Shown here in pieces: positions 1 to 64,000 of a stretch of DNA of 64,000 nucleotides; position 1 is the stretch's first letter; each line of letters begins with the position of its first letter. The stretch comes from an uncultured Desulfobacterales bacterium (GTDB taxonomy: Bacteria > Desulfobacterota > Desulfobacteria > Desulfobacterales > Desulfosudaceae). The stretch spans positions 943 to 64,942 of the forward strand of contig CAZWCS010000005.1 in assembly GCA_964632805.1 (NCBI GenBank), given 5' to 3'. The notes beneath the pieces are model-generated. The model had not been told where the DNA came from. It saw only the letters and a list, made by a program, of their open reading frames with translations, and did no database searches. A program made the position numbers and the translations under genes.

Positions 1-107
1 GAACGGCTTCATTGTTGACCTGCGATCTGTCCCTGGAATATGTAACAATTAACTCGGACTATCGCTCTTGAGTGCAAAAAACGGAAATCCTGCGAGGATG
101 ATGGCGG

Positions 108-860
108 ATGCGCCTGCAGAAATTTCTTTCCGCGGCGGGGATATGCTCCCGGCGTCAGGGAGAAAAATATATCGAAAACGGCGAAGTGACGATCAACGGC
201 CAGGTCGTTACCCGGCTGGGAACCCAGGTGGACCCGAAGACGGATCGGGTGGTGTTCCGGGGAAAGCCGGTGCGGCTGGCGCAAAAGCCGGTCTATATTC
301 TTTTGCACAAACCGGCCGGCTATGTCACCAGCCGGCATCAGAAGCAGGAAAAAACCGTTCTGGCCCTGGTGGATGTGCCGCAGCGGCTGAATCCGGTGGG
401 TCGGCTGGACAAAGATTCCACGGGACTTTTACTGTTGACCAATGACGGGGCTTTGCATAACCGCCTGACGCATCCTTCCTATGATCATGAAAAAGAGTAT
501 GAGGTACGAGTGACGGCGGCGGTCAGCCGGGAAGATTTGACCCGACTGAGAGATGGTGTTTTTCTGGACGGCAAAAAAACCCGACCGGCGAAAGTGGCCC
601 GCGTCTCTTCCCGGTGTTTCCGCATCACTTTGCAAGAAGGGCGCAACCGGCAGATTCGCCGCATGGCCGGGGCGATAGGCCACCGGGTGGTGGCGCTGAA
701 ACGAATCCGGATGGCAAGCCTTGACTTGGGGGAGCTGCCGGAAGGAAAGTGGCGACACCTGACCGTTGCAGAACGAAAAAGGCTGTTAAAAAATGAAAAC
801 AGAGGCGAAAACGGGCGGAAAGCCGGTGACAGCCACAACTCAGATCTGGGCGGAGATTGA
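108..860 (+). CDS. RsuA/RluB-family rRNA pseudouridine synthase with N-terminal S4 RNA-binding domain
   Basis: 250-aa ORF. S4-like N-terminus MRLQKFLSAAGICSRRQGEKYIENGEVTING. Catalytic-loop motif GRLDKDSTGLLLLTNDG. GAGGA lies about 9 nt upstream of ATG 108. Confidence 0.85.
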   Translation: MRLQKFLSAAGICSRRQGEKYIENGEVTINGQVVTRLGTQVDPKTDRVVFRGKPVRLAQKPVYILLHKPAGYVTSRHQKQEKTVLALVDVPQRLNPVGRLDKDSTGLLLLTNDGALHNRLTHPSYDHEKEYEVRVTAAVSREDLTRLRDGVFLDGKKTRPAKVARVSSRCFRITLQEGRNRQIRRMAGAIGHRVVALKRIRMASLDLGELPEGKWRHLTVAERKRLLKNENRGENGRKAGDSHNSDLGGD

Positions 861-1971
861 CCTGCAGGCAATCGCCGCCAACGTAAACGGGCTGAAGGCG
901 CTGGTCGGTCCGAAATGCGATCTGATGGCAGTGGTCAAAGCGGATGGCTACGGACATGGCATCAGTGAGGTCTCCCGCGTGGCCCTGAAAAACGGGGCCA
1001 CGGCGCTGGGAGTGGCCCGGCCGGAAGAAGCAGTTTTTCTGCGACAGCAGGGCATCATGGCACCCATTCTGATTCTGGGATATACGCCGCCGGAATCGTT
1101 TGCAGATATGCTGGCGTTTGATATATCTGCTACCATTTTTTCCTATGAACAGGCCGCGGCGCTGTCGGCGGCGGCGGCCGGTGCCGGCAAACGGGTCCGC
1201 TCCCACCTTAAACTGGATACAGGCATGGGCCGACTGGGCATTACAGTAGCCGGCAGCCGGGGAATTGATCCCGAAAGTATCCGGATAAGTGAGGCTCTGG
1301 CCGCTTTACCGGGATTGCAGCTGGAAGGGGTATATACCCATTTCGCCACCGCCGACAGCGAGAGCAAATCCGGCGCCAAGACCCAGTTCGCCCTGTTTCA
1401 GGAATTTATCAGGGTACTGAAAGAAGACGGCCTGCAGAATCTTACACGTCACGCCGCTAACAGCGCCGCGGTTATTGATATGCCGGAAACCCATCTGGAT
1501 ATGGTCCGGTGCGGCATTGCCATCTATGGCTTGTACCCCTCGGCAGCGGTAGATCGGCGGCAGCTGGCCCTGAAACCGGCCATGACCCTCAAAACACGGA
1601 TTATACAGGTAAAGCAGGTGCCGGAAGGGTTTCCAGTCAGTTATGGCGCCACTTATAAAACCGATTGTCCCACCACCCTGGCGGTGGTGCCGGCCGGTTA
1701 CGCAGACGGCTATAACCGGCAATTTTCCTCCTGCGGCCGGATGCTGGTGGCCGGACAGCGGGTGCCGGTGGTGGGCCGGGTCTGTATGGACTTAACGGTT
1801 TTGGATGTCGGCCAACTGCCGTCAGTGTCGGTTGGTGACGAGGTCGTCATCTTCGGCGCGCAGGGCCGGGAGCGGCTGGATGTGGCGGACATGGCCGCGC
1901 AGCTGGGAACCATCAGCTATGAAGTGATTTCTACGATTACCGAGCGGGTGCCCCGCATCTATCTGCAATAA
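793..1971 (+). CDS. alr: alanine racemase
   Basis: 392-aa ORF. PLP-lysine motif VVKADGYGHG, and N-terminal IWAEIDLQAIAANV typical of Alr. ATG 793 overlaps the upstream gene by 68 nt, so the exact start is uncertain. Confidence 0.85.
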   Translation: MKTEAKTGGKPVTATTQIWAEIDLQAIAANVNGLKALVGPKCDLMAVVKADGYGHGISEVSRVALKNGATALGVARPEEAVFLRQQGIMAPILILGYTPPESFADMLAFDISATIFSYEQAAALSAAAAGAGKRVRSHLKLDTGMGRLGITVAGSRGIDPESIRISEALAALPGLQLEGVYTHFATADSESKSGAKTQFALFQEFIRVLKEDGLQNLTRHAANSAAVIDMPETHLDMVRCGIAIYGLYPSAAVDRRQLALKPAMTLKTRIIQVKQVPEGFPVSYGATYKTDCPTTLAVVPAGYADGYNRQFSSCGRMLVAGQRVPVVGRVCMDLTVLDVGQLPSVSVGDEVVIFGAQGRERLDVADMAAQLGTISYEVISTITERVPRIYLQ

Positions 1972-2060
1972 TTCAAACTTTATTTCAACGACAAATGCCT
2001 TCCGAAAAGCCCCTCGCAAAAAAACAAGAACCGGGGCAAACAAGTTTAATCCCGGAATTC

Positions 2061-2219
2061 TCAATGGTTAAATTTTCTTCCGAATTTTATTTCCGACAAA
2101 ATTATCGGATAGACGGCTTGGTAAATTGCCTCCGCCACCAGAAAATGCCCCGCCTTGTTCCAGTGACGGGTGTCAACATATAATGAAAAAACAGGAAATA
2201 ATTTTTTGAATATATTCAT
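2061..2219 (-). pseudogene. possible relic: C-terminal fragment resembling block V (DxxH) of an SGNH/GDSL-type hydrolase
   Basis: My own translation of the minus strand gives a 52-codon ORF, too short for the supplied track: MNIFKKLFPVFSLYVDTRHWNKAGHFLVAEAIYQAVYPIILSEIKFGRKFNH. DTRHWNKAGHFLVAEAI resembles the Asp/His catalytic block of SGNH hydrolases, but the rest of such an enzyme is absent. Confidence 0.25.
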
Positions 2220-2384
2220 TGCGCCAGCCGGCAATTATTTTTTTATATATTCTTTTTCCCGGAAAGACGGCTGCTTGGGGAAAGTGCGCGTAATCAGCGG
2301 TTCCTTATCTATACTATAACGTATGTATCACGTTTTATTTTCGTTGTTCAACACATTCTTGGTGTTCTTTTTTCGTGTTGACAT

Positions 2385-2405
2385 TGATGCCTGATTCATG
2401 CATCA
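2385..2405. promoter_or_regulatory. inverted repeat TGATGC-N9-GCATCA just upstream of vapB, candidate autoregulatory operator
   Basis: Arms at 2385-2390 and 2400-2405 are reverse complements. A TTGACA hexamer lies at 2378-2383, and the vapB ATG is at 2414. Confidence 0.3.
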
Positions 2406-2413
2406 TAATACAT

Positions 2414-2605
2414 ATGAGAACGACCATAAACATCGACGATAAGATGCTGGAAAAGGCCTCGCAGCTGACGGGGATTACGGAAAAAACCGCCCTGGTGCGT
2501 CTGGGGCTGGAGGCGTTGATCGCCCGAGAGAGCAGCAAGCGGCTTGCCAAATTGGGGGGGGCCGAAAAAAGCCTGCGTTCCATCCCCCGGCGAAAATCCG
2601 CCTGA
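2414..2605 (+). CDS. vapB: type II antitoxin, VapB-like
   Basis: Internal ATG 2414 gives MRTTINIDDKMLEKASQLTGITEKTALVRLGLEALIARES, a typical VapB-family N-terminus. The PIN toxin gene follows 8 nt downstream. Confidence 0.8.
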   Translation: MRTTINIDDKMLEKASQLTGITEKTALVRLGLEALIARESSKRLAKLGGAEKSLRSIPRRKSA

Positions 2606-2613
2606 AAACCGTT

Positions 2614-2979
2614 ATGATTCTTGTTGACACTTCCATCTGGGTCGCCCATCTGCGCCAGGGGGACCCGGTGCTGGAAACATTGTTACTGGAGGCGGACGTT
2701 GTCTGCCATCCCTTTATCATCGGGGAACTGGCCTGCGGCGATTTGAAAAACCGCCGGGAAATCCTGTCCCTGCTTGGGGCTTTGCCCGCTGCTCCCGTCA
2801 TTGATCCGGGAGAAATTTTGTTTTTTATTGAACAGAATCGGCTGATGGGGCTGTGTATTGGACTGGTTGATGTGCATCTTCTGGCCTCGGCCCGGTTGGC
2901 CGGCGTTTGGCTGTGGACAAGGGATAAAAAGCTGAAAGCTGCGGCAGAGCAGCTTCAACTGGCCCTCACCGGACGATAG
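2614..2979 (+). CDS. vapC: type II toxin, PIN-domain ribonuclease VapC
   Basis: 121-aa ORF starting MILVDTSIWVAHL (conserved PIN Asp at position 5). Size and position immediately after the antitoxin fit VapC. Confidence 0.85.
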   Translation: MILVDTSIWVAHLRQGDPVLETLLLEADVVCHPFIIGELACGDLKNRREILSLLGALPAAPVIDPGEILFFIEQNRLMGLCIGLVDVHLLASARLAGVWLWTRDKKLKAAAEQLQLALTGR

Positions 2980-3130
2980 CCGTTTGCCGGGTCTGCGGAA
3001 AAATTTTTCATCGGGCCGATTTTATAAGCCCCAAAAGGGCTGAAATCATATTATAAGTCCTTTGGTTTCCGCGCGCGGGATACGGATTCTCCGGGGATGT
3101 ATCAAATGATTCCGTAATTTCCAATAAAAA

Positions 3131-4858
3131 TTGTGGCGGTCAGAAAGGCTTTTGAATAACAAAAAAATCATCTATCGCCTGGTTCAAGAAACAACCCGGC
3201 AGCAGACCGGGTTTTTTGTGGCCAAGCCGGATGCGCCCTTGGCGCTGGAAGAGGGGCTCGCGCTGCTCAAGCAGCGGCCCATGGATGACTTTCTGCATCA
3301 GCATGTATTGACGCAGATCGGCAAGCTGCCCAGGGACGAATTGGAGAAGTTTGCTGAGCAAAGTGACACAGGCAGTGATCCGATCTGCCGGGCGCTGGTG
3401 GCGGAGTACCTGTTTTTGACCAGGGGCCGGAAGTGTCTGGAAAAACGGTTTTCCCTGGAGGAAATTTGCCAGCTGTGCCGGCATACGCCGCTGGTTTATC
3501 TGCGTTCTTTTGTGGAGCCGGATCAGGTGCTTCATGGTCAGTGGATCGCTTTTTTCCGGGAAAACATCCAAGAACATAAGCCGCTGGCAGTTCCGGATAA
3601 AACCGGCCTTTTGCCTTTGAAATCTGACAAAGCCCCGCCGCAAAAAACAGTTACCATTGCCGAACTGGCGGAAAGAACTGCTCTCAACGAGCCGGCGATC
3701 GCGCATGGTTTTTCTCCCGACCAGACCGCCGACACCGCCGAAAAACGCCTGGTGCAGGCCGGGGTTGAGCTGGGGCCGCTCATGCGTCACCAGTCCAGCT
3801 TGAGCCCCATCGGTCTTTTGCGGACCTGGCGGTTTGCCATCCATGTAAACAACCGGCGCAACCAGTTCACGCTTTCCGGGGAACAGACCAGCTACGGCCG
3901 GGGATTGGATTTGGATATTGCCCGGGCTTCACTGATGATGGAGATCGCAGAACGCTGCTCCGCCTTTGCCTCGGTATCGGAGCATGGCCTGGAAAATTAT
4001 CAGCACGATTACCCGTTGCGTCTGGCATCCTTCAGTGAATGGGCAAAAGAAAACATTGCGGCTGTCAATCCCGCGGAGCTGGCCCTGGAAGTGTCATACC
4101 GGGACCAGCCCTTGCACTGGGTGCGGGGAGAAGCACCAGATCGGGATAAAAACAGTCGGCCGATATGGGTCCCGGTCCAGTGTCTGTTTTTGTTCTGCAA
4201 TCTGGATGAACCCTCGCTTTTTTCCGGGCTCGGCTCCACCGGGCTGGCCGCGGGCAATACACTGGTCCAGGCCAAAGTTACCGCCCTGCTGGAAATTGTG
4301 GAGCGCCACCAGGCCGCCACCGTTCCTTATGACCTGTCTACCTGTTTTCATCTTGTATCCCGGGACCCTCAAATTGCCGCGTTGCTGGAAGCCTACCGTC
4401 AGGCCGGCGTCAATCTCTTGTTTCAAGACATAACTTCGAAAAACGGCATTCCCTGCTGCCGCTGCTTTGTGGTTGAAAAAAGCGGTGACGTCCATGTCGG
4501 CGCGGCCGCCCACCTGGATGCCCGGCGGGCCATTGTTTCGGCCATCACGGAAACTACCTGCCCGTTTCCCAAGGCACCGGCTACAACACCCGCGCCGGAA
4601 AACCTGACGCTGGTGGGGTATGAAAACCTGTCGGATTTTTCCACGGGCGATGCCGTCAACGACCTGGCGCTGCTGGAATCCCTGTTGATCCGGAACAATT
4701 GTCAGCCCTGCTATGTGGAGCTGACCCGGGCGGACATCGGCCTGCCGGTGGTCAAGGCCATTGTGCCGGGCATGGAGATGCTGGGGGATTTTGATGACTG
4801 GTCCCGGGTCCATCCGGATTTGTATGAAAATTATTTAAAAATATTTGATGATTTGTGA
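3131..4858 (+). CDS. YcaO-domain protein (ATP-dependent backbone-amide-activating enzyme family) with about 200-aa N-terminal extension
   Basis: 575-aa ORF. YcaO-like core: SGEQTSYGRGLDLDIARASLMMEIAERCSAFAS ... GLGSTGLAAGNTLVQAKVTALLEIVERH ... GLPVVKAIVPGME. The start is uncertain: TTG 3131, in-frame GTG 3218 or ATG 3281. The hairpin at 3193-3217 argues for a downstream start. Confidence 0.8.
   Translation: MWRSERLLNNKKIIYRLVQETTRQQTGFFVAKPDAPLALEEGLALLKQRPMDDFLHQHVLTQIGKLPRDELEKFAEQSDTGSDPICRALVAEYLFLTRGRKCLEKRFSLEEICQLCRHTPLVYLRSFVEPDQVLHGQWIAFFRENIQEHKPLAVPDKTGLLPLKSDKAPPQKTVTIAELAERTALNEPAIAHGFSPDQTADTAEKRLVQAGVELGPLMRHQSSLSPIGLLRTWRFAIHVNNRRNQFTLSGEQTSYGRGLDLDIARASLMMEIAERCSAFASVSEHGLENYQHDYPLRLASFSEWAKENIAAVNPAELALEVSYRDQPLHWVRGEAPDRDKNSRPIWVPVQCLFLFCNLDEPSLFSGLGSTGLAAGNTLVQAKVTALLEIVERHQAATVPYDLSTCFHLVSRDPQIAALLEAYRQAGVNLLFQDITSKNGIPCCRCFVVEKSGDVHVGAAAHLDARRAIVSAITETTCPFPKAPATTPAPENLTLVGYENLSDFSTGDAVNDLALLESLLIRNNCQPCYVELTRADIGLPVVKAIVPGMEMLGDFDDWSRVHPDLYENYLKIFDDL
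3193..3217 (+). terminator. intrinsic-terminator-like hairpin (7-bp GC-rich stem, 7-nt loop, T6 tract)
   Basis: AACCCGG (3193-3199), loop cagcaga, CCGGGTT (3207-3213), with the T run continuing to 3217. It lies inside the first 30 codons of the TTG-initiated YcaO ORF. Confidence 0.5.
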
Positions 4859-4907
4859 TTGACGACTTTTTACGAGGGCATCAAGATTTGGATGGGCGAT
4901 AGATCCA

Positions 4908-6062
4908 TCAGGCATCGCCCCGCAATTTTTTGACTGCCTGAGTGACAATATCAATAGTGCGGTCGATCTCTTCCATGGTGGTCATGCGGCCGGTGGAAAA
5001 GCGCAGGGTGCCTTTGGCCCGGTCTTCGGGCAGGCCCATGGCGGTCAGCACGTGGGAAATACTCACCGTGTCGGAATGACAGGCCGCCCCGGCCGAGGCC
5101 GCTACTTCCAGCCCGATCTCTTCCAGCAGCCGGTCCGCCGCAATCCCCGGAAAAGCAATGCTCAAAGTATTGGGCAGGCCTTGCTGTAAAGTGCCGTTAA
5201 TTGTTACGCCAGGGAGGGCATCAATTAATCCCTGGGCCAGCCGGTCGCGCGTGGACTGCATGCTGGTCTTGTTCTGTGCCAGATGTTGCCGGGCAAGGTG
5301 GCAGGCCGCGCCCAGCCCTGCAATGCCGGCCACGTTTTCCGTGCCGGCCCGACGGCCGCTTTCCTGCCCGGCACCGTGACAGAAGATGTCCGGAACCAGA
5401 CCATCCCGGATATACAGGACACCTACCCCCTTGGGAGCATAAAGCTTGTGTCCGGCCAGAGACAGCATATCAACGCCCAGTGCCTGCACATCTGTCGGGA
5501 TTTTGCCCACGGACTGGGCCGCGTCGGTATGAAAGACAATCCCCCGCTCCCGGGCCAGGGCGGCGATTTCCGCAAGGGGCTGGATCGTGCCCACCTCGTT
5601 GTTGGCGTGCATGATCGTGATGACAATGGTTTCCGGGGTGATGGCCGCCGCCACCTCCGCCACGGAAACCCGGCCTTTTTCGTCCACCGGCAGATAGGTG
5701 ATGGAAAAACCGTGACCGTCTAAAAACGCACAGACTTCAAGGACAGCCGGATGTTCGATTTGACAGGAGATGATGTGCCGGCCTTGGCCCGCTTTGGCCG
5801 CGGCCATGCCTTTAATGGCATGGTTGTTGGACTCTGTTCCCCCGCTGGTGAAAATGATCTCTTTGGGTAAGCAGTGCAGCAGTTCCGCCACCTGCCTGCG
5901 GGCGGTTTTCACGGCCTGGGCGGGGACGATACCGTACCAGTGGGAGCTGGAGGGGTTGCCGAATTCCCTGGTAAGAAAGGGTTCCATGGCGGCCAGCACC
6001 GCCGGATCCAGCGGAGTGGTACCGTTATAGTCGAGATAAACGGGCCGGGTATCAATGGTCAT
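4908..6062 (-). CDS. cysteine desulfurase, NifS/IscS type (class V aminotransferase)
   Basis: ATG 6062 gives MTIDTRPVYLDYNGTTPLDP. PLP-Lys motif SLAGHKLYAPKGVG and active-site loop SAGAACHS. A GGA-containing RBS lies upstream. The longer ORF to 6188 has a non-homologous N-terminus. Confidence 0.85.
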   Translation of the reverse strand: MTIDTRPVYLDYNGTTPLDPAVLAAMEPFLTREFGNPSSSHWYGIVPAQAVKTARRQVAELLHCLPKEIIFTSGGTESNNHAIKGMAAAKAGQGRHIISCQIEHPAVLEVCAFLDGHGFSITYLPVDEKGRVSVAEVAAAITPETIVITIMHANNEVGTIQPLAEIAALARERGIVFHTDAAQSVGKIPTDVQALGVDMLSLAGHKLYAPKGVGVLYIRDGLVPDIFCHGAGQESGRRAGTENVAGIAGLGAACHLARQHLAQNKTSMQSTRDRLAQGLIDALPGVTINGTLQQGLPNTLSIAFPGIAADRLLEEIGLEVAASAGAACHSDTVSISHVLTAMGLPEDRAKGTLRFSTGRMTTMEEIDRTIDIVTQAVKKLRGDA

Positions 6063-6203
6063 AAGGGCCGTTTCCTTTATTTGTCTCCCGCCGCGAATTG
6101 GCCGGTAGCGGTGTAAATTCGCCGGAAAAACCTGGCTTACGAATTGGCACCCATTAAAACAAGCTGTCCCTGCTGACCACAGGGACAATCGATTTTGGAA
6201 AAC

Positions 6204-8021
6204 CTATTTTCCGCCAAAGGCCTCTTCGGAAATGGTCACCGCGGCGTCTCCGCCCGCTTCCACGGCCGCCAATTTTCCCAGGGTAACCGGCAGGAGGTTG
6301 CGGATGAAATAGTCGGCGCTTTTGACCTGCCCTTCATAAAAGGCCGCATCCTTCTTTTTGGCCCCTTCCGCCAGGCGCTCGGCGGCAACAGCGGCCCGGT
6401 CCAGCAGCATCCAGGCCATGCAGATGTCGCCCATAGCGGTTAAAAACGGAACAGAATGGGCAAAGGCGGTCCGGAAGGCGTCCGACATGGCGGTTTCCCC
6501 CAGCTTGCGGGCGCATACCCCCAGCCGATCCAACGCCTCGGCGGTTTGGCTCGCCAGCGGGGCCAACCCTTCCAATTTTCCGGCCCGATCGCAGACAGCC
6601 TTCATTTCCCGGAGCAGGCCCAGAAAGATCTGTCCCTGGTCCATGCCCAGCTTGCGGGCCAGCAGGTCCATGGCCTGAATGCCGTCGGTGCCTTCATAAA
6701 TGGAGGTGATTTTACAGTCCCGGGAAAGCTGTTCCACCGGATAGTCGCAGGTGTAACCCGCTCCGCCGTAAACCTGGATGGCGGTGGTGCAGACATCATA
6801 GCCTTTGTTGCTGTTGTAGGTTTTCAGTACCGGGGTCAGCAGCCCCACCAGGCCATCATAGAGTTGTCGTTTTTCCGGATCGCCGCTGTTTTCCGCCAGA
6901 TCCATGCAGCGGGCCACATAATAGGTCAGGCTGCGCATGCCCTCCACATAAGCTTTCATTTCCAGCAGCATGCGCCGCACGTCGGGATGATGGATAATTT
7001 CCACCGGCGGGGCGTCGTGGTTCAGAGCCTGGCTGATATCCCGTCCCTGCACCCGCTGCCGGGCATAATCCAGGGCATAGAGGTAGGCGGCGGAGCCGTG
7101 GGCCAGGGCCTGGAGGCCGACCCCAAGGCGAGCCTCATTCATCATGGTAAACATGATGCGCATGCCTTTGTTGACCTCCCCCAGCAGCAACCCGCGGCAC
7201 TTGCCCTTGCCGCCCAGGGTCATGCTGCAGGTGGCGCTGCCGTGCAGGCCCATTTTTTCTTCAATGCCCGTACAGACGATGTCGTTGGGTTCGCCCAGGG
7301 AGCCGTCCTCGTTGACCCAGATTTTGGGAACGATAAAAATGGAGATGCCCTTGGAGCCGGCCGGTGCCCCTTCAATGCGGGCCAGTACCGGATGAATAAT
7401 GTTTTCCGCCAGATCGTGTTCGCCGGCGGTAATAAAAATTTTATTGCCGCTCAGTAAATAGGTGCCGTCGTCGCTGGGCACGGCGGTGGTAGTCAGGGCA
7501 CCCACATCCGAGCCGGCTTCCGGTTCGGTCAAGAGCATAGTGCCGCACCAGTGGCCGGTGTACAGGTTTTTCAGAAACAGTTCTTTCTGTTGGTCGGTGC
7601 CATACAGCTCGATCATTTTGCCCGTACCGTGGCCGAGCATGGAGTAACTGGCAAAAGCGAAATTGGTGCCGGTGAGAAATTCCTGGGCGGCGGTGGCGAT
7701 GAGCTGGGGCAGGCCCTGACCGCCCAGTTCGGGGTCTTCGGTCATGGCGCCCCATTCTCCCTCCCGGGCCAGTGCAAAGGGCCGGCGATAACATTCCGGC
7801 GGGCGGACGTGGCCGTTTTCAAAGCGGGCGCCTTCCCGGTCGCCTTCGGCATAGGTGGGCAGAATTTCTTTCAAGGCGAAATTGCGGGCTTCGGCCAGTA
7901 CCATGCGGAACATTTTGGGGGTAAATTCGGCGAATTTGTCACAGACGGTCAGGTCACCGGCCTGTAACTGTTCAAACAGCGCAAACTCCATGTCGCGGAT
8001 GTCGGCAATTGTCTGGGCCAT
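6204..8021 (-). CDS. large (605 aa) acyl-CoA dehydrogenase with C-terminal extension
   Basis: ACAD motifs: GSDVGALTTTA, KIFITAGEHD, YGGAGYTCDYPVEQLSRDCKITSIYEGTDGIQ. AAGGAGG RBS before ATG 8021. Confidence 0.85.
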   Translation of the reverse strand: MAQTIADIRDMEFALFEQLQAGDLTVCDKFAEFTPKMFRMVLAEARNFALKEILPTYAEGDREGARFENGHVRPPECYRRPFALAREGEWGAMTEDPELGGQGLPQLIATAAQEFLTGTNFAFASYSMLGHGTGKMIELYGTDQQKELFLKNLYTGHWCGTMLLTEPEAGSDVGALTTTAVPSDDGTYLLSGNKIFITAGEHDLAENIIHPVLARIEGAPAGSKGISIFIVPKIWVNEDGSLGEPNDIVCTGIEEKMGLHGSATCSMTLGGKGKCRGLLLGEVNKGMRIMFTMMNEARLGVGLQALAHGSAAYLYALDYARQRVQGRDISQALNHDAPPVEIIHHPDVRRMLLEMKAYVEGMRSLTYYVARCMDLAENSGDPEKRQLYDGLVGLLTPVLKTYNSNKGYDVCTTAIQVYGGAGYTCDYPVEQLSRDCKITSIYEGTDGIQAMDLLARKLGMDQGQIFLGLLREMKAVCDRAGKLEGLAPLASQTAEALDRLGVCARKLGETAMSDAFRTAFAHSVPFLTAMGDICMAWMLLDRAAVAAERLAEGAKKKDAAFYEGQVKSADYFIRNLLPVTLGKLAAVEAGGDAAVTISEEAFGGK

Positions 8022-8079
8022 GGGTTGCCTCCTTACGGGTTTGGTGGTTGCATGGAAAAATTTGTATAAAATCGCATTT

Positions 8080-8757
8080 TCATGCTGTCTCGGCTAAGGG
8101 GTGGGCATATACCACCACCTGCTCCGGTGGAACAAAGACGGCAGTCAGACGAAATTCAAGATGAGACATGGCCGCTTCGGAGGCCAGCAGTTTCTTTTCC
8201 AGGCCGGTTTTTATGGTATAGGCCACCCGGGTGCTGGCCTGAGAGCCTTTTTTCCAGGCCTCTTCGATAACTTTCGTGACCGCCGGATACTGGCGGAAAA
8301 TATCCCGGCTGCTCTTGCCGATGATAACGGCCAGCTCTTCCCGGGCGGCCTGCCGCCAGGCAGGGTCGGTGTCTATCAGCAGAAAATTTTTGCCCTTTTT
8401 TTGCCAGGTGGAAATCAGCGGCGATTGACCGCTGCCGGCATCCACGCCGCTGCTCATGATCTTTTCCACCGATTCCGGGCGCATGATGCCGTACTCATGG
8501 TAGAAGGTCTCCACCCGGGCCAGCAGGGACGCCGGGGTCAAGTCGAAAAAGCTTGCGGCCTTGCAGATATCGGTCAAAGACCAGCGTCGTTTGCCCTGTT
8601 TGATTTTACGAAAGGTACGGCCGTCGGTCTCGTTTTTGCCCAGGCCGGCGCGGCGACTGAAATGGGTTTCCCGGATGCCCCGTTCCTGGAGCTGATGAAT
8701 GACCCACTGCGTAATGGCGGCTTCATAAATCCGACTGTCAAAAATATCAGATGTCAT
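8080..8757 (-). CDS. putative transcriptional regulator (HTH-like N-terminus plus uncharacterised C-terminal sensor-like domain)
   Basis: 225-aa ORF between the ACAD and acyl-CoA synthetase genes. The N-terminal segment FSRRAGLGKNETDGRTFRKIKQGKRRWSLTDICKAASFFDLTPASLLARV looks XRE/HTH-like. No family is confidently recognised. Confidence 0.45.
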   Translation of the reverse strand: MTSDIFDSRIYEAAITQWVIHQLQERGIRETHFSRRAGLGKNETDGRTFRKIKQGKRRWSLTDICKAASFFDLTPASLLARVETFYHEYGIMRPESVEKIMSSGVDAGSGQSPLISTWQKKGKNFLLIDTDPAWRQAAREELAVIIGKSSRDIFRQYPAVTKVIEEAWKKGSQASTRVAYTIKTGLEKKLLASEAAMSHLEFRLTAVFVPPEQVVVYAHPLAETA

Positions 8758-8907
8758 AGGGAAAACGATATGACACTTTTTTCCCTATGTCAAGGGAAAA
8801 AACTTCTTGACAGGCCGGGTCCGCCTGCTATCGTGGGGAAAACTGTTGAGCGCTTCGCACACGAAGGCATAAAAGGGATTTCATATTATTTTTTCGTTTT
8901 GTAAAAA

Positions 8908-11103
8908 ATGGAAGGAGATTTTATTTTGCAAACCAATCCCCTGACAACGATCATGGCGCCGAAATCCATCGCCTTTTTCGGGGCCGGGAGCAATCCCGGA
9001 AAAATGGGCAGCATGCAGTTTCTGAACCTTTTGTATTCCGGCTTTCCGGGGGACATTTACCCCGTTCATCCCCGGGAAAAGGAACTGTTCGGCCATCGCG
9101 TCTGGCCCTCGGTAAAGGCGCTGCCCGAGGTTCCGGACCTGGCCATTCTGGTTCTGCCGGCCAAAGTCATTGGCGAAGTCATGGCGCAGCTCGGAGAAAA
9201 AGGAACCCGCCATGCGGTGATTGTCAGCGCCGGGTTCACGGAAATCGGGGCCGAGGGGATAAAACAGGAAAAAGAACTGCTGGATATCTGCCGCCGGCAT
9301 GATATGCGGTTTGTGGGGCCCAACTGTATGGGTATTATGAATACCACGCACCCCTTTAACTGCACGGTGGCGCCGTTTTTCGGGCCGCCGGGAAAACTGG
9401 GCCTGATTTCGCAGAGCGGCACCTATGTAGGCCAGGTGATTTCCTATCTGAAAAAACGGGGCATCAATTTCAGCAAGGCCATCAGCACCGGCAATGAAAG
9501 CAGCATCGACCTGGTGGATTGTCTGGGCTATCTTGGCGAAGACGAGGAAACCCGGGCCATCGGGATGTATATCGAGTCCATTCGGCGCGGGGAACGCTTT
9601 CTGGAAGTGGCCCGCCAGGTCAGTCGCAAAAAACCTGTTCTGGTGCAATATGTAGGCGGCACGACCGCCGGCGCCCGGGCCGGTGCCAGTCATACCGGGG
9701 CCATGGCGGGACCGGACTATATTTATAACGGCCTCTTTGCCCAGGCCGGAGTGATCCGGGTCAACAGCGTGGAAGAGATTTACACCATCGGCCAGGCCCT
9801 GGCCACGCAGCCGCTGCCGAAAAGCGGCCGCGTCGGCATTCTGACCAACTCCGGCGGTCCGGCCACGGCCATGGCCACCACCCTGGAAGCACACGGCCTG
9901 GAACTGCCGGAACTGTCCGCGGCCACCCGGCGCCGGATTGATGCTCTGATTCCGCCCAGCGCCACTTCCCGGAACCCGGTGGATATCACCTTTCACCCGG
10001 ACATTTCTCTGGTGGCGGAAAAAATTCCCGAAATTCTCATGGAAACGCCGGATATCGACGGGCTGCTGGTGCACGGGATCATGGATACCGGCTGGTTTGA
10101 CGCCATTGCGCCGCTGGCGGAAAAATATCTGGATACTTCCAGCGAGGCGCTGCGGCAGGTCTTTACAGCAGATCTGCGCCGGACGGTAACCTTGCCGGCC
10201 CGACATGACAAACCACTGCTGGTATCCTCCTTTTTCCAGCAGGAAGATTGCGCCGCCCGGACGTTTATGGAACATCAGATTCCCGTTTTTGACGGGCCGG
10301 AAAAAGCGGCCCGGGCCATGGCCGTGCTGCGGCAGTATGCCCAAATCAAAAACCGGCCGCCGGATCTCCCGGCGGAGAAACCGTCTCCGTCGCCGGAAGC
10401 CCGAATGTTCCGGGACAAAGCCCCGGCCGGGACCCTGGACGAGGCGGATGCCAAAACTCTTCTCGCGGCCTACGGGATTCCGGTCTGCCGGGAAATTCGC
10501 GTAAAAACGCCGGAAGAAGCCGTGGCCGCCGCCCGGGACATCGGTTTTCCGGTGGTGGTCAAGGGATGCCATGCTGCGATTACCCACAAAAGCGAGCAGG
10601 GGCTGGTACATCTGAACCTCACCGATAAAGCCTCCGTGGAAGCGGCCTGCCGGCACATTGTCGCCACTGCCGGGGACGTCGCCTTTCTGGTTTGTGAGCA
10701 GGTGGCCGGCGAACTGGAAGTCATGGCGGGAATGACACGGTTTCCGGGATTTCCGCCGGCGATTCTGTTCGGCCTGGGTGGGATATACGCCGAGGTGCTC
10801 CAGGACAGTGCGGTGCGCTTGGCGCCCTTCGGAACCACCGAGGCCCTGAATCAGATCGTGTCTTTGCGGTCGGCCTCTTTGTTAAACGGTTATCGGGGGC
10901 AGCCGGTTGCGGATAAAGACGCCCTGGCCGATATTCTGGTCCGGCTCGGATATCTGGCCCTGGATTGTCCCTGGATCCGGGAATTGGACATCAATCCTGT
11001 CTGTATCCGGCAGGGACAACCGGTGGTGGTGGATGCCCTGGTGGTAACCGGAGAGACCGCGGATCTCTCGGGGATTGTTGAAAACGATTTTACTGTAAAG
11101 TAA
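8908..11103 (+). CDS. ADP-forming acyl-CoA (acetyl-CoA) synthetase, fused alpha-beta form (CoA-binding, CoA-ligase and ATP-grasp domains)
   Basis: 731-aa ORF. N-terminus IAFFGAGSNPGKMG (CoA-binding Rossmann), ISQSGT and SHTGAMAG motifs. The C-terminal ATP-grasp region (EADAKTLLAAYGIPV...) is homologous to the separate beta subunit at 16342-17022. Confidence 0.85.
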   Translation: MEGDFILQTNPLTTIMAPKSIAFFGAGSNPGKMGSMQFLNLLYSGFPGDIYPVHPREKELFGHRVWPSVKALPEVPDLAILVLPAKVIGEVMAQLGEKGTRHAVIVSAGFTEIGAEGIKQEKELLDICRRHDMRFVGPNCMGIMNTTHPFNCTVAPFFGPPGKLGLISQSGTYVGQVISYLKKRGINFSKAISTGNESSIDLVDCLGYLGEDEETRAIGMYIESIRRGERFLEVARQVSRKKPVLVQYVGGTTAGARAGASHTGAMAGPDYIYNGLFAQAGVIRVNSVEEIYTIGQALATQPLPKSGRVGILTNSGGPATAMATTLEAHGLELPELSAATRRRIDALIPPSATSRNPVDITFHPDISLVAEKIPEILMETPDIDGLLVHGIMDTGWFDAIAPLAEKYLDTSSEALRQVFTADLRRTVTLPARHDKPLLVSSFFQQEDCAARTFMEHQIPVFDGPEKAARAMAVLRQYAQIKNRPPDLPAEKPSPSPEARMFRDKAPAGTLDEADAKTLLAAYGIPVCREIRVKTPEEAVAAARDIGFPVVVKGCHAAITHKSEQGLVHLNLTDKASVEAACRHIVATAGDVAFLVCEQVAGELEVMAGMTRFPGFPPAILFGLGGIYAEVLQDSAVRLAPFGTTEALNQIVSLRSASLLNGYRGQPVADKDALADILVRLGYLALDCPWIRELDINPVCIRQGQPVVVDALVVTGETADLSGIVENDFTVK

Positions 11104-13006
11104 ATTCCAGCCCCAGTTTTTTACAGGTTTTCGGCGTGGGCACGCCCTCCTTGTCCCAACCCCGGAGTTTGTAATACTTGGGCAGCATTTTGTCGATCGG
11201 CACCCGCATTTTGGGATTGCCGGAAAGCCCTTCTTCGGTAAACCGTTTGGGCAGGCAGTCGTCTTTTTTGGTCAGGCCTTCCCGCATGTTAAACAGCCGC
11301 TCCAGGGTGTAACCGCGTTTGCCCACTTCCACAAACAGGCCGAAGTGCATTTTCATGCCGGTGGCCTCCCGCAGGGCTTTGGAATGGGGCAGCATGGGCA
11401 GGTCGATTTTCTGCATCCAGGCCGGCATCCGGAGGGAGGCATCGATGGTGGGCCACGTCCAGGTCAGCACAAAGCTGGCGATGGCCGAAGCCAGGGGATG
11501 GTCGGGCAGTTTGAAAGCGGCCGGAGGAACAAAGGTCCAGGAGGTAAACAGACAGTTACCGCCGGCGCTGATGGCGGCCATCAGATCCTGGTCCAGGACC
11601 ACCCAGCCCGGTTTGGACCGGACATGCAGGGGATTGAGCTTCATGGGGCCGGAAACTTCAAAGTAGATCATGTAGCCGCCGTCCAGATGGCAGGCGCCCC
11701 GGTTGGCGGTGGCATATCCCAGTCCATGGCCCACGGCGGCCCGGGGTTCGTAAGCGGCCATCTCCAGTCCTTTGGCGTGGGCGGCATAATCTTCGCCGCC
11801 ATACTTGGCCGAAAGGCGCTTGACCCCTTCGGCCAGGTCATCACCGATACCGCGGCGATGGGCAATGTCATCCAAAATGGCGGAGATGTTGTCGGCATTG
11901 CCGAACGCGATACCATTATCCCAGAGACCGTTTTTGTTCAACTCTGCGGCAAAACCCAGAACATTGCCCACGCTGATGGTATCCATGCCCAAAAGATCCA
12001 GTTCATAATTCCAGCGGATTATGGCTTCCATGTCATGGATGCCCAGGTTGGAGCCCATGAGGCAGAGGACTTCATATTCCGGGCCCTTGATATTTTTGCC
12101 GTTGTATTCCACTACCCGGCCGCAGCGGATGGGGCAGGAAACACATCCGTAGTTTTTCACCAGAAATTCTTCGGCCAGGCGTTCTCCACTGATGTCATAG
12201 GCGTGTTCAAAGGTTCCTTCACTGAAATTCCGGGTGGGCAGGGCGTTGTTCTGGGACAAAATGTTCAGAAATACGGCGGTCCCGTATTTGGGCACGATTT
12301 CGCCGGTGGCGGGATGATTCTGAATCACCTTGACCCATTTTTTAACGGTTTTTTTGAACGCCTCGGGATTGGCGGTTTCAATTTTGATTTTTCCCCGGGC
12401 CACCATCCCCTTCAGGTTTTTGGAGCCCATTACCGCGCCCATGCCGGATCTTCCGTGGCTCCGCTCCTGGGATACCACCGAAGCAAACTTGACCCGATTT
12501 TCTCCGGCCGGACCGATGGCCATGGCCCCCCCTTTTTCTCCGGCCAGCATGTCTTCCTGGGCCTGCTGGGTGTCCTTGCCCCAGATACCGGCGGCGTCTT
12601 TAATTTCCGCCTGGCCGTTATTGATTTCGATATAGACCGGCTTATCGGCTTTGCCGCGCACCACTACCCCGTCAAATCCTGCCCGTTTCAGGTGAATGCC
12701 GAAGTTACCGCCGCTGTTGGAATGGCCGATTCCCCCGGAAGTGGGGCTTTTGGAGGAAATATCGTAGCGGCTGGTCGATGGTGCGCCGGTTCCGGTCAGG
12801 GGCGACGTCATAACAATCAGCAGATTGTCCGGAGAGAGAGGGTCCACGCCCCGAGGCAGGGCATCCCATAAAATTTTGGTGGAGAGATAGCGGCCGCCGA
12901 GAAATTTTTTCCGATCTTCATCGGAAACCGGGTATTCCCCAATCGTTCCGGCAGACAGATCCACATCCAGTACTTTTCCCATGTATCCTTTATATTTGCT
13001 TGACAT
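11090..13006 (-). CDS. aor: aldehyde:ferredoxin oxidoreductase (tungstopterin AOR family)
   Basis: 638-aa ORF. N-terminus YMGKVLDVDLSAGTIGEYPVSDEDRKKFLGGRYLSTKILWD and the Cys motif CVSCPIRCGR are typical of AOR. AAGGAGG RBS. The 3' end overlaps the convergent synthetase gene by 14 nt. Confidence 0.85.
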   Translation of the reverse strand: MSSKYKGYMGKVLDVDLSAGTIGEYPVSDEDRKKFLGGRYLSTKILWDALPRGVDPLSPDNLLIVMTSPLTGTGAPSTSRYDISSKSPTSGGIGHSNSGGNFGIHLKRAGFDGVVVRGKADKPVYIEINNGQAEIKDAAGIWGKDTQQAQEDMLAGEKGGAMAIGPAGENRVKFASVVSQERSHGRSGMGAVMGSKNLKGMVARGKIKIETANPEAFKKTVKKWVKVIQNHPATGEIVPKYGTAVFLNILSQNNALPTRNFSEGTFEHAYDISGERLAEEFLVKNYGCVSCPIRCGRVVEYNGKNIKGPEYEVLCLMGSNLGIHDMEAIIRWNYELDLLGMDTISVGNVLGFAAELNKNGLWDNGIAFGNADNISAILDDIAHRRGIGDDLAEGVKRLSAKYGGEDYAAHAKGLEMAAYEPRAAVGHGLGYATANRGACHLDGGYMIYFEVSGPMKLNPLHVRSKPGWVVLDQDLMAAISAGGNCLFTSWTFVPPAAFKLPDHPLASAIASFVLTWTWPTIDASLRMPAWMQKIDLPMLPHSKALREATGMKMHFGLFVEVGKRGYTLERLFNMREGLTKKDDCLPKRFTEEGLSGNPKMRVPIDKMLPKYYKLRGWDKEGVPTPKTCKKLGLEFTLQ

Positions 13007-13060
13007 GGCCCCTCCTTATATAGGGTGGTTGGGCAAAATGATATTTAGGTGTACCTTTTC

Positions 13061-13089
13061 TCTATATGTCATTTTTATCCTGATGTCAA
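13061..13089 (-). promoter_or_regulatory. candidate sigma70 promoter for aor (TTGACA-17-TATAGA)
   Basis: On the minus strand: TTGACA (13084-13089), 17-nt spacer, TATAGA (13061-13066), about 50 nt upstream of the aor ATG. Confidence 0.4.
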
Positions 13090-13276
13090 AAAATATTTAG
13101 ACACAGGCCTTTCCCGCTTCATCCGACTGGTTATTTCAAGCGCACACCTTCTATTATCTATCCGAAAATGAAGAATTTAATGATTGGCTTCTTCTCCACC
13201 CCTCTGATCATGAAAAAGGACCAGGCCCTTCCCCAATGGTTTTTGCAAAAATCCCCACAGCATTCGCGGGTTTTAT

Positions 13277-13306
13277 TTGCATGCCGGCAGGATTCAGTGG
13301 TATAAG
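13277..13306 (+). promoter_or_regulatory. candidate sigma70 promoter for gltX (TTGCAT-18-TATAAG)
   Basis: TTGCAT at 13277-13282, 18-nt spacer, TATAAG at 13301-13306, about 78 nt upstream of the GTG start. Confidence 0.35.
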
Positions 13307-13383
13307 CAATTTGTTTATTGAAAGGTCAATTTCGGTTCAAAGCAAGAAAACAGACAAGGGACGTTCGCAACAAGGAGAAAACC

Positions 13384-14781
13384 GTGACCATTGTTACCCG
13401 CTTTCCACCAAGTCCGACGGGCCATCTCCATGTCGGCGGGGCTCGAACGGCTCTCTTTAACTGGCTCTATGCCCGTCACACCGGTGGTCGATTTATTTTG
13501 CGCATTGAGGATACGGATATTCAACGATCCACAACTATCTCCACTGAGGGTATCATTCAATCCCTGCAATGGCTGGGTATTGACTGGGATGAAGGCCCGT
13601 ATTTTCAATCGAAACGGTTTGATATTTATAAAGAACATATTCAAAAACTGGTGGACAAGGGGCATGCCTATTATTGTACCTGTTCTTCAGAACGACTGGA
13701 AACCATGCGGAGAGAAGCCAAAGCCAGGGGGAAGAACCCGCTTTATGACGGTACCTGTCGGGGAAAGGGGCTTCCGCCGTCTGATAAAGCGGTTGTTCGC
13801 TTGAAAACACCCGCTGCCGGCAAAACCGTGCTGGAAGACCGGGTCAAGGGCCGCATCGCCTTCGACAATACAGAGACCGGTGACTTTATTATTCAGCGCA
13901 GTGACGGTACCCCCACCTATCATTTTGCGGTGGTGGTGGATGATATTACCATGGGGGTCAACACCATTATTCGGGGCGATGATCATGTCGCCAACACCCC
14001 CCGGCAGATGATGCTGTATCAGGCACTGGAATGTGAATTGCCGGAATACGCCCATGTTCCCATGGTGCTGGGCAGCGACCGGGCCCGCCTGAGTAAGCGT
14101 CACGGAGCCATGTCCGTTTTGGAATATCGCGATATGGGCTATCTTCCGGAAGGTCTGCTGAATTATCTGGTCCGCCTGGGCTGGTCCCACGGCGATCAGG
14201 AATTTTTTACCATTCCGGAACTGATCTCGCTGTTTTCCCTGGAACATCTCGGCACTTCCGCGGGGGTGTTCAACCCGGAAAAACTTCTGGCCATTAATGC
14301 CGAACATATAAAAACCGGCTCCCCGTCCTGTCTGGCGGGTCACTTGCGACCCTTTCTGGAAGCCAGAGGGTATTTTGTGACGGACGAAGATTATTTACAA
14401 AAAGTGATTCAGACGCTTCTCGTTCGCAGCAAGACCCTGGTGGAAATGGCGGAAAAAGCGGCCTTTTATTACGAAAACCAAATTGCTTATGAGGAAAAGG
14501 CGGCGCAAAAATTTTTGCGGCCTGAAATTCTGGAGGCACTCCAATGTTTGATGGAAGAACTGGAAAAAGCAGAGGTTTTTTCTCAGCCTGCTCTGGAGAC
14601 CGCTTTTCAGTCCGTAATGGACCGGACCGGTTTGAAGTTCGGCAAGATCGCCCAGCCTGTCCGGGTGGCGCTGACCGGGAAGACCGAAAGCCCGGGGATT
14701 TTTGAAACCATGGAGACCCTGGGCAGACCGGCGGTGATGGAACGGTTGCAGCAGGCGGTGGAATATATCCACAAGCAATAG
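13384..14781 (+). CDS. gltX: glutamate--tRNA ligase
   Basis: GTG 13384 is preceded by AAGGAG. VTIVTRFPPSPTGHLHVGGARTALFNWLYA contains the HIGH motif, and LSKRHG is the KMSKS equivalent. Confidence 0.9.
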   Translation: MTIVTRFPPSPTGHLHVGGARTALFNWLYARHTGGRFILRIEDTDIQRSTTISTEGIIQSLQWLGIDWDEGPYFQSKRFDIYKEHIQKLVDKGHAYYCTCSSERLETMRREAKARGKNPLYDGTCRGKGLPPSDKAVVRLKTPAAGKTVLEDRVKGRIAFDNTETGDFIIQRSDGTPTYHFAVVVDDITMGVNTIIRGDDHVANTPRQMMLYQALECELPEYAHVPMVLGSDRARLSKRHGAMSVLEYRDMGYLPEGLLNYLVRLGWSHGDQEFFTIPELISLFSLEHLGTSAGVFNPEKLLAINAEHIKTGSPSCLAGHLRPFLEARGYFVTDEDYLQKVIQTLLVRSKTLVEMAEKAAFYYENQIAYEEKAAQKFLRPEILEALQCLMEELEKAEVFSQPALETAFQSVMDRTGLKFGKIAQPVRVALTGKTESPGIFETMETLGRPAVMERLQQAVEYIHKQ

Positions 14782-14861
14782 GCAGCAAAAGCCTCGGGGA
14801 AAGGCGCCAAATAGAAAATTTTTATAAGGCCCCGACGGGTTAAAACGGCGAAAACAGATCG

Positions 14862-16325
14862 TCAGGCGGACTGAGCGGTAATTTTCTCTCGCATTTGCCG
14901 ATATTGCAACAGAGCTCTGATGGCCTGGACCGCCCGTTCCGGGCCTTGATAGAACGGTACGCCGGCCCGGGCCAAAGACCGGGGAGGTAAATCCTGCCGG
15001 TCTTGATAAGAGAAACAGACTACCGGCTTCTGGGCGCTGTCAATGATGCTCCGGATATTCCGCGCGACCTCGTCAAAAACCTGCTCCAGGGTCTCTTCCA
15101 GCTTGTCTCTGGCAATACCCGCTTCCCGCAGGTACCGTTTCACCATGGCCGGCGACAGGTAAAAATACAGCAGAACCGTGTGGCAGGCGGGGTCTTTGAT
15201 CAAAACTTTGGGAATAGTGGTAAAGAACTGTATGACATCCTGCATAAAGGTGACATCGACCGGATTGCGCAGACTGCCCGTTGCCGGTACGATGCCGGAG
15301 AGGTCTTTTTTGGTCTCCTCCGCGGGCAGCGGCAGGGTGAATCCGACGCGTCCACAGGCGTCGGAAGCCACGGCCCCCGGCCCTCCGGAGTGGGTCTGAA
15401 CAAAAACCTGGTTGCCTTGCGGCAGGGGGAGCTGGCCCAGGGCCATACAGAAATCAAACAGTTCCGTCAAGGACTGGGCGCGGATAACACCGGCCTGACG
15501 GAAGATACCGTCGTACAATTCATCCGGTCCGGACAGGGCGCCCGTATGAGAAAGGGCCGCCTGCCGGCCAGTCTCCGAGCCGCCCACATAAAGGGCGACA
15601 ATCGGTTTATCCGGCACGATACGGCGCGCGGTTTCCACAAATTTCCGACCCCGGCGAAGTCCCTCAATGTAAAGGGCGATGACTTTTGTCTCCGGGCAAG
15701 CCCCCAGGTATTCCAAACAATCAACGATATCGGTGTTGGCTTCATTACCGACACTGAAAGCGGAACTGAAACCCAGCTTCATATTTTCCAGATAGGTAAA
15801 CATCTGGGTGACAAAACTGCCGCTTTGCGAGGCCAGCCCGATGAATCCCGCTTTGCAGGTATATTTGTGGGGAGTGGTATTAAAGCGGTGATAGGCGTTG
15901 GTTACCCCGATACAGTTGGGGCCGATCATGGTCATACCGTATTTCTCGGCAATGGCGATCAGTTCCTCCTGCCGCCGGGCCCCTTCTTCCCCGGCCTCCT
16001 TAAACCCGCCGGAGACCACAATGGCATGCCGGATGCCTTTTTCCCCGCAGGCGACCAACACTTCGCAGACAATTTTGGTGGGCAGTACGATTAAAGCGAC
16101 ATCCGGTACTTCGGGAAGATCTTTTACACTGGGATAGGCCTTCAACCCCAGCACCTCGGTCTCTTTGGGATGAACCGGATAGACGGTTCCGGAAAACGCA
16201 AAATCCAGCAGGGCATGTAAAATGACCGTGCCCATGGCGGTGTAGCGATTGGAAGCCCCGAATATGGCCACACTTTCCGGATGGATGATGGGAAAAAGTC
16301 GATGTTCCTGAAGAGATACCGGCAT
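14862..16325 (-). CDS. ADP-forming acyl-CoA synthetase, alpha subunit (CoA-binding plus CoA-ligase domains)
   Basis: 487-aa ORF. VAIFGASNRYTAMG, ASQSGS and SHTGALSG motifs parallel the N-terminal two-thirds of the fused enzyme at 8908-11103. AGGAGA RBS. Confidence 0.85.
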   Translation of the reverse strand: MPVSLQEHRLFPIIHPESVAIFGASNRYTAMGTVILHALLDFAFSGTVYPVHPKETEVLGLKAYPSVKDLPEVPDVALIVLPTKIVCEVLVACGEKGIRHAIVVSGGFKEAGEEGARRQEELIAIAEKYGMTMIGPNCIGVTNAYHRFNTTPHKYTCKAGFIGLASQSGSFVTQMFTYLENMKLGFSSAFSVGNEANTDIVDCLEYLGACPETKVIALYIEGLRRGRKFVETARRIVPDKPIVALYVGGSETGRQAALSHTGALSGPDELYDGIFRQAGVIRAQSLTELFDFCMALGQLPLPQGNQVFVQTHSGGPGAVASDACGRVGFTLPLPAEETKKDLSGIVPATGSLRNPVDVTFMQDVIQFFTTIPKVLIKDPACHTVLLYFYLSPAMVKRYLREAGIARDKLEETLEQVFDEVARNIRSIIDSAQKPVVCFSYQDRQDLPPRSLARAGVPFYQGPERAVQAIRALLQYRQMREKITAQSA

Positions 16326-16341
16326 ATGTTTTTGTCGTCTC

Positions 16342-17022
16342 CTATTTTAAAACAATCAGGGCGTCCACTGCCACTACCCGGCCGGAGGCGGTGATAATCA
16401 GCGGATTGATGTCGATTTCCGCCAAAGCCGGAAAGTCCAGGCCGATTTGTCCCACCTGAATGAGACACTGGTAGAGGGCGTCTTTATCAACTGGCGCCTC
16501 TCCTCGAAAACTTTTCAGCAGTTTTTTCGCGCGCAACTGTTCGCACATGTCCGCTGCTTCCCAGGCATCGAGGGGGGCCATCCGAAAAGCGGTGTCTTTC
16601 AATACTTCCGCCATAATCCCACCCAGCCCCAGCATAACGCAGGGACCGAACTGGGAATCCCGAATCAGTCCGACAAGCAGCTCCCGTTTGCCGGTAATCA
16701 TTTCCTGGACCAGAATTCCTTCCAGCCGGCCTTCAGCCCGATTGGAAAGATCTTCATAAACTTGTTGCACTTCCGTGCTGTTTTTCACATTAAGCGCTAC
16801 GAGCCCGCTTTCACTTTTATGCATCAGGGTTGGCGAACAGGCTTTGAGCACCACCGGGTAACCGATGGATTCTGCGGCAGTGGCAGCATCTTTTGCGCTG
16901 GTGGTCAGAGTCTCCCGGGGAACCGAAATATCATAAGCCTGTAAAACCTGTTTGGACCGGTACTCGGAGAGGGCCGGGTTTCCGTTGGTCAGAGCACTTT
17001 CAATTATCGTTTTGGCATCCAT
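16342..17022 (-). CDS. ADP-forming acyl-CoA synthetase, beta subunit (ATP-grasp)
   Basis: The ORF begins 16 nt upstream of the alpha subunit start. SEYRSKQVLQAYDISVP ... GYPVVLKACSPTLMHKSESGLV matches the C-terminal third of the fused enzyme. Start is ATG 17022 or TTG 17040. Confidence 0.8.
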   Translation of the reverse strand: MDAKTIIESALTNGNPALSEYRSKQVLQAYDISVPRETLTTSAKDAATAAESIGYPVVLKACSPTLMHKSESGLVALNVKNSTEVQQVYEDLSNRAEGRLEGILVQEMITGKRELLVGLIRDSQFGPCVMLGLGGIMAEVLKDTAFRMAPLDAWEAADMCEQLRAKKLLKSFRGEAPVDKDALYQCLIQVGQIGLDFPALAEIDINPLIITASGRVVAVDALIVLK

Positions 17023-17063
17023 TCTTTTCTTCCCGGACAAACGCCTGCCAATCTTGTTGGAAT

Positions 17064-17100
17064 ATTATAACCACTCTTGTCTGGAACATTTTATTATACA
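17064..17100 (-). promoter_or_regulatory. two candidate -10 boxes (TATAAT; extended TGTATAAT) upstream of the split synthetase operon
   Basis: Minus-strand TATAAT at 17064-17069 and TGTATAAT at 17093-17100 in an AT-rich intergenic region. No convincing -35 box. Confidence 0.3.
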
Positions 17101-17395
17101 GAAAGGCTATTTTACATTTGTAGAAAAAGGAGTCAAGAAGAAAAGCGGGCAAACATTGGCTGTTATCACTCTGATTCAGGGGGCCGGCATCCCGGCGGCA
17201 ATCAAAGCGATTCAGCCGTTTTCCATATTGATGTTTGTTGAAAATATTGAAAATCTCAGCAAATCATGAAAGATGCCGAAAATATTGGGGGAGAGAAAAT
17301 GACGCTGATCTACAAAAACAAAAAAGGGGACCGGTGGTCACTGTGGTTGGACTTCAGCTGGCGGCTTGAAGCGCGACCGGGCCGAGGAGAAATCG

Positions 17396-17427
17396 TTTTC
17401 CCCCGGAGCTGAAACTCCGGGGGAAAA
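17396..17427. other. perfect 13-bp inverted repeat with 6-nt loop downstream of the CpxP-like gene
   Basis: TTTTCCCCCGGAG (17396-17408), loop ctgaaa, CTCCGGGGGAAAA (17415-17427). There is no trailing U-tract on either strand, so it is not a canonical intrinsic terminator. Confidence 0.5.
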
Positions 17428-17441
17428 CGGTCGAAAAACAG

Positions 17442-17975
17442 CTACTCGGCCGCTGAGTGAGCCCGGGTACAGCCTTTCCCTTTGCCATACGAATGGGCAC
17501 CTGAAGAGCGGTCCGCTTTGCCGTCAGGAACCCGCGGGCAATAGTGTCCCTGCTTTTTGTCGTGAATTTTCATCAATTGCTGAAAGCGCTCGTTACCCAG
17601 TATATCCCGGCTGTTGAGCACAAACTGAAAACGATCTGTGGCCAGTCTGGTGCGAAGGGATTGAATCTCTTCAAAAATTTGCAAGCAATCCTTTTTGTTG
17701 AAGGTGTCTGCACTGAGCAGCATTTCCAGCGAAAGCATCTTTTTTTCAATGGCGGCTTTCTGATCGATAAGGGCTTTTTTGGTTTCGGTGTAAAGTGAAT
17801 CCAGTTTTTTCGATTCCGCCGGAGTGATCGCCAGTTTTTCGGCCAGAGCCGGTATTTTCCACCACCTCAGCAGCGGCATACCCATTCCTTTATCATGGTG
17901 ACCGGGACGGGCCAGGGCGGTTCCGAAAATCAAAAAACAGATGGTTGCCGTCAAGATTGCGATCTTGTTTGTCAT
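17442..17975 (-). CDS. periplasmic Spy/CpxP-like (LTxxQ-type) stress protein
   Basis: Signal peptide MTNKIAILTATICFLIFGTALA, followed by a helical body with LAITPAESKKLDSLYTETKKALIDQK. AAGGAGA RBS. It is the last gene of the ECF sigma operon. Confidence 0.6.
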   Translation of the reverse strand: MTNKIAILTATICFLIFGTALARPGHHDKGMGMPLLRWWKIPALAEKLAITPAESKKLDSLYTETKKALIDQKAAIEKKMLSLEMLLSADTFNKKDCLQIFEEIQSLRTRLATDRFQFVLNSRDILGNERFQQLMKIHDKKQGHYCPRVPDGKADRSSGAHSYGKGKGCTRAHSAAE

Positions 17976-18042
17976 GGATATCTCCTTTTTTTACGGGTTA
18001 TTGCTCGGCATTGCGGGGAAAAGCCGGGTCCGGAAATTTTTT

Positions 18043-18585
18043 TCAGGAAATATCCGGCACATCCCCAACCTCCTGTAGCGGCGCTACAAAATTAATAAAT
18101 TCTTCACTGGTATATTGAAACGCTTCGGTTTGGCGCGTAAACCCGGAGAGGGCGTAGGCTTCAATACCGGCGATTTCCGCAGCAAACGTTTCATCGGCCT
18201 GGATTTGCCTGAAAATCTTTGTTTCCGAAACGATTGGGGTGCCTGTTTGTCCCGAAAAAAGAAAGGTAAAGACACCGGTTGATATCAGACAAAGCAGCAG
18301 GGCGACGGAAAGGGACGGTATCAACCTCCGGGGCAGGGGGCGGGATTTCAGCCGCCGGGATTTTTCTCCGGCCAGAATAGCCGCTGTTCGGGGCGCAGAC
18401 ACGTAAACAGTATCTGCCGCCCGTTGGGAAAGTTTTTCCAGTTTCTCCCCCAGCGTTATCTGCCGGCTCTGACATTTTGCGCATTGCGTAAGATGCTGCC
18501 GGGCAACTTCCGGCAGGTCGGCGGCGTCCACAACCGCCCGTACAATTTCCTTCCGGGAAAGGTGAGGGGTGTTAATTGACATCAT
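18043..18585 (-). CDS. anti-sigma factor (zf-HC2-like N-terminus, single TM segment)
   Basis: HLTQCAKCQSRQ is a putative zinc-finger motif, with a central hydrophobic segment LIPSLSVALLLCLISTGVFTFLF. The start overlaps the sigma gene stop by 14 nt, and GGAGG lies upstream of ATG 18585. Confidence 0.7.
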   Translation of the reverse strand: MMSINTPHLSRKEIVRAVVDAADLPEVARQHLTQCAKCQSRQITLGEKLEKLSQRAADTVYVSAPRTAAILAGEKSRRLKSRPLPRRLIPSLSVALLLCLISTGVFTFLFSGQTGTPIVSETKIFRQIQADETFAAEIAGIEAYALSGFTRQTEAFQYTSEEFINFVAPLQEVGDVPDIS

Positions 18586-19171
18586 AAACCTCCGCAAACA
18601 GTTTTTTCTCCAGAGAAGGAGAGTTCCTCAGTTTGTTTACACTGCGATACAGGTGGGTTTTGACTGTATTTTCATTTCTTCCCAGCACTTTCGCAATTTC
18701 CGCAATGGTCAACCCGTCTATATATTTGAGCAGAAATATCTCCCGCTCGCTTTTCGGCAGGGTTTGCAGAAAAGCGTCCAGAATGGCTTGAAAACTGTTT
18801 GCCCGAACAGCGGACAAAGAATTCACCGCTTCATTATTGCCGGCGGTCGGCAGGGGTTCCAGGTCCGCGCCCAGGCCCAGAAACAGGAGAAACCGCTTTT
18901 TCTTGTAAAAATCTTTTACCTGATTGATGGCAATGGTATACAGCCAGGGCTTGAAGCGCTCCGGATGTTTTAGCTTGGGAAGATTTTTCAAGACTTTAAT
19001 AAACACCTCCTGGGTAATATCTTCGGCATCGGGCCGGTTTTTGATCCGGAAAAACACCAGACGGTAAATCCGCTCATGATAGCGGGCAATAATTTTTTCT
19101 TTGGCGGTCTTGTCACCGTGGCAGGCTTTTCTGATTACGACCGCCAAACTGTTTTCGGTTCCGGATGACAT
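18572..19171 (-). CDS. ECF-type RNA polymerase sigma-70 factor
   Basis: 199-aa ORF. Region 2 (DAEDITQEVFIKVLKNL, FKPWLYTIAIN) and region 4 (REIFLLKYIDGLTIAEIAKVLGRNENTVKTHLYRS). Confidence 0.9.
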   Translation of the reverse strand: MSSGTENSLAVVIRKACHGDKTAKEKIIARYHERIYRLVFFRIKNRPDAEDITQEVFIKVLKNLPKLKHPERFKPWLYTIAINQVKDFYKKKRFLLFLGLGADLEPLPTAGNNEAVNSLSAVRANSFQAILDAFLQTLPKSEREIFLLKYIDGLTIAEIAKVLGRNENTVKTHLYRSVNKLRNSPSLEKKLFAEVYDVN

Positions 19172-19302
19172 GATTTTTTCTTTTTACTGATTCAGACGCC
19201 GGCGGTGTCGATTGGGTTTACAAAAAAATACGCCGGCTTTTTACTATGATGAAAATTTCATCTTTTGAAGTCCGCCAGATCCGGAAATTTCCGCGAAATC
19301 GT

Positions 19303-21621
19303 TTAATTGGCGTGCAGCGCCTGCCAGGCACCCTGCTGACCGGCACAGAACAGCGGATCTGTTTCACCAGGAGCCAGAAGCAGGCATTTACCAAAGGACC
19401 GGCGCGCCTGTTCCGGCCGTCCCAGCTGACGATAGCCAAGCCCCAGAATATAATATCCGAACACTTTTTGACCTTTATCTGTCAGGGTTTCCAGATAGGC
19501 GGCAAACTCGGAATTACGGCTGAAGTCCATCATAAAAGCGGCCGTGCACCAGGGAAAGGAATTTCGTGGCGACCCGCTGAGCAGCGCCTGCCAGTACCGG
19601 TGGCTATCGCCGCGCAGGCGTTTTTCCCGGGCGGCAAGCCCACCGGCGATCAGAGCGGCCACGGCCTTTTTCCCTTTTCTTACTTCCGGGGTGGCGATAA
19701 TTTCATCCAGTTGTGCCAAAGCATCACCGCTTTTCCCCCTTTCCGCCAGACGCAGACTCCGTTCCAGAGCGATATCGGCAAAACGGGCGGCCCGTACCGA
19801 GGGAAAATGGGCTTCCGCTACCGCCCGGCGATAGTAAGCGTCCTCCTGTTCGAAATCCCCGGTTTTCCGGCACAAACGGGCCGCCAGCAAAAAACCGTCG
19901 ATGTAATGCGGGTGGAGCCTCAGGCTTCGGGTCAGATAGCCTTCGGCTTTCCGGTTTTCCCCGTTCCGCATGGCGATAGCAGCCAGTTCCACCAAAGCTT
20001 CCGGGAAATTCGGTTCGCGCGCCAGGGCCATCCACAGATAAGAACAGGCTTGCTCCATTCGGTCCTGCCGGATCAGAATCCGGGCCAGATGATAGGGAGA
20101 ATCCGGGTCCCAGGGATGGTTTTGCAAGGAACGCTGAAAGGCGCAAATGGCTTGAGATTCCCGGCCGGCATCCTGATGGGCCAGGCCGATAAAATAGTCA
20201 TGACGGGCGGTTTTGCGCTCCTCGATATCCGGCCAGTCCGGCCAGCAAAGAAGCAGCAGGGCGGTCAGACCCGCGGCGGCGGCCAGCAAAGATCGATACT
20301 GCCGCTTTTGCATCCTCTCCATAATGCTTCGCAAGGCATAGGCAGCCAAAGGGGTGAGCAGCACCAGCGTGGGCAAACGGTAACGATCTGAGGCCTTGAA
20401 AGGAAAAATGGAGACAACGCTGAGCAACAGACACATGACCAGTAAAAACTTTCCGGCTTCACAGCTCTCCCGGCGAACAAGGAACAATCCCAGAATTCCT
20501 AGAGGGATTAACAGCCAGAAAAGAGGCGCGGTAAGCCGCAACAGCGCCGAATAGTTGCGATAGGCATAAACATCAAACTCCTGGCTCCATTGCCGGGCAT
20601 TACAGAAAACCAGCAGCCGGTTTAACTGTGTCTTGACAACTGACAGGGAATCGTTACGGAGCGCTTCCCAGGCCTGTCTAAACCAGAATTTTTCGATAGC
20701 CACTTCCGAGCGGAGGCCTTCCCGGAAGGGCCTCCGGATTTCTTTTCTGAATTTGGCACCTGGCGGAGGGTGCAAGCCGCCGTACCGGGGGGCCAAGGCG
20801 GAATAAAAACTCCAGCCGGGCTGAGCGCGAAGCAGCGGTGCGCCGGATATCTGATAGTTGCGGTAAACCATGGGACCGATCAGCAGGATCACACCCAGCG
20901 CAAAAAGCAGGCCGTTTTTTGCTGCCGAAACGGGCCGGGAACGCTGGATTGAAAGCAACCAGAAAATGATAAACGGCCAAAGCAGGAACAGATTGGCCCG
21001 GGAGCCGGCAGCCAGCGCAAAAGACAGCCCCGCCGGTACCAGAGTCCGCAAACGGTGTCGAGTACAGATCAAGAGCCACAGGCTCAGACTCAGAAAAAAA
21101 AGGGCGAAACTTTCCGCATATTTTTCCGACGCAAAGACCACCAGCATCCAGTTGGTAGCCAGCAGCAGACCCGTAATCAGGCCGGTTCGCCGGTCCCAGA
21201 CAACTCGCGCGATCCGGGCCATAAAAACGACAGTCAACGCCCCCATAAAATTCTGAAGCAATTTGTTGATCCAGGGAGCCCCTCCCCACAGAATTTTCTG
21301 CAGCGCCAGGAAGGCGGGATATATGGGCAGGTAATTATGAACGTAGTACCAGAGCCACTCTCCCCTGGCCATCAAAGTTGCCCATTCGTCATAGGACAGG
21401 GCATCCACCACCGGATAGCCAAACAAAGGGTTGGCCCGGGAATGATAAAGGTAAACCAGACGCAGACCGAAGGCAAAACAAAACAGAAAGAACCAAAGCG
21501 CCTTTTCGGAAAAGAGGTCATACCCGGATACCGGCGTCGTTTTTCTGAAGCAGTCTGATGACCGGCAACTGCTGTTCAGATCAGGTGATTTGCGATTACT
21601 CCGGTGTTGAGCCGTAGTCAA
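19303..21621 (-). CDS. GT-C-fold (family 39/83-like) polytopic membrane glycosyltransferase fused to C-terminal TPR repeats
   Basis: 772-aa ORF with about 10 hydrophobic segments in the N-terminal 450 aa, then TPR-like repeats (AICAFQRSLQNHPWDPDSPYHLARIL..., KAEGYLTRSLRLHPHY...). The only in-frame start before TM1 is TTG 21621. Confidence 0.65.
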   Translation of the reverse strand: MTTAQHRSNRKSPDLNSSCRSSDCFRKTTPVSGYDLFSEKALWFFLFCFAFGLRLVYLYHSRANPLFGYPVVDALSYDEWATLMARGEWLWYYVHNYLPIYPAFLALQKILWGGAPWINKLLQNFMGALTVVFMARIARVVWDRRTGLITGLLLATNWMLVVFASEKYAESFALFFLSLSLWLLICTRHRLRTLVPAGLSFALAAGSRANLFLLWPFIIFWLLSIQRSRPVSAAKNGLLFALGVILLIGPMVYRNYQISGAPLLRAQPGWSFYSALAPRYGGLHPPPGAKFRKEIRRPFREGLRSEVAIEKFWFRQAWEALRNDSLSVVKTQLNRLLVFCNARQWSQEFDVYAYRNYSALLRLTAPLFWLLIPLGILGLFLVRRESCEAGKFLLVMCLLLSVVSIFPFKASDRYRLPTLVLLTPLAAYALRSIMERMQKRQYRSLLAAAAGLTALLLLCWPDWPDIEERKTARHDYFIGLAHQDAGRESQAICAFQRSLQNHPWDPDSPYHLARILIRQDRMEQACSYLWMALAREPNFPEALVELAAIAMRNGENRKAEGYLTRSLRLHPHYIDGFLLAARLCRKTGDFEQEDAYYRRAVAEAHFPSVRAARFADIALERSLRLAERGKSGDALAQLDEIIATPEVRKGKKAVAALIAGGLAAREKRLRGDSHRYWQALLSGSPRNSFPWCTAAFMMDFSRNSEFAAYLETLTDKGQKVFGYYILGLGYRQLGRPEQARRSFGKCLLLAPGETDPLFCAGQQGAWQALHAN

Positions 21622-22079
21622 GAGCTTGCACTCCTCCGGTTGACGGGTTGTAACAGCGCCTGCTACCGGTTATGGTGAATATGACGACCGGGACTCGAAT
21701 ATAGCTTATAATCCCTTTCAACACAGCATGTTATCATAAGCAAAGTTTATTTTTCTGTCAACGAAAGTGATTTGTGACAAAAGCAGGTTCATCTGCCGGT
21801 TCCCAGCAGCGACCATTTATCGGAGTCGCGAGGTTTTCAAGACGATTCCGTCCTTCATGATATCTACCAACACTTTTCTCGACATGCCCCGGATTTCGAA
21901 AACGATATTGAAGGCCACGAGGGGGTATTAAACAGAGCAAAAACTGTTTTTCCCTTGTTTTTCTTTTTTGACAAAAGAATGCAAATCTAGGATGATTGAT
22001 TCGCTCCGTATTGGCACCCGTCAAAACGGAGAACGGTCATCGTGCAGTTGGTCTTTTTGTTTTGGGCGGAGGATCGTGT

Positions 22080-22949
22080 ATGCCTTTGAGAGCACTTTCG
22101 ACAATATCACCCTGGGAGTGGCCGGAGGGAGCCGATAAAACGATACTGCAGGTTCTTTGTGACAGCCGGGCGGAGGTCTCGGAACGTACGCTGGCGGCTG
22201 AGCTGGCCGGTGACGTTGTGGTTATGAGTGATACCATAGCGGAAGCCTTGCTGGTCATTTTAAAAAACAACCAGGAGTCAGAGGAACTGCGCTGTCAGGC
22301 GGCCATTTCGATCGGGGCGGCGCTGGAGTATAGCGATATTGCAGCGCTGGATCTGGAGGATGACAAAATATCCGCCATCGAGATGGAGGAGCAGATTCTT
22401 TCCGAAAAAACATTGTACACGATTCAGGACGCTCTGCTCCGGCTTTACAGGGATGCCAAGGTGCCCAACCGGGTGCGGCGACAAATTCTGGAGGCGGCGG
22501 TACATTCTCCCCAGGAGTGGCATCAGGATGCCGTTCGCGCCGCGTATTCCAGTAGCGATGAAATGTGGCGGCTGACCGCCGTTTTCTGTATGAATTATAT
22601 CAGCGGATTTGACAAGCAGATTCTGGAATCTCTGGAAAGCAATAATCCCGACCTTTTTTTTGAGGCGGTTTGTGCGGCCGGCAGCAACGGACTGGTCAAG
22701 GCCTGGCCCCATATCGCCGCCATTCTGACCTCCAGGAAAGTCGATAAGGAATTACTTCTGGCCGCGATTGATGCCGTACCCGAAATTCGTCCGGAAAAAG
22801 CCTTGGATGTCATTGGCAACTATTTGAATCACGGTGATCCGGATATTGTAGACGCCGCTTTTGAAGCTTTATCCATGGCAGATGCCATTTTGGAAATCAA
22901 CGACATCATGGACATCGACGATGAAGACGCCTTTTTTGATGACGATTGA
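22080..22949 (+). CDS. HEAT-like repeat protein with acidic C-terminal tail
   Basis: ATG 22080 is preceded by GGAGGA. Helical repeats (ELRCQAAISIGAALEY; VRRQILEAAVHSPQEW; PDIVDAAFEALSMA). The tail is DIMDIDDEDAFFDDD. Confidence 0.5.
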   Translation: MPLRALSTISPWEWPEGADKTILQVLCDSRAEVSERTLAAELAGDVVVMSDTIAEALLVILKNNQESEELRCQAAISIGAALEYSDIAALDLEDDKISAIEMEEQILSEKTLYTIQDALLRLYRDAKVPNRVRRQILEAAVHSPQEWHQDAVRAAYSSSDEMWRLTAVFCMNYISGFDKQILESLESNNPDLFFEAVCAAGSNGLVKAWPHIAAILTSRKVDKELLLAAIDAVPEIRPEKALDVIGNYLNHGDPDIVDAAFEALSMADAILEINDIMDIDDEDAFFDDD

Positions 22950-22966
22950 GGTCTTTAAAGCATCGG

Positions 22967-23833
22967 CTACAAATCCGGGCGGAAGCCGCTGAAGTAATCC
23001 TGTACCAGGGTTTTTTCCCCTTCCACCTGTTGCATGTCAAGCATTTCTTCCGGACATATGCGGCTGCAGATACCGCAGCCCAGGCAGCTATCCGCAATGG
23101 TTACCCCGGCCGCCGTGATCTGAACGGCCCCCACGGGGCAACTTTCCACGCATAATCCACACCTGCTGCAGCTCCCGGTACAAACGGCTTGCCAGCCCAT
23201 ATGCCGGAATCGTTGCCGCACATCCGGAGTCACTTTCTTCAGGTTCTGCAAGGCAATGCAGCAACAGGGGCAGCAGAAGCAGATTTCCAGCCATTTGTGG
23301 TAATGTTCTTTTTTTATCCCCCAGATATAATTTTCCGCTTCAATCCACATCCCCATGCCCACCAGCCCCAGATCAACCGCCCGGTATAAATGGTGGACAG
23401 CCTCTGCAACGGTTGCTTCCCGGGCAACCCCGTTTCTGACCGTGGCCTCAGCGCCCCGGCCGAGAAAAATGCATCCCAGATTTTGATCATGGGTTTGGCA
23501 TTTGTTTCCCGTCCGGCAGAGGCATTTGTGCATGATTGCCCGATATTCGGACTTTTCGATGGATTTTCGGATTACGTCCAGGGGGAGGACGGTATTTTGC
23601 AGGTTTCCGGTTTCATTGAGGGAAAAATTGAGATTAAACGTATAGGATTGGGTAAGGTGCTTTTGGGGATCATCCATCAGAACCAGTTTTTTCAGCAAAG
23701 TTCCCAGCAGGGGGATTTTTACCCCCCCGGCGGCGATACCCATGGCGCGAGTAAACATCCGGGAGTACCAGCTCCAGTTGGCCCTGGTGGCGGCAAAGCG
23801 TTCCCGCAGGGGACGTTTTTCGTGGTTTTGCAA
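22967..23833 (-). CDS. cysteine-rich Fe-S protein, paralogue 1 (CxCR..C..GC, CFCCPCCC and two CxxCxxCxxxCP ferredoxin motifs)
   Basis: 288-aa ORF with a TTG start. Motifs: HKCLCRTGNKCQTHDQNLGCIFLG, EICFCCPCCCIAL, CSRCGLCVESCP, CLGCGICSRICP. Colinear with the ORFs at 58373-59299 and 61341-62162. Confidence 0.75.
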   Translation of the reverse strand: MQNHEKRPLRERFAATRANWSWYSRMFTRAMGIAAGGVKIPLLGTLLKKLVLMDDPQKHLTQSYTFNLNFSLNETGNLQNTVLPLDVIRKSIEKSEYRAIMHKCLCRTGNKCQTHDQNLGCIFLGRGAEATVRNGVAREATVAEAVHHLYRAVDLGLVGMGMWIEAENYIWGIKKEHYHKWLEICFCCPCCCIALQNLKKVTPDVRQRFRHMGWQAVCTGSCSRCGLCVESCPVGAVQITAAGVTIADSCLGCGICSRICPEEMLDMQQVEGEKTLVQDYFSGFRPDL

Positions 23834-24195
23834 AAAGGATTTCCTTTATTCGATAACAAATCAAAGCCGTTTTCTCCGGAGAGCGAAAAAAGCCGAAAGG
23901 CGACGGTCAAGTCTCGCTGGTCAGCAGATTTTCGAAAGAGGTTTGCCAATTCCGCAACCACCGAAAAAACCATGCCAGAAAACGTTTTGGATGTCAACGG
24001 CTTTTCTTACCTCTTAGCATATCGAGAAATAGTGCTTTCCGGAGCGTCGCCAAATAGTCGGCTGCCAATTTAACAATTGCCTTTTTACAATGATTCCATT
24101 ATCATAGAATTTGCAGCCAGCGTTTTACAGCAGCCCGAAGGGGATCAGAGCCGGAAGATACGCTGCCAACATAAAAGCCATATAAGGAGTCGGTC

Positions 24196-25902
24196 ATGTT
24201 ACTGTTAAATCCGAAAAAATATCAGGATAGAAACTATCCGGATGAGCGGTCCAGAGAAATTATGCGGAAAACCATTGATTTTTTTGAGAACAAAGGCCTC
24301 AAAAAAATGAAGGAAGATTTTTACTCATTTGAGTTTACTTATGATTTTGCAGAATTTATTAAAAAGGAAGGAATTTTTGAAACCCTGTTTTTGCCTGCGG
24401 GGTATGGTGATTCCGACCAGTATTACAGCACCTATCGCATGTTTGAATTTTCTGAAATATGCGGCTTTTACGGCACAGCTTACTGGTATATGTATCATGT
24501 CTCAACGCTGGGGCTGGATCCCGTATTTCTGGGTGACAATGAGGAAGCCAAACAAAAAGCCGTGGCCACGTTGAGAGAAAATCCCTTATGCGCCTTTGGA
24601 TTGTCGGAAAAGGAGCATGGCGCCGATATTTACTCCACGGAAATGAAGCTTTACCCCCAGAAAGACGGCACCTACCTGGCCCGCGGCACCAAATACTATA
24701 TTGGCAACGGCAACGAAGCCTCAACCATCACCGTTTTCGGGAAGATGGCCGATACCGACGAATACGTCTTTTTTGTGGTAGATTCCCACCATGAAAAATA
24801 TGAATGCGTTCAAAATGTCATCCAGGCCCAGAATTATGTTTCCGAATTTATCCTGCATGACTATCCCATCACCGATGCCGACATTCTGTCCCGTGGCCCC
24901 AAGGCCTGGGACGACATGCTTAATACCATCAATATCTGCAAGTTCAATATCGGCTCCGGCGCCATCGGCATTGTCACCCACTCCTTTTATGAAGCCTTAA
25001 ACCATGCCGCGCATCGGAATGTTTACGGAAAATATGTTACCGACTTTCCGCATGTAAAACGCCTGTTCCTCGATTCCTACTGCCGCCTGGCCGGCATGAA
25101 GCTTTTCGGCCTGCGTGCCACGGATTACATGCGCGCCGCCAGCCCCACGGACAAACGCTATCTGCTTTACAATCCCATCATGAAAATGAAAGTGGCCATC
25201 CAGGGCGAAGAAATCCATGAAATGCTCTGGGACATCATCGCCGCCAAGGGGTTTGAAAAAGACAACTATTTTTCCCAGGCCGTGGTGGAATTAAAAGGCT
25301 TCCCCAAGCTGGAAGGCACCCGGCATGTCAATATGGCCCTGATTGCCAAGCTTATGCCGAATTTCTTTTTTAATCCCGGTGAATTTCCGGAAGTCCCCCG
25401 CATGAACGGTGACGAAAACGACGACTATCTTTTTCATCAGGGCAAAACCCGCGGCTACGGCAAGACCCAGTTTCACGATTTCCACCCGGTTTATGATTCC
25501 GTCGACCTGCCCAACGTCAATATTTTCAAAGAACAGATAAAAGCCTTTGAAGAATTTCTGATGCTCTCGGGCATGGAGATCGCCGACCAGATGCTTAATG
25601 ATTTTGATTTTCTGTTAAGCGTGGGGGAAATTTTCACGCTGGTCGCCTATGGTCAACTGATCATTGAAAGCGCCCAAATGGAAAAGGTTGACGATGATCT
25701 GCTGGATGAAATTTTTGATGTCTATGTCCGGGATTTTTCCCGTTACGCCCTGGATATTCACGGCAAGCAGACCGCCACTCAGGCGCAGAAAGACCAGTGC
25801 CTGAAAATGTTGAAAAGTCCGGTTGTTGATCCGGAAAAAGTTGAACGGGTGTTAAAGACGCATGTTTATTCTCTGGTGGATGCGTATACGATGAACCCGT
25901 AA
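24196..25902 (+). CDS. acyl-CoA dehydrogenase-family protein, atypical long form (568 aa)
   Basis: AAGGAG RBS. ACAD-like middle and C-terminal blocks (LSEKEHGADIYSTEM, TKYYIGNGNEA, ...GFEKDNYFSQAVVELKGFPKLEGTRHVN). The protein is more divergent than the ACAD at 6204-8021. Confidence 0.65.
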   Translation: MLLLNPKKYQDRNYPDERSREIMRKTIDFFENKGLKKMKEDFYSFEFTYDFAEFIKKEGIFETLFLPAGYGDSDQYYSTYRMFEFSEICGFYGTAYWYMYHVSTLGLDPVFLGDNEEAKQKAVATLRENPLCAFGLSEKEHGADIYSTEMKLYPQKDGTYLARGTKYYIGNGNEASTITVFGKMADTDEYVFFVVDSHHEKYECVQNVIQAQNYVSEFILHDYPITDADILSRGPKAWDDMLNTINICKFNIGSGAIGIVTHSFYEALNHAAHRNVYGKYVTDFPHVKRLFLDSYCRLAGMKLFGLRATDYMRAASPTDKRYLLYNPIMKMKVAIQGEEIHEMLWDIIAAKGFEKDNYFSQAVVELKGFPKLEGTRHVNMALIAKLMPNFFFNPGEFPEVPRMNGDENDDYLFHQGKTRGYGKTQFHDFHPVYDSVDLPNVNIFKEQIKAFEEFLMLSGMEIADQMLNDFDFLLSVGEIFTLVAYGQLIIESAQMEKVDDDLLDEIFDVYVRDFSRYALDIHGKQTATQAQKDQCLKMLKSPVVDPEKVERVLKTHVYSLVDAYTMNP

Positions 25903-25954
25903 TACGTCGCCTTTGTCATTTTTTAATAGACAGTCAGAAAGATGACCGGTCCGG

Positions 25955-27127
25955 ATGCAGAAAGATCCGATTAAAATTAATATTGCCGATCTGGAAGAAA
26001 TCCTGGGCCGGCACATTGTCTCGGCGGCCGAGGTGAATTACGCCATCAAAATCGTCGGCCATCCGGGTATCGGGAAATCCGAAGTCGTCCGGCAGGTCGC
26101 GCAGAAACACAACTTTCTGTTTATTGACACCCGGCTGGCCTTTAAGGAAAACATCGACCTGGGCGGGTATCCGGTGCCGGACCATGATGCCCGGAAAATG
26201 ATTTACTATCGGCCCCATTTTATTCCGCCGGCTGCGGTTCCGGATCCCTATGACGGGGTTGTCTGGTTTCTGGATGAAGTCAATCGAGCGCACCCGACCG
26301 TTATCCAGACGCTGTTCCAGATTATCACTGAGGGCGTCTGTGGTGAGCACCGGCTTCCCCTCAACACTGCCGTTGTGCTGGCCGGAAACCTGGGGGACAG
26401 CGATGCCACGGCCTTGACTGAGTTTGATGACGCTGCGCTGGACGGCCGCCTGGCGGTTTTTCATCTCTTTCCGGAAGCAGCCTTATGGCTGAAGTGGGCC
26501 CATCGCGAAGCCCTTCATCCGGCTGTTACCCGCTACATCGCCAGTTTTCCGGACCGGCTCTGGGATGAGGTCAACATTTATCCCAACCCCCGGGGTTGGC
26601 ATCAGGTTTCCAGTGCGCTGGTGCACACCTATGATTTGGCCGATACGGAACGCCTGCGGCAGTACTTCCTGGCCGCGTGCGGCCCGGCATTGGAAAAAGT
26701 GATCCAGTCCCTGATCGGACGCGTTGCCGCGGATGATTTTATTATGCAACTGACCGCCCCCCGAAAACTTTCTACTCAGGATATCCTGTCCGGGGACCCG
26801 CAAAAAACAAAAGAGATACAACAGGGCAATATCCCGGCCGAAGACATTCTCTGGGCTCTTTCCGGCGCCCTTCTCTATTTGCGAGAGATCCGGAGGGGGG
26901 GTGCGTTGGGCAATCCGGACACAGCAGATTCGGACCTGATCACCCTGGCCAATGTGCTGACGGTTATCGGTCTTTGCCGGGCGGACATGCGGCTTTCCTT
27001 TTTTTATCAGCTTCTTTCCCAGGCGGCCATTTTTACCCAGATCCCGGCGGCCATCCAATCCCTTAAAGACAGCGTTCTGGCAGAGGAGCTGACCCGGCGG
27101 TTTTCCGGCCTGTTGGAGGAGGAATGA
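25955..27127 (+). CDS. MoxR/AAA_5-type AAA+ ATPase
   Basis: Walker A IVGHPGIGKSEV, Walker B VVWFLDEVNRAHP, sensor region VVLAGNLGD. The stop codon overlaps the next ATG (ATGA at 27124-27127). Confidence 0.8.
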   Translation: MQKDPIKINIADLEEILGRHIVSAAEVNYAIKIVGHPGIGKSEVVRQVAQKHNFLFIDTRLAFKENIDLGGYPVPDHDARKMIYYRPHFIPPAAVPDPYDGVVWFLDEVNRAHPTVIQTLFQIITEGVCGEHRLPLNTAVVLAGNLGDSDATALTEFDDAALDGRLAVFHLFPEAALWLKWAHREALHPAVTRYIASFPDRLWDEVNIYPNPRGWHQVSSALVHTYDLADTERLRQYFLAACGPALEKVIQSLIGRVAADDFIMQLTAPRKLSTQDILSGDPQKTKEIQQGNIPAEDILWALSGALLYLREIRRGGALGNPDTADSDLITLANVLTVIGLCRADMRLSFFYQLLSQAAIFTQIPAAIQSLKDSVLAEELTRRFSGLLEEE

Positions 27128-28509
27128 ACACCGAAGCCCTGGCCAAGTGGGACCGTGTCCTGACCCGCTTGTGGCATGTCAGCCGGTTTTCCTCCTATTT
27201 TTATCAGGCCGTGCGCCTGGTGCCGGATTCCAACCTGCCGACCCTGGCGCTGATCGTATCGGCCCACCGTTTTTCCCTGATTTTCAATCCCCCGTTTGTC
27301 CTGAAAACCCGCCGGGACGATTTATTGGGTCTGCTCATTCATGAAATGCTTCATGTCATTTTAAACCACGACCATCGCGCCCGCCCCGGCCAGGACCCGT
27401 TTCTGCAGAATCTGGCTCAGGACATGGTGATCAACTCCTATCTGGAAAAGCATAAAACCACCTTTTTTACGCCCAAAACCGGGCAGCGGCCTGTCTCACT
27501 GGTCCTTCCGCCGGGCCTGCCGCACCTGCCCGCGGAACTGATTCACCAGACAGAGGCAGGGAAACCCTCTCGGGGCCGCCTCGGGGATTACACCTGGGAG
27601 GAAGTTTATGCCTGGCTTTTAAAAACACAGCAGGAAACCGGGATATTCTCCCTGAACGGACCGGGGAGCGCGCACGGCCTGCCGGAGTATGCCCCGGTCT
27701 CCTGGAGGAAATCTGATACTGGTTCCGCCCTGCAGGGACTGACCTTTATCAATGATAACGGCCAACCTCTGCCAACGGGTATGCATCTGTTTGACCGGCT
27801 TACCGTCAATAATGATAAAGATGCCGGGAAAAAGCGCCTCATGCGGTTTATCCAGTCCCAAAATGACTGCCGCCAGGACCGTATTTTTCAGGAAGTAACC
27901 GGCTTGATCGAAACGCCCCGACCGGTGAACACCGCCCGCTGGAAAACAAGAATCAAGCACCTGGTTCGGCGCGCAGCCCCGTCCAGCCGGTGGGAATATT
28001 CGTCCGCCCGCTTTAACCGGCGGTTTTTTGCCCAGGGCATTTACGCGCCCGGCAGACGCTATCTGGAAAAAACGTTGATAACCGTGGCCGTAGATGTTTC
28101 CGGGTCCATGGCCGCCCATCCCCGGGAACTGGAATCCGCTTTTGGCGCGGTTGAAGACCTGTTGCCCGATTTTTACGTCAGCCTGATATGCGTTGATCAG
28201 GAGGTGTTTGTGCCCCGCAGGCAGAAAAACACTTCAGCCCGGCAGAAAACCAATTGTCCGTTTTTCTATAAAAAAGGGGACTGGCAATTCATCCGCACGG
28301 GCAGCCGGGGAACGACCTTTTTTGCCCCCCTGTTTAATGAATATCTGGCCGGGCACCGGGAGATGGTGATTGTCATTACCGACGGCTATATTTACGATCT
28401 GCAGCGCATCATTCCCTATTTTCCCACGCTTTGGGTGCTGGCCGCCAACGGCAATCCGGATTTTGCGCCGCCCTTTGGAACCGCGGTGACAATCGGTGAA
28501 CAGCCATGA
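27124..28509 (+). CDS. HExxH metallopeptidase-like domain fused to a VWA-like domain (recalled as DUF2201-type partner of MoxR ATPases)
   Basis: GGAGGAGGA RBS. Zincin motif LLIHEMLHVILNHDH in the N-terminal third. MIDAS-like ITVAVDVSGSM in the C-terminal third. ATGA overlaps on both sides. Confidence 0.75.
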   Translation: MNTEALAKWDRVLTRLWHVSRFSSYFYQAVRLVPDSNLPTLALIVSAHRFSLIFNPPFVLKTRRDDLLGLLIHEMLHVILNHDHRARPGQDPFLQNLAQDMVINSYLEKHKTTFFTPKTGQRPVSLVLPPGLPHLPAELIHQTEAGKPSRGRLGDYTWEEVYAWLLKTQQETGIFSLNGPGSAHGLPEYAPVSWRKSDTGSALQGLTFINDNGQPLPTGMHLFDRLTVNNDKDAGKKRLMRFIQSQNDCRQDRIFQEVTGLIETPRPVNTARWKTRIKHLVRRAAPSSRWEYSSARFNRRFFAQGIYAPGRRYLEKTLITVAVDVSGSMAAHPRELESAFGAVEDLLPDFYVSLICVDQEVFVPRRQKNTSARQKTNCPFFYKKGDWQFIRTGSRGTTFFAPLFNEYLAGHREMVIVITDGYIYDLQRIIPYFPTLWVLAANGNPDFAPPFGTAVTIGEQP

Positions 28510-29024
28510 CAACCAAAAATTTGCAACAGTTTTATAAGACCGGGAAATTGCCGGATGCAGATCACGGGCGTCTGCTTGAGCAGATAATTGCCCACGAAGA
28601 TCCGGAATTTGTTTTCCGGGCCGGGCGCCTCTGGCCAACCTTTGATTATGAAAAAGGCCTGCAGGCGCTGATTCAGTTTAAAAGCGCAAAATTTATCTAT
28701 CACGCCGGACTGGAATGGACCGCCTTTAACTGGTCGCGGGCCATGGAGGCTCTCTGTGCCCTGGAAGACGCCGCCTATCTTTTTTATGCCGGCGCTCACT
28801 GGAACACCTTTGACTATGATCTCGGCATGACTGCTTTGCTGAAAACAAAAAACTGTGAGTACCTGTTTAGAGCCGGAGTATTGTGGCCGTCATTTGATTA
28901 TGACCGGGCCTGGCGTGTTCTTGAAGCCGATATTGAAAACGGTGAAGTCTGGCGCGGCCTGGCCTTTGAAAATCCCGGCTGGAAGGCGGCCTTATCTGCT
29001 ATGTGGAAAAAATTCTGGCAATAG
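28506..29024 (+). CDS. uncharacterised protein built of four tandem 28-residue repeats
   Basis: 172-aa ORF, translationally coupled to the VWA gene. Repeats: DPEFVFRAGRLWPTFDYEKGLQALIQFK / SAKFIYHAGLEWTAFNWSRAMEALCALE / DAAYLFYAGAHWNTFDYDLGMTALLKTK / NCEYLFRAGVLWPSFDYDRAWRVLEADI. Confidence 0.7.
   Translation: MTTKNLQQFYKTGKLPDADHGRLLEQIIAHEDPEFVFRAGRLWPTFDYEKGLQALIQFKSAKFIYHAGLEWTAFNWSRAMEALCALEDAAYLFYAGAHWNTFDYDLGMTALLKTKNCEYLFRAGVLWPSFDYDRAWRVLEADIENGEVWRGLAFENPGWKAALSAMWKKFWQ
28599..28934 (+). repeat. 4 x 84-nt (28-codon) tandem coding repeats, conserved at protein level
   Basis: Consensus xxx[FY][LIV][FY]xAGxxWxxF[DN][YW]xx[GA]hxALxxxx, read directly from the translation. Confidence 0.8.
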
Positions 29025-29313
29025 TAAAACGAAAAAAGACGGATTTCGCAAGCCGTACACCCACCGCCAATGAACCGTTATCTGAAAAAACGTCTTTTTT
29101 CGATTCCGGTACAAGGGCAGGCCCGGGTTTTCCAAAAAAGCATCAATGGTGTTCGAATCCCTTGCTTTATGATATAGATAATATTCAGTCCGATTTCCAA
29201 TTTGAGCGTTGGACGCTTTGCAGATTTCGTCTCTGAACGTGCGAAGGAGGTTCCCCGGCAACAAAGTGCCTGTTTGGGAGCGAGCCGGAGGCGGGATCCG
29301 GGAGATGACCGTT

Positions 29314-31776
29314 ATGCCGAAAATTCAGAAAACCGTTTATATCAGAAATCATTTTGAACAATGGTTTGTTCTGGTGATCCTGGTAGCGGTGGTGATTATC
29401 AATTACCTCATTCCGCAAAAAGTCGCCTTTCTTAACTTTTACTTTTTGCCGGTGATTCTGGCCGGCTTGTTCATGGGGGTAAAGGAGTCTGTTCTTGGCG
29501 CCCTGCTCTGCATTCTGCTGGTAGCCGGCTATGTCTACTGGCATCCCGGTTTGTTTCTCATGCCCCAATCCGGCCCGGAACTGATTTATTACCTGCTGGC
29601 CTGGAGCGGATTTCTGATTCTTTCCGGAGCTGTAGTGGGAAAACAGCATGACCGGATTTCTCTGCAAATGTCCGAAGCCCGGGCCCTGAATACGATGCTG
29701 CAGCGCCAGCAGGAAGCCCTCAACAGTGCTCATGCCGCTCTGAAAGATCACAGCGACAATCTGGAAGCCAAAGTAGCCGAACGTACTGCGGCGTTGCATA
29801 CGGCCAATAAGGAATTGCTGCTGGCCAAGGAAGAAGCGGACGAGGCGACCCGTGCAAAAAGCCTGTTTCTGGCCAATATGAGCCATGAAATCCGGACGCC
29901 CATGAATGCCATCATCGGCCTGAGCGACCTGATCATGAATACTGAGCTCGATGACCGGCAGCGAAATTATTTTTCGATTATCCGCTCCTCCTCCTGGTCT
30001 TTGCTGAATCTTATCAATGATATTCTGGACTTTTCCAAGATTGAGGCCGGCCGGATGGATTTTGATCTGGCTCCTGTCAATTTGCGTCAGCTGGTGGAAG
30101 AGGTGGCCGATCTGTTCCTGCTCCAAGCGCAGAAAAAAAATCTGGAATTGATTATTGATATCGCCCCGGAGGTACCGGCCTGCATCACAACGGACCCCTT
30201 CCGTCTGCGTCAGGTGTTAATGAACCTGATGTCCAACGCCGTTAAATTCACCGAGCAGGGAGAAGTCTGTGTGTCGATTGAAAAAGTATCAAAAACGACA
30301 CAGCGCGTCGAACTCCGTTTTCTCGTCCGGGACACCGGCATCGGTCTTGACGAAAAGAAGTCCGAGGTTCTCTTTGATGCCTTTTCGCAGTCGGACGCCT
30401 CCATTACGCGGCAATACGGCGGGACCGGTCTGGGATTGGCGATTTGCAAATCAATCGTTACCATGATGGGAGGAAAAATCAGTGTTAAGGGCGCGCCGGG
30501 CCACGGCAGTACTTTTTTCTTTACGGCGGCTTTTGACTTCTCGGAAGAAACCGCCACGGAAACGGCACTCCCGGAAACAATAACCGGCTTGTCGCTTTTG
30601 CTGGTGGATGATAATCCGGTAACCCGGCAGGTGCTGACCCGGAATTTGCAAAGTCTCGGTTTTTCACCGGAAACTGCTGATTCAGGCAAGAGCGCACTCC
30701 GGCACTATTATGCGCACACCTTTGACATCTTGTTTGTTGATGAGCATCTTCCGGATATGGAGGGCATTGCGCTGGCTGAAGCCATAAAGGCGGCTGATCC
30801 GGACAACAGCCCGCCGATTCTTTTTCTGTCAACCAGCGGCCTGCAGCAGGAAGAGCAGCGTTTGCATGGTTGCGGTATTCAGCGCTGTCTGGCCAAACCG
30901 GTCAAGTCTTCCGTTTTGCGCGGCGCCATCATGGAACTGTTCGGCCCTGGAGGAGAACGTCCGCTGTCTCCGGAACTGGAAAAAACGCAAACAGAAGAAC
31001 TGGCGGGAATTTCTCTTTTGCTGGTAGAAGACAATTCGGTGAATCAACTGGTCGTCAAAGAAATTCTCCGGGATGTCGGCGTTGCTCCGGATTGTGCCGC
31101 CAACGGACGGGAAGCTTTGGCCATGATAGGAGAAAAATCGTACGACGCGGTTTTAATGGATGTGCAGATGCCGGTTATGGACGGCCTGGAGGCCACAAAA
31201 GCCATTCGAAAGGGAGGCAATACCGGTCTGCCCATTATTGCCATGACGGCCCATGCCGGTTCCGAAGACCGGGAAAAATGCCTGTCCGCAGGTATGAACA
31301 GCTATATCAGTAAACCGATCAGCAGGGAACAGCTTTTATCCCATTTGAAAAAATATCTTACCTTCGCTGATGGCCCCTCAAAAACGCCGCCTGTAACGCA
31401 GGTAAAGAAAAACAAAGAATGGCCGGATTCTTTACCGGGCCTGAAGGTGGAGGCAGCTCTGAAGCGTCTGGGCATTACCTGGGAAAAATACAAAACCATT
31501 TTGTTGGCGTATGAGGAGACCTTCCAAAAATTTTCCGATTCGTTTTGGGACCACATCGGCGCCGGTGATTTTGATACGGCTAAACGTATGGCCCACACGG
31601 TAAAAGGAGCGGCCTTGAATCTGGCGGCTGAAGATCTCGCCGCCAGGGCCAAAGAGCTGGAAGACCGGTGCGCCGGCGGAGATGCCGATTCCATTCGGGC
31701 AGCTTTTTCCGCAGCAGGCCTCGCTCTGGCCACGGTCCGGGAATCCATTGCCACCATTCGCGGGCTGACAGAATAA
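29314..31776 (+). CDS. hybrid sensor histidine kinase (TM sensor, HisKA, HATPase_c, two REC domains, Hpt)
   Basis: H-box [12 protein letters not shown]-box [12 protein letters not shown]1 LLLVDDNPV...[14 protein letters not shown]2 [10 protein letters not shown]...[12 protein letters not shown], Hpt [15 protein letters not shown] 29314 lies 9 nt after GGGAG; ATG 29305 is an alternative. Confidence 0.9.
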
Positions 31777-31904
31777 AACTTTCCGGATGGAAGATGGAAT
31801 CTAGAAACGGCACAAAAGTCTTGTATTATGGAACGATTTGGATACAATAAATTTTCACTTTCTTCTTTCTTCACCCGCAAAACAACCAGCCGGAAGGGGG
31901 AAAA

Positions 31905-32993
31905 ATGCCGAATGTTCTTGTGGTAGATGATGATCCGGTCTTTTTGTCACTGCTTACCGAGGGCCTGGAAAAATTTGCCAAGAGTTTTGCCGTAATGAAA
32001 GCCGCGGACGGGGCCGAGGCAATGGAGCTGCTGGGAAAAGAGAGCATTTCCCTGCTGATTACGGATATCATGATGCCCAACGTAGACGGACTGACCCTGC
32101 TGGCATATGTGAATGAGCATCATCCCTCCATACCCTGCTTTGTCATGACTGCCTCTGAAAATCCGGCGGCCATAAAAAAAAATCTGGGCAAAGACATTCT
32201 GCGGTTTTTTTGTAAGCCGATCTCTGCGGAAAAGCTGGGACCGGAAATTATCAAAACTCTTCAGGAAGGAACCCCCCGGGGGGCGGTGCACGGAATTTCC
32301 GTGATCAGTTTTTTACAAATGATCGAGTTGGAACAAAAGACCTGTCTTTTTGAGGTTCATCTGCCGGGCCGGGAAAAAGGGCTTTTCTTTTTTGAAGACG
32401 GTATTCTGTTCGATGTGGTCTGCGGGGAGCTCAGGGGAGAAGAAGCGGCCCTGACGATGCTGACGCATGAGCGGGCGACTTTCAAATTCAAGCGCCTGCC
32501 GCGGAAAAAAATTGCCAAACGCCTGGACACCTCGATTAAGGAGTTGGTGGAAAAAAAGTCTGAGCCGGCGGAAGAAGATCTGCCCGACCTGGTGCCGTTT
32601 GAAGAGATAGCCCAAAAGCCCGGAGAAACCACCGCACCCGAAAAGCCGAAACCGGCGAAAAACAGTATTTTTGATAAGGAACTGGGCCTAACGGGCCGCT
32701 ATATATCGACAAGACATGGCAAAGGCCCCATAACCATTCTGCGGTTATCCCGAAGCGGGCTTTTGTTTCGACAAAGAACGCTTCAACTTTTTGACGAGGG
32801 GGATAAACTGGAGGTTGAATTCGAGCTAGACGACAACCAGAACACGTTAATCCGAAAAACAGTCAGGGTAACAGCCTCCACCCGGTTTCAAGTCAGCGCC
32901 GAGTTCACCTCAACCACCCATTATGACGCGCTGGGACCGTATCTTCTGTATAAAAATCTGGACCGGATGGTTGCCTTTGATCCTTCCGATTAG
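31905..32993 (+). CDS. response regulator: REC, DUF4388-like and PilZ-like domains
   Basis: REC: VLVVDDDPVF...LLITDIMMPNVDG. Middle: GISVISFLQMIELEQKTCLFEV (DUF4388-like). C-terminus: RYISTR ... LSRSGLLF resembles degenerate PilZ RxxxR/DxSxxG motifs. GGGGGA RBS. Confidence 0.75.
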   Translation: MPNVLVVDDDPVFLSLLTEGLEKFAKSFAVMKAADGAEAMELLGKESISLLITDIMMPNVDGLTLLAYVNEHHPSIPCFVMTASENPAAIKKNLGKDILRFFCKPISAEKLGPEIIKTLQEGTPRGAVHGISVISFLQMIELEQKTCLFEVHLPGREKGLFFFEDGILFDVVCGELRGEEAALTMLTHERATFKFKRLPRKKIAKRLDTSIKELVEKKSEPAEEDLPDLVPFEEIAQKPGETTAPEKPKPAKNSIFDKELGLTGRYISTRHGKGPITILRLSRSGLLFRQRTLQLFDEGDKLEVEFELDDNQNTLIRKTVRVTASTRFQVSAEFTSTTHYDALGPYLLYKNLDRMVAFDPSD

Positions 32994-33018
32994 GACAAAC
33001 CCTTTCCGCTACCGAGGC

Positions 33019-36000
33019 TCACGCTCCGGTCCCGACCGGGAAATTGTCCGCCGCCGCAATAATGGTTTCGGCGATCTTTTCCGCAGATTTGCCAAACAGA
33101 TCATGAATATCGATAAAATCCAAAAATTTGTCCTGCCATACCAGGCTGTTTTCCTGGACATAGTTTTTAATTCGTTCAAATTTCCCGCCCAAAGCCTTTT
33201 TCCGGGCGAACAGAGAGGCATCCTTTTTCAAAGCGATATTTAACAACAGGATGTTGCGAATCATGCCGCCTGTGGCCGGAGAGGAGGAAAGCACCGGAAT
33301 GATTACAATGTGCCGGTCATCCTTGCGGCCTTTACCAATATAGACATTACCTTCCCGTACAATGATTTTTTTGGTCCCTTTCAGCCGGTTGTCCGTTTCC
33401 ACCCGCGAAGGAATGTTCTGCAGACTGCCTTCCTTGCGTAACAGGGATATGGTGGAAGTATCGGTAGGCACCCCCAGAAGATTCAGGTCGTCAACTTCAT
33501 AGAGAATCGAACCTTTTATTGTCGCCACCACTTCCTGTACGTTTTTCAGCACCACAATATTGCTGTTGGTCAACTGCGTCAGACTCAAGCCGTTATGCTC
33601 CAATGCCTCAAAGAGAAGGCCCGTTACGGCTTCCGTGATACGGCTGGTGCCTACAGTCACGGTCTTGGCCTGATGTTTGATGGCATCTACCGGCCGGGCC
33701 ATCTGGTTGATGGATCGCCCCAGATAGTCGAAGAGGGTGTCGATCATATTTGGGGCGGTGCCCTTTCTGCCGAAGTCCAGTTCAAAATCCGCCAGCGGCA
33801 GGCGACCGGAGAGATACTTGAGCAAAAGCGCCAGGTCCGAAGCAAAGGCAATGGTTACGGGAAGGTCCGGATCATTGCGCGCCTGTCGGAAACGGTTGTA
33901 AAACTGGAGCACTTTCTCCCGAAATTCGTTTTCCAGGACAATTTCGAACAGATCAAGCCCCTGTTGCCGGTATTGTTCAATCTCCCGCTGCATCTGGTCC
34001 CGGAATTCGCTCAGCATCCGGGAGCCCTCGTTGATGGCCAGGGCGGCGTAGTATCCCCAAAGATGCCCGGCAAAGGTGTTGACCACCGGCCCGAAGTGTT
34101 CCGCAGTGGGCGGCACGGGAATCAGACCTTCCGCATAGGGGCGAAACCGTTCTTCCCCTTCGTCGGTAATCACCACCGGCGCCGCTTTGTGAGCCCGGAA
34201 GATGGCGGTATCTTTAACGATATCGTCCACCACCCCGGGCCGGGCGCCGGCGGCGCAGACCAGAATCAGGGGTTCCGCAGACAGATCGATGTGTTTTTTG
34301 TTTTCCACAAAATCCGAGGAAATCGTTTTGTAACACAGTTCGCTCAGTTTAATGCGGATTTCGTCGGATGAGGCCTTGTTGGGTCCGCTGCCCACAGTGG
34401 CCCAATAGGTTTTGGTTCCGGCCAGCCGACGAGCACACTTCCTGATGGCCTGGCGATTTTGGAAAATGCGGGTCAGAGTGTTTGGCAGACGCAGCAGCTG
34501 TTTGATTTCCTGGGTAATAAAGTCAGCGCTCCGGGCCCCTTTCAAACCGGAAATATACAGTCCCAGCAGGGCGCCGGCCACTACCTGGGCGTAAAAAGCC
34601 TTGGTGGAGGCCACCGACATTTCAATATCCCGGCCGGTACTGGTATAAAACACCCCGTCCACTTTAAAAGTAATGTCGGAATCCCGCCGGTTGACGATGG
34701 CCAGAGTGCGGGCGCCGCGTTTGCGAACCATATCCAGGGCCCGGTTGGTATCAGTGGTGGTGCCGGACTGGCTTATGGCTACGACCAGGGTGTCGGTCAT
34801 GCTTTGGCCGTCGCTGCCTTCCTGCAGATTAAAACCGCTCAATTCCGAAGATTTCAGGGAACAGACGGACATGGCCGGGTCACCCAGATAGTACTGGGTG
34901 ATTTCCGCCGCGGCCAGTGCGGCTACCCCGGCGGTGCCCTGGCCGATGAAAAAAATACGGCGTACCGCTTCCGTGCTCAAATCCGCCGCCAGTTCCGCGG
35001 GAATCACCGTTTCGTCCAACAGCACCTCGCAGGTGTTGGGATCATGACTGTTGATTTTCCAACTGTTGTGGAGAGTATTTTCGATGGAACGCGGGGCTTC
35101 GGAAATTTCCTTCAGAAAATAGTGGGGAAAACCCTGACGGTCCACATCCCGGGAGGTAATTTCCGTGGAACTGATGTCCGCGGCGGTAAACACGGCGGCC
35201 GCACCGTCATAGTGACTGACCGTAATTCCGGAAATACCACCGGTTTCCAGGTTTAAGCAGACGATCTGACCATCCCGCTCGCCGGCATTCATTTTTATGA
35301 ACCGATCAGTTTCTTCAACAATACCATATAGTTCTGAGGCAACGATATAATAGTCTTCGGCCAGTCCGATAAAGAGCGCCTGCCCGCTGCCTCTCTGGGC
35401 GAAAAACAGTTTGCCCGGAGCCAGATCGGTTTGCAGGGATATGGCGTGGGCGCCGGTAAAATCGTTCAAGGCCAGGCGAAAGGACTCGGCCAAAGCGTTG
35501 CCCTGCTTCAAATATTTTTCAATACGAAGCGGAATAATTTTGGTGTCGGTAGTGATGGCATCGGGAATCACTTCCCCCGCCGCTTCGTGCTCGGCTTTCA
35601 ATTCCTGAAAATTGTCAATGTCCCCATTTAAGGCCACCTGCAGGATATGTCCGGGAGCGCCGCTGCTTTCTTTTAAGCGACTGTCTACCGGATGGCAGTT
35701 GGCCTCCGTAATGGTACCCACTGACGCCCAACGGGTATGGGCGGAGATGGTAAAGGTATCGCAGGAAAAGCCCAGCAGCGCTTGAAAAATCATATCCTGG
35801 CGGATCTGTTTGCGCAGAAAGGCGATATTGTCTCCCAAGCTGCCGATTTCCGCTGCGAATTTATAAACAAAGGCCAGGGATAGACGGTTTTCTCCTTCCC
35901 GCTGGTAAAAGGAGAGCGAGTTGTTAACCAGCACTTCGGGGTTGCTCCGGGCGGAAAACTCTTCCCAGAGTCCGTCCCGGGACAGAATCGCCTGAAAGCG

Positions 36001-36591
36001 ATCGAAGTCTCCGGTGTCCATGGTCAGCATGATGGAAATGCCGGCGGAATCCCGTCCGCGTACCTCCAGCCGGTCCAGGCTGTTCAAAGCCGTATTGATT
36101 TTTTTCAGCAAAGCGGCGGCAGTCAGGGTTTGTACTGTCTCTCCGGCCAGGGCTGCAGTTTTGGAAACATTGGCCGCCACCTCATTGCCCAGACACCAGC
36201 AGATATCCCGGACTTTTTCCAGCCGGCTGGCGACAATATCCGCCGAATTCCGGTCTAGCTGACCTATGGCCTGCTCCAGGGCGTCGTGTTCATTGTTGAC
36301 AACCTGTTGCAACCGCACCGCCAAATCGGAAACCGTGCAGCAGTCGCCCTCGGTGGTAAACAGATGAAAAAAAGCGGCATCCGTTTTAAGGGCCTGGGCG
36401 GTTTCCGCCAGCCGGGAGAGAATCTGGTCTCCTCCCAGGTAGTGATCCACCGTCAGAATATTCTTCGTGATACAAGCCTGACAGGTATGACCTTCCAGCT
36501 CTGTAATCAGTCGTTCTATCTTGGCGATATCCGCTGGCGCGTTATTCGGTTGCGGACCGACAACCGGGACAATCCCCACTATTCCGCACAT
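33019..36591 (-). CDS. giant (1190 aa) GlmS-like protein: class-II (Ntn) glutamine amidotransferase plus two SIS domains, with large insertions
   Basis: Starts MCGIVGIV (Cys2 nucleophile). RGRDSAGIS appears only at about residue 178. SIS motifs FFIGQGTAGVAA and VAISQSGTTTDT, with a second SIS around WATVGSGPNKASSDE. About 330 extra C-terminal residues. Confidence 0.7.
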   Translation of the reverse strand: MCGIVGIVPVVGPQPNNAPADIAKIERLITELEGHTCQACITKNILTVDHYLGGDQILSRLAETAQALKTDAAFFHLFTTEGDCCTVSDLAVRLQQVVNNEHDALEQAIGQLDRNSADIVASRLEKVRDICWCLGNEVAANVSKTAALAGETVQTLTAAALLKKINTALNSLDRLEVRGRDSAGISIMLTMDTGDFDRFQAILSRDGLWEEFSARSNPEVLVNNSLSFYQREGENRLSLAFVYKFAAEIGSLGDNIAFLRKQIRQDMIFQALLGFSCDTFTISAHTRWASVGTITEANCHPVDSRLKESSGAPGHILQVALNGDIDNFQELKAEHEAAGEVIPDAITTDTKIIPLRIEKYLKQGNALAESFRLALNDFTGAHAISLQTDLAPGKLFFAQRGSGQALFIGLAEDYYIVASELYGIVEETDRFIKMNAGERDGQIVCLNLETGGISGITVSHYDGAAAVFTAADISSTEITSRDVDRQGFPHYFLKEISEAPRSIENTLHNSWKINSHDPNTCEVLLDETVIPAELAADLSTEAVRRIFFIGQGTAGVAALAAAEITQYYLGDPAMSVCSLKSSELSGFNLQEGSDGQSMTDTLVVAISQSGTTTDTNRALDMVRKRGARTLAIVNRRDSDITFKVDGVFYTSTGRDIEMSVASTKAFYAQVVAGALLGLYISGLKGARSADFITQEIKQLLRLPNTLTRIFQNRQAIRKCARRLAGTKTYWATVGSGPNKASSDEIRIKLSELCYKTISSDFVENKKHIDLSAEPLILVCAAGARPGVVDDIVKDTAIFRAHKAAPVVITDEGEERFRPYAEGLIPVPPTAEHFGPVVNTFAGHLWGYYAALAINEGSRMLSEFRDQMQREIEQYRQQGLDLFEIVLENEFREKVLQFYNRFRQARNDPDLPVTIAFASDLALLLKYLSGRLPLADFELDFGRKGTAPNMIDTLFDYLGRSINQMARPVDAIKHQAKTVTVGTSRITEAVTGLLFEALEHNGLSLTQLTNSNIVVLKNVQEVVATIKGSILYEVDDLNLLGVPTDTSTISLLRKEGSLQNIPSRVETDNRLKGTKKIIVREGNVYIGKGRKDDRHIVIIPVLSSSPATGGMIRNILLLNIALKKDASLFARKKALGGKFERIKNYVQENSLVWQDKFLDFIDIHDLFGKSAEKIAETIIAAADNFPVGTGA

Positions 36592-36625
36592 GACAAGTCA
36601 TCCCCAAAGATTTTGTTTTTCCCCT

Positions 36626-38569
36626 CTATTTCAACCGGGTACCGGGGGTAACAGATTTGTCCACCGTAGCCAGCACGGCTTCGGTTTCTTCTATGGCCGC
36701 CAGCAGCATACCGTGGGAAGTGACCCCCAGAAGTTTGACCGGTTTCAGATTGGCCACCACCACCACCTGTCTGCCGGGAAGCTCTTCCGGAGAATATTTT
36801 TCCGCAATTCCGGCCACGATGGTGCGTTCTTCCCCGATATCCACTGTCAGCTTGAGCAACTTTCTGGCCTTGGGAATTGTCTCCGCCGCCAGGACCGTAC
36901 CGACGCGCAGATCCATCCGGGAAAAGATCTGGATATCGATTTCTTCTTCCAGCGCCGGTACCAGCTCATTATTCTTTGTTGCCGGCTGGTCAGCGGAAAA
37001 AGACGCGGGCGCGGCGGGTTCTTTTTTCTCCACCCGGGGAAAAAGGGCCAGCGGCTTACCCAGGGTGCTTCCGGCAGGCAGTTGGCCCCAGGTACGGAGA
37101 TTATCCAGAGAAAAAAGCGTGCTTTCATCTTCAACCGTCAATCCCAGGGTCCGGGCCATGGTCCGGGCCGTATCCGGCATTACGGGGTAAACCAGGCCCG
37201 CCACGACCCGCAGCCCTTCCAGCAGGCTGTAGATCACCGCGGCCAGACTGTTGGTCCGATTTTCGTCCTTGGCCAGTTCCCAGGGGGCAGAATAGTCCAC
37301 AAAACGGTTCATGCCCCCGATCAATTCCCAGACCGCAGCCAACGCACGGGAATAGTTCAGCAAACCCATATGCAGTTCGTATTCCCGGATGGTTATTTTC
37401 ACCATTTCGGGCAGATTGATGTCGCTTTCCGGCAGATCCGTGGCAGCGGCCGTCGGTACGGTACGGCGGAAGTATTTTTGGGCCATGGACAACACCCGGG
37501 AAAAGAGATTGCCCAAGTCGTTGGCCAAATCCGCATTGATTCGGTCCACCAGGGTATCTTCGGAAAAACTGGCATCCAGCCCAAAGGACATCTCCCGGCA
37601 TAAAAAGTATCGAAAGGCATCCAGGCCGTAGATATCTTTCATGTCCAGCGGGCTGATGACGTTTCCCAGACTTTTGGACATTTTGCTTTTTTCCACGTTC
37701 CAGAACCCGTGGACGTTCAAATGCTGATACAAGGGAAGACCGGCCGCTTTGAGCATGATAGGCCAGAAAATGCCGTGCGGTTTGATAATATCTTTGGCCA
37801 CCACGTGCTGGGCCACTGGCCAGAATTTCTGGAAATTTTCTCCCTCGGGCCAGTCCAGGGCCGAAATATAATTGGTGAGGGCATCAAACCAGACATAGGT
37901 GACGTATTTTTCGTCAAAAGGAAGGGTGATTCCCCAGGTCAGTCGGCTTTTGGGACGGGAAATGCACAGATCTTCCAGGGGTTCCTTCAGAAAGGACAGA
38001 ATTTCATTGCGATAGCGTTCCGGCCGGATGAAATCCGGGTTGCTGCTGATGTATTCCACCAGCCAGGGCTGGTACTTGCTCATGCGGAAAAAATAGTTGG
38101 CTTCTTTGATCTTTTCCGGCGGGGTTTCATGGTCCGGGCACTTGCCGTCAACCAGTTCCCGTTCGGTAAAAAACCGCTCACAGCCGAAACAGTAAAGTCC
38201 TTCGTATTCGCTGAAATAGATATCACCGGTTTCATAGATGCGGGAAAGAATTTTTTTGACCACCGTCTTGTGAGCGGAATCGGTGGTACGTACAAAATGG
38301 CTGTAATTGATATTCAGTTGTGGCCAGAGATACCGGAACTGGGCGCTGATTTCATCAGCATAAGCCTGGGGAGAAACGTTTTTACCGGAAGCGGCCTGCA
38401 TGATTTTATCCCCGTGCTCGTCGGTACCGGTAAGCAGAAAAATTTCTTTGCCCAGCAGGGAGTGATAACGTGCCGCCACGTCGGCGACAATGGTGGTATA
38501 AGCATGTCCCAGGTGGGGTTTGGCATTAACATAATAAATCGGGGTCGTAATATAGTAACAAGATGCCAT
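36626..38569 (-). CDS. metG: methionine--tRNA ligase (with C-terminal tRNA-binding domain)
   Basis: ATG 38569 after GAGGAA. YYITTPIYYVNAKPHLGHAYTT (HIGH region), KMSKSLGN, and a C-terminal EMAP/Trbp111-like segment DLRVGTVLAAE... Confidence 0.9.
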   Translation of the reverse strand: MASCYYITTPIYYVNAKPHLGHAYTTIVADVAARYHSLLGKEIFLLTGTDEHGDKIMQAASGKNVSPQAYADEISAQFRYLWPQLNINYSHFVRTTDSAHKTVVKKILSRIYETGDIYFSEYEGLYCFGCERFFTERELVDGKCPDHETPPEKIKEANYFFRMSKYQPWLVEYISSNPDFIRPERYRNEILSFLKEPLEDLCISRPKSRLTWGITLPFDEKYVTYVWFDALTNYISALDWPEGENFQKFWPVAQHVVAKDIIKPHGIFWPIMLKAAGLPLYQHLNVHGFWNVEKSKMSKSLGNVISPLDMKDIYGLDAFRYFLCREMSFGLDASFSEDTLVDRINADLANDLGNLFSRVLSMAQKYFRRTVPTAAATDLPESDINLPEMVKITIREYELHMGLLNYSRALAAVWELIGGMNRFVDYSAPWELAKDENRTNSLAAVIYSLLEGLRVVAGLVYPVMPDTARTMARTLGLTVEDESTLFSLDNLRTWGQLPAGSTLGKPLALFPRVEKKEPAAPASFSADQPATKNNELVPALEEEIDIQIFSRMDLRVGTVLAAETIPKARKLLKLTVDIGEERTIVAGIAEKYSPEELPGRQVVVVANLKPVKLLGVTSHGMLLAAIEETEAVLATVDKSVTPGTRLK

Positions 38570-38622
38570 GCTCGTTCCTCTGTTCAAGCCGACCGGAATC
38601 CGGATGGTATGAAATACCGGGA

Positions 38623-39426
38623 TTATGTTTCAAATTGATCAATATCTTCCTTTGATATTTCCGCCGTCGGCTCTGTTTTGTCTGGAGGGGAAATATAATC
38701 CGCTTTTACCTCTGGGGTTGACTGAGATGGTGGTGGTTCGGCTGCTTCCATGTTTTTCTTTTTTTTGTGATTTTCTTTTTTCTGTTTGGTATAGACCGCT
38801 TCCTCAAAGGCCAGACAACACATCAGTCTTCCACAAACACCTGATATTTTAGTAGGATTTAAAGAAAGCCCCTGGTTTTTGGCCATGCGGATAGAAATGG
38901 GATCAAACTTGGGAAGAAATCCCGCACAGCATATTTCCCGGCCGCAACGGCCGATACCGCCGGTGATTTTTGCCTGATTGCGGATGCCTACCTGCCGCAT
39001 TTCAATTTTTATGCGGAAATGGCCGACCAGCCGTTTCACCAGCTCCCGAAAATCCACCCGCCCGTCAGCTGTATAAAAAAAGGTCAGTTTGCGGCCATCA
39101 AAGGTACATTCCACGGAAAACAGATTCATTTCCAGCCCGAGGTCATTAATCTGTTCCAGGCAGAAATCCAGCCCTCTTTTCTCGAGATCCCGGTTTTTTT
39201 CCCGTTGTTTGAAATCTTTTTCGACAGCTTTTCGATGAACTTTTTTCAGGGGCCGTTTAATGGTGTCTATATTAATCCGCACCGGGGCCGAGCAGACACA
39301 TCCCATGCCGTATCCCTGTTCTGTTTCGACAATAACATGGTCGCCGCATTCCAATACAAAGGCACCGCAATCAAAAGAATAGGCTTTGCCTTCCGGTTTA
39401 AATTGTATTTCAACAATTTTTTTCAT
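38623..39426 (-). CDS. PSP1 C-terminal-domain protein (YaaT/RicT-like)
   Basis: 267-aa ORF. DGRVDFRELVKRLVGHFRIKIEMRQVGIRNQAK..GGIGRCGREICC is typical of the PSP1 domain. The start overlaps the holB stop by 17 nt. Confidence 0.8.
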   Translation of the reverse strand: MKKIVEIQFKPEGKAYSFDCGAFVLECGDHVIVETEQGYGMGCVCSAPVRINIDTIKRPLKKVHRKAVEKDFKQREKNRDLEKRGLDFCLEQINDLGLEMNLFSVECTFDGRKLTFFYTADGRVDFRELVKRLVGHFRIKIEMRQVGIRNQAKITGGIGRCGREICCAGFLPKFDPISIRMAKNQGLSLNPTKISGVCGRLMCCLAFEEAVYTKQKKENHKKKKNMEAAEPPPSQSTPEVKADYISPPDKTEPTAEISKEDIDQFET

Positions 39427-40465
39427 GAGTAAAACCTGCCAGTGTCAGCGACAGAGACTCCAGCCACAGTCGCGGATTGGCTTTACGCGCCAGTGCTCTT
39501 TCCGTATTGCTGACGGCATCAATCTTTAAAACCAGTGAAACTGCCGCGTTTTGGGCTGCCGCCGTATGAATTCGCGCCTTCATGTCCGTATTTATAATCT
39601 TTTCCGGGCAATATCTGCAGATCAGGACATCCCGCAGGTAATCTTTTATCAGGTGTAACGCCGACAGGAGGTTCTTTTTGTCGGCGGCCAGTTTTTCCGC
39701 AAAGGCCAGAACGGTCGGTAGCGGTCGGCCCGGCAGCCGTTCCAGCTCAGCAATTATCCATTCTCTCCTGACGGCCGCCGATGTTGCTCCGCAACTATCA
39801 TTGACCAGCTCCAAGGCCCTGGCCATGCTGCCGTCTGCCAGCAGTGCCGCTGTTTTGGCGCTGGAACGGGTCACCCCCCGTTGGTCGCGCAACATTTTTT
39901 CGATACCCGCCGCCGATACAGGATTAAAACGGATGCTCTGACAGCGGGAAACAACCGTGGGAAGAAGGTCGGACGGTTGTCCGGCTGTAAGAAAAAAAAC
40001 AGTCCTGGGCGGCGGTTCTTCCAGCGATTTAAGAAGCGCATTGGCTGCTTCCCGATTCAGCGCCTGGGCGTCCGAAATAATAATCACCCGTCGGCTCGCC
40101 TGGTAAGGTTTATAAGCGATGCGCCGACTCAATTCACGGACAGTATCAATTTTTATAATATCTCCATCCGGTTCCAGAAAAATAACGTCGGGAGACTTTC
40201 CCGACAGAATTTGACGGCAGGTGCGGCACTTGCCACAGGGGGCAATTGCTTCCGCCGCCGGAGGGGAGTTCCCGCTCTCCTTGGGGGTAAAGAGGGATAA
40301 CGTCGAACAGTTACAGGCCATGGCAAACCCCATGGCCGCTGTTCGTTTGCCGACACCGTCTATCCCCGTCAATAAGAACGCATGCGGTATGGTGCCCCTG
40401 GAAAGCAGACCGGTGAGAATCCGTAAAGGTCGTTCCTGATCAATCAGCGAATCAAATAAAGGCAC
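39410..40465 (-). CDS. holB: DNA polymerase III delta-prime subunit
   Basis: 351-aa ORF. HAFLLTGIDGVGKRT (degenerate Walker A), Zn-module CGKCRTCRQI, SRCQSIRF sensor motif. Conserved holB-PSP1-metG order. Confidence 0.85.
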   Translation of the reverse strand: MPLFDSLIDQERPLRILTGLLSRGTIPHAFLLTGIDGVGKRTAAMGFAMACNCSTLSLFTPKESGNSPPAAEAIAPCGKCRTCRQILSGKSPDVIFLEPDGDIIKIDTVRELSRRIAYKPYQASRRVIIISDAQALNREAANALLKSLEEPPPRTVFFLTAGQPSDLLPTVVSRCQSIRFNPVSAAGIEKMLRDQRGVTRSSAKTAALLADGSMARALELVNDSCGATSAAVRREWIIAELERLPGRPLPTVLAFAEKLAADKKNLLSALHLIKDYLRDVLICRYCPEKIINTDMKARIHTAAAQNAAVSLVLKIDAVSNTERALARKANPRLWLESLSLTLAGFTHEKNC

Positions 40466-40469
40466 AACG

Positions 40470-40745
40470 CTAACCGTTTACCCGCTCCTTAAGCTCTTTG
40501 CCGCACTTGAAAAAGGGCAACCGCTTGGGCGCTATGGTTACCTGCTCCCCCGTCTTGGGGTTTCGGCCGGTATAGCTTTTATAGTTTTTGATAAAAAAAC
40601 TGCAAAAACCGCGAATTTCAACCCGCTCCCCCTGCGCCATAGCGTCTGACATGGAGTCAAAAAAAGATTTGACCACCTTGGCGGACTCGGATTTGGAAAT
40701 ATTGGTCTTGTCTTTTAATGCAGTTACCAGTTCTAATTTATTCAT
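40470..40745 (-). CDS. HU/IHF-family DNA-binding protein (IHF-beta-like)
   Basis: ATG 40745 after GGAGGA. MNKLELVTALKDKTNISKSESAKVV...ERVEIRGFCSFFIKNYKSYTGRNPKTGEQVTIAPKRLPFFKCGKELK. Confidence 0.85.
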   Translation of the reverse strand: MNKLELVTALKDKTNISKSESAKVVKSFFDSMSDAMAQGERVEIRGFCSFFIKNYKSYTGRNPKTGEQVTIAPKRLPFFKCGKELKERVNG

Positions 40746-40849
40746 CCATCCTCCTTCTTTCACGGACCTGGTTTCGCAAACCTGATTCAACTTTGCATTT
40801 TTACCGTTTGATGGCGCCCCATCGCTCTTGATGTTTTTTTAAAAATGTT

Positions 40850-40879
40850 ATTACAGCACATAATCTCATAAAAAGTCAA
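40850..40879 (-). promoter_or_regulatory. candidate sigma70 promoter for the IHF-like gene (TTGACT-18-TGTAAT)
   Basis: Minus-strand TTGACT at 40874-40879 and TGTAAT at 40850-40855. The -35 box lies in the loop of an 8/9-bp inverted repeat (40859-40867 / 40880-40888) that abuts the upstream stop codon. Confidence 0.3.
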
Positions 40880-40883
40880 GAGA

Positions 40884-41411
40884 TTATAATGTATTTTGGG
40901 ACAGCGGTTCCACCTCGTCGGCATTGACGCTGACGGCTGCCGATTGCCCCATGGCCTCGATATTAATTACAATCCGGCCGGCTTTCTGGTAACGCCGAAA
41001 AACGCCGATGGCACCGGTAAAGGGACCGCAGACCACCCGGACCAGATCGCCGTTTCGAAAACATTGCCCCGTCAGTATCTCTTCGTTGGCGCGCACGAGA
41101 ATTTTCAGGGAGTCGATCACCGGCGGTTCAACGGGACAGGGTACCTCCCGATTGCCAAGTATTCGCACGGCCCCGGCAGTTTTCAAAATATCCAGTCTTT
41201 CAGAAGAAGAGTTTCCGGCTTTTACGAAAAGATACCCGGGAAAAAGCGGGGCTTGTAAATACAGTTTGCGGTCGCGGCGACGGCTGCGCTTTTTTATAGT
41301 GGGCAGAAAGACCTCTTTTCTCTTTTTTTCCAGAGCGTCGTGTACCACTTTTTCAAATCTGCTTCGGGTATGAATTACATACCAGAATTTTTCGTCTTTA
41401 ATGGTTTTCAT
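40884..41411 (-). CDS. NusG paralogue (NGN plus KOW; UpxY/RfaH/LoaP-like specialised antiterminator)
   Basis: 175-aa ORF. WYVIHTRSRFEKVVHDALEKK..EVFLPT and LFPGYLFVK form the NGN domain. GDLVRVVCGPFTGAIGVF is the KOW motif. Confidence 0.75.
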   Translation of the reverse strand: MKTIKDEKFWYVIHTRSRFEKVVHDALEKKRKEVFLPTIKKRSRRRDRKLYLQAPLFPGYLFVKAGNSSSERLDILKTAGAVRILGNREVPCPVEPPVIDSLKILVRANEEILTGQCFRNGDLVRVVCGPFTGAIGVFRRYQKAGRIVINIEAMGQSAAVSVNADEVEPLSQNTL

Positions 41412-41474
41412 CGCTGTTGGCCGGTATCACTTTTTATCGAAATCCACGGTCTTCGCACGACTTTCCCTGACGGC

Positions 41475-43766
41475 TTAACTGTCGATACTCCCCAGCCCAT
41501 ACAGGTTGATGACAAACATATAACGCTGATCATCGGGCTCGTCAATATAACTGACATCCAGAGACCAGCATTTTGATTTGTATAGAATCCCCAAACGGGT
41601 TTCAATGTCAATGTTGTCATAAAGATTTCGTTCATGGTTGGCATAAAAAGAAAAAGCCTGATTCAGAACAATCTTTCCTCTGGCGTAGATGGTCTCCAGT
41701 TGGCGATGTTTATTCCGGTATTCCGCGTACAGGCTGTCTCCACGATTGTCTGCCAGACGGGTTTTAAGACAATATTCCAGAAGACGCCGTTCATATTGGC
41801 ACCATTCGGATTCAGCGCTCAAGAACATTCCGGCTCCGGGACGGATATCCAGCTCGACTCGGATCGGGGAAAACGGACGCTGTTCCTCCGGTATTGTCCA
41901 GCAGGCCGGGTCATCTTCCCGTTCTTCGTCAATATCATAGCTTTGCTCGATTTCCAGTCTGGCGACTTCCCGGTAGCGGTAAACGGGCTCTGTCTTCCTT
42001 GATTCCTTCGCTTGTAAAGAAGATGCGGGTACGACTACCTGCCGGACCATAAGCGTCTGGGTCAAAGAGTAGGTCAGCAGGTTTTTTTCGGCAATTTTGT
42101 CCAGTTCGTCGTTGAAAAGTGGATAGTCGTCTTCCTCCCCCTGCCGGCTGACATATTCATGTACAACATGAGGAAAAATCGTGTGTTTTATTTTTGTCTG
42201 GCCGTCACCCCAGTTGAACAGGCGATAAATTTCTGCGGAAATATCCAGTTTGGTGTCGACCAGCTCTCGGGATCGGTTTTTGTCCATGTCCTTGTTGTCC
42301 GCCTGATACGTTTTGATCCACCAGGCCGTTTCCCGCAGTCCCAGCGAGGGCTCAATCGAAATTATATCGTTCCATTGCAGTGGTAAATATACCCGGGGGT
42401 GCAGATCCACCCGGTGACCGATGGTTCCGTCTTGCCGATAGCAGTACATATATTCAGTATCCAGATCTGAAAAAAAAGGCGTCTTTCCCAACTGGTGGCG
42501 CATGGCGTTCAGTTCTATAAGCGGGAGCCGCTGGGCGGTGTCATCCAGAGAGTCCCAGCGCCGCTCAATAATATTATCATACCAGAAGAGAGAAGCATCC
42601 AGGTTATAATGGGTCCAGCTCTTGTTCAGATTCAGACGGTTGGTCCGGGTCGTATCGGTATAATCATCCATATCCCGGTCAAAAATTTTTTCAAAATGTT
42701 TTTCGGTCTCCCGGAAGCCTGCATAACCATCTCGAAACTCCCGGAGATAATCCTGATCGCTGACATAATCAATATCCAGTAAAACCGAAACCCCCCTGGG
42801 AAGCACCTGATCATGCTTGGCCCGAAACCAGTAGCGGGTAGTATTGGTACGGGACCAGCTGTCGTGGTCAAAACCGAAACGATCGTCGGCAACATCTTTG
42901 CTAACCTTATGATCGTCCAGATAGTCGTACATCACGGCCAGTTTGGAATCTTTATCGAAAAAGCGGCGGTATTCGAAACCCAGTTTCTGGCCTCGCTGCC
43001 CCATATGATGAAGATAAAAGGTGGCGTCTGTGCTCTCATCGATCGCCCAGAAAAACGGCTGCCTATACTCCACCCCCTTCCGGTCGGAGTGCTGGAGCTC
43101 GGGTATGAGAAAGCCGGTTTGTCTTTTGGTTTTAACCGGAAAAAACAGATAGGGGACATACAGAACCGGCACTTGTTTGGCCCACATGGTGGCGTGCCGT
43201 AATGAGCCGTATCCTTCCACAGTAATGTCTAAGTCCCGGCCACTGATGTGCCAGTCCGGGCGGTCCGGGTTGCAGGTGGAGACGCTGACCCGGTCGGCCA
43301 GATAGGTGTTTCCCCCGGTTTTTCTGATGGTATCGCCTTTGATATAAAAATTGTTTTTCGCTTGATAAATCAAACCATTATAAATTTTACCCGTTTCCGT
43401 CTCGAGGTTGATCTCCAGTCGGTCGGCGGTAATGCGGTCTCCGCCTTCACCGACCATCCGTACATCTCCCTCCGCTGTTAATAACCCATTATTATCATTG
43501 TAAAAAACGTGTTCAGCCCGGATGGTGGTTGCCTGTTTGGTCACCACCACGCGACCGTGAGCGGTGTATTGTTTACTCTCTTTTGTATACGCCAGAGTGT
43601 CGGCTTCGATGTGCCAGGGGGTTTCAACGTCCAACGGGAACAGTTCAGCGGGCTGATGCGCAGGGCATTTCTCTGCCGCCATCAACGCCAGCAAAAAAAT
43701 GAAACCCAACAGCCGCATACCCTTCCGGATAACAATAATAGAGGTCTCCCGGATCGCTCGGTTCAT
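41475..43766 (-). CDS. lptD: LPS-assembly outer-membrane protein LptD
   Basis: 763-aa ORF with a signal-like N-terminus, an OstA-like N-terminal domain (ADTLAYTKESKQYTAHGRVVV...AEHVFYNDNNGLLTAEGDVRM) and a long beta-barrel-like C-terminal region rich in alternating aromatics. Confidence 0.85.
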   Translation of the reverse strand: MNRAIRETSIIVIRKGMRLLGFIFLLALMAAEKCPAHQPAELFPLDVETPWHIEADTLAYTKESKQYTAHGRVVVTKQATTIRAEHVFYNDNNGLLTAEGDVRMVGEGGDRITADRLEINLETETGKIYNGLIYQAKNNFYIKGDTIRKTGGNTYLADRVSVSTCNPDRPDWHISGRDLDITVEGYGSLRHATMWAKQVPVLYVPYLFFPVKTKRQTGFLIPELQHSDRKGVEYRQPFFWAIDESTDATFYLHHMGQRGQKLGFEYRRFFDKDSKLAVMYDYLDDHKVSKDVADDRFGFDHDSWSRTNTTRYWFRAKHDQVLPRGVSVLLDIDYVSDQDYLREFRDGYAGFRETEKHFEKIFDRDMDDYTDTTRTNRLNLNKSWTHYNLDASLFWYDNIIERRWDSLDDTAQRLPLIELNAMRHQLGKTPFFSDLDTEYMYCYRQDGTIGHRVDLHPRVYLPLQWNDIISIEPSLGLRETAWWIKTYQADNKDMDKNRSRELVDTKLDISAEIYRLFNWGDGQTKIKHTIFPHVVHEYVSRQGEEDDYPLFNDELDKIAEKNLLTYSLTQTLMVRQVVVPASSLQAKESRKTEPVYRYREVARLEIEQSYDIDEEREDDPACWTIPEEQRPFSPIRVELDIRPGAGMFLSAESEWCQYERRLLEYCLKTRLADNRGDSLYAEYRNKHRQLETIYARGKIVLNQAFSFYANHERNLYDNIDIETRLGILYKSKCWSLDVSYIDEPDDQRYMFVINLYGLGSIDS

Positions 43767-43793
43767 ATATCAACTCCGGCGGTATAAAAACGA

Positions 43794-43988
43794 TTAGTCG
43801 GCAGGTCCCCCGGAAGTCGTCGGGTTATCCGGGCTATCCCCGTGCTTTTTCCGGACCGTCTCATTGATGGCATTATAGATGTCCCGGAAAGTTTCCGGAA
43901 AGCTTTGCGGCGATATCCGGCCGATTTCGATATACTTGACAATGACTTCTTTGGCGGTACGCAGAATCTGTTCGTCTTTCAAGCCCAT
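43794..43988 (-). CDS. small (64 aa) helical protein of unknown function, 27 nt upstream of lptD
   Basis: Strong AAGGAGG RBS before ATG 43988. MGLKDEQILRTAKEVIVKYIEIGRISPQSFPETFRDIYNAINETV, followed by a Pro/Gly/Ser-rich tail. Confidence 0.6.
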   Translation of the reverse strand: MGLKDEQILRTAKEVIVKYIEIGRISPQSFPETFRDIYNAINETVRKKHGDSPDNPTTSGGPAD

Positions 43989-44275
43989 GGAACCTCCTTT
44001 TAACCCACTGTTTTCCGATTTTTTTTCATCAATGTAACAAACGCTTCCAACAAGTCAAATCAAAATAAAAGGTGAAACGGCTGTTGCCCGGTTCTTAAAA
44101 ATTTGACCGGATTATAACCCATTACATTGCTGAAATCAGAAAAAGTTACTTCGAAAAAACCGGGAATACGGCATCAACGAGGAATATTGGGACACGCCGG
44201 CAAAAAGCGGGCAGAATCCGGGAAGTGCTTTCGCCGGAGACGGTTATCCGGCCCGGCCGGATCCGTTTATCGGTG

Positions 44276-45322
44276 CTATCCCTGCTGTTCCGTCTGGGTT
44301 TCGGGTATACCGGGATCCGGCCAGAGATGTCGGGCAAACTTCAAAAACCCCTGAACATTATTGAGGCGGGCGTCGGAATCGGCTGGAGGCATGATAATCT
44401 GGCCGTTTAAAAGCGGTTTCAGGTAATTGGCAAGTTCCATGCTGCCGCCGCCGGTTAAAAAGATCGACTCCATGTCCCAGTCATCGGCCCAGGTCTGGTT
44501 GATTTCGTTGGCGATGACTTCGGCGGTCTGGGTGAATATCTGCTCCTTGGTTTTGGCCAGATTGTATTCCTGGCCCTTCATTCTTATGGAGCCGAACTCT
44601 ACGGGGGTGTACAAGCGGTAGAGCTCCACCCCCAGACCGCTTTTCTGGCGAATTTTTTCCGCAATTTTGCGAAAACAGTCCGATATTCCTAAATTGATAG
44701 TCCTTGAACCGCGATTGATGTATTGCAGTTTATCGAACAGAACGTAATCCGTGGTATTAAAACCGATATCCACCACGCCGACTTTCTGCCGGGCCAGGTC
44801 CTTCTCCATCATTTTTCCGCGTTCATTCAAAATATGGTTTAACAAACTGCCGAAGGGCTGAGGGATCATACGAATTTTATTAATATTGATTCGACGCACG
44901 GCTTCGGAACCGTCGGGTTTGCGATAGACAATTTCGTGACTGCCCAGCAGTATTTTGCTGAATTTTTCTTTGTATTCGCGGAAATATACAACCGGCAGAC
45001 CGGAAACGACGTTTATCGGCACAAACGTTTCGGAAAACAGGCCGGTAATGGTCAGGGACAAAATTTTTAAAAAATCCGTAATGAGCTTGTCCTGGTCCAG
45101 CGTATAATGCCGTACATTACTCTGTTTTTCGGCATAATCGCCCACGAAATATTCTTTTCCGTCTATGGTCACATGCAGGCTTTCCGTCAGCGGAGCCATT
45201 GCAAAATCCGATAGAAACTGAATTTCTTCGGCTTGGCCGATCAGCGATTTAAACATAAGATGTTCTCTGCCGTTCGTAGCTTTTGTAAATCCAAAACCGA
45301 TATCCAGTCCCAGAACTTCCAT
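44276..45322 (-). CDS. ParM/StbA-like actin-fold ATPase
   Basis: ATG 45322 after GGAGGG. Phosphate-1 LGLDIGFGFTKAT, phosphate-2 VGVVDIGFNTTDYVLF, adenosine motif IFLTGGGS. Confidence 0.75.
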   Translation of the reverse strand: MEVLGLDIGFGFTKATNGREHLMFKSLIGQAEEIQFLSDFAMAPLTESLHVTIDGKEYFVGDYAEKQSNVRHYTLDQDKLITDFLKILSLTITGLFSETFVPINVVSGLPVVYFREYKEKFSKILLGSHEIVYRKPDGSEAVRRININKIRMIPQPFGSLLNHILNERGKMMEKDLARQKVGVVDIGFNTTDYVLFDKLQYINRGSRTINLGISDCFRKIAEKIRQKSGLGVELYRLYTPVEFGSIRMKGQEYNLAKTKEQIFTQTAEVIANEINQTWADDWDMESIFLTGGGSMELANYLKPLLNGQIIMPPADSDARLNNVQGFLKFARHLWPDPGIPETQTEQQG

Positions 45323-45404
45323 ATTTCCCTCCACGGAGTCAGGTCGGAAAAAACCGTCGGCATCCGTAACTGCCATCACAGAAAATTTGATTTTCCCCGG
45401 TCTG

Positions 45405-45635
45405 TTATTGGCTGATCATATTTTCTTTAAAATCAAATCCGCCTATGGTTGTATCCCCCAAAAGATAAAGAAGGTAACCTGCGATTATAGCGCCAAGAAG
45501 TACCAAGAAAACTCTCAGCATCTGTTTTGGACGGAAATAGGTGATTACGCCCAAAGCCGCCAGAATACCGAAAGCGATATAGGTGTGTTGGAAAAAAAAG
45601 TTGGTAACTACCTGAAAAATGCCGTCCAGGTCCAT
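45405..45635 (-). CDS. small (76 aa) two-TM membrane protein
   Basis: Hydrophobic segments YIAFGILAALGVITYF and VFLVLLGAIIAGYLLYLLG. It lies 82 nt upstream of the ParM-like gene on the same strand. The RBS is weak. Confidence 0.5.
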   Translation of the reverse strand: MDLDGIFQVVTNFFFQHTYIAFGILAALGVITYFRPKQMLRVFLVLLGAIIAGYLLYLLGDTTIGGFDFKENMISQ

Positions 45636-45660
45636 AACTTTTTCTTTCAGAAAATTTTTT

Positions 45661-45666
45661 ATTATA
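45661..45666 (-). promoter_or_regulatory. perfect -10 box (TATAAT) upstream of the small membrane protein gene
   Basis: Minus-strand TATAAT about 25 nt upstream of ATG 45635. No good -35 at 17 nt. The TTGACAcTGTCAA palindrome lies further upstream at 45710-45722. Confidence 0.3.
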
Positions 45667-45804
45667 GAAATGCCGCCTCACAGATGCATCAGAACTCTAC
45701 CAAGGCCGGTTGACACTGTCAATGCTTTTTCCAGATGCGGCAAGGCAATCCCCGATGCCGGCAGCGGAGATACTGCGATGACAAGAGGGCAGGTGTTGTA
45801 ATAG

Positions 45805-45844
45805 AAAAAAAACGGCCCCTACCGGCAGGAACAGTAGAGGCCGT
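45805..45844 (-). terminator. Rho-independent terminator after the SCP2/ligase/thiolase operon
   Basis: Minus strand: ACGGCCTCTAC, 11-nt loop, GTAGGGGCCGT (11 bp with one G.U), followed by T8. It begins about 33 nt after the thiolase stop at 45877. Confidence 0.8.
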
Positions 45845-45876
45845 TTCTGTCTAAAAAACAGGGCTTGAAAAAGAGA

Positions 45877-47058
45877 TCACCCCACCTTTTCCACCAGCAT
45901 GGCAGCGCCGTTGCCGAAGCCGCCGCACAGGGTGGCCAGGCCGTATTTTTCCTCCGGAAATTCCGTTTCCAGAATATTTAACAGGGTTACGATAATCCGG
46001 GCGCCGGATTCGCCCAGGGGATGTCCCAGAGCAATGGCCCCGCCCCAGACATTGATTTTGTCAAAGGGGGCGTTGTCCTTGTCCTCCAGCTTGAGCTCCC
46101 GGATACAGGCCAGAGACTGGCTGGCAAAGGCCTCGTTGATCTCAATGGCGCCGATGTCCGCCGGGGTCAAACCGGTTTTTGCAAAAAGCTTCCGTACCGA
46201 CGGGACCGGTCCATAGCCCATGATGGTGGGATCACAGCCGGCAAAAACGCCGCAGCTGTATTTGTAGGAATACGACAGGCCCAGCTCGTCGGCCTTTTTC
46301 CGGCTCATCATCAACAGGCAGCAGGCCCCCTGGGTCAGCGGCGAAGAAGTGGCGGCTGTTACCACCCCGTCCGGCTTGAAGGGGGATTTCATGGATTTCA
46401 TTTTTTCCGGGTCCACTTTGTCCCGGATCCACTGGTCATGCTCCACCAGAAATTCCTTGCCTTCCATGTCCAGACCGGTTACCGGAATGATCTCCTTCTT
46501 GAATTTGCCGGCGTCCCGGGCGGCAGCCGCTCGCTTGTTGGACCAGATGGCCATGTTGTCCATGTCCTCCCGGGCGACTTTATACTGCGCCGCAATTTTT
46601 TCCGCGGTGGCGCCCATGGGAATATCTTCCAGGGAATAGCGGTTGAGCAGGCGCGGCGGAAAATCCATGTTGGCGCCCATGGAGACTTTTTCCATGTCTT
46701 CCACCCCGGCGGCCAGAATAATATCGCTTTCGCCGGTCATAATCGCCCGGGCCCCGTGAATGGTGGCCGCCATTCCCGAAGGACACTGATTGGTAATGGT
46801 GTTGCTGGGAACACTTTCCGGATATCCCCCGGCCAGCCAGCCCAAACGCCCGATATCGTTCTGCATGCCGGATATATTGGCACTGCCGACAAAAACCGCG
46901 TCCACATCTTCCGGCTTCACCGCTTTATTGCGTTCAAACAACGCCTCATAAACGGCGGTCAGCAGTTCGTCGGGCCGTTTGTTCCGAAACCAGCCTTTCT
47001 CCGCGTGCGCCCGACTGTTGGGGGTGCGAATGCCGTCAATAAATACACATTCTTCCAT
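45877..47058 (-). CDS. acetyl-CoA C-acyltransferase (3-ketoacyl-CoA thiolase)
   Basis: 393-aa ORF. Active-site Cys context ITNQCPSGMAA, C-terminal NVWGGAIALGHPLGESGARI and LCGGFGNG. Confidence 0.9.
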   Translation of the reverse strand: MEECVFIDGIRTPNSRAHAEKGWFRNKRPDELLTAVYEALFERNKAVKPEDVDAVFVGSANISGMQNDIGRLGWLAGGYPESVPSNTITNQCPSGMAATIHGARAIMTGESDIILAAGVEDMEKVSMGANMDFPPRLLNRYSLEDIPMGATAEKIAAQYKVAREDMDNMAIWSNKRAAAARDAGKFKKEIIPVTGLDMEGKEFLVEHDQWIRDKVDPEKMKSMKSPFKPDGVVTAATSSPLTQGACCLLMMSRKKADELGLSYSYKYSCGVFAGCDPTIMGYGPVPSVRKLFAKTGLTPADIGAIEINEAFASQSLACIRELKLEDKDNAPFDKINVWGGAIALGHPLGESGARIIVTLLNILETEFPEEKYGLATLCGGFGNGAAMLVEKVG

Positions 47059-47097
47059 AAATTTTTTCTCCTTTGCTGTAATTGCTCTGCTTCCGTT

Positions 47098-48945
47098 TCA
47101 GTTCACTTCCGCTTCCGCCATTTTGCGCATGGCTTTTTTGTCCAGTTTCTGGACCTCCGTCAGTGGCATTTCCTTGATAATCTTCACCACTTTCGGAACC
47201 GCGTATTTGGCCACCCGCTCGCGCAAATATTCGATTATCTCTTCCGGCTGCAGCGTTTCCGCAAACTCGGGAACCGGCTGCACATAGGCCACCACCCGCT
47301 CACTTCCCTCCCGCTCGGGATCGGGCACGCCCACGGTGGCCCCCATCTCCACCGCCGGGTGGGCGCAAAGAATGTCATCCAGCTCCCGGGTGTAGACCTT
47401 GTATCCGGAAACATTGACCATGTCCTTGGTCCGGTCGACAATGTAAAAATAACCATTCTCGTCCACCTTAACCACGTCCCCGGTCCGCACATACCCGTTT
47501 TCATCCAGACCGCTCCCGGGCTCCGGCCAGTAGCCGAGCATGCGCTGCGGCCCCTTGAGGCACATTTCGCCTCTCTTACCGGCGATAATTTCCTCCACCG
47601 ACAGCGGCGCCCCGGTTTCCACGTCAATCAGCAGAATTTCCGTGTCCGGAAAAGGAATGCCCACGGCGCCGCGTTTTTCATCCGAAGGACGCCCTTTCTT
47701 GCTTTTTCCGGTGCGCTGCACGGTAAAGGAAATAAATTTGCCCACCGCCGTGCCGATCATCTTCCCGCCCAGCAGGCGCAGCCCCCGGTTGGTCAGCGGG
47801 GCTACTCCCGGCAGACCCAGCAGGGTACTGTTGATTCGCTGGGGAATCCGGCCGCCGGTCAACCGCAGCAGAAAAGAAGTGTTTAAGTGCGTGTTCGGCG
47901 ACATTTCCGACAGGCCATAGCCCTCCATAATAGCCCCGCTGGATTTTTTCTCGAACGCTTCCTGGGTACTCGGCGGCAGCGGGGCGGAGCCGGAAATCCC
48001 CAGCATGCCGATGCCGGCCAGCTCCTCCTGGGCCAGCTTCAAAAACTGGGTGGGCACCCCCATCTGCATCAACGGCCGGTGCTTTTTGATCATATCCACC
48101 ATGATGCGGGTATCCCGGGGATCGGGAATAAGGATCTGGTCAAATCCCAGCATGGTCATGGCGTGCATGATCATATGCCCGTAAGAGTGAAACAGGGGCA
48201 GACCCACCAGAACAGAGATAGCGCCTTTCAGAATCCGGCTGGCCGATCCCTGGGCCCAGGAAGACTGCAGGCAGTTGGCGTAAATGTTACGGTGCGTCAG
48301 CATGCAGCCCTTGGGCAGGCCGGTGGTGCCGCCGGTAAACAGCAGCAGCTCCAGATCCCTGTCCAGATCAAAATTTACCGCCGGCGGCGTCCCGGTGCTC
48401 TCAGCAATGAGATCGGCCATCCAGCGGGCCCCCGGAATATCCAAAGGCTTGCGGGCCGCCGGTGGAGAGGCAGAATAATCCGCCAGTGAGGTAACAATAA
48501 GGTGGGCAATGCCGGTGGCTTCCATAACGGGTTGGGCCAGATCCAGATACTCATCCAGGCAGATCAGGGCCTGGGGCGTCCCTTTGGTGAACTTGTGTTC
48601 CAGGGTGCTGGGCGGTTCCAGGGAGCTGCTGGGGATTTGCACCAGTCCGGCTTTGGCAATGGCATAATCGGCCACTACAAACTGAATGCTGGTCGGCAGA
48701 ATGGTCGCCACCCGGTCGCCTTTATTCAGTCCCAGGTCCAAAAGCGCGGATGCCAAGCGATTGGCTTCATCCCTGACCCGGGGGTAGCTCATCTTGTAAT
48801 CGTTCTGAATAAAGCCCTGCCTGGGAAATTCCACAGCGGCATCATCCAGAATATCCCCCACGGATTTTTCCGGATAGGGTTGAATGGTTTCCGGAATGCC
48901 AAAAACCTTGTACTCGTTCATCCACGGCAATTTTGGTGCGCTCAC
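47098..48945 (-). CDS. AMP-forming acyl-CoA ligase (long-chain fatty-acid type) with about 70-aa internal insertion
   Basis: 615-aa ORF. AMP-binding motif LLFTGGTTGLPKGCMLTH, then YGLSE ... GDVVKVDENGYFYIVDRTKD ... K near the C-terminus. The insertion lies between YGLSEMSP and GAVGIPFP. Confidence 0.85.
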   Translation of the reverse strand: MSAPKLPWMNEYKVFGIPETIQPYPEKSVGDILDDAAVEFPRQGFIQNDYKMSYPRVRDEANRLASALLDLGLNKGDRVATILPTSIQFVVADYAIAKAGLVQIPSSSLEPPSTLEHKFTKGTPQALICLDEYLDLAQPVMEATGIAHLIVTSLADYSASPPAARKPLDIPGARWMADLIAESTGTPPAVNFDLDRDLELLLFTGGTTGLPKGCMLTHRNIYANCLQSSWAQGSASRILKGAISVLVGLPLFHSYGHMIMHAMTMLGFDQILIPDPRDTRIMVDMIKKHRPLMQMGVPTQFLKLAQEELAGIGMLGISGSAPLPPSTQEAFEKKSSGAIMEGYGLSEMSPNTHLNTSFLLRLTGGRIPQRINSTLLGLPGVAPLTNRGLRLLGGKMIGTAVGKFISFTVQRTGKSKKGRPSDEKRGAVGIPFPDTEILLIDVETGAPLSVEEIIAGKRGEMCLKGPQRMLGYWPEPGSGLDENGYVRTGDVVKVDENGYFYIVDRTKDMVNVSGYKVYTRELDDILCAHPAVEMGATVGVPDPEREGSERVVAYVQPVPEFAETLQPEEIIEYLRERVAKYAVPKVVKIIKEMPLTEVQKLDKKAMRKMAEAEVN

Positions 48946-48998
48946 AACAGACCTCCCTTTCGGCTGACCGGGGTTTTCCTGTTTACCAACGCCGAAAG

Positions 48999-49565
48999 TT
49001 AGCCGAAGATCGGCTGAAGCTGCATGGCAAAGGCCATATCGCCTTCAATCTGCAGGCCGCCGGACATAAACAGGTTGACCGGGTTGGTCTCCTTGTTGAC
49101 CACCGCAATGGAATCGGCGGTTTTCATCTTCAGTATGGTATGCGGGGTTTCCGCACCATTTAACGTGATCTTGATCGGCATCACACTTCCGTCGTCGTTG
49201 GTAAGCTCTATCGTCAAACTTCCTTTGACGTTGACTATAGCATCATACTTGGATTTGTTCAAATCCCCCTGAACGCCCAGGAACATGTCCATGGTATCCA
49301 TCTCGATCATTTTCTGCAGGTCTTCCTGGGCGATATTGATTTTGATCATGGGATTGTCCATTCCCCCTTCTTTCACATCAAAATCGGTGCCGTTTTTGAC
49401 CACATAGCTGTATTGATCACCGGATACATCCACCACCATGGAAAACTCCGTGCCCGCAAGGTCTGCGGCGGCGCCGCTTTCGGCAATCATTTCCTTGGCC
49501 ATTTTGGGGGAAAAGTCCAGCAGAAGGTCTTTTAAACTGATGTCTTTGGGTATTTCCATTTTCAT
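48999..49565 (-). CDS. SCP2 (sterol-carrier-protein-2-like) lipid-binding domain protein
   Basis: ATG 49565 after AAAGGAGA. The C-terminal half ...TILKMKTADSIAVVNKETNPVNLFMSGGLQIEGDMAFAMQLQPIF is typical of the SCP2 fold. First gene of the ligase/thiolase operon. Confidence 0.65.
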   Translation of the reverse strand: MKMEIPKDISLKDLLLDFSPKMAKEMIAESGAAADLAGTEFSMVVDVSGDQYSYVVKNGTDFDVKEGGMDNPMIKINIAQEDLQKMIEMDTMDMFLGVQGDLNKSKYDAIVNVKGSLTIELTNDDGSVMPIKITLNGAETPHTILKMKTADSIAVVNKETNPVNLFMSGGLQIEGDMAFAMQLQPIFG

Positions 49566-49727
49566 TGTGCGTTCTCCTTTGCTTTTTTTAATATTGCACT
49601 GCCCTTTTCGACCGGCAATAAGTCCGCTTATGGATTCCGCCGGTACCTGTTTTTTCCCTGCAAGTCCTTCGAGTAGCAATCACCTCCTTTTACAAAATAG
49701 AAATTCCTCTTCTTGCCAACAAAATTC

Positions 49728-49755
49728 TTGACAAGCAGAGAGGGAAGTCTAAAAT
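49728..49755 (+). promoter_or_regulatory. candidate sigma70 promoter for the TetR gene (TTGACA-16-TAAAAT)
   Basis: TTGACA at 49728-49733 and TAAAAT at 49750-49755. The -10 box overlaps the left arm of the palindrome. Confidence 0.5.
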
Positions 49756-49784
49756 ATAAAACTGACATGTCAGTTTTATATTTT
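49751..49784. promoter_or_regulatory. perfect 34-bp palindrome, probable TetR operator
   Basis: AAAATATAAAACTGACA|TGTCAGTTTTATATTTT (17+17, no mismatch). It lies between the divergent TetR gene and the SCP2/ligase/thiolase operon. A mirror-image TTGACA lies on the minus strand at 49802-49807. Confidence 0.7.
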
Positions 49785-49908
49785 GCCCCAAAATCATTTG
49801 GTGTCAAGAAAAATTGTCGCGGAGCAAAAAATTTTTTATGCGAAAATCAAAATCCTGCCATCACGGCGGAAAGGGATAACGAAACATAAATAAGGCGGGC
49901 GTTTCACC

Positions 49909-50532
49909 ATGAAAGCGGAAAAACGCAAAAAAATCATTTTGGCCTGCGCCAAGCGGCTTTTTTCCACCTACGGCTTTTACCGAACCCAAATATCGGATAT
50001 TGTAAAAGAAATAAAAATCGCCCGGGGAACCGTATACCAATATTTTGCCAACAAACAGGATATCTTTATTACCCTGCTGGAAAACGCCTACAATCAGTGG
50101 GAAAAAGAAATCTCCCGGGCCGTGGGAGAAATCGACCTGAAAACCATTACCCCGGTGGACTATTTCCGGCGGCGGATCAAATCCACCCTGGCCTTTCTGA
50201 TTGCCGATCCGGACATCTGTAATATTGTCATGACCATGGGATTCGGATTGCCGGCGGAACTCGAGACCGCCACCCGGCAACTGGAAAAAAAAATCCGGAT
50301 CATCGCCGAAAACGATTTCAAGCTGGGTTTACACAACCGGCATGTGCGGGACAACCTGAATGTCAAGCTGGCCGGAGAAATGATCGCCGGCGCCCTCTTC
50401 CGTACGGCCTATTACGCCCTGGCGCAAGCGGAAAAAGACAGTCGGGCCGTGGATATCGACGCCCTGACCGAGGAGATGGTGGCTCTGTTTGCGCCCGGTA
50501 TTTTCAAACCGGCGTCTTTGGGGGAAGGGTAA
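49909..50532 (+). CDS. TetR-family transcriptional regulator
   Basis: 207-aa ORF. N-terminal HTH ILACAKRLFSTYGFYRTQISDIVKEIKIARGTVYQYFANKQDIF. Confidence 0.9.
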   Translation: MKAEKRKKIILACAKRLFSTYGFYRTQISDIVKEIKIARGTVYQYFANKQDIFITLLENAYNQWEKEISRAVGEIDLKTITPVDYFRRRIKSTLAFLIADPDICNIVMTMGFGLPAELETATRQLEKKIRIIAENDFKLGLHNRHVRDNLNVKLAGEMIAGALFRTAYYALAQAEKDSRAVDIDALTEEMVALFAPGIFKPASLGEG

Positions 50533-50539
50533 ACAGTCC

Positions 50540-51718
50540 TTATTCTTCCTCCAGAGAAGCCCGCCGAACCGCCCGGCCGCCGAATTTTTCGCTGACCGCA
50601 TCCAGGGTGCGCTCCACCTGCTCCCATTTTTTCTCCCGGGGATTGACGGTGGCAAACAGATCCAACTGCCGGCCATGTCCCTCCCAGACCAGTTCCGACA
50701 CCCCCACCCCGATCAGACGGACGGAACGGTCGTCCCGGTGCCGGTCCAGCAGCTGCCGTGCCCGGGCATAAATCGTTTCCGCTGACGCCGTATCTCCCGG
50801 AAGGGTGGTGCGGCGGGTAATCTCCGTAAAATCCCGGTATTTGATCTTCAGCACCACCACCCGGGCCCGGGCCTCCAGACGGCGAAGCTGGCGGGAAACC
50901 TCTCCGGCCTGTTCCAAGAGATGCTTCAGCAGGAGCGCCCGGTCGCAGGTGTCTTCCGGAAGGGTGGTTTCGGCGCTTACCGACCGGCGCCGGCGGGCCG
51001 GAGAAATGGGGGTGTCGTCCCGCCCTCTGGCCAGAGCGGCCAGGCGGCGCCCGAATTTGCCCAGTTTGTCCACCAGCAGAGAATCCGGCAGCGATCTCAC
51101 CTCTCCCAGAGTCTGAACCCCCAGTAGAGAGAGTTGCCGCCGGGCCACCGGCCCCACCCCGGGGACCCGGGCAACCGGCAGATTCGCTATCATTTCTTTT
51201 GTTTCGGCGGCAGAAACGATCTTCAGCCCATCCGGTTTGGCCATGTCCGAAGCGATTTTGGCCAGAAACCGCAGCGGGGCTCCGCCCACGGAGCACGGCA
51301 GGGCGACCGCTTCCGCCACCGCCGCCTTGATCCGGCGGGCCACATTTTCCGGAGTACCACACAGACGCTCGCTGCCGGAAATATTCAGATAGGCTTCGTC
51401 GATGGAGACCGGCTCCACCAGCGGGGAAAAGGTCTCCAGAACCCCCATGACCGTATGGGAAACCGCTTTATACCGTTCCATGCGGGGCGGTATCACAATC
51501 GCCCCGGGGCAAAGCCGGCGGGCGTGCGCCACCGGCATGGCCGATCGTACCCCGAAGGCCCTTGCTTCGTAACTGGCCGCCGAAACCACCCCCCGCCCCG
51601 AAGACCGCCCGACAATAACACATTTTCCGGCCAGCCCGGGATGATCGCGCTGCTCCACGGAGGCAAAAAAAGCGTCCATGTCCACATGCAAAATTGTGCA
51701 CCCGGTCGATTTTTCCAT
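50540..51718 (-). CDS. dinB: DNA polymerase IV (Y-family)
   Basis: ATG 51718 gives MEKSTGCTILHVDMDAFFASVEQRD. SIDEAYLN motif. The ORF nominally extends 2 codons further, to TTG 51724. Confidence 0.9.
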   Translation of the reverse strand: MEKSTGCTILHVDMDAFFASVEQRDHPGLAGKCVIVGRSSGRGVVSAASYEARAFGVRSAMPVAHARRLCPGAIVIPPRMERYKAVSHTVMGVLETFSPLVEPVSIDEAYLNISGSERLCGTPENVARRIKAAVAEAVALPCSVGGAPLRFLAKIASDMAKPDGLKIVSAAETKEMIANLPVARVPGVGPVARRQLSLLGVQTLGEVRSLPDSLLVDKLGKFGRRLAALARGRDDTPISPARRRRSVSAETTLPEDTCDRALLLKHLLEQAGEVSRQLRRLEARARVVVLKIKYRDFTEITRRTTLPGDTASAETIYARARQLLDRHRDDRSVRLIGVGVSELVWEGHGRQLDLFATVNPREKKWEQVERTLDAVSEKFGGRAVRRASLEEE

Positions 51719-51998
51719 AGACAAAAATTATTTTCTATGTTATTATTACAAATTATATCAATAACAAAATGTCAAAAATCGCACATTAAGGAGGACCTTT
51801 TTTGTCCGTCTTTTCTTGCTGCAAAAATGTGTACAGCATATAACTGTTTTCTTCACAACGTTTAATTACCCATTATACAAGCCGGTTGTCTTTTGTCCAT
51901 GATGTCTTTCACGCCCAAACGGTTTCCGTGTGCTTTCACGCGGGCCGCGGGAACTTTCAGGAACAAAGGTTTTCAATATTAATCTTAGGGAGGAAAAA

Positions 51999-53348
51999 AT
52001 GAAAAAAATTTTAATGGTTTTCTCAGTGCTGGCTGTCCTCAGCTTCTTTGCGGCGGGCAATATTACAGCCGTAGAGCTTGGCGGTGTGGACATCCACGGA
52101 TTTGTCAGTCAGGGGTACATGTACACCACGGAAAATGTGGAGTTTATGGTCCCGGAAACCGATGAGGGGTCGTTTGAATTCACTGAGATGGGTGTCAATT
52201 TTTCCTGCAGGCCGGCCGATTACCTTTCTTCGATGCCCGAAGATCTCTCAATTGGCGCACAGTTTCTGGCCTTTGATTTCGGCAATGTCGGAGACAACAA
52301 AGTCAAGGTGGACTGGGCCTACGGCGATTACGCTTTTCAAGACTATCTGGGCCTCCGGGCCGGGATCATGAAAGTCCCCCATGGTCTGTACAACGAAACC
52401 CGCAAAATCGACATGCTGCGCACCAGTATTCTTTTGCCGACCAGTGTCTACCCGGAATGGCTGCGGGAGGCCATGAGCCGGGTGGAAGGATTCGGTGTGT
52501 ACGGCACGCTGTTGAACTCCGTGTCCTACCAGGCCCAGTACGGTCATGTTTCTCTGGACTCCGACGGCGGTCTGGCCAAGGCTTTTGCCACGCTGATTTC
52601 CGATTTTACCGTGACCGACATAGACACCGATGAAGCCTACTCCGCCGCCCTGCAGTGGGATACCCCCCTGCCCGGCCTGAAGTTTGGTGCCACCGCCATT
52701 TATCTCAATATCAATCAAATTGATATGATCGGAAATAACAGCCGCCAAATTCCCATACCGGTCTATGGCGGGACACCGCCGGCCCCCACCGGAGCGTTTG
52801 TTATGACGCCCATGCAGATGGAGGCGACCCTGAAAACGGAGCCCATCGAAACCTTTGTCCTGTCCGGAGAATATCAGCGCGACCGGCTGACAATAGCGGC
52901 CGAGTATGTCCAGTATGAAGTTGAATTTGATATGGATATAAACACCAGCAGCGACACCAATTATATTCAACAAATGGCCGCCCTGGGGGATCCGGGTTCA
53001 ATAGAACTGACCACTTACCTCAATACGCTGCACCACCGGGAAACCACCATGGAGGGCTATTACGGTCAGATTTCCTATCGCCTGCTGGACAACCTGGAAG
53101 TCGGCGCCTATTATTCCGAACTGTATTGGGACAAAGAAGACCGCAATGGATCGGAATATGCCGAAAATTACAACAAACCGCGATATGGTGGTTATGTCAA
53201 AGACACTTGTCTTTCGTTGCGTTACGATTTCAGTACGAACTGGTGTGCCAAAGTCGAAGCCCATGTTATGAACGGCACTCTTTTTGCCCTAAACAATCCG
53301 GATGATCACTGGGAAATGTATATGGGCAAGCTGTCTTATCTGTTTTAA
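51999..53348 (+). CDS. outer-membrane beta-barrel (porin-like) protein
   Basis: GGGAGG RBS. Signal peptide MKKILMVFSVLAVLSFFAAGNITA. Alternating-hydrophobic strands and a C-terminal ...GKLSYLF aromatic terminus. Confidence 0.7.
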   Translation: MKKILMVFSVLAVLSFFAAGNITAVELGGVDIHGFVSQGYMYTTENVEFMVPETDEGSFEFTEMGVNFSCRPADYLSSMPEDLSIGAQFLAFDFGNVGDNKVKVDWAYGDYAFQDYLGLRAGIMKVPHGLYNETRKIDMLRTSILLPTSVYPEWLREAMSRVEGFGVYGTLLNSVSYQAQYGHVSLDSDGGLAKAFATLISDFTVTDIDTDEAYSAALQWDTPLPGLKFGATAIYLNINQIDMIGNNSRQIPIPVYGGTPPAPTGAFVMTPMQMEATLKTEPIETFVLSGEYQRDRLTIAAEYVQYEVEFDMDINTSSDTNYIQQMAALGDPGSIELTTYLNTLHHRETTMEGYYGQISYRLLDNLEVGAYYSELYWDKEDRNGSEYAENYNKPRYGGYVKDTCLSLRYDFSTNWCAKVEAHVMNGTLFALNNPDDHWEMYMGKLSYLF

Positions 53349-53461
53349 GTCAAGCCGGGCGGAGACATAATTGTCCCCCTACACCCGGCCGGCATCAGCG
53401 GCTGTTGAGGCGCAAAACAACAAACCAGGACAAACCCCAAAATTACAGGAGAATATAACCC

Positions 53462-53902
53462 ATGAAAAAACACTTTGTTTTCGGGCTGGCCGTAATGGCT
53501 GCTTTCGCTCTGATAACGGGAGGCGCGGTGAATTCCGCCGTGGCCGAAGAGATTTTTGTTTTTACCAATAAAGCGGTCCCGGACAGCAGTATTTCCCAGG
53601 CGGAATTGAAAAATATTTTTCTCGGGAAAAAGGTTCGCTGGGCGGACAACCAGCGGATTGACTGCGTGGCGCAGAAAGACACCTCCTGCCACGAATCATT
53701 TCTGCAGCAGTACATACAGAAAAATCCTTTTCAGTTCAACAACTACTGGAAAAAACAGATTTTTACCGGTAAAGGCCAGCCACCGCGGACGTTTGCTTCC
53801 GAGCAGGAGCTGATCGACTATGTTTCCCGCACCAGCGGGGCCATCGGCTATTCCTGTTCCCGGCCCGATGCCAGCCTGGTTAATATCGTATCCGTGAATT
53901 AA
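53462..53902 (+). CDS. small periplasmic PstS/PBP-like_2-type single-domain protein
   Basis: Signal peptide MKKHFVFGLAVMAAFALITGGAVNSAVA. ISQAELKNIFLGKKVRWADNQ and SGAIGYS match the short phosphate-binding-protein-like family as I recall it. Confidence 0.6.
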   Translation: MKKHFVFGLAVMAAFALITGGAVNSAVAEEIFVFTNKAVPDSSISQAELKNIFLGKKVRWADNQRIDCVAQKDTSCHESFLQQYIQKNPFQFNNYWKKQIFTGKGQPPRTFASEQELIDYVSRTSGAIGYSCSRPDASLVNIVSVN

Positions 53903-54127
53903 CAGGCCTGTTTCACAATAAGATAAAAGGTTCCCGCCGCGATCTTTTTTGCGTTTCCCGCAGATGCGGACCGGGTGTTTGTTTTTTGTGGACAAATTCG
54001 TATGGTTATGAAATAATATAAAAAATAAACTGATTGGGTGAAAACAAGAACCGGGCTCCCGTCCTGAAACCATAGACGGCGACAAACAGCGTGGCGGCGG
54101 GTCTTTATCGTGAGGATTAAAAAAAAT

Positions 54128-55804
54128 ATGTGGCGGTCTTTAAGTATTTCCAAAAAAATATGGGTCAGCCTGGGCATTTTGCTGGCCGGCTATTTCATTT
54201 CCATGTCCTTTGGATTCATTAACGGAAGGGATACGGAAAAGCGACTGGAATCGGTCTCCGCTTATTTGTTTCCCGCTTCCCATAAGAGTCAGGCGGCCCT
54301 GACCGCTTTTAACCAGCAGATCAAGCTGTATGAGGACGTCTTCATGACCGGCGACGAGTCCCTGCTGGGAAAAAGTAAAGAGCAGTCCCGGATTATTCAA
54401 CGGGAACTGACCGCTATTCAACGATTGGCCCAGAAACAGGGCCGGGAAACCCAGTCCATTGAAGCCCTCTTGGAAGAGACCGCTGCTTTTACAGAAACGG
54501 CCCAGGCCGTTTATGCCAAAGCCGTTTACGAGTCCATGGCCATGGAATCCAGTGACGAGATCCAACAGAAAATCATTTCTCTGGCCGAAACCACCAAGCA
54601 GATGCGTTCCCGTTTAAAAGAGTTTCAAAGTGAATTTACCATTGCACTGGATGCAGAGCTTTCCGATATCCGCAAAGCCAGCCGGCGGCAGCGATATTGG
54701 AATATTGTTCTTTTTCTGCTGGTGACGGCGACGGCCATCGTTTTCAGCAATATGATTATCCGACGATCCATTACCCAGCCGCTGAAACAGACAGTGGACA
54801 TGGTCCGGTCGATCGCTGAAGGTAAGGGAGATCTGACCAAACGCCTGGCTATCACCTACCACGATGAAGTGGGAGAACTGTCTGAGTGGTTCAACCTGTT
54901 TATCCAGAACATGCAGGAGATGACCAGACAGATAATCGGCGATGCCGGCACTCTGCGGGATGCCTCCACTGACCTGTCCGGCCTGTCCGCGACGATGAAC
55001 AGCAACGCGGAGGAAATGCTGGGCAAATCCAATGCCGTAACTGCTGCGGCCGAAGAGATGGATGTAAGCATGGAGACCATTGCCGCAGCTATGGAACAGG
55101 CCACCACCAACTCGGACACCGTGGCCAGTTCCACCGAGGAAATGAGCGCCACCATTAACGAAATCGCTCACAATTCGCAAAATGCCTATACCATTGCCCA
55201 GAAGGCCGTTTCCAAATCGAATCAGGCGTCGGAACGGGTGAAAAAACTGGGAGATGCCGCTGATGAAATCGGAATTGTAACCGAAACCATCAACGAAATA
55301 TCCGAACAGACCAATCTTCTGGCCTTGAATGCCACCATTGAAGCGGCCCGGGCCGGAGAGGCCGGCAAGGGCTTTGCGGTGGTGGCGGACGAAATCAAAG
55401 GGCTGGCCCGTCAAACGGCGGACGCCACATTAAATATTAAGGACAAAATCAAAAGCATTCAGGATACCATGGCCGGGGCCATTCAGGAAATCAGCGATAT
55501 TTCCGGAATCATCAAGGAAATTAACGATACAGTCACCATTATCGCTTCCTCGGTGGAAGAGCAGTCTCTGTCTACCCAGGAAATTTCTTCCAATGTTTCC
55601 GAAGTATCCAAAGCCATTGGGGACGTCAATGACAATGTCTCCCAGACGACCACCGCCACCGGCCAGATTGCCGAAGACATTCACAAGGTCAATCAGCGGG
55701 CCGCCAATGTTTCGGAAAACAGCGCTCAGCTGAAAGCGAGCTCCGAAAAACTGTCCGATCTGGCAGATCAGCTCTACAAACTTATGGGCAACTTTAATGT
55801 CTAG
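54128..55804 (+). CDS. methyl-accepting chemotaxis protein (periplasmic helical sensor, HAMP, MA domain)
   Basis: ATG 54128 after GAGGA. Two TM segments. HAMP region ITQPLKQTVDMVRSIAEGKGDLTKRL. Signalling hairpin EQTNLLALNATIEAARAGEAGKGFAVVADEIKGLARQT. Confidence 0.9.
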   Translation: MWRSLSISKKIWVSLGILLAGYFISMSFGFINGRDTEKRLESVSAYLFPASHKSQAALTAFNQQIKLYEDVFMTGDESLLGKSKEQSRIIQRELTAIQRLAQKQGRETQSIEALLEETAAFTETAQAVYAKAVYESMAMESSDEIQQKIISLAETTKQMRSRLKEFQSEFTIALDAELSDIRKASRRQRYWNIVLFLLVTATAIVFSNMIIRRSITQPLKQTVDMVRSIAEGKGDLTKRLAITYHDEVGELSEWFNLFIQNMQEMTRQIIGDAGTLRDASTDLSGLSATMNSNAEEMLGKSNAVTAAAEEMDVSMETIAAAMEQATTNSDTVASSTEEMSATINEIAHNSQNAYTIAQKAVSKSNQASERVKKLGDAADEIGIVTETINEISEQTNLLALNATIEAARAGEAGKGFAVVADEIKGLARQTADATLNIKDKIKSIQDTMAGAIQEISDISGIIKEINDTVTIIASSVEEQSLSTQEISSNVSEVSKAIGDVNDNVSQTTTATGQIAEDIHKVNQRAANVSENSAQLKASSEKLSDLADQLYKLMGNFNV

Positions 55805-56321
55805 CGCTGGAGAGTCTGCCAGGCAAATCATAAAATGGCTGGATCTGAAGCCCCATCCCGAAGGGGGCTTCTTTACAGAAACCTATCGCTGCCACGACAC
55901 TGTCCCGGCCGAGGCACTCCCCCGCCGGTACAGCGGAAACCGCAATCTGGGAACAGCCATTTATTTTCTGTTAACCAGCCGGGATGTTTCTCTTTTTCAT
56001 CGCCTGCAAACCGATGAAATCTGGCATTTTTACGATGGCAGTCCGTTGATACTCCATTTTCTGCACAAAAACGGAATTTATGAAACCCATAAGTTGGGAG
56101 TGGACATTGACCAGGCAGAGCGCCCGCAAATAGCGGCCCTTCGCGGGAGCTGGTTCGGAGCCACAGTGGCCCGGAAGGAATCATTTTCCCTGGTGGGTTG
56201 CACCACCGCCCCGGGCTTCGACTTTGCTGATTTTGAGCTGGCCGAACGCCGCCAACTGCTGGCAATTTACCCGCAGCATGCAGACATTATCAAAAAGCTC
56301 ACACCTGCTCCGGATCAATAG
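55797..56321 (+). CDS. cupin-fold protein (DUF985-like)
   Basis: 174-aa ORF. LKPHPEGGFFTETYR and TAIYFLL...FHRLQTDEIWHFYDG are typical of the DUF985 cupin. The ATG overlaps the MCP stop (AATGTCTAG). Confidence 0.7.
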   Translation: MSSAGESARQIIKWLDLKPHPEGGFFTETYRCHDTVPAEALPRRYSGNRNLGTAIYFLLTSRDVSLFHRLQTDEIWHFYDGSPLILHFLHKNGIYETHKLGVDIDQAERPQIAALRGSWFGATVARKESFSLVGCTTAPGFDFADFELAERRQLLAIYPQHADIIKKLTPAPDQ

Positions 56322-56371
56322 ACCGCTTCCGGTCATCTCCAAGCTGTGGCGGGTCTCCACGAAAATCCAAA

Positions 56372-56695
56372 CTACGAAAGCCGGAACTGTTTTTTCAGTT
56401 CCGGCTCATCTTCCATCAGATCAATGCCGTTTGCCGTAATCGTAACCATGGCCGTGATATAAGGGGGAAAGTCCTCGGATCTGCCCAGTTCCACAAAACC
56501 TTTCTTTTCCAGATAGGCCAGGTTCCAGTTTAATGCTTCCGGAGTTGTCCGGCATTCTTCCGCCAGTTCGCGAATATCTACTGCCGCATTGGGGGCGGTT
56601 TGAAAACACCGGTACAAAAAAACCATCATCCGGTATCGCAACTGAAAGTGCGCCGCAGGATCGGATTCCGTTGTTTTCATATGACCATCCTGCAT
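56372..56695 (-). CDS. small winged-helix-like DNA-binding protein (uncharacterised)
   Basis: VDIRELAEECRTTPEALNWNLAYLEKKGFVELGRS resembles a wHTH recognition unit. The start is uncertain (ATG 56695 or 56680; the ORF is open to 56752). Confidence 0.5.
   Translation of the reverse strand: MQDGHMKTTESDPAAHFQLRYRMMVFLYRCFQTAPNAAVDIRELAEECRTTPEALNWNLAYLEKKGFVELGRSEDFPPYITAMVTITANGIDLMEDEPELKKQFRLS
56379..56406. terminator. perfect 11-bp hairpin with T6/A6 loop between convergent genes, embedded in the last codons of the minus-strand gene
   Basis: AGCCGGAACTG (56379-56389), tttttt, CAGTTCCGGCT (56396-56406). On the minus strand it is followed by TTCGTAGTTTGGATTTT. Confidence 0.45.
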
Positions 56696-56906
56696 GTTTT
56701 TTGTGCGGCCTTCGGAGGCCACCGGAACTGCCCCCCGGGGGTACGTCGACACGAATTCACCAGTGCTGCGGCTTTCTCAATTTACAAACCGCGCCATCAG
56801 GCTGTGTCACAACCTCCGAAGAGGTCATTCCGGACAAGTCCCGCCGAAGGCAAGCGCGATCCGGAATCCCAAAAATGAATAATATCAGTTTTATACTGGA
56901 TCCCGG

Positions 56907-58160
56907 CTACATCATTTCCAAGGCCGTGGCCATGGAAACGCCGCCGCCGCCGCAGAGGGTGGCCAGACCCAGATTTTTTCCCCGTTTTTTCATGGCGTAC
57001 AGCAGAGAGACCATGATGCGGGCGCCGGTGCAGCCCACCGGGTGGCCCAGGCCGATACCGGAGCCGTTAACGTTGGTAATCTCCCGGTTCAACCCCAGTT
57101 CCTTTTCGCAGCCCAGATACTGAGCGGCAAAGGCTTCATTCAGCTCGATCAGTTCAAAAGCGTTCAGGTTCAAGTCCGGATTTTTCCGCAACAGATCGTT
57201 CACCGCCGGCACCGGGCTGAGGCCCATGACGGAAGGATGGCAGGCGCCCCGCCCCACTGCGGTGATCCGGGCCAGAGGGGTCAGCCCCAGCTCCCGGGCT
57301 TTATCCGCAGACATGAGAATCATGGCCGCGGCGCCGTCATTCAAGCCGGAAGCGTTGCCGGCCGTGACCTTGCCGATTTTGGGAATAAAGGCCGGCGGCA
57401 GTTTGGCCAGCTGCTCCAGGGTGGCCCCGGCCCGGAAATGTTCATCCTTGTCAAAAATTACCGGGGGTTTACCTTTTTTCTGGGGGATTTCCACCGGCAC
57501 GATCTCTTCCGCAAAATCGCCCTCTGCGGTAGCGCGTTCAGCATTGTTATGGCTTCTGACCGCAATTTCGTCCATCTCTTCCCGGCTGATATCATGATAA
57601 GCGGCGATCAGTTCCGCCGTATGGCCCATAATATAGGGTTTTCCCCGCAGATGATCGATGACTTCGCCTTCCTTGACCGGTCCGTCCTCCGGATGGGGAA
57701 TGATGTGAGAACCGCAGTGCAGCGCCCGCATCAAAGCGTCCACGAAGGTCTTGTCCTGCAGCCGGCAGCCCCAGCGGGCCTCGGGGACAATATACGGCAC
57801 ACCGGACATATGTTCCACACCGCCCGCCAGAATGATGTCGGCCATGCCTGCCTGAATCATGGCCATGCCGCTTACGGCCGCTTCCATCCCGGAAATACAT
57901 ACCCGGTTGATGGTCACGGCCGTAATATTGTCCGGAATATCCGCCAGCAGGGCCGCGGTACGGGTGACATTCAAAGCGTCCGCCGGGTCCAGGCAGCACC
58001 CGAAACGCACATCATCAATGATTTCCGCTTCGATGCCGGCCCGGGCAATGGCCTCCTTCATGGCCACGCTGCCGATCCGGGCGGCGTGAAGGTCTTTCAT
58101 GGACCCGCCGAATGTACCGATCGCGGTTCTGCAAGCCGAAACGATCACCACCTCTTTCAT
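56907..58160 (-). CDS. acetyl-CoA acetyltransferase (thiolase II-like)
   Basis: ATG 58160 follows AAGGAG. MKEVVIVSACRTAIGTFGGS, active-site INRVCISGMEA, C-terminal NVNGSGIGLGHPVGCTGARI and LCGGGGVS. The upstream 110 codons of the nominal ORF are not thiolase-like. Confidence 0.9.
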   Translation of the reverse strand: MKEVVIVSACRTAIGTFGGSMKDLHAARIGSVAMKEAIARAGIEAEIIDDVRFGCCLDPADALNVTRTAALLADIPDNITAVTINRVCISGMEAAVSGMAMIQAGMADIILAGGVEHMSGVPYIVPEARWGCRLQDKTFVDALMRALHCGSHIIPHPEDGPVKEGEVIDHLRGKPYIMGHTAELIAAYHDISREEMDEIAVRSHNNAERATAEGDFAEEIVPVEIPQKKGKPPVIFDKDEHFRAGATLEQLAKLPPAFIPKIGKVTAGNASGLNDGAAAMILMSADKARELGLTPLARITAVGRGACHPSVMGLSPVPAVNDLLRKNPDLNLNAFELIELNEAFAAQYLGCEKELGLNREITNVNGSGIGLGHPVGCTGARIMVSLLYAMKKRGKNLGLATLCGGGGVSMATALEMM

Positions 58161-58307
58161 AACCATCTCCTTTTTCTTCATTTTCGTATGCTTGTTGTTT
58201 TCGTAAAAAATTCGGATGGTATAACAGAATGAAAAAAGAGTCAAATTCTTTTCCCGGCCCTGTCGACAACCGGAAGATAGTGGCATGGAAAGACATTGGA
58301 CGGGCTT

Positions 58308-58366
58308 GACACGGATTTCACGGATGACACGGCAAACAAAAAAACCGTCAAAATTGACAAATTGAC
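58308..58366. repeat. short tandem repeats in the thiolase upstream region: 3 x 9 nt (GACACGGAT / TTCACGGAT / GACACGGCA) and 2 x 8 nt (AAATTGAC)
   Basis: Read directly: the 9-mers run 58308-58334, and the perfect 8-mer duplication runs 58351-58366. Confidence 0.7.
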
Positions 58367-58372
58367 TTAAGA

Positions 58373-59299
58373 TTACAGACCAATCCGGGGCCGCAAATCC
58401 CAGAAATAATCCAGAACATCCTCTTTCATCGGGGTCTGCATCTCCATGGACAAGGCGTTCCGGGGGCAACGGAAAGCGCATAACCCGCACCCGATGCAAA
58501 GATCTCCGTCAACGGAAAAACCGTCCGGCCCGAAGGCTATGGCCTCCATGGGGCAGGTTTGTTCACAAACGCCGCACTCCACGCAAGTATCGCCGACAGA
58601 CGGCTGCCAGCCGATGGACCGGAATCGCGACATAAACCGCCTGTCATAGAATTTAAAGGAGCGCAGCCCCTGACAGCAACAGGGGCAACAGAAGCATATC
58701 TCCACCACCTGGTCGCGCCGTTCTTCGGGAACCCCGAGCATGACCATTTCCATGCCGACCCACATGGTCAGACAGACCAGGCCCAGTTCCGCCGCCCGCT
58801 CAATATGCGCCAGCGCCTCGTCCACTGTAGCCTCCCGGGCGGTCCCCCGCTCCACCATGCAGCGACACCCCTCGCCGATCATAAGACATCCCAGATCAAT
58901 GGGGTATTTCTTGCATTGCAGACCGTCCCGGCAGAAACATTTGTGTTTTATAGCCCGGAAAGAAGCATCTTCCGCCGCTTTCCGGACCAGATCGATCGGC
59001 ACGGTGGTGCTTTCCGCCTGCCCGGCATAATTGAGATTCCGGTTGATGGGAAAAATATGGGCCTGGGTGGGATTGTCCCGGCCGTCCATCACCGACAGCC
59101 AGCGCATAACCGGCCCCAGAACCGGCAGGGAAAGATATTTCATCCACCAGCGGATAAAGGGATGAATTGTAATGTATTTATCCCAGTTGTCTTCAGAGAT
59201 GGCGATATACCGGGAAAAAAACCGGCTGCCGCCCATTCCGAACAGCCCGTTTAAATGCAGGGGACTGTGTTGCTTTCGGCGCTGGTTCCATTTTCGCAT
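58373..59299 (-). CDS. cysteine-rich Fe-S protein, paralogue 2
   Basis: ATG 59299 after AGGAGG. HKCFCRDGLQCKKYPIDLGCLMIG, EICFCCPCCCQGL, CVECGVCEQTCP, CIGCGLCAFRCP. Confidence 0.8.
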   Translation of the reverse strand: MRKWNQRRKQHSPLHLNGLFGMGGSRFFSRYIAISEDNWDKYITIHPFIRWWMKYLSLPVLGPVMRWLSVMDGRDNPTQAHIFPINRNLNYAGQAESTTVPIDLVRKAAEDASFRAIKHKCFCRDGLQCKKYPIDLGCLMIGEGCRCMVERGTAREATVDEALAHIERAAELGLVCLTMWVGMEMVMLGVPEERRDQVVEICFCCPCCCQGLRSFKFYDRRFMSRFRSIGWQPSVGDTCVECGVCEQTCPMEAIAFGPDGFSVDGDLCIGCGLCAFRCPRNALSMEMQTPMKEDVLDYFWDLRPRIGL

Positions 59300-59357
59300 G
59301 GATTTCCACCTCCTGTCGGCCCCCTGCGCAGGGACAGGGGGGCCGCCCTGATACCCG

Positions 59358-60278
59358 TTATTCCCGATTTTCCCGACTGACATTCTCCATCAGCCGACCG
59401 TCTCTTTGCAAAGCATACACTTTGCCCAGGGCCGCCACCGCAATACTGCCCATGGCCAATCCCCCGATCAGTCCCACCACCGGCTTCTGTGCCACCACAA
59501 GCACCAGCCCCAGGGCGTTCAAAAACAACACCAGATAAAGCGCCAGAGGACCATAGACGGTCAAATAGACGGATTTACGGGGCACCCGGCCGGTTTCCAG
59601 CATGAAGAAACGATAAATCAGCTGACAGACAAAAGCCACCTTCAACCAGCCGATAAAGTTGCTGATGGGAACCCCCTCGGCAATTTCCGGGAGATAAGGA
59701 CCGCCCTCGTGCCAGACCCACCAGCCCCGACCCACGGCAAAGGGATCCATCATCAGATCCCAGGTGGTGGTAGCCAGGGCGCCGAGCAGCGCCAGGACCA
59801 GATACGGCATCAGCCGCGTTGCCGGCGGTTTGGCCATATCGAACCGGAACCCCAGCAGAAAATCAGCCACATAATAGGCGGAATAGAGTATCGGCTCCCA
59901 GGCCAGGGCCACCAGCAGCGGCACCCCGATAATCTGAAAACCCAGGGCCTCGGGATAGTGGTAATGGCCGAAAACCATCCCGAAATGAACTCCCAGGGCC
60001 TCTGCGGTAAAGGCGCATAAAAACGTCAGCCCGAATGCCCCCAGACTGCGCCCCCATCCCTTGGTCAATACAGAATGCCAGATAACAAAAACATTCAACA
60101 GGATAATCAGGTTCATGGTATTGCATTCAAAAAACCCGAAGCCGCCGGTGATGACGGTCATGTCAAAGCCAAACCATGCTTTGCTCAAATGGATGCCAAA
60201 ATAAAGCCCGAAAAGTTCAATGGCACCGAAGACGCAGATATAAATAAACGCCCCCCGTCCCAAATCGGCATCATTCAT
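59358..60278 (-). CDS. polytopic membrane protein, DUF422 / 'carotenoid biosynthesis protein'-like
   Basis: AAGGAGG RBS. 306 aa with about 8 hydrophobic segments. ALGVHFGMVFGHYHYPEALGFQIIGVPLLVALAWEP resembles the DUF422 signature as I recall it. Confidence 0.5.
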   Translation of the reverse strand: MNDADLGRGAFIYICVFGAIELFGLYFGIHLSKAWFGFDMTVITGGFGFFECNTMNLIILLNVFVIWHSVLTKGWGRSLGAFGLTFLCAFTAEALGVHFGMVFGHYHYPEALGFQIIGVPLLVALAWEPILYSAYYVADFLLGFRFDMAKPPATRLMPYLVLALLGALATTTWDLMMDPFAVGRGWWVWHEGGPYLPEIAEGVPISNFIGWLKVAFVCQLIYRFFMLETGRVPRKSVYLTVYGPLALYLVLFLNALGLVLVVAQKPVVGLIGGLAMGSIAVAALGKVYALQRDGRLMENVSRENRE

Positions 60279-60392
60279 GTTCGCCTCCTTTTTTGATCAT
60301 TGAGAGGTATCCGCACCGGGCATTTCCATTCTTTCCCCATTTATTCCGGCTCCCGCTGCTTTTTCTTTTCCCGTAAACTTGCCGGAACCCCT

Positions 60393-61289
60393 TCAAACGG
60401 GATTTACCGGCGCCACCAGCCCGGTGAACTGTTCACTGAGCAGCCAAAGCGCCCGCCCCACGGTCGCATCTCTTGCATTGGCCGCGGGTGTTTTGCGCCG
60501 GGTGAGTTCAAAATACTGACCGCTGACCTTTTCCAGTTCGGGACTGGCCGCCAGATAATAGATGGCCTCCCCGGCCGCAGTGACCGGTGTCAGATAAATG
60601 CGGTCCAGAATGGCGGTTTTGATAAAATGATAAACCGCGCCGTTGTTTTCCACCCCGATATTGGTCACCACCTGTCCCGGATGGAGGCAGTTGACGGTCA
60701 CCCCGCTGTGTTTCAGACGACCGGCCAGCTCCCGGGTAAATATAATGGCCGCTGTCTTGGAAGCGCCATAGCTTTTGGTCCCCCGATATTTGCGTTTTTC
60801 CCAGTGCAAATCGTGAAGATCCAGCCCCCCGAATTGATGCCCTTTGGAAGCGGTAATGACGATCCGCGCCGGGGCGCTGGCCTGCAGCCGCTCAAGCAAC
60901 AGGCGGGTGAGCAGAAACACGGACAGATAATTAACGGCAAACACGGTTTCAAATCCATCAACCGTGATGGTGCGGGTGGTATAAAACACACCGGCGTTAT
61001 TGACCAGCACATGAATGGCGGGACAGGTTTCCAGCAGTTGTCCGGCCAGCCGGCGCACCTCCGCAAAAGAAGAGAGATCGGCCAAAAGCAGGTCAACCGG
61101 CCCTTTGGACGTGGCGGTGACTTCTTTCCGGGCCTTTTCTCCTTTCTCCCGGTTGCGGCAAACCATTACCAGGTGAGCCCCTTTTTCGGCCATCCGCCTG
61201 GCGGCTGCAAACCCTACGCCGGAATTGGCGCCGGTAACAACACAGACGCGGCCCACCAGAGAAGCCCCGGTTGTATGCTGTTTTTTCAT
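60393..61289 (-). CDS. short-chain dehydrogenase/reductase (retinol-dehydrogenase-like SDR)
   Basis: VCVVTGANSGVGFAAA (TGxxxGxG), NNAG, and a catalytic YGASK context. Confidence 0.85.
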   Translation of the reverse strand: MKKQHTTGASLVGRVCVVTGANSGVGFAAARRMAEKGAHLVMVCRNREKGEKARKEVTATSKGPVDLLLADLSSFAEVRRLAGQLLETCPAIHVLVNNAGVFYTTRTITVDGFETVFAVNYLSVFLLTRLLLERLQASAPARIVITASKGHQFGGLDLHDLHWEKRKYRGTKSYGASKTAAIIFTRELAGRLKHSGVTVNCLHPGQVVTNIGVENNGAVYHFIKTAILDRIYLTPVTAAGEAIYYLAASPELEKVSGQYFELTRRKTPAANARDATVGRALWLLSEQFTGLVAPVNPV

Positions 61290-61340
61290 ATTTGGCCCCT
61301 TATAAACAACTCGTCTCCCGAATGGAAAATTCGGGATCGA

Positions 61341-62162
61341 TCAGGTTACATCCCCGAAAGCCGCAATGCGTTGAATGGTTTCCTGCTTAAAATCGGGATT
61401 GTCCAGGGTCAGCCGGACGGCCTTTTCCGGACAGGCAGCCGCGCACCGGCCGCAACCCCGGCATTTATCCCCGTGAACCGCTTTGCCGGCTTCGACAGCA
61501 ATATTTTCATACGGACAAAAGGTCAGACAGGTACCGCAGCCCACGCATTGATCCGTTACTTCCACTTGCAGGCCCGGCAGCGGCGGTGCAATGGTGTGAA
61601 TCTGTTCGGCGGGAAGCCAGTTGTAAAAACGGGTCATGCAGCAGCAGTGGCAACAGAAACAGATGGCGATCAGTTTCCCTCTTTCCGGAATATGAAACAG
61701 AAAATTATCCACTACCGCCTTGCCGATATTGGGAACCAGGCCTGCGGCGATGGCTTTTTGAACATGTGCCCGGGCCTCCGCCTTGGTAACCATCCGTCCG
61801 AGACCGGCGGAAATATCCCGGGCGCTTTCCCCCAGAAAGAGGCAACCGATATCATGCGGAAAATTCTGACAGCTGTATGCCGTGCGGCAGCCGCAGGAGT
61901 TGACAATCATCCGGTGCGAAGACCGGTCGATAAATTCCCATAAAATCTGTTCCGGAAGGGGCACGCTGTCAAACTGCAACTCCGCGTTAATGGGTAACGG
62001 CGTCAGAATGTTCTTGTCCGCGGTTACCCAGGGATGCCATTTGCGAAGGCCGGGCAGCGCCACCACCCGGCAGACAAATTTGATACCCCCCAGCATGATT
62101 CGCAAAAACGCCGGGGATTTGCTGAATCGGGCCGCCATGTGGTCGTAAAATTGTTTGAACAT
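61341..62162 (-). CDS. cysteine-rich Fe-S protein, paralogue 3
   Basis: ATG 62162 lies 5 nt after GGAGG. NSCGCRTAYSCQNFPHDIGCLFLG, AICFCCHCCCMTR, CVGCGTCLTFCP, CRGCGRCAAACP. Confidence 0.8.
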   Translation of the reverse strand: MFKQFYDHMAARFSKSPAFLRIMLGGIKFVCRVVALPGLRKWHPWVTADKNILTPLPINAELQFDSVPLPEQILWEFIDRSSHRMIVNSCGCRTAYSCQNFPHDIGCLFLGESARDISAGLGRMVTKAEARAHVQKAIAAGLVPNIGKAVVDNFLFHIPERGKLIAICFCCHCCCMTRFYNWLPAEQIHTIAPPLPGLQVEVTDQCVGCGTCLTFCPYENIAVEAGKAVHGDKCRGCGRCAAACPEKAVRLTLDNPDFKQETIQRIAAFGDVT

Positions 62163-62196
62163 TTTGGCCTCCGTCCCTGGCAAAAGTTATTGTCGG

Positions 62197-62901
62197 CTAC
62201 TCCCGGCGTGCCGGACAGTCCGTGCGGGGACAATCATGACAGGGATTGTAGCCCGCAACATCCTTGTCTTCCCGCAAGCGGGCCACCCCGATCACCCCGG
62301 ATATGGATTTGCGGGGAAGCATCAAAAACGACTCCGTGAGGGTCACCCCGGTGGGGCAATCTGCAAACAGGCCAAAAACCGTTTTCTGCTCCCGAAGGGG
62401 CCAGTCGCAGTAGCCGGGGCTGAAGCGACGGGTCACCCCTTTCTCTTCAGCGGCATATTTTTCCCCTAAGTGTTTGTGAAACGTCTCCACCATGCTTTCC
62501 GCCGCCAGGGAGCCGATTACATCAAGAATATACGCCTCCGTGAGCGATCCCTCCGACATGACTTTTGCCAGGCGCTCTTCCAGCCACCCGCCGATGGTTC
62601 CGATAAAGCAGACCGCCTCCTGACAGTACGACAGTGTCTTACAAATTCTGGAGCTTTTTATTTGCACATTGTCTCCGGCAAGGCATAACGCTTTTTTGTC
62701 TACGTACTCGATTGACTGTATCCGGTAATGCAGCCGGGGTTGAAACAGATCATCCACCTCCGGCAGCAGATGATTGACAATGCTCTCCACCGAAGGGGCC
62801 AGACGTTTTTTGCGATGATTATTGGTTAAGGCCCCGACAATATCTGCTTGGGATAATTGAACCGGCTCCCGGTACAGGGTCACGTCAGTTGTAGTAACCA
62901 T
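62197..62901 (-). CDS. stand-alone protein resembling the MetH (B12-dependent methionine synthase) reactivation/AdoMet-binding domain
   Basis: 234-aa ORF. RRFSPGYCDWPLREQKTVFGLF...GVTLTESFLMLPRKSISGVIGV matches the Met_synt_B12 activation-domain signature as I recall it. The start overlaps the upstream gene by 17 nt. Confidence 0.65.
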   Translation of the reverse strand: MVTTTDVTLYREPVQLSQADIVGALTNNHRKKRLAPSVESIVNHLLPEVDDLFQPRLHYRIQSIEYVDKKALCLAGDNVQIKSSRICKTLSYCQEAVCFIGTIGGWLEERLAKVMSEGSLTEAYILDVIGSLAAESMVETFHKHLGEKYAAEEKGVTRRFSPGYCDWPLREQKTVFGLFADCPTGVTLTESFLMLPRKSISGVIGVARLREDKDVAGYNPCHDCPRTDCPARRE

Positions 62902-64000
62902 ATTTTTTCACGGATTCAAACATCACCTTAACATTCTCCGGCTTGCCGTCCGGGGCCAGTTCACAGCCGGACCCCAGGCAGTAGCCCCCGTCTTTGCCCA
63001 CCACTTCAATGAGTTTGCGACAGTATTGATCCACATCGTCCGGTGTTCCCGTAGCCAGCATCTGGGCCGGGACATCGCCGTAAATGCAGATATGACCTTG
63101 CAGGATATCCTTGGCCCGGAAAATGTCCGAGGTGCCGTCAAACTGGATCATGCATTTGCGGGGCGGCAGATCCAGCAGGATTTCCAGGTTTTTGTCCCAG
63201 TTGCCGTCACAGTGAAGCACCAGATCAAATCCTTTTTCGGCCAGGCGGGTAACTATGGCCTTCAGAGAAGGAAAGGAAAGTTGCTGGAACTGTTTGGGGG
63301 AGATAAACGAGTTGGAGGAGCGGTGGAGAAATATCCAGGTTCGTTTGGGGCCGCCGATCATCCGGGCCACCACCTCGGACAGATACACAAAACTGTCTAC
63401 GCAGGCATTGGCGGCTTCCGCGATTTCCTCCGGCCGCTGGAAAATATCCCGGGAAAAAGTTGTCATGGAACGCAGCAGGGAAAAATTGTCAAACGGCGCC
63501 ATCAGGGCGCTGTTCCATAACCGCGGTACCCCCCGTTTTTCCCATTTTTTCCGGAAGCGCCGGAACCAGAGTGTATCCCAGCCCAGCTTGGAATAAACGG
63601 ACAAAAGCATGAGCAGCGTATTCCGGGGCAAATCGGGATATGTCCGGCGCAACATCTTAACCAGAAAATCTGCATACAGCAGGCGCCGGGGAACGAGACC
63701 CGCATTCCGCAGTGTCTGGTAATCTGCGACGGTCATGACTTCTTCTTCCATTTGCTGGGCCTGGGCATCCGGAGGTAACTCCTTTCCCGGCCAAGCGGTT
63801 TTCATGGGAATGGTCCAGAGCTGGGTCAGCGGCTGGCTGCTGTTATCATGATAGATGGCGTCAATGGGCCCCAGTTCGCTGTAAAACTTTTCCCAGGCAT
63901 GGGAGCGCTTTTCTTCATCCGTCCACAGTTCGGCCGAGGTAATTCCCGCGTACTGGCTTAAAAAATACCCCAGCAACGGCACCACCGGCACCCGGTCCGG
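62885..64000 (-). CDS. uroporphyrinogen-decarboxylase (URO-D)-fold family protein, MtaA/CmuA-like methyltransferase candidate; 5' end probably beyond the window
   Basis: The frame is open to the window edge. (PDR)VPVVPLLGYF resembles the DRVPV start region of URO-D-family proteins. C-terminal DGGYCLGSGCELAPDGKPENVKVM. Confidence 0.6.
   Translation of the reverse strand, partial: PDRVPVVPLLGYFLSQYAGITSAELWTDEEKRSHAWEKFYSELGPIDAIYHDNSSQPLTQLWTIPMKTAWPGKELPPDAQAQQMEEEVMTVADYQTLRNAGLVPRRLLYADFLVKMLRRTYPDLPRNTLLMLLSVYSKLGWDTLWFRRFRKKWEKRGVPRLWNSALMAPFDNFSLLRSMTTFSRDIFQRPEEIAEAANACVDSFVYLSEVVARMIGGPKRTWIFLHRSSNSFISPKQFQQLSFPSLKAIVTRLAEKGFDLVLHCDGNWDKNLEILLDLPPRKCMIQFDGTSDIFRAKDILQGHICIYGDVPAQMLATGTPDDVDQYCRKLIEVVGKDGGYCLGSGCELAPDGKPENVKVMFESVKKYGYYN

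What the first reader, a model, noticed from the sequence alone, without database searches (positions are those of the whole stretch)
25955..29024. Translationally coupled MoxR-AAA+ / HExxH-VWA / repeat-protein triad with no known client
Three plus-strand genes are joined by ATGA stop/start overlaps at 27124-27127 and 28506-28509.
- Gene 1 is an AAA_5/MoxR-type ATPase (Walker A GHPGIGKS, Walker B VWFLDEVNRA).
- Gene 2 combines a zincin-type HEMLHVILNH motif with a C-terminal VWA-like fold carrying a MIDAS-like DVSGS.
- Gene 3 is a 172-aa protein made almost entirely of four 28-residue repeats. I cannot assign it to any named family.

MoxR+VWA pairs are established remodelling or cofactor-insertion modules (NorQ/NorD, CbbQ/CbbO, RavA/ViaA). 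The peptidase-VWA branch, which I recall as DUF2201, has no experimentally defined substrate that I know of. Tight coupling to a repeat protein suggests a dedicated adaptor or client, or a proteolytically gated switch. This is the best candidate in the window for an undescribed system.
Basis: partly seen in the sequence, partly recalled or inferred. Interest (0 to 1): 0.7.

Follow-up and report, generated by a model that had tools for sequence, protein, structure and literature searches.

The report
Conserved AAA+ / zincin-VWA / solenoid operon
Three tightly coupled genes (an ATP-driven motor, a protease-plus-adhesion-domain protein and a small helical-repeat protein) form a real, conserved and uncharacterised module in sulfate-reducing bacteria and spirochaetes; it is a cellular cousin of two phage N4 genes of unknown function and is usually co-expressed with one particular acyl-CoA dehydrogenase.

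Summary
The triad is not a chance neighbourhood.

- Anchored on gene 2, 78 of 80 testable loci also carry gene 3.
- Anchored on gene 3, 67 of 68 loci have gene 2 directly upstream.
- HExxH and the full MIDAS motif are invariant in 36 orthologues.
- The module occurs in Desulfobacterota and Spirochaetota.

New findings:
1. Genes 1 and 2 are full-length homologues of the phage N4 gp24-like ATPase and the gp25-like zincin/vWFA protein. Both have unknown function and also occur on plasmids. The "MoxR" label itself is only weakly supported.
2. Gene 3 is a capped orthologue within a wider, unnamed 28-residue helical-repeat family.
3. In about half to two-thirds of loci the triad lies beside one specific 568-aa acyl-CoA dehydrogenase. 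It is co-directional in Desulfobacterota and divergent, behind an operon-fused TetR gene, in Spirochaetota. The link is one-sided.

The best reading is an ATP-driven remodelling/processing complex of the NorQD/CbbQO type, with gene 3 as a dedicated third subunit and the dehydrogenase as the leading but unproven client. I class it as a new variant of a known kind, of moderate interest.

The parts
24196..25902 (+). 568-aa acyl-CoA-dehydrogenase-like gene (VLCAD/ACAD9-length, catalytic KLEGT retained). Candidate partner or client, 52 nt upstream of gene 1.
   Evidence: Pfam Acyl-CoA_dh_M and Acyl-CoA_dh_1. PDB sequence matches to ACADs. An orthologue at 57-87% identity lies within 7 kb of gene 1 in 34 of 50 genome loci and 13 of 29 metagenome loci. 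KLEGT is present in 58 of 58 sequences. No terminator-like site lies between it and gene 1.
25955..27127 (+). Gene 1: 390-aa AAA+ ATPase (AAA_5 class, phage N4 gp24-like).
   Evidence: AAA_5 matches all 30 orthologues. phrog_1297 scores 3.3e-49 over residues 19-357. hhalign to the phage CB4 'N4 gp24-like' ATPase gives 98% probability. Invariant residues include Walker A G35-S42, D107/E108, N145 and R165.
26057..26080 (+). Walker A motif GHPGIGKS.
   Evidence: Read from the sequence. G35, P37, G38, G40, K41 and S42 are invariant.
26273..26278 (+). Walker B acidic pair D107-E108.
   Evidence: Read from the sequence; invariant.
27124..27127 (+). ATGA stop/start overlap between gene 1 and gene 2.
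   Evidence: A GGAGGAGG Shine-Dalgarno sequence lies just upstream.
27124..28509 (+). Gene 2: 461-aa protein with a zincin domain, a conserved linker and a VWA/MIDAS domain (DUF2201 family, phage N4 gp25-like).
   Evidence: Pfam. phrog_1314 scores 1.5e-37 over the full length. hhalign to the CB4 gp25-like protein gives 99.4%. The AF2 model has pLDDT 72.8. Foldseek matches VWA domains including NorD and Rea1-MIDAS, and weakly matches SprT/Spartan and MATCAP for the N-terminal domain.
27340..27375 (+). Zincin motif HEMLHVILNHDH (H73, E74, H77, H82, H84).
   Evidence: All five residues are invariant in 36 orthologues, as are Q99, D100, M101 and N104.
27991..28056 (+). Strongly conserved linker that is predicted to be disordered (W290..Y292..RFNRR..GIYAPGR311), just before the VWA domain.
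   Evidence: Invariant or near-invariant columns. pLDDT is below 50 for residues 287-298 and 307-314. The motif is shared with phage gp25.
28093..28107 (+). MIDAS D324-x-S326-x-S328. The remaining MIDAS residues are T398 and D420.
   Evidence: All are invariant in 36 orthologues.
28506..28509 (+). ATGA stop/start overlap between gene 2 and gene 3.
   Evidence: The same 4-nt overlap occurs in 32 of 75 related loci.
28506..29024 (+). Gene 3: 172-aa alpha-helical hairpin solenoid.
   Evidence: The AF2 model has pLDDT 84.7 and 12 helices. No Pfam, NCBIfam or PADLOC family matches. Foldseek finds nothing below E=0.2 in PDB and gives a best E of 2.9e-3 in BFVD.
28572..28907 (+). Four 28-residue repeats (residues 23-134), consensus roughly aYxAGxxWxxFDaxxGxxxL.
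   Evidence: Period analysis. One G and one W are invariant in each repeat across 24 orthologues.
28908..29021 (+). Conserved C-terminal cap (AWxxLE..GExWRGxAFExPxWKxAL..W) that marks true gene-3 orthologues.
   Evidence: Conserved columns W136, L139, E140, G146, W149, R150, A153, W159, L163 and W167. The cap is present in only 13 of 151 exhaustive-search representatives.

Best explanation
The three genes encode a soluble cytoplasmic three-subunit machine. Gene 1 is an AAA+ ring ATPase. Gene 2 is its co-factor, with an N-terminal zinc-peptidase domain, a conserved flexible linker and a C-terminal VWA domain carrying a complete MIDAS site. Gene 3 is a capped alpha-solenoid that acts as a dedicated third subunit, either an adaptor that holds or presents the target, or a regulatory cap on gene 2. 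By analogy with NorQ/NorD and CbbQ/CbbO (inferred, not shown), the ATPase grips the VWA domain and uses ATP to pull on the gene-2 linker. The MIDAS metal binds an acidic residue of a client, and the zincin site cuts or clamps a client peptide. The module is co-expressed with one specific 568-aa acyl-CoA dehydrogenase in most genomes. It therefore most likely acts on that flavoenzyme (activation, repair or turnover), or at least within acyl-CoA oxidation. Shown here: the triad, its conservation, intact catalytic and MIDAS residues, homology to phage N4 gp24/gp25, and the dehydrogenase/TetR linkage. Inferred: complex formation, the roles of the subunits and the identity of the client.
For: Triad conservation. 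The gene-2-anchored genome census gives gene 1 in 76 of 82 loci and gene 3 in 78 of 80 testable loci. The gene-3-anchored metagenome census finds gene 2 upstream in 67 of 68 loci. In the 41 loci with at least 3.2 kb upstream, gene 2 is present in all 41 and gene 1 in 38. Junctions are tightly coupled.

Functional residues. Walker A and B, N145 and R165 are invariant in gene 1. HExxH with H82/H84 and the MIDAS residues D-x-S-x-S, T and D are invariant in gene 2.

Folds. Foldseek matches VWA domains including NorD in the NorQD complex and Rea1-MIDAS, and gives weak SprT/Spartan matches for the N-terminal domain. Gene 3 models confidently as a helical solenoid.

Paradigm. In NorQD a VWA finger enters the AAA+ pore, the linker is remodelled and the MIDAS site binds the target (PMC13036017, PMC9976466).

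Localisation. None of the three proteins has a TM-like segment.

Dehydrogenase link. An orthologue at 57-87% identity lies within 7 kb in 34 of 50 genome loci and 13 of 29 metagenome loci. Two architectures are seen: co-directional with gaps of 22-253 nt in Desulfobacterota, and two tandem copies divergent from a TetR gene that precedes gene 1 in 16 Spirochaetota loci, overlapping it by 4 nt in 9 of them.
Against: No physical interaction was tested, and multimer modelling was not available. The dehydrogenase link is one-sided. The dehydrogenase family is far larger (more than 8000 clusters at E<=1e-50, against 221 for gene 2). Four of four close orthologues on long contigs have no triad within 7 kb. 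Sixteen of 50 triad loci have no dehydrogenase nearby. The enzyme clearly does not generally need the triad, and part of the linkage could be inherited synteny in two lineages. The nearest sequence relatives are in phages and plasmids, where no dehydrogenase is involved. About six Spirochaetota loci carry a methyl-accepting chemotaxis gene between genes 1 and 2, which hints at other partners. The census rests on my own crude ORF calling and on related genomes that are not independent samples.
Confidence: 0.45

Rival explanations
1. The triad is real, but its adjacency to the dehydrogenase is inherited synteny or shared regulation only. The true client is some other, unlinked cellular protein or complex, as with RavA/ViaA, whose targets are not encoded next door.
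For: Sixteen of 50 genome loci and 16 of 29 metagenome loci lack the dehydrogenase nearby. Dehydrogenase orthologues commonly occur without the triad nearby. In the L012 genome the dehydrogenase orthologue is on the same 2.28-Mb contig but not adjacent. The dehydrogenase gene has 45-48% G+C against 53-58% for the triad.
Against: Two different operon architectures in two phyla both place the triad under the same promoter region as this one dehydrogenase. No other neighbour family recurs across lineages.
Confidence: 0.25
2. A domesticated mobile-element module. Like its phage N4 gp24/gp25 and plasmid relatives, it acts in phage-host or plasmid conflict, or in DNA or virion-related remodelling, with gene 3 as a sensor or decoy. 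This would resemble the ternary MoxR-vWA conflict systems of Kaur et al. 2020.
For: The best profile matches are to phage families. Relatives sit among N4-like replication and early genes and next to conjugation genes on plasmids. The logic is ternary, with a lineage-specific third gene in each branch. A DarT-Macro pair lies directly downstream in L001. Gene-3-type repeats occur on a phage-like contig. The ternary MoxR-vWA precedent is PMC7159879.
Against: No PADLOC model matches. Gene 3 has no match in phage or plasmid records. Chromosomal synteny with metabolic and housekeeping genes is stable, and the module is fused to a TetR operon. Sequences are strongly conserved rather than diversifying: 67% mean column identity in gene 1. 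No effector domains or mobile-element genes flank most loci.
Confidence: 0.18
3. A proteolytic switch in which gene 3 itself is the substrate. The ATPase feeds or exposes the solenoid to the zincin domain, and its cleavage or release signals to another system such as chemotaxis receptors or two-component systems.
For: Obligate coupling of gene 3 to gene 2. A variable repeat number, with proteins of 172 to about 275 aa. MCP genes inserted within the operon in about six loci. A hybrid histidine kinase and a response regulator lie directly downstream in the window.
Against: The signalling neighbours are not conserved across loci. Nothing marks a cleavage site. A stoichiometric, translationally coupled partner is more typical of a subunit than of a consumable substrate.
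Confidence: 0.1
4. An ordinary AAA+/VWA pair with an unrelated repeat protein that happens to lie downstream.
For: Most proteins sharing the 28-residue repeat (138 of 151 representatives) are other architectures. The two examined are not near AAA+/VWA genes.
Against: Capped orthologues follow gene 2 in 67 of 68 and 78 of 80 loci across two phyla, mostly with overlapping or near-abutting junctions.
Confidence: 0.02

Closest known systems
Phage N4 gp24-like ATPase with gp25-like vWFA/pfam13203 protein (phrog_1297 / phrog_1314; Schitoviridae, some jumbo phages, and AAA + 'VWA-like domain' pairs on plasmids)
   Same: This is the closest match by sequence. Both proteins are homologous over nearly their full length. 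They share HExxHxxxxH, the RxNRRY..G.Y.P linker motif, the DVSGS MIDAS, TDGYI and the C-terminal PPFG. The ATPase gene lies upstream of the zincin-VWA gene. The function is unknown in the literature (PMC2784036, PMC6992544).
   Different: In phages and plasmids one or two unrelated genes lie between the two genes, and there is no gene-3 relative. The window's branch is chromosomal, restricted to Desulfobacterota and Spirochaetota, has gene 3 after gene 2, and is linked to a dehydrogenase and a TetR gene. Identity to the phage proteins is only 24-28%.
NorQ/NorD and CbbQ/CbbO (MoxR-class AAA+ with a VWA partner; cofactor insertion or enzyme reactivation)
   Same: An AAA_5-class ATPase sits next to a protein built as N-domain, flexible linker and C-terminal VWA with a full MIDAS. 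The candidate client is encoded next door. Foldseek finds the NorD VWA domain among the top matches. This is the mechanistic template.
   Different: The N-domain of gene 2 is a zincin with an intact catalytic motif. There is an obligate third solenoid subunit. No nitric oxide reductase or Rubisco is present. Gene 1 does not reach any MoxR-specific profile threshold.
Ternary MoxR-vWA conflict systems (VMAP, iSTAND, FtsH and beta-propeller types; Kaur et al. 2020, PMC7159879)
   Same: The logic has three components: an AAA+, a vWA protein and a lineage-defining third protein. Some of those third proteins are all-alpha. There is a faint bpMoxR match.
   Different: There are no effector domains, no PADLOC match, no hypervariability and a metabolic neighbourhood. 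The third component is a small capped repeat protein unlike the described ones.
RavA/ViaA
   Same: An AAA+ with a VWA co-factor acting on metabolic or respiratory enzymes.
   Different: No sequence relationship was detected, ViaA has no zincin domain, and there is no third subunit.
CLCA proteins (eukaryotic self-cleaving zincin + VWA)
   Same: A zincin HExxH domain and a VWA domain lie in one polypeptide. The CLCA1 VWA domain is the top Foldseek match.
   Different: CLCA proteins are extracellular eukaryotic proteins with no AAA+ partner. I regard the shared domain combination as probably convergent, which is an inference.

Membership tests
AAA+ ATPase, AAA_5 class (gene 1) | Pfam AAA_5 above the gathering score | tested here: met
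   28.1 bits against a cut-off of 22. All 30 orthologues match, best E 2.4e-8.
AAA+ ATPase, AAA_5 class (gene 1) | Walker A, Walker B, sensor-1 Asn and Arg finger conserved | tested here: met
   G35-S42, D107/E108, N145 and R165 are invariant in 30 orthologues. Assigning N145 and R165 to sensor 1 and the Arg finger is by motif position, which is an inference.
MoxR family proper (gene 1) | Match to a MoxR-specific profile (AAA_3, bpMoxR) or to solved MoxR structures | tested here: not met
   bpMoxR scores 17.2 bits against a cut-off of 27, and only 6 of 30 orthologues match at E<0.01. There is no AAA_3 hit. PDB sequence and profile searches give only weak ClpB NBD2 matches.
MoxR family proper (gene 1) | Helix-2 insert and pre-sensor-1 hairpin; hexameric ring | not tested
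MoxR family proper (gene 1) | Adjacent VWA/MIDAS partner gene | tested here: met
   Gene 2 follows gene 1 in 76 of 82 loci.
DUF2201 zincin-VWA family (gene 2) | PF13203 DUF2201_N above the gathering score | tested here: met
   43.1 bits against 23.2. The domain is precomputed in all listed orthologues.
DUF2201 zincin-VWA family (gene 2) | PF09967 VWA-like domain above the gathering score | tested here: inconclusive
   The window protein scores 23.7 bits against 26.4. Many orthologues carry the precomputed hit. Foldseek supports the fold.
DUF2201 zincin-VWA family (gene 2) | HExxH zinc site with catalytic Glu and a third ligand | tested here: met
   H73, E74, H77, H82 and H84 are invariant in 36 sequences. 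Which residue is the third ligand was not determined.
VWA/MIDAS domain (gene 2, C-terminal) | DxSxS ... T ... D MIDAS motif and VWA fold | tested here: met
   D324, S326, S328, T398 and D420 are invariant. Foldseek gives probability 0.98-1.0 to the CLCA1, NorD and ITIH1 VWA domains, although E-values are only about 2e-3 and the model's pLDDT is 72.8.
Phage N4 gp24/gp25-like pair | Full-length profile matches of both proteins | tested here: met
   phrog_1297 scores 3.3e-49 and phrog_1314 scores 1.5e-37. hhalign gives 98.1% and 99.4%.
Phage N4 gp24/gp25-like pair | Residence in a phage or plasmid genome | tested here: not met
   The loci are chromosomal with housekeeping neighbours. The best plasmid and phage hits are only 22-33% identical.
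Known anti-phage defence systems (PADLOC-DB 2.0) | Any component matching a defence-system model | tested here: not met
   No family matches any of the three proteins at E<=0.1.
Ternary MoxR-vWA conflict systems (Kaur 2020) | Third component is VMAP, iSTAND, FtsH or a beta-propeller; effector domains fused to the vWA protein | tested here: inconclusive
   No effector, FtsH, STAND or propeller domain appears in any of the three proteins. No VMAP profile was available to test against gene 3.
Named helical repeats (TPR, Sel1, HEAT, ankyrin, LRV) for gene 3 | Match to the repeat profile or a close structural match | tested here: not met
   There is no Pfam or NCBIfam hit. The Foldseek best in PDB is E=0.23, to designed repeat and Sel1 proteins.
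Acyl-CoA dehydrogenase (upstream gene) | ACAD middle and C-terminal domains and the catalytic Glu | tested here: met
   Pfam, PDB matches, and KLEGT in 58 of 58 sequences. No N-terminal ACAD domain hit was found, and substrate and flavin binding were not tested.

The most novel reading that the evidence does not exclude
The triad is an ATP-dependent activase or quality-control protease dedicated to a flavin-dependent acyl-CoA dehydrogenase. That would be the first AAA+/VWA system known to service a flavoenzyme of beta-oxidation, with a new kind of capped alpha-solenoid as client adaptor. Solving it would also reveal what the long-unexplained phage N4 gp24/gp25 core genes and their plasmid relatives do: remodel or process a specific host or element protein.
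Probability: 0.15. Interest if true: 0.75.

Novelty: new variant of a known kind. Interest (0 to 1): 0.52.

Why it matters
AAA+/VWA couples are a recurring solution for maturing or rescuing difficult enzymes such as Rubisco, nitric oxide reductase, CO dehydrogenase and chelatases. The zincin-VWA (DUF2201 / N4 gp25-like) branch has no assigned function, even though it is a conserved gene pair of N4-like phages and occurs on plasmids. The cellular branch described here offers three things the phage version lacks. It has an obligate third subunit, a concrete candidate client encoded alongside, and a TetR-controlled operon in cultured organisms (Desulfatibacillum, Desulfosudis, Desulfoluna). That makes the function of the whole family experimentally approachable. 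It also defines an unnamed 28-residue helical repeat found in about 150 protein clusters.

Tried and rejected
1. The word-indexed homologue search with gene 3 gave only 2 hits and suggested an orphan. That was an artefact of divergence: tblastn, an exhaustive HMMER search and a pattern scan found many orthologues.
2. PDB sequence and profile searches for genes 1 and 2 gave only faint ClpB matches for gene 1 and nothing for gene 2.
3. Foldseek of gene 3 against PDB and BFVD gave only generic helical-repeat matches.
4. A PADLOC scan gave nothing.
5. Rfam and tRNA scans of the whole window gave nothing.
6. Literature searches for DUF2201, COG3864 and MoxR + acyl-CoA dehydrogenase turned up no functional study.
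7. I tested whether the 'middle' genes of the phage and plasmid versions are divergent gene-3 relatives. They are not (hhalign probability <=0.2%).
8. I looked for another neighbour family recurring in loci that lack the dehydrogenase. The neighbours there (permease, Omp85-like, glycosidase and methyltransferase genes, identified by eye from their sequences) are lineage-specific synteny and were rejected as partners.
9. I considered the dehydrogenase as an obligate client and rejected the strong form of that idea, because close orthologues commonly lack the triad nearby.
10. The promoter and terminator scans were uninformative beyond showing no terminator-like site between the dehydrogenase gene and gene 1.

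Full report
OBSERVATION. The three + strand ORFs exist exactly as described: 25955-27127 (390 aa), 27124-28509 (461 aa) and 28506-29024 (172 aa). They are joined by ATGA stop/start overlaps at 27124-27127 and 28506-28509. The motifs read by eye are all present: GHPGIGKS, VWFLDEVNRA, HEMLHVILNH and DVSGS. Gene 3 has a sharp 28-residue period. Its BLOSUM62 self-score is +0.79 at lag 28 and +0.75 at lag 56, against about -1 at every other lag. That gives four good repeats, followed by a degenerate fifth repeat and C-terminal cap. Pfam gives AAA_5 for gene 1, DUF2201_N plus a just-sub-threshold DUF2201 VWA-like domain for gene 2, and nothing for gene 3. NCBIfam and PADLOC add nothing.

IS THE TRIAD REAL?

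(a) Conservation of the catalytic and MIDAS residues. Gene 2 has many orthologues at 40-79% identity in Desulfobacterota and Spirochaetota. In an alignment of 36 of them, H73, E74, H77, H82 and H84 are invariant. So are the complete MIDAS residues D324, S326, S328, T398 and D420.

(b) Neighbourhood censuses. A scan of one genome per GTDB species with the gene-2 alignment returned 80 loci. I analysed these together with two loci found earlier and the window.
- Gene 1 precedes gene 2 in 76 loci.
- A gene-3 orthologue follows gene 2 in 78 of the 80 loci where the contig extends far enough.
- Two loci (L046, L060) genuinely lack gene 3 in the available flank.
- In two loci (L012, L021) gene 3 is displaced by 2.5-5 kb.

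The first word-indexed search with gene 3 had found only two relatives. That was a sensitivity artefact.

For an independent census anchored on gene 3, I aligned 24 orthologues and scanned metagenome contigs.
- Of 68 loci with at least 500 bp upstream of gene 3, 67 have gene 2 there.
- All 41 loci with at least 3.2 kb upstream have gene 2, and 38 of them have gene 1.
- The single exception, L152, has a fragment of gene 1 fused directly upstream of gene 3, so it is a degraded locus.

Junctions are tight across the family. Gene 2 to gene 3 is a 4-nt overlap in 32 of 75 loci, and is at most 30 nt or overlapping in 63 of 75. The triad is therefore a conserved operon, not a chance neighbourhood.

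WHAT THE PARTS ARE.

Gene 1 is an AAA+ ATPase with invariant Walker A and B motifs, N145 and R165. All 30 orthologues match AAA_5. The 'MoxR' label is weak, however. bpMoxR is far below threshold, there is no AAA_3 hit, and PDB searches give only faint ClpB-NBD2 matches.

The informative matches come from the phage library. Gene 1 matches phrog_1297 'ATPase' at 3.3e-49 over residues 19-357. Gene 2 matches phrog_1314 at 1.5e-37 over its full length. In the N4-like Pectobacterium phage CB4 these are the 'N4 gp24-like' ATPase and the 'N4 gp25-like' protein. Profile comparison gives 98% and 99.4% probability. For gene 2 the alignment runs through the HExxH, the RxNRRY..G.Y.P linker motif, DVSGS, TDGYI and the C-terminal PPFG. 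Published N4-like genome papers list gp24 as a putative AAA ATPase and gp25 as vWFA/pfam13203, both of unknown function (PMC2784036, PMC6992544).

Distant relatives also sit on plasmids near conjugation genes and in a Vibrio jumbo phage. In each case one or two other genes lie between the ATPase and the zincin-VWA gene. Those middle genes are unrelated to gene 3, although the two plasmid ones are homologous to each other. Gene 3 has no match in phage or plasmid records. Each branch of this family thus appears to carry its own third component.

The AlphaFold model of gene 2 has pLDDT 72.8. It shows an N-terminal helical/beta domain holding the HExxH and a C-terminal alpha/beta domain. Foldseek matches VWA/MIDAS domains, including NorD in the 2026 NorQD complex structures and Rea1-MIDAS. 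The N-terminal part gives weak matches to SprT/Spartan and MATCAP zincins. Between the two domains lies a segment (about residues 287-314) that is nearly invariant yet predicted to be disordered.

Gene 3 models confidently (pLDDT 84.7) as a stack of helical hairpins. It has no significant structural neighbour and belongs to no named repeat family.

An exhaustive HMMER search found 154 representative clusters carrying the repeat. Only 13 of the 151 I could examine have the characteristic C-terminal cap of gene 3. The other 138 are other architectures of up to 1624 aa. The two whose context I could fetch are not near AAA+/VWA genes, and one lies on a phage-like 226-kb contig. The repeat is therefore a wider, undescribed module, and the capped orthologue is what is specific to the triad.

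None of the three proteins has a TM-like segment.

CONTEXT: A CANDIDATE CLIENT. The gene 52 nt upstream (24196-25902) encodes a 568-aa acyl-CoA-dehydrogenase-like protein with the catalytic KLEGT conserved in 58 of 58 sequences. An orthologue at 57-87% identity lies within 7 kb of gene 1 in two sets:
- 34 of 50 genome loci that have enough upstream sequence;
- 13 of 29 gene-3-anchored metagenome loci.

It does so in two different architectures. In Desulfobacterota it is co-directional and immediately upstream, with gaps of 22-253 nt. In Spirochaetota two tandem paralogues are transcribed divergently. There, a TetR-family gene directly precedes gene 1 in 16 loci and overlaps it by 4 nt in 9 of them. 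It faces the dehydrogenases across an intergenic region of 50-350 bp in most loci, and up to about 2 kb in two. That is the classic divergent TetR arrangement, and it implies co-regulation (an inference).

The link is one-sided. The dehydrogenase family is much larger: more than 8000 clusters at E<=1e-50, against 221 hits for gene 2. Four of four close orthologues on long contigs have no triad within 7 kb. Sixteen of 50 triad loci have no dehydrogenase nearby.

No other neighbour family recurs across lineages. In about six Spirochaetota loci a methyl-accepting chemotaxis gene is inserted between genes 1 and 2.

MECHANISM. The best-supported reading is a three-subunit, ATP-driven remodelling/processing complex. 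Conservation of the ATPase, zincin and MIDAS residues argues that all three activities are used. In the NorQ/NorD paradigm, a VWA finger sits in the AAA+ pore, ATP-driven twisting remodels a linker, and the MIDAS site binds an acidic residue of the target (PMC13036017, PMC9976466). That paradigm fits the domain-linker-VWA layout of gene 2 and its invariant disordered linker. Gene 3, which is translationally coupled and obligate, is most simply a stoichiometric subunit, either an adaptor or a regulator. The dehydrogenase is the leading candidate client, for activation, rescue or turnover, but this is inference from gene order only.

Rivals:
- The client lies elsewhere and the dehydrogenase adjacency is inherited or regulatory synteny.
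- The module is derived from a mobile element and acts in conflict. For: the phage and plasmid relatives, and a DarT-Macro pair next door in L001. Against: no PADLOC hit, stable metabolic synteny and strong sequence conservation.
- It is a proteolytic switch that consumes gene 3.

The chance-neighbour reading is refuted.

COMPARISON AND NOVELTY. The module works like a MoxR/VWA chaperone couple, but a MoxR-specific membership test failed for gene 1. By sequence it belongs with the uncharacterised N4 gp24/gp25-like (DUF2201) family. It differs from every described relative in three ways: the obligate capped solenoid subunit, the chromosomal distribution restricted to two phyla, and the dehydrogenase/TetR linkage. 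It lacks the effector logic of the ternary MoxR-vWA conflict systems (PMC7159879). I found no paper describing it. I rate it a new variant of a known kind.

CAVEATS. Gene calls in the related loci come from my own longest-ORF procedure and homology clustering. The loci are phylogenetically related, so the counts are not independent events. The pattern scans retrieve orthologues, not all homologues. No protein-protein interaction was modelled or tested.

Noticed in passing
window 24196-25902 versus 25955-29024: The acyl-CoA dehydrogenase gene has clearly lower G+C (0.445-0.478 per kb) than the three genes that follow it (0.53-0.58). This could reflect codon usage of a highly expressed gene, or separate origins of the two parts.
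   Followed up: no
P0124 (L173:6001-7929), P0127 (L171:2607-4895), P0137 and about 135 further clusters: The 28-residue 'aYxAGxxWxxF' helical repeat of gene 3 builds many larger proteins (up to 1624 aa) that match no Pfam family. One is on a 226-kb phage-like contig with a Peptidase_S74 gene. This is an unnamed repeat family.
   Followed up: partly
L012, L013, L015, L021, L029 (for example L029:8369-9967): In a subset of Spirochaetota loci one or two methyl-accepting chemotaxis protein genes (PF00015) are inserted between genes 1 and 2. This is the same 'middle slot' that holds unrelated genes in the phage and plasmid versions.
   Followed up: partly
L001:10703-12429 and L001:2118-5427: In the closest long contig, a DarT gene and a Macro-domain gene (a DarTG-type toxin-antitoxin pair) lie directly downstream of the triad, and two large ankyrin-repeat genes lie upstream of the dehydrogenase gene.
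   Followed up: no
L174:4344-5513 (NC_048654.1) and phrog_1314: The N4 gp25-like zincin/VWA protein is annotated 'HNH endonuclease' in RefSeq phage records and in PHROGs. The alignment shows a DUF2201-type protein with HExxH and MIDAS, so this looks like a propagated misannotation.
   Followed up: partly
L169:2463-6116 and L170:2781-6011: The plasmid versions (Burkholderia conjugative plasmid, Rhodovastum plasmid) share their own conserved ~300-aa middle gene (30% identity between the two) between the AAA ATPase and the DUF2201 gene. They lie near type IV secretion or partition genes.
   Followed up: partly
L152:2319-3281: This is the only gene-3 locus without gene 2. A short fragment of gene 1 (residues about 214-261) lies immediately upstream of an intact gene 3, which suggests a deletion that removed gene 2.
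   Followed up: partly
window 33019-36591 (- strand): A 1190-aa ORF with an N-terminal glutamine amidotransferase domain and a SIS domain. It is about twice the length I recall for ordinary GlmS-type enzymes (about 600 aa, from memory, not tested), and large regions have no Pfam match.
   Followed up: no
window 6204-8021 (-), 8908-11103 (+), 14862-16325 (-), 45877-48945 (-): The window holds other acyl-CoA metabolism genes: a second, unrelated-type dehydrogenase (605 aa, with Acyl-CoA_dh_C; 21% identity to the first), two ADP-forming acyl-CoA synthetase-like genes, and a thiolase next to an AMP-binding acyl-CoA synthetase.
   Followed up: no
window 29209-32993 (+ strand): Directly downstream of gene 3 lie a hybrid histidine kinase (HisKA, HATPase_c, two receiver domains, Hpt) and a response regulator with a DUF4388 domain. 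This neighbourhood is not conserved in related loci.
   Followed up: partly

Follow-up and report, generated by a model that had tools for sequence, protein, structure and literature searches.

Three 18-cysteine paralogues of an uncultured Desulfobacterales bacterium combine an IsrA-type N-terminal domain with a 2x[4Fe-4S] ferredoxin domain

Gene Organization and Cysteine Conservation

The window analyzed here, a 64,000-nucleotide stretch of DNA from an uncultured Desulfobacterales bacterium, contains three genes, every one on the minus strand, at the positions where the original prediction had located colinear paralogues of 273–308 residues. Alignment bears this out: the three proteins (288, 308, and 273 residues) are colinear, and paralogues 2 and 3 share 38% and 28% identity, respectively, with paralogue 1. 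Paralogue 2 starts at an ATG (59299) with an AGGAGG ribosome-binding site on its 5′ side, and paralogue 3 at an ATG (62162) with GGAGG in that position. The genes and their motifs are as follows.

22967..23833, minus strand: paralogue 1, 288 aa, TTG start codon at 23833; N-terminal Cys10 domain and C-terminal 2x[4Fe-4S] ferredoxin domain
23471..23524, minus strand: paralogue 1 block 1, CLCRTGNKCQTHDQNLGC, CxCRx4Cx8C; Cys104, 106, 112, and 121, in invariant columns
23258..23281, minus strand: paralogue 1 poly-Cys block, CFCCPCCC; Cys185, 187, 188, 190, 191, and 192
23051..23170, minus strand: paralogue 1, two CxxCxxCxxxCP motifs of the 2x[4Fe-4S] ferredoxin domain
58373..59299, minus strand: paralogue 2, 308 aa; N-terminal Cys10 domain and C-terminal 2x[4Fe-4S] ferredoxin domain
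58886..58939, minus strand: paralogue 2 block 1, CFCRDGLQCKKYPIDLGC, CxCRx4Cx8C; Cys121, 123, 129, and 138, in invariant columns
58673..58696, minus strand: paralogue 2 poly-Cys block, CFCCPCCC; Cys202, 204, 205, 207, 208, and 209
58463..58585, minus strand: paralogue 2, two CxxCxxCxxxCP motifs of the 2x[4Fe-4S] ferredoxin domain
61341..62162, minus strand: paralogue 3, 273 aa; divergent subfamily with CFCCHCCC
61842..61895, minus strand: paralogue 3 block 1, CGCRTAYSCQNFPHDIGC, CxCRx4Cx8C
61638..61661, minus strand: paralogue 3 poly-Cys block, CFCCHCCC
61428..61547, minus strand: paralogue 3, two CxxCxxCxxxCP motifs of the 2x[4Fe-4S] ferredoxin domain

The three-part layout that had been described, with proline in two copies of the poly-Cys block and histidine in one, is present in all three proteins. 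A six-frame translation of the window contains the C.CC.CCC pattern in these three places and nowhere else, whereas the cysteine frequency predicts 6e-5 occurrences.

Paralogues 1, 2, and 3 contain 19, 21, and 19 cysteines, 18 of which are common to all three, and these 18 are invariant among 63 aligned homologues (26–63% identity). Both CxC pairs of the N-domain (C121/C123 and C202/C204 in paralogue 2) are invariant, six more cysteines are present in this domain, and 397 of 448 homologues retain all ten; the extra cysteines are thus kept in most orthologues, whereas their loss there would have told against the original prediction. At 50% identity, the family falls into 920 clusters; at 90% identity, its gut and rumen Firmicutes branch alone accounts for over 570. 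The nearest relatives of paralogue 1 are L014_8 (64% identity) and P0037 (56%), homologues of paralogue 2 include P0001 (85%) and P0002–P0006 (about 62%), and in P0184 and L016_4 (42% identity) a paralogue 3-type module is fused to an SDR of the epimerase/3-beta-HSD type. Judged from these sequences, the ten N-terminal cysteines are under strong selection, and their conservation makes an additional, non-standard metal site in the N-domain very likely.

Overall Structure and Comparison with Iron-Sulfur Domains

Each paralogue is a two-module redox protein with a standard 2x[4Fe-4S] ferredoxin domain as its C-terminal module. Such a domain (Pfam Fer4, Fer4_7, or Fer4_21) was defined here by two CxxCxxCxxxCP motifs plus a Pfam score that exceeds the gathering threshold, and all three proteins have both; PF00037 scores are 38.5–45.2 bits against a cut-off of 21.1. 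As in clostridial-type 2x[4Fe-4S] ferredoxins and the delta subunit PorD, the C-terminal 55–60 residues are canonical (Fer4 E-values of 1e-10 to 1e-12). Foldseek matched paralogue 2 to PorD (9bt4_G, E-value 3.9e-4, RMSD 1.4 Å) over the ferredoxin domain only; the fold of this domain also matches that of clostridial ferredoxin. Unlike in those proteins, however, the ferredoxin fold covers approximately one-fifth of the window protein and 8 of its 18 cysteines.

Searches of the three proteins against Pfam and NCBIfam returned the C-terminal Fer4 pair alone, with no match for the N-domain; in paralogue 1, the Fer4 matches are confined to residues 220–265. The first ten cysteines do lie outside canonical ferredoxin spacing, as had been claimed. 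Nor does the N-domain (about 175 residues) have a PDB relative by sequence or, using Foldseek, by fold, and none of these searches identified the family as a known, well-characterized subunit. The full-length AlphaFold2 model of paralogue 2 is confident (pLDDT 88.9, pTM 0.87). In this model, the N-module is predicted to adopt an α/β fold in which the ten cysteines would be located at, or just past, the ends of β-strands, with the poly-Cys block at the end of strand 199–204 and in the loop after it.

The CCG domains of HdrB, in which ten cysteines hold two non-cubane [4Fe-4S] clusters, had been proposed as an analogy. Similar to the window proteins, they have ten cysteines outside ferredoxin spacing, some of them adjacent, but the window motif (CxCRx4Cx8C plus CxCCxCCC) differs from that of HdrB (Cx31-39CCx35-36CxxC, twice). 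PF02754 gave no match at E-values up to 1 in the three window proteins, and HdrB chains gave no match to the N-domain by sequence or fold. Membership in the CCG domain family was rejected on these three grounds. What survives of the proposal is the set of conserved extra cysteines and the extra metal site that they make very likely; the resemblance to HdrB is an analogy only.

Gene Neighborhoods

Paralogues 2 and 3 belong to a co-directional run of seven genes, whereas paralogue 1 forms a unit by itself, oriented divergently to an acyl-CoA-dehydrogenase-like gene. The neighboring genes, assigned by Pfam, are listed below in run order where applicable; the run is given as context only.

56907..63991, minus strand: seven-gene co-directional run with paralogues 2 and 3
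62885–63991, minus strand: URO-D-like gene
62197–62901, minus strand: Met_synt_B12-activation-like gene, between the URO-D-like gene and paralogue 3
60393–61289, minus strand: SDR, following paralogue 3
59358–60278, minus strand: Caroten_synth/PF04240 membrane protein, between the SDR and paralogue 2
56907–58190, minus strand: thiolase, last in the run, after paralogue 2
24196–25902, plus strand: acyl-CoA-dehydrogenase-like gene, divergent from paralogue 1

Acyl-CoA or methyl-transfer genes had been noted beside all copies. This holds locally, but it is not a conserved property of the loci of relatives, and the arrangement of the seven-gene run is likewise not conserved among them. In the nearest relatives of paralogue 2 (62–63% identity), the next gene downstream encodes an Amino_oxidase + Fer4_20 + Pyr_redox_2 fusion, i.e., the GltD/NfnB-like part of IsrA joined to another domain. 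Across family loci, START and SRPBCC-like c4 proteins recur as hydrophobic-ligand partners, as do TetR and ArsR regulators. The PF04240 carotenoid-type membrane protein, the SDR, and an SCP2 protein in the window fit this hydrophobic-substrate theme.

Relationship to IsrA and the isr-Operon Ferredoxin

A profile of the N-domain (A3) matched two IsrA-like proteins, L034_9 (897 aa) and L017_7 (890 aa), with E-values of 6.6e-10 and 5.5e-10; both come from the surveyed loci. Homology to the first ~270 aa of IsrA-like clade-9 oxidoreductases was the criterion applied. The alignment brings together the CxCR block, the cysteines downstream of it, the EEA..RAE..GLV helix, and the cysteines of the C-x-C-C block (ICNCCGCSC). 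By sequence, the window N-module belongs to the domain superfamily of the N-terminus of IsrA-like oxidoreductases. In IsrA-like proteins, the N-domain retains six to nine of the ten cysteines and is fused to a GltD/NfnB-like FAD/NAD(P)H module, whereas in the short form it keeps all ten and is accompanied solely by the 2x[4Fe-4S] domain.

In the N-terminus of IsrA, a putative isoprene reductase, a Cys6 site, "cluster V", has been modeled where a predicted substrate tunnel ends and was proposed as a possible nickel site (Kronen 2023, PMC10134865). The two CxC pairs and further cysteines that make up this proposed site have counterparts in the window proteins. The function of IsrA was inferred from proteomics alone (Kronen 2023, PMC10134865), and the literature searched contains no metal, spectroscopic, or activity data for IsrA or the Cys10 family.

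The isoprene-regulated (isr) operon of Acetobacterium wieringae ISORED-2 also encodes a 350-aa "4Fe-4S ferredoxin" (VUZ27135.1, ENOG4105DQ9), which ranked second in strength of induction by isoprene (log2 fold change 9.91) and has an IsrA-type N-domain (Kronen 2023, PMC10134865). Similar to the window proteins, it consists of an unannotated IsrA-homologous N-domain followed by a ferredoxin domain (PMC10134865). Firmicutes-locus proteins of its length class (335–365 aa) carry CFCCPCCC and adjoin hypA and hypB, and one locus, L034, contains the isr gene set minus hypB, in the form of IsrA-like, HypA, short form, IsrA-like, and HypA. The window proteins differ in being shorter (273–308 aa), in belonging to a Desulfobacterota-like genome, and in having no hyp or isrA-like genes nearby. 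Furthermore, VUZ27135.1 was assigned a single [4Fe-4S] cluster (PMC10134865), in contrast to the 18 invariant cysteines found here in the family. By architecture, length class, and operon partners, the window family is a putative member of the VUZ27135.1/ENOG4105DQ9 group.

The family is not a characterized subunit, but it has precedents. The statement that it could not be named stands in that no well-characterized subunit was matched, but the IsrA-type N-domain and the isr-ferredoxin architecture name it in part. New here are the Hyp linkage of the short form with no hydrogenase motifs nearby, its fusion to HypB, and the flavoprotein downstream of the nearest relatives of paralogue 2.

Association with HypA and HypB

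Of 80 related loci, 32 have hypA and 27 have hypB within 3 kb of the short-form gene. The hyp genes mostly lie 0–80 bp from this gene on the same strand, frequently in the order hypA-FeS-hypB, and in P0304 the short form is fused in frame to HypB. Motifs of [NiFe]-hydrogenase large subunits, HypD, and HypE are absent within 8 kb in the related loci. IsrA homologues share the association, with hypA and hypB in the neighborhood of 73% and 56% of them (Kronen 2023, PMC10134865). No such association was reported for the ferredoxin orthologous group (Kronen 2023, PMC10134865), with which the short-form counts conflict.

Since the family is tied to HypA/HypB in many lineages, its cluster is probably nickel-containing. 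The linkage favors a site that bears nickel and may be catalytic over electron transfer alone, which was the role originally predicted. For the window proteins, this nickel link is extrapolated from other clades, because hypA and hypB are absent from the 64-kb window and from the vicinity in the 25 loci most similar to the window proteins (L001–L025). Within the IsrA-type superfamily, Hyp linkage accompanies the domain but does not define it.

Proposed Function

We tentatively favor, at a little short of an even chance, a ferredoxin-fed module in which a complex, possibly nickel-containing cluster reduces hydrophobic unsaturated substrates. The ten invariant cysteines (CxCRx4Cx8C plus CxCCxCCC) would probably build the putative metallocluster, with nickel inside an Fe-S core or adjacent to it. 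Electrons would come from reduced ferredoxin or from a flavoprotein partner (candidates are GltD/NfnB-like, CrtI/amine-oxidase-like, or ETF-linked proteins) and would reach the Cys10 site by way of the two [4Fe-4S] clusters. This site may then reduce a substrate such as the C=C bond of an isoprenoid, alkene, or acyl chain. The short form would in effect be a split, ferredoxin-fed version of IsrA. The three copies in this genome may serve different lipid or acyl-CoA-related pathways, and nickel, if used here, would be supplied by hyp genes elsewhere in the genome.

Such a site might resemble the A-cluster of ACS or the C-cluster of CODH, in which cysteine-ligated nickel on an Fe-S cubane is [4Fe-4S]-fed and served by a dedicated GTPase metallochaperone. 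Both clusters are matured by G3E GTPases, with AcsF or CooC used and not HypA/HypB. The cysteine spacing differs from that of the window proteins, and PDB sequence searches and Foldseek revealed no homology to ACS alpha or the CODH catalytic domain; membership in the ACS/CODH group was rejected on this basis. The same analogy has been drawn for the IsrA site (Kronen 2023, PMC10134865).

The main alternative, a real possibility though hardly a probable one, is a pure electron-transfer protein in which the ten cysteines hold one or two extra Fe-S clusters of cubane or non-cubane type and nickel is absent. Its sole role would be to shuttle electrons between flavoenzymes or ETF on one side and the membrane or other partners on the other. 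The neighborhoods of relatives are varied and rich in flavoproteins (β-oxidation with acyl-CoA dehydrogenase and ETF, ABC transporter, Amino_oxidase/GltD-like, FAD_binding_4, and AOR); thus, a general electron carrier would fit them too. The window and its nearest relatives lack hyp genes, and ten is the number of cysteines used by the two clusters of HdrB. Against it, the short-form gene lies between hypA and hypB in many hydrogenase-free loci, the in-frame HypB fusion exists, and neither the CCG signature nor that of any other known cluster domain is present. In IsrA, moreover, the homologous domain is the sole module lacking an assigned role and the sole candidate active site besides FAD.

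A thiol/disulfide or heterodisulfide-type reductase, with a redox-active CxC/CC disulfide beside [4Fe-4S] as in ferredoxin:thioredoxin reductase (FTR) or HdrB and a disulfide or sulfur-containing substrate, is improbable. CxC pairs beside a cluster characterize FTR, a likeness noted by Kronen et al. (PMC10134865), and the adjacent cysteines (CC and CCC) would be well placed for disulfide chemistry, but sequence and fold similarity to FTR and HdrB is absent, the HypA/HypB linkage is left unexplained, and the recurrent partners are lipid-binding or CrtI-like rather than thiol-related. Slightly less probable still is an accessory of the HypA/HypB system for storage, buffering, or delivery of nickel or another metal, i.e., a chaperone partner rather than a client enzyme: the hypA-X-hypB order, the X-HypB fusion, and a cysteine density typical of metal-buffering proteins would fit, but the 2x[4Fe-4S] electron-transfer domain is always present, the N-domain is fused to an NAD(P)H/FAD oxidoreductase in IsrA-like proteins, most members, including the three window copies, have no hyp genes nearby, and no nickel client such as hydrogenase is encoded near.

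Returning to the ferredoxin-fed reductase, the occurrence of the N-domain both in IsrA and beside nickel-insertion genes in many anaerobes means that this domain may represent a nickel-iron-sulfur redox module of a new kind. A bolder version, which we regard as rather doubtful, is that the Cys10 domain holds a nickel-iron-sulfur active site of a previously unrecognized class, one that HypA/HypB would mature in the absence of HypCDEF and that would hydrogenate unactivated or conjugated C=C bonds. If so, the stand-alone 18-cysteine proteins would be small ferredoxin-dependent alkene or diene reductases. They would be candidates for unassigned anaerobic hydrogenations, for example those by which conjugated fatty-acid dienes are reduced in the rumen or gut, or by which sulfate reducers such as Desulfatibacillum alkenivorans saturate isoprenoid lipids or alkenes.

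The Three 18-Cysteine Proteins of the Window

The paralogous Fe-S proteins are encoded at three loci, which share the generic annotation "4Fe-4S binding protein", a name that does not reveal function:

22967–23833, minus strand: paralogue 1, 288 aa, TTG start at 23833
58373–59299, minus strand: paralogue 2, 308 aa, ATG start at 59299 preceded by AGGAGG
61341–62162, minus strand: paralogue 3, 273 aa, ATG start at 62162 preceded by GGAGG

The open reading frames are present where the original prediction had placed them, and their description as colinear paralogues is supported by end-to-end alignment of the three proteins, in which paralogue 1 shares 38% identity with paralogue 2 and 28% with paralogue 3. 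The three cysteine blocks that had been described were also located, by motif coordinates, in each of the three proteins, namely a CxCRx4Cx8C block, a CFCC[P/H]CCC block, and two CxxCxxCxxxCP motifs. Translation of the window in all six frames yields C.CC.CCC exactly three times, compared with approximately 6e-5 occurrences expected from the cysteine frequency.

Domain Recognition and Predicted Structure

When the full proteins were scanned against Pfam and NCBIfam, matches were confined to the C-terminal 2x[4Fe-4S] ferredoxin domain, and no model from either collection matched the first ~200–230 residues, which hold the ten-cysteine N-terminal domain (N-domain). Similarly, a sequence search of the PDB with one paralogue matched the ferredoxin domain alone, and a profile of the N-domain matched no PDB sequence. 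The AlphaFold2 model of paralogue 2, computed from a 63-sequence alignment, is confident (pLDDT 88.9, pTM 0.87). In this model, the N-domain adopts an α/β structure, with the CxC pair directly past the strand formed by residues 115–118 and the poly-cysteine block placed at the end of strand 199–204 and in the loop after it. A Foldseek search of the PDB with the full model again retrieved the ferredoxin domain alone, and the best match to a model of the N-domain alone (pLDDT 74.9) had an E-value of 1.1. Thus, the N-domain has no solved structural relative detectable by these sequence and structure searches. The novelty originally claimed for the protein stands in this respect, as Pfam, NCBIfam, the PDB, and Foldseek yielded no match to a well-characterized subunit.

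Conservation and Distribution

Searching for homologues yielded 105 proteins of ~290 aa, mostly unnamed and metagenomic. The 63-sequence alignment (26–63% identity) is invariant at all 18 cysteines, at the CxCR arginine, and at a few glycines and prolines. When 448 homologues were aligned to the N-domain profile, all ten cysteines of this domain were kept in 397, so the extra cysteines highlighted in the original prediction are not lost in most orthologues. The ninth is missing from the IsrA-like proteins of ~890 aa, which carry the same N-domain, and the third from a subfamily of ~361 aa. The latter is a third related subfamily, with the same Cys-rich domain and an N-terminal extension; its gene is often found near the 18-cysteine gene in Desulfobacterota (related loci L019, L021, L014, and L016), and a distant match, the "4Fe-4S protein" P0096 of Desulfosporosinus orientis (368 aa), is similar to it in size.

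When 1.84 billion representatives were searched exhaustively with the profile, 920 clusters reached E ≤ 1e-3, 310 reached E ≤ 1e-10, and 108 reached E ≤ 1e-30. Scanning one genome per species for the peptide C[FL]CC[PD]CCC identified at least 396 relatives, in Desulfobacterota (including Desulfatibacillum alkenivorans and Desulfosudis oleivorans), Spirochaetota, Anaerolineae, Clostridia, Lachnospiraceae, Oscillospiraceae, and Eggerthellaceae. Locus L010 holds the homologue of D. alkenivorans DSM 16219. The gut/rumen Firmicutes branch by itself comprises 578 clusters at 90% identity. Collectively, the family is a conserved, widespread two-module protein that combines a canonical 2x[4Fe-4S] domain with a novel ten-cysteine domain common to IsrA-like enzymes.

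Genetic Linkage to HypA and HypB

HypA and HypB are thought to serve hydrogenases and, in Helicobacter, urease. De novo clustering of the neighbors in 80 related loci (L001–L080) revealed an operon that recurs in Chloroflexi, Firmicutes, and Actinobacteria and encodes an ArsR regulator, a DAO/amine-oxidase-like flavoprotein (~381 aa), a membrane-anchored SRPBCC-like protein (c4), the Fe-S protein, HypA, and HypB; neighbor cluster c1, an artefact of antisense ORFs overlapping the family gene, was left out. A bare three-gene unit, hypA-FeS-hypB, is present in many gut/rumen Firmicutes, often behind a TetR regulator. HMM counts place hypA no more than 3 kb from the Fe-S gene in 32 of the 80 loci and hypB in 27, mostly on the same strand and at a distance of 0–80 bp. 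Furthermore, P0304 (566 aa, NCBI source) is an in-frame fusion of the 18-cysteine protein with a HypB/CobW-type GTPase domain (PF02492, residues 382–539). The Fe-S family is genetically tied to HypA/HypB in many lineages. The hyp-linked loci all fall in L026–L080; HMM counts found hyp genes near none of the 25 loci closest to the window proteins (L001–L025), and the 64-kb window contains neither hypA nor hypB. An assignment of the linked genes to hydrogenase clusters was rejected, since no signature motif of a [NiFe]-hydrogenase large subunit, HypD, or HypE was found within 8 kb of them.

In many Firmicutes loci (L028, L038, L043, L050, L059, L070, L074, and L079), an apparent HypA-like ORF of only ~80 aa lies directly upstream of the Fe-S gene. 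The one HypA-like sequence inspected, from L064, has the MHE start and lacks the two CxxC zinc motifs; the short product could represent a truncated, nickel-only form of HypA reserved for the Fe-S protein. In L037, two genes lie directly 3′ of the ArsR-FAD-SRPBCC-FeS-HypA-HypB operon and ahead of a second ArsR gene (L037:9947–11225, minus strand). One encodes a CdhD-like protein of 332 aa that has a membrane domain at its C-terminus, the adjoining one a 98-aa ferredoxin ending in CSCC, and the two look like an hgcA/hgcB mercury-methylation pair.

Relationship to IsrA

Kronen et al. (2023) described an isoprene-induced operon in Acetobacterium wieringae that encodes the putative isoprene reductase IsrA (901 aa), two HypA, one HypB, and a 350-aa "4Fe-4S ferredoxin", VUZ27135.1 (PMC10134865). 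The first ~270 residues of IsrA and of this ferredoxin are mutually alignable and carry no annotated domain. The ColabFold model of IsrA groups six cysteines, two CxC pairs among them, into a hypothetical "cluster V" where a predicted substrate tunnel ends; the authors suggested this cluster as a possible nickel site served by HypA/HypB (PMC10134865). In strength of induction, the isr ferredoxin ranked second among the proteins (log2 fold change 9.91). It was described just as a ferredoxin and credited with a single [4Fe-4S] cluster, and its orthologous group was reported to have no HypA/HypB association (PMC10134865). The hypA and hypB counts obtained here conflict with that reported lack of linkage for the short, stand-alone form.

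The N-domain profile matches IsrA-like proteins of 897 and 890 aa in the related loci (E ~6e-10) with the cysteine blocks aligned, and the gene set of L034 (IsrA-like, HypA, short form, IsrA-like, HypA) is the isr set without hypB. These alignments place the window proteins in one domain superfamily with the N-terminus of IsrA. From their architecture, we infer that they are also of the same architectural family as the isr ferredoxin; the A. wieringae protein was not seen by name among the 120 matches listed in a second homologue search. The family has been met once in the literature, there only as a ferredoxin, and the window proteins are further members. New here are the invariance of the 18 cysteines, the N-domain without a structural or sequence model, the family's own HypA/HypB linkage with the HypB fusion, and a "split IsrA" arrangement. 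Indeed, the closest relatives of paralogue 2 (62–63% identity) are encoded directly upstream of a 900–990-aa fusion of an amine-oxidase/CrtI-like domain with Fer4_20 and Pyr_redox_2, a GltD/NfnB-like module as in IsrA, so that the pair looks like a divided IsrA; at one such locus, a second amine oxidase and a START protein come next.

Other Partners and the Window Neighborhood

Downstream of a paralogue 1 relative come a double FAD_binding_4 protein, an AOR, and an amine oxidase. One paralogue-3-type gene comes after two ACADs and ETF α/β, and another lies inside an ABC-transporter operon. In P0184 and in L016_4 (a 587-aa protein adjoining a 361-aa relative in L016), a paralogue-3-type module that keeps CFCCHCCC is fused to an NAD-dependent epimerase/3-β-HSD-type SDR. 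The SDR after paralogue 3 in the window is of a different subfamily and shows no BLAST similarity to the SDR part of P0184; thus, the fusion indicates a loose link to the SDR superfamily only. The fusion probably explains the odd JGI name "UDP-glucose 4-epimerase" on some short members. Across these contexts, flavoprotein partners and hydrophobic-ligand-binding proteins are the shared threads, and no one pathway emerges.

The neighboring genes in the window encode a thiolase, an SDR, a PF04240 "carotenoid biosynthesis" membrane protein, and Met_synt_B12-activation-like, URO-D-like, ACAD-like, and HEAT proteins. Among the 80 related loci, the first three have one isolated match each, and the other four have none; a metagenome scan found relatives of the PF04240 protein at four loci, with the Fe-S gene at none. 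These neighbors were therefore rejected as definers of function, as their arrangement is not conserved. Other features of the window are as follows:

3131–4858, plus strand: YcaO-domain protein
11090–13006, minus strand: aldehyde:ferredoxin oxidoreductase
24196–29024, plus strand: unusually long 568-aa acyl-CoA-dehydrogenase-like protein, divergent from paralogue 1, with a weak-match AAA+ ATPase, a DUF2201 putative metallopeptidase, and a 172-aa ORF without a Pfam match 3′ of it
33019–36591, minus strand: 1190-aa protein with GATase and SIS domains and long unannotated regions
44276–45379, minus strand: Alp/ParM-type actin-like protein
45877–50532: second lipid-type cluster, with a minus-strand thiolase, AMP-dependent ligase, and SCP2 sterol-transfer-domain protein, and a divergent TetR regulator
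62197–63991, minus strand: directly upstream of paralogue 3, a URO-D-family (MtaA-like) gene and, overlapping it, a Met_synt_B12-activation-like gene ending in CHDCPRTDCP

The isoprene-induced proteins of A. wieringae also include a URO-D-family protein and a methyltransferase (PMC10134865), a parallel to the window that may be a coincidence.

Possible Function and Significance

The preferred reading, with somewhat less than an even chance, is that the protein carries a complex, probably nickel-containing cluster and performs ferredoxin-fed reduction of a hydrophobic unsaturated substrate. The ten cysteines would build the cluster, ferredoxin or a flavoprotein would supply electrons by way of the ferredoxin domain, and the cluster site would reduce the substrate. 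As regards the window proteins themselves, the case is an indirect one. The main rival, a nickel-free electron carrier with extra Fe-S clusters, is essentially the electron-transfer role proposed in the original prediction; it is a serious possibility, and in its favor are the variety of gene contexts and the lack of hyp genes in the window and in its nearest relatives. Thiol/disulfide chemistry is improbable, and an accessory role as a metal chaperone even more so. The more specific identity of a nickel-dependent alkene reductase is less likely than the general nickel-cluster reading, but a real possibility. Literature searches on IsrA and on nickel-dependent alkene reductases turned up Kronen 2023, Jin 2022, and two 2026 preprints, with no biochemistry in any of them.

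To our knowledge, only about ten kinds of nickel enzymes are known. Given the ten invariant cysteines, the recurrent position between hypA and hypB in regions devoid of hydrogenase genes, and the fusion of the domain to IsrA, the family offers a small (~300 aa), expressible target for a possible new Ni-Fe-S cofactor. If catalytic, it would provide a handle on the anaerobic hydrogenation of unactivated alkenes, with the isoprene sink, the biohydrogenation of gut and rumen lipids, and the metabolism of alkenes by sulfate reducers among the reactions concerned.
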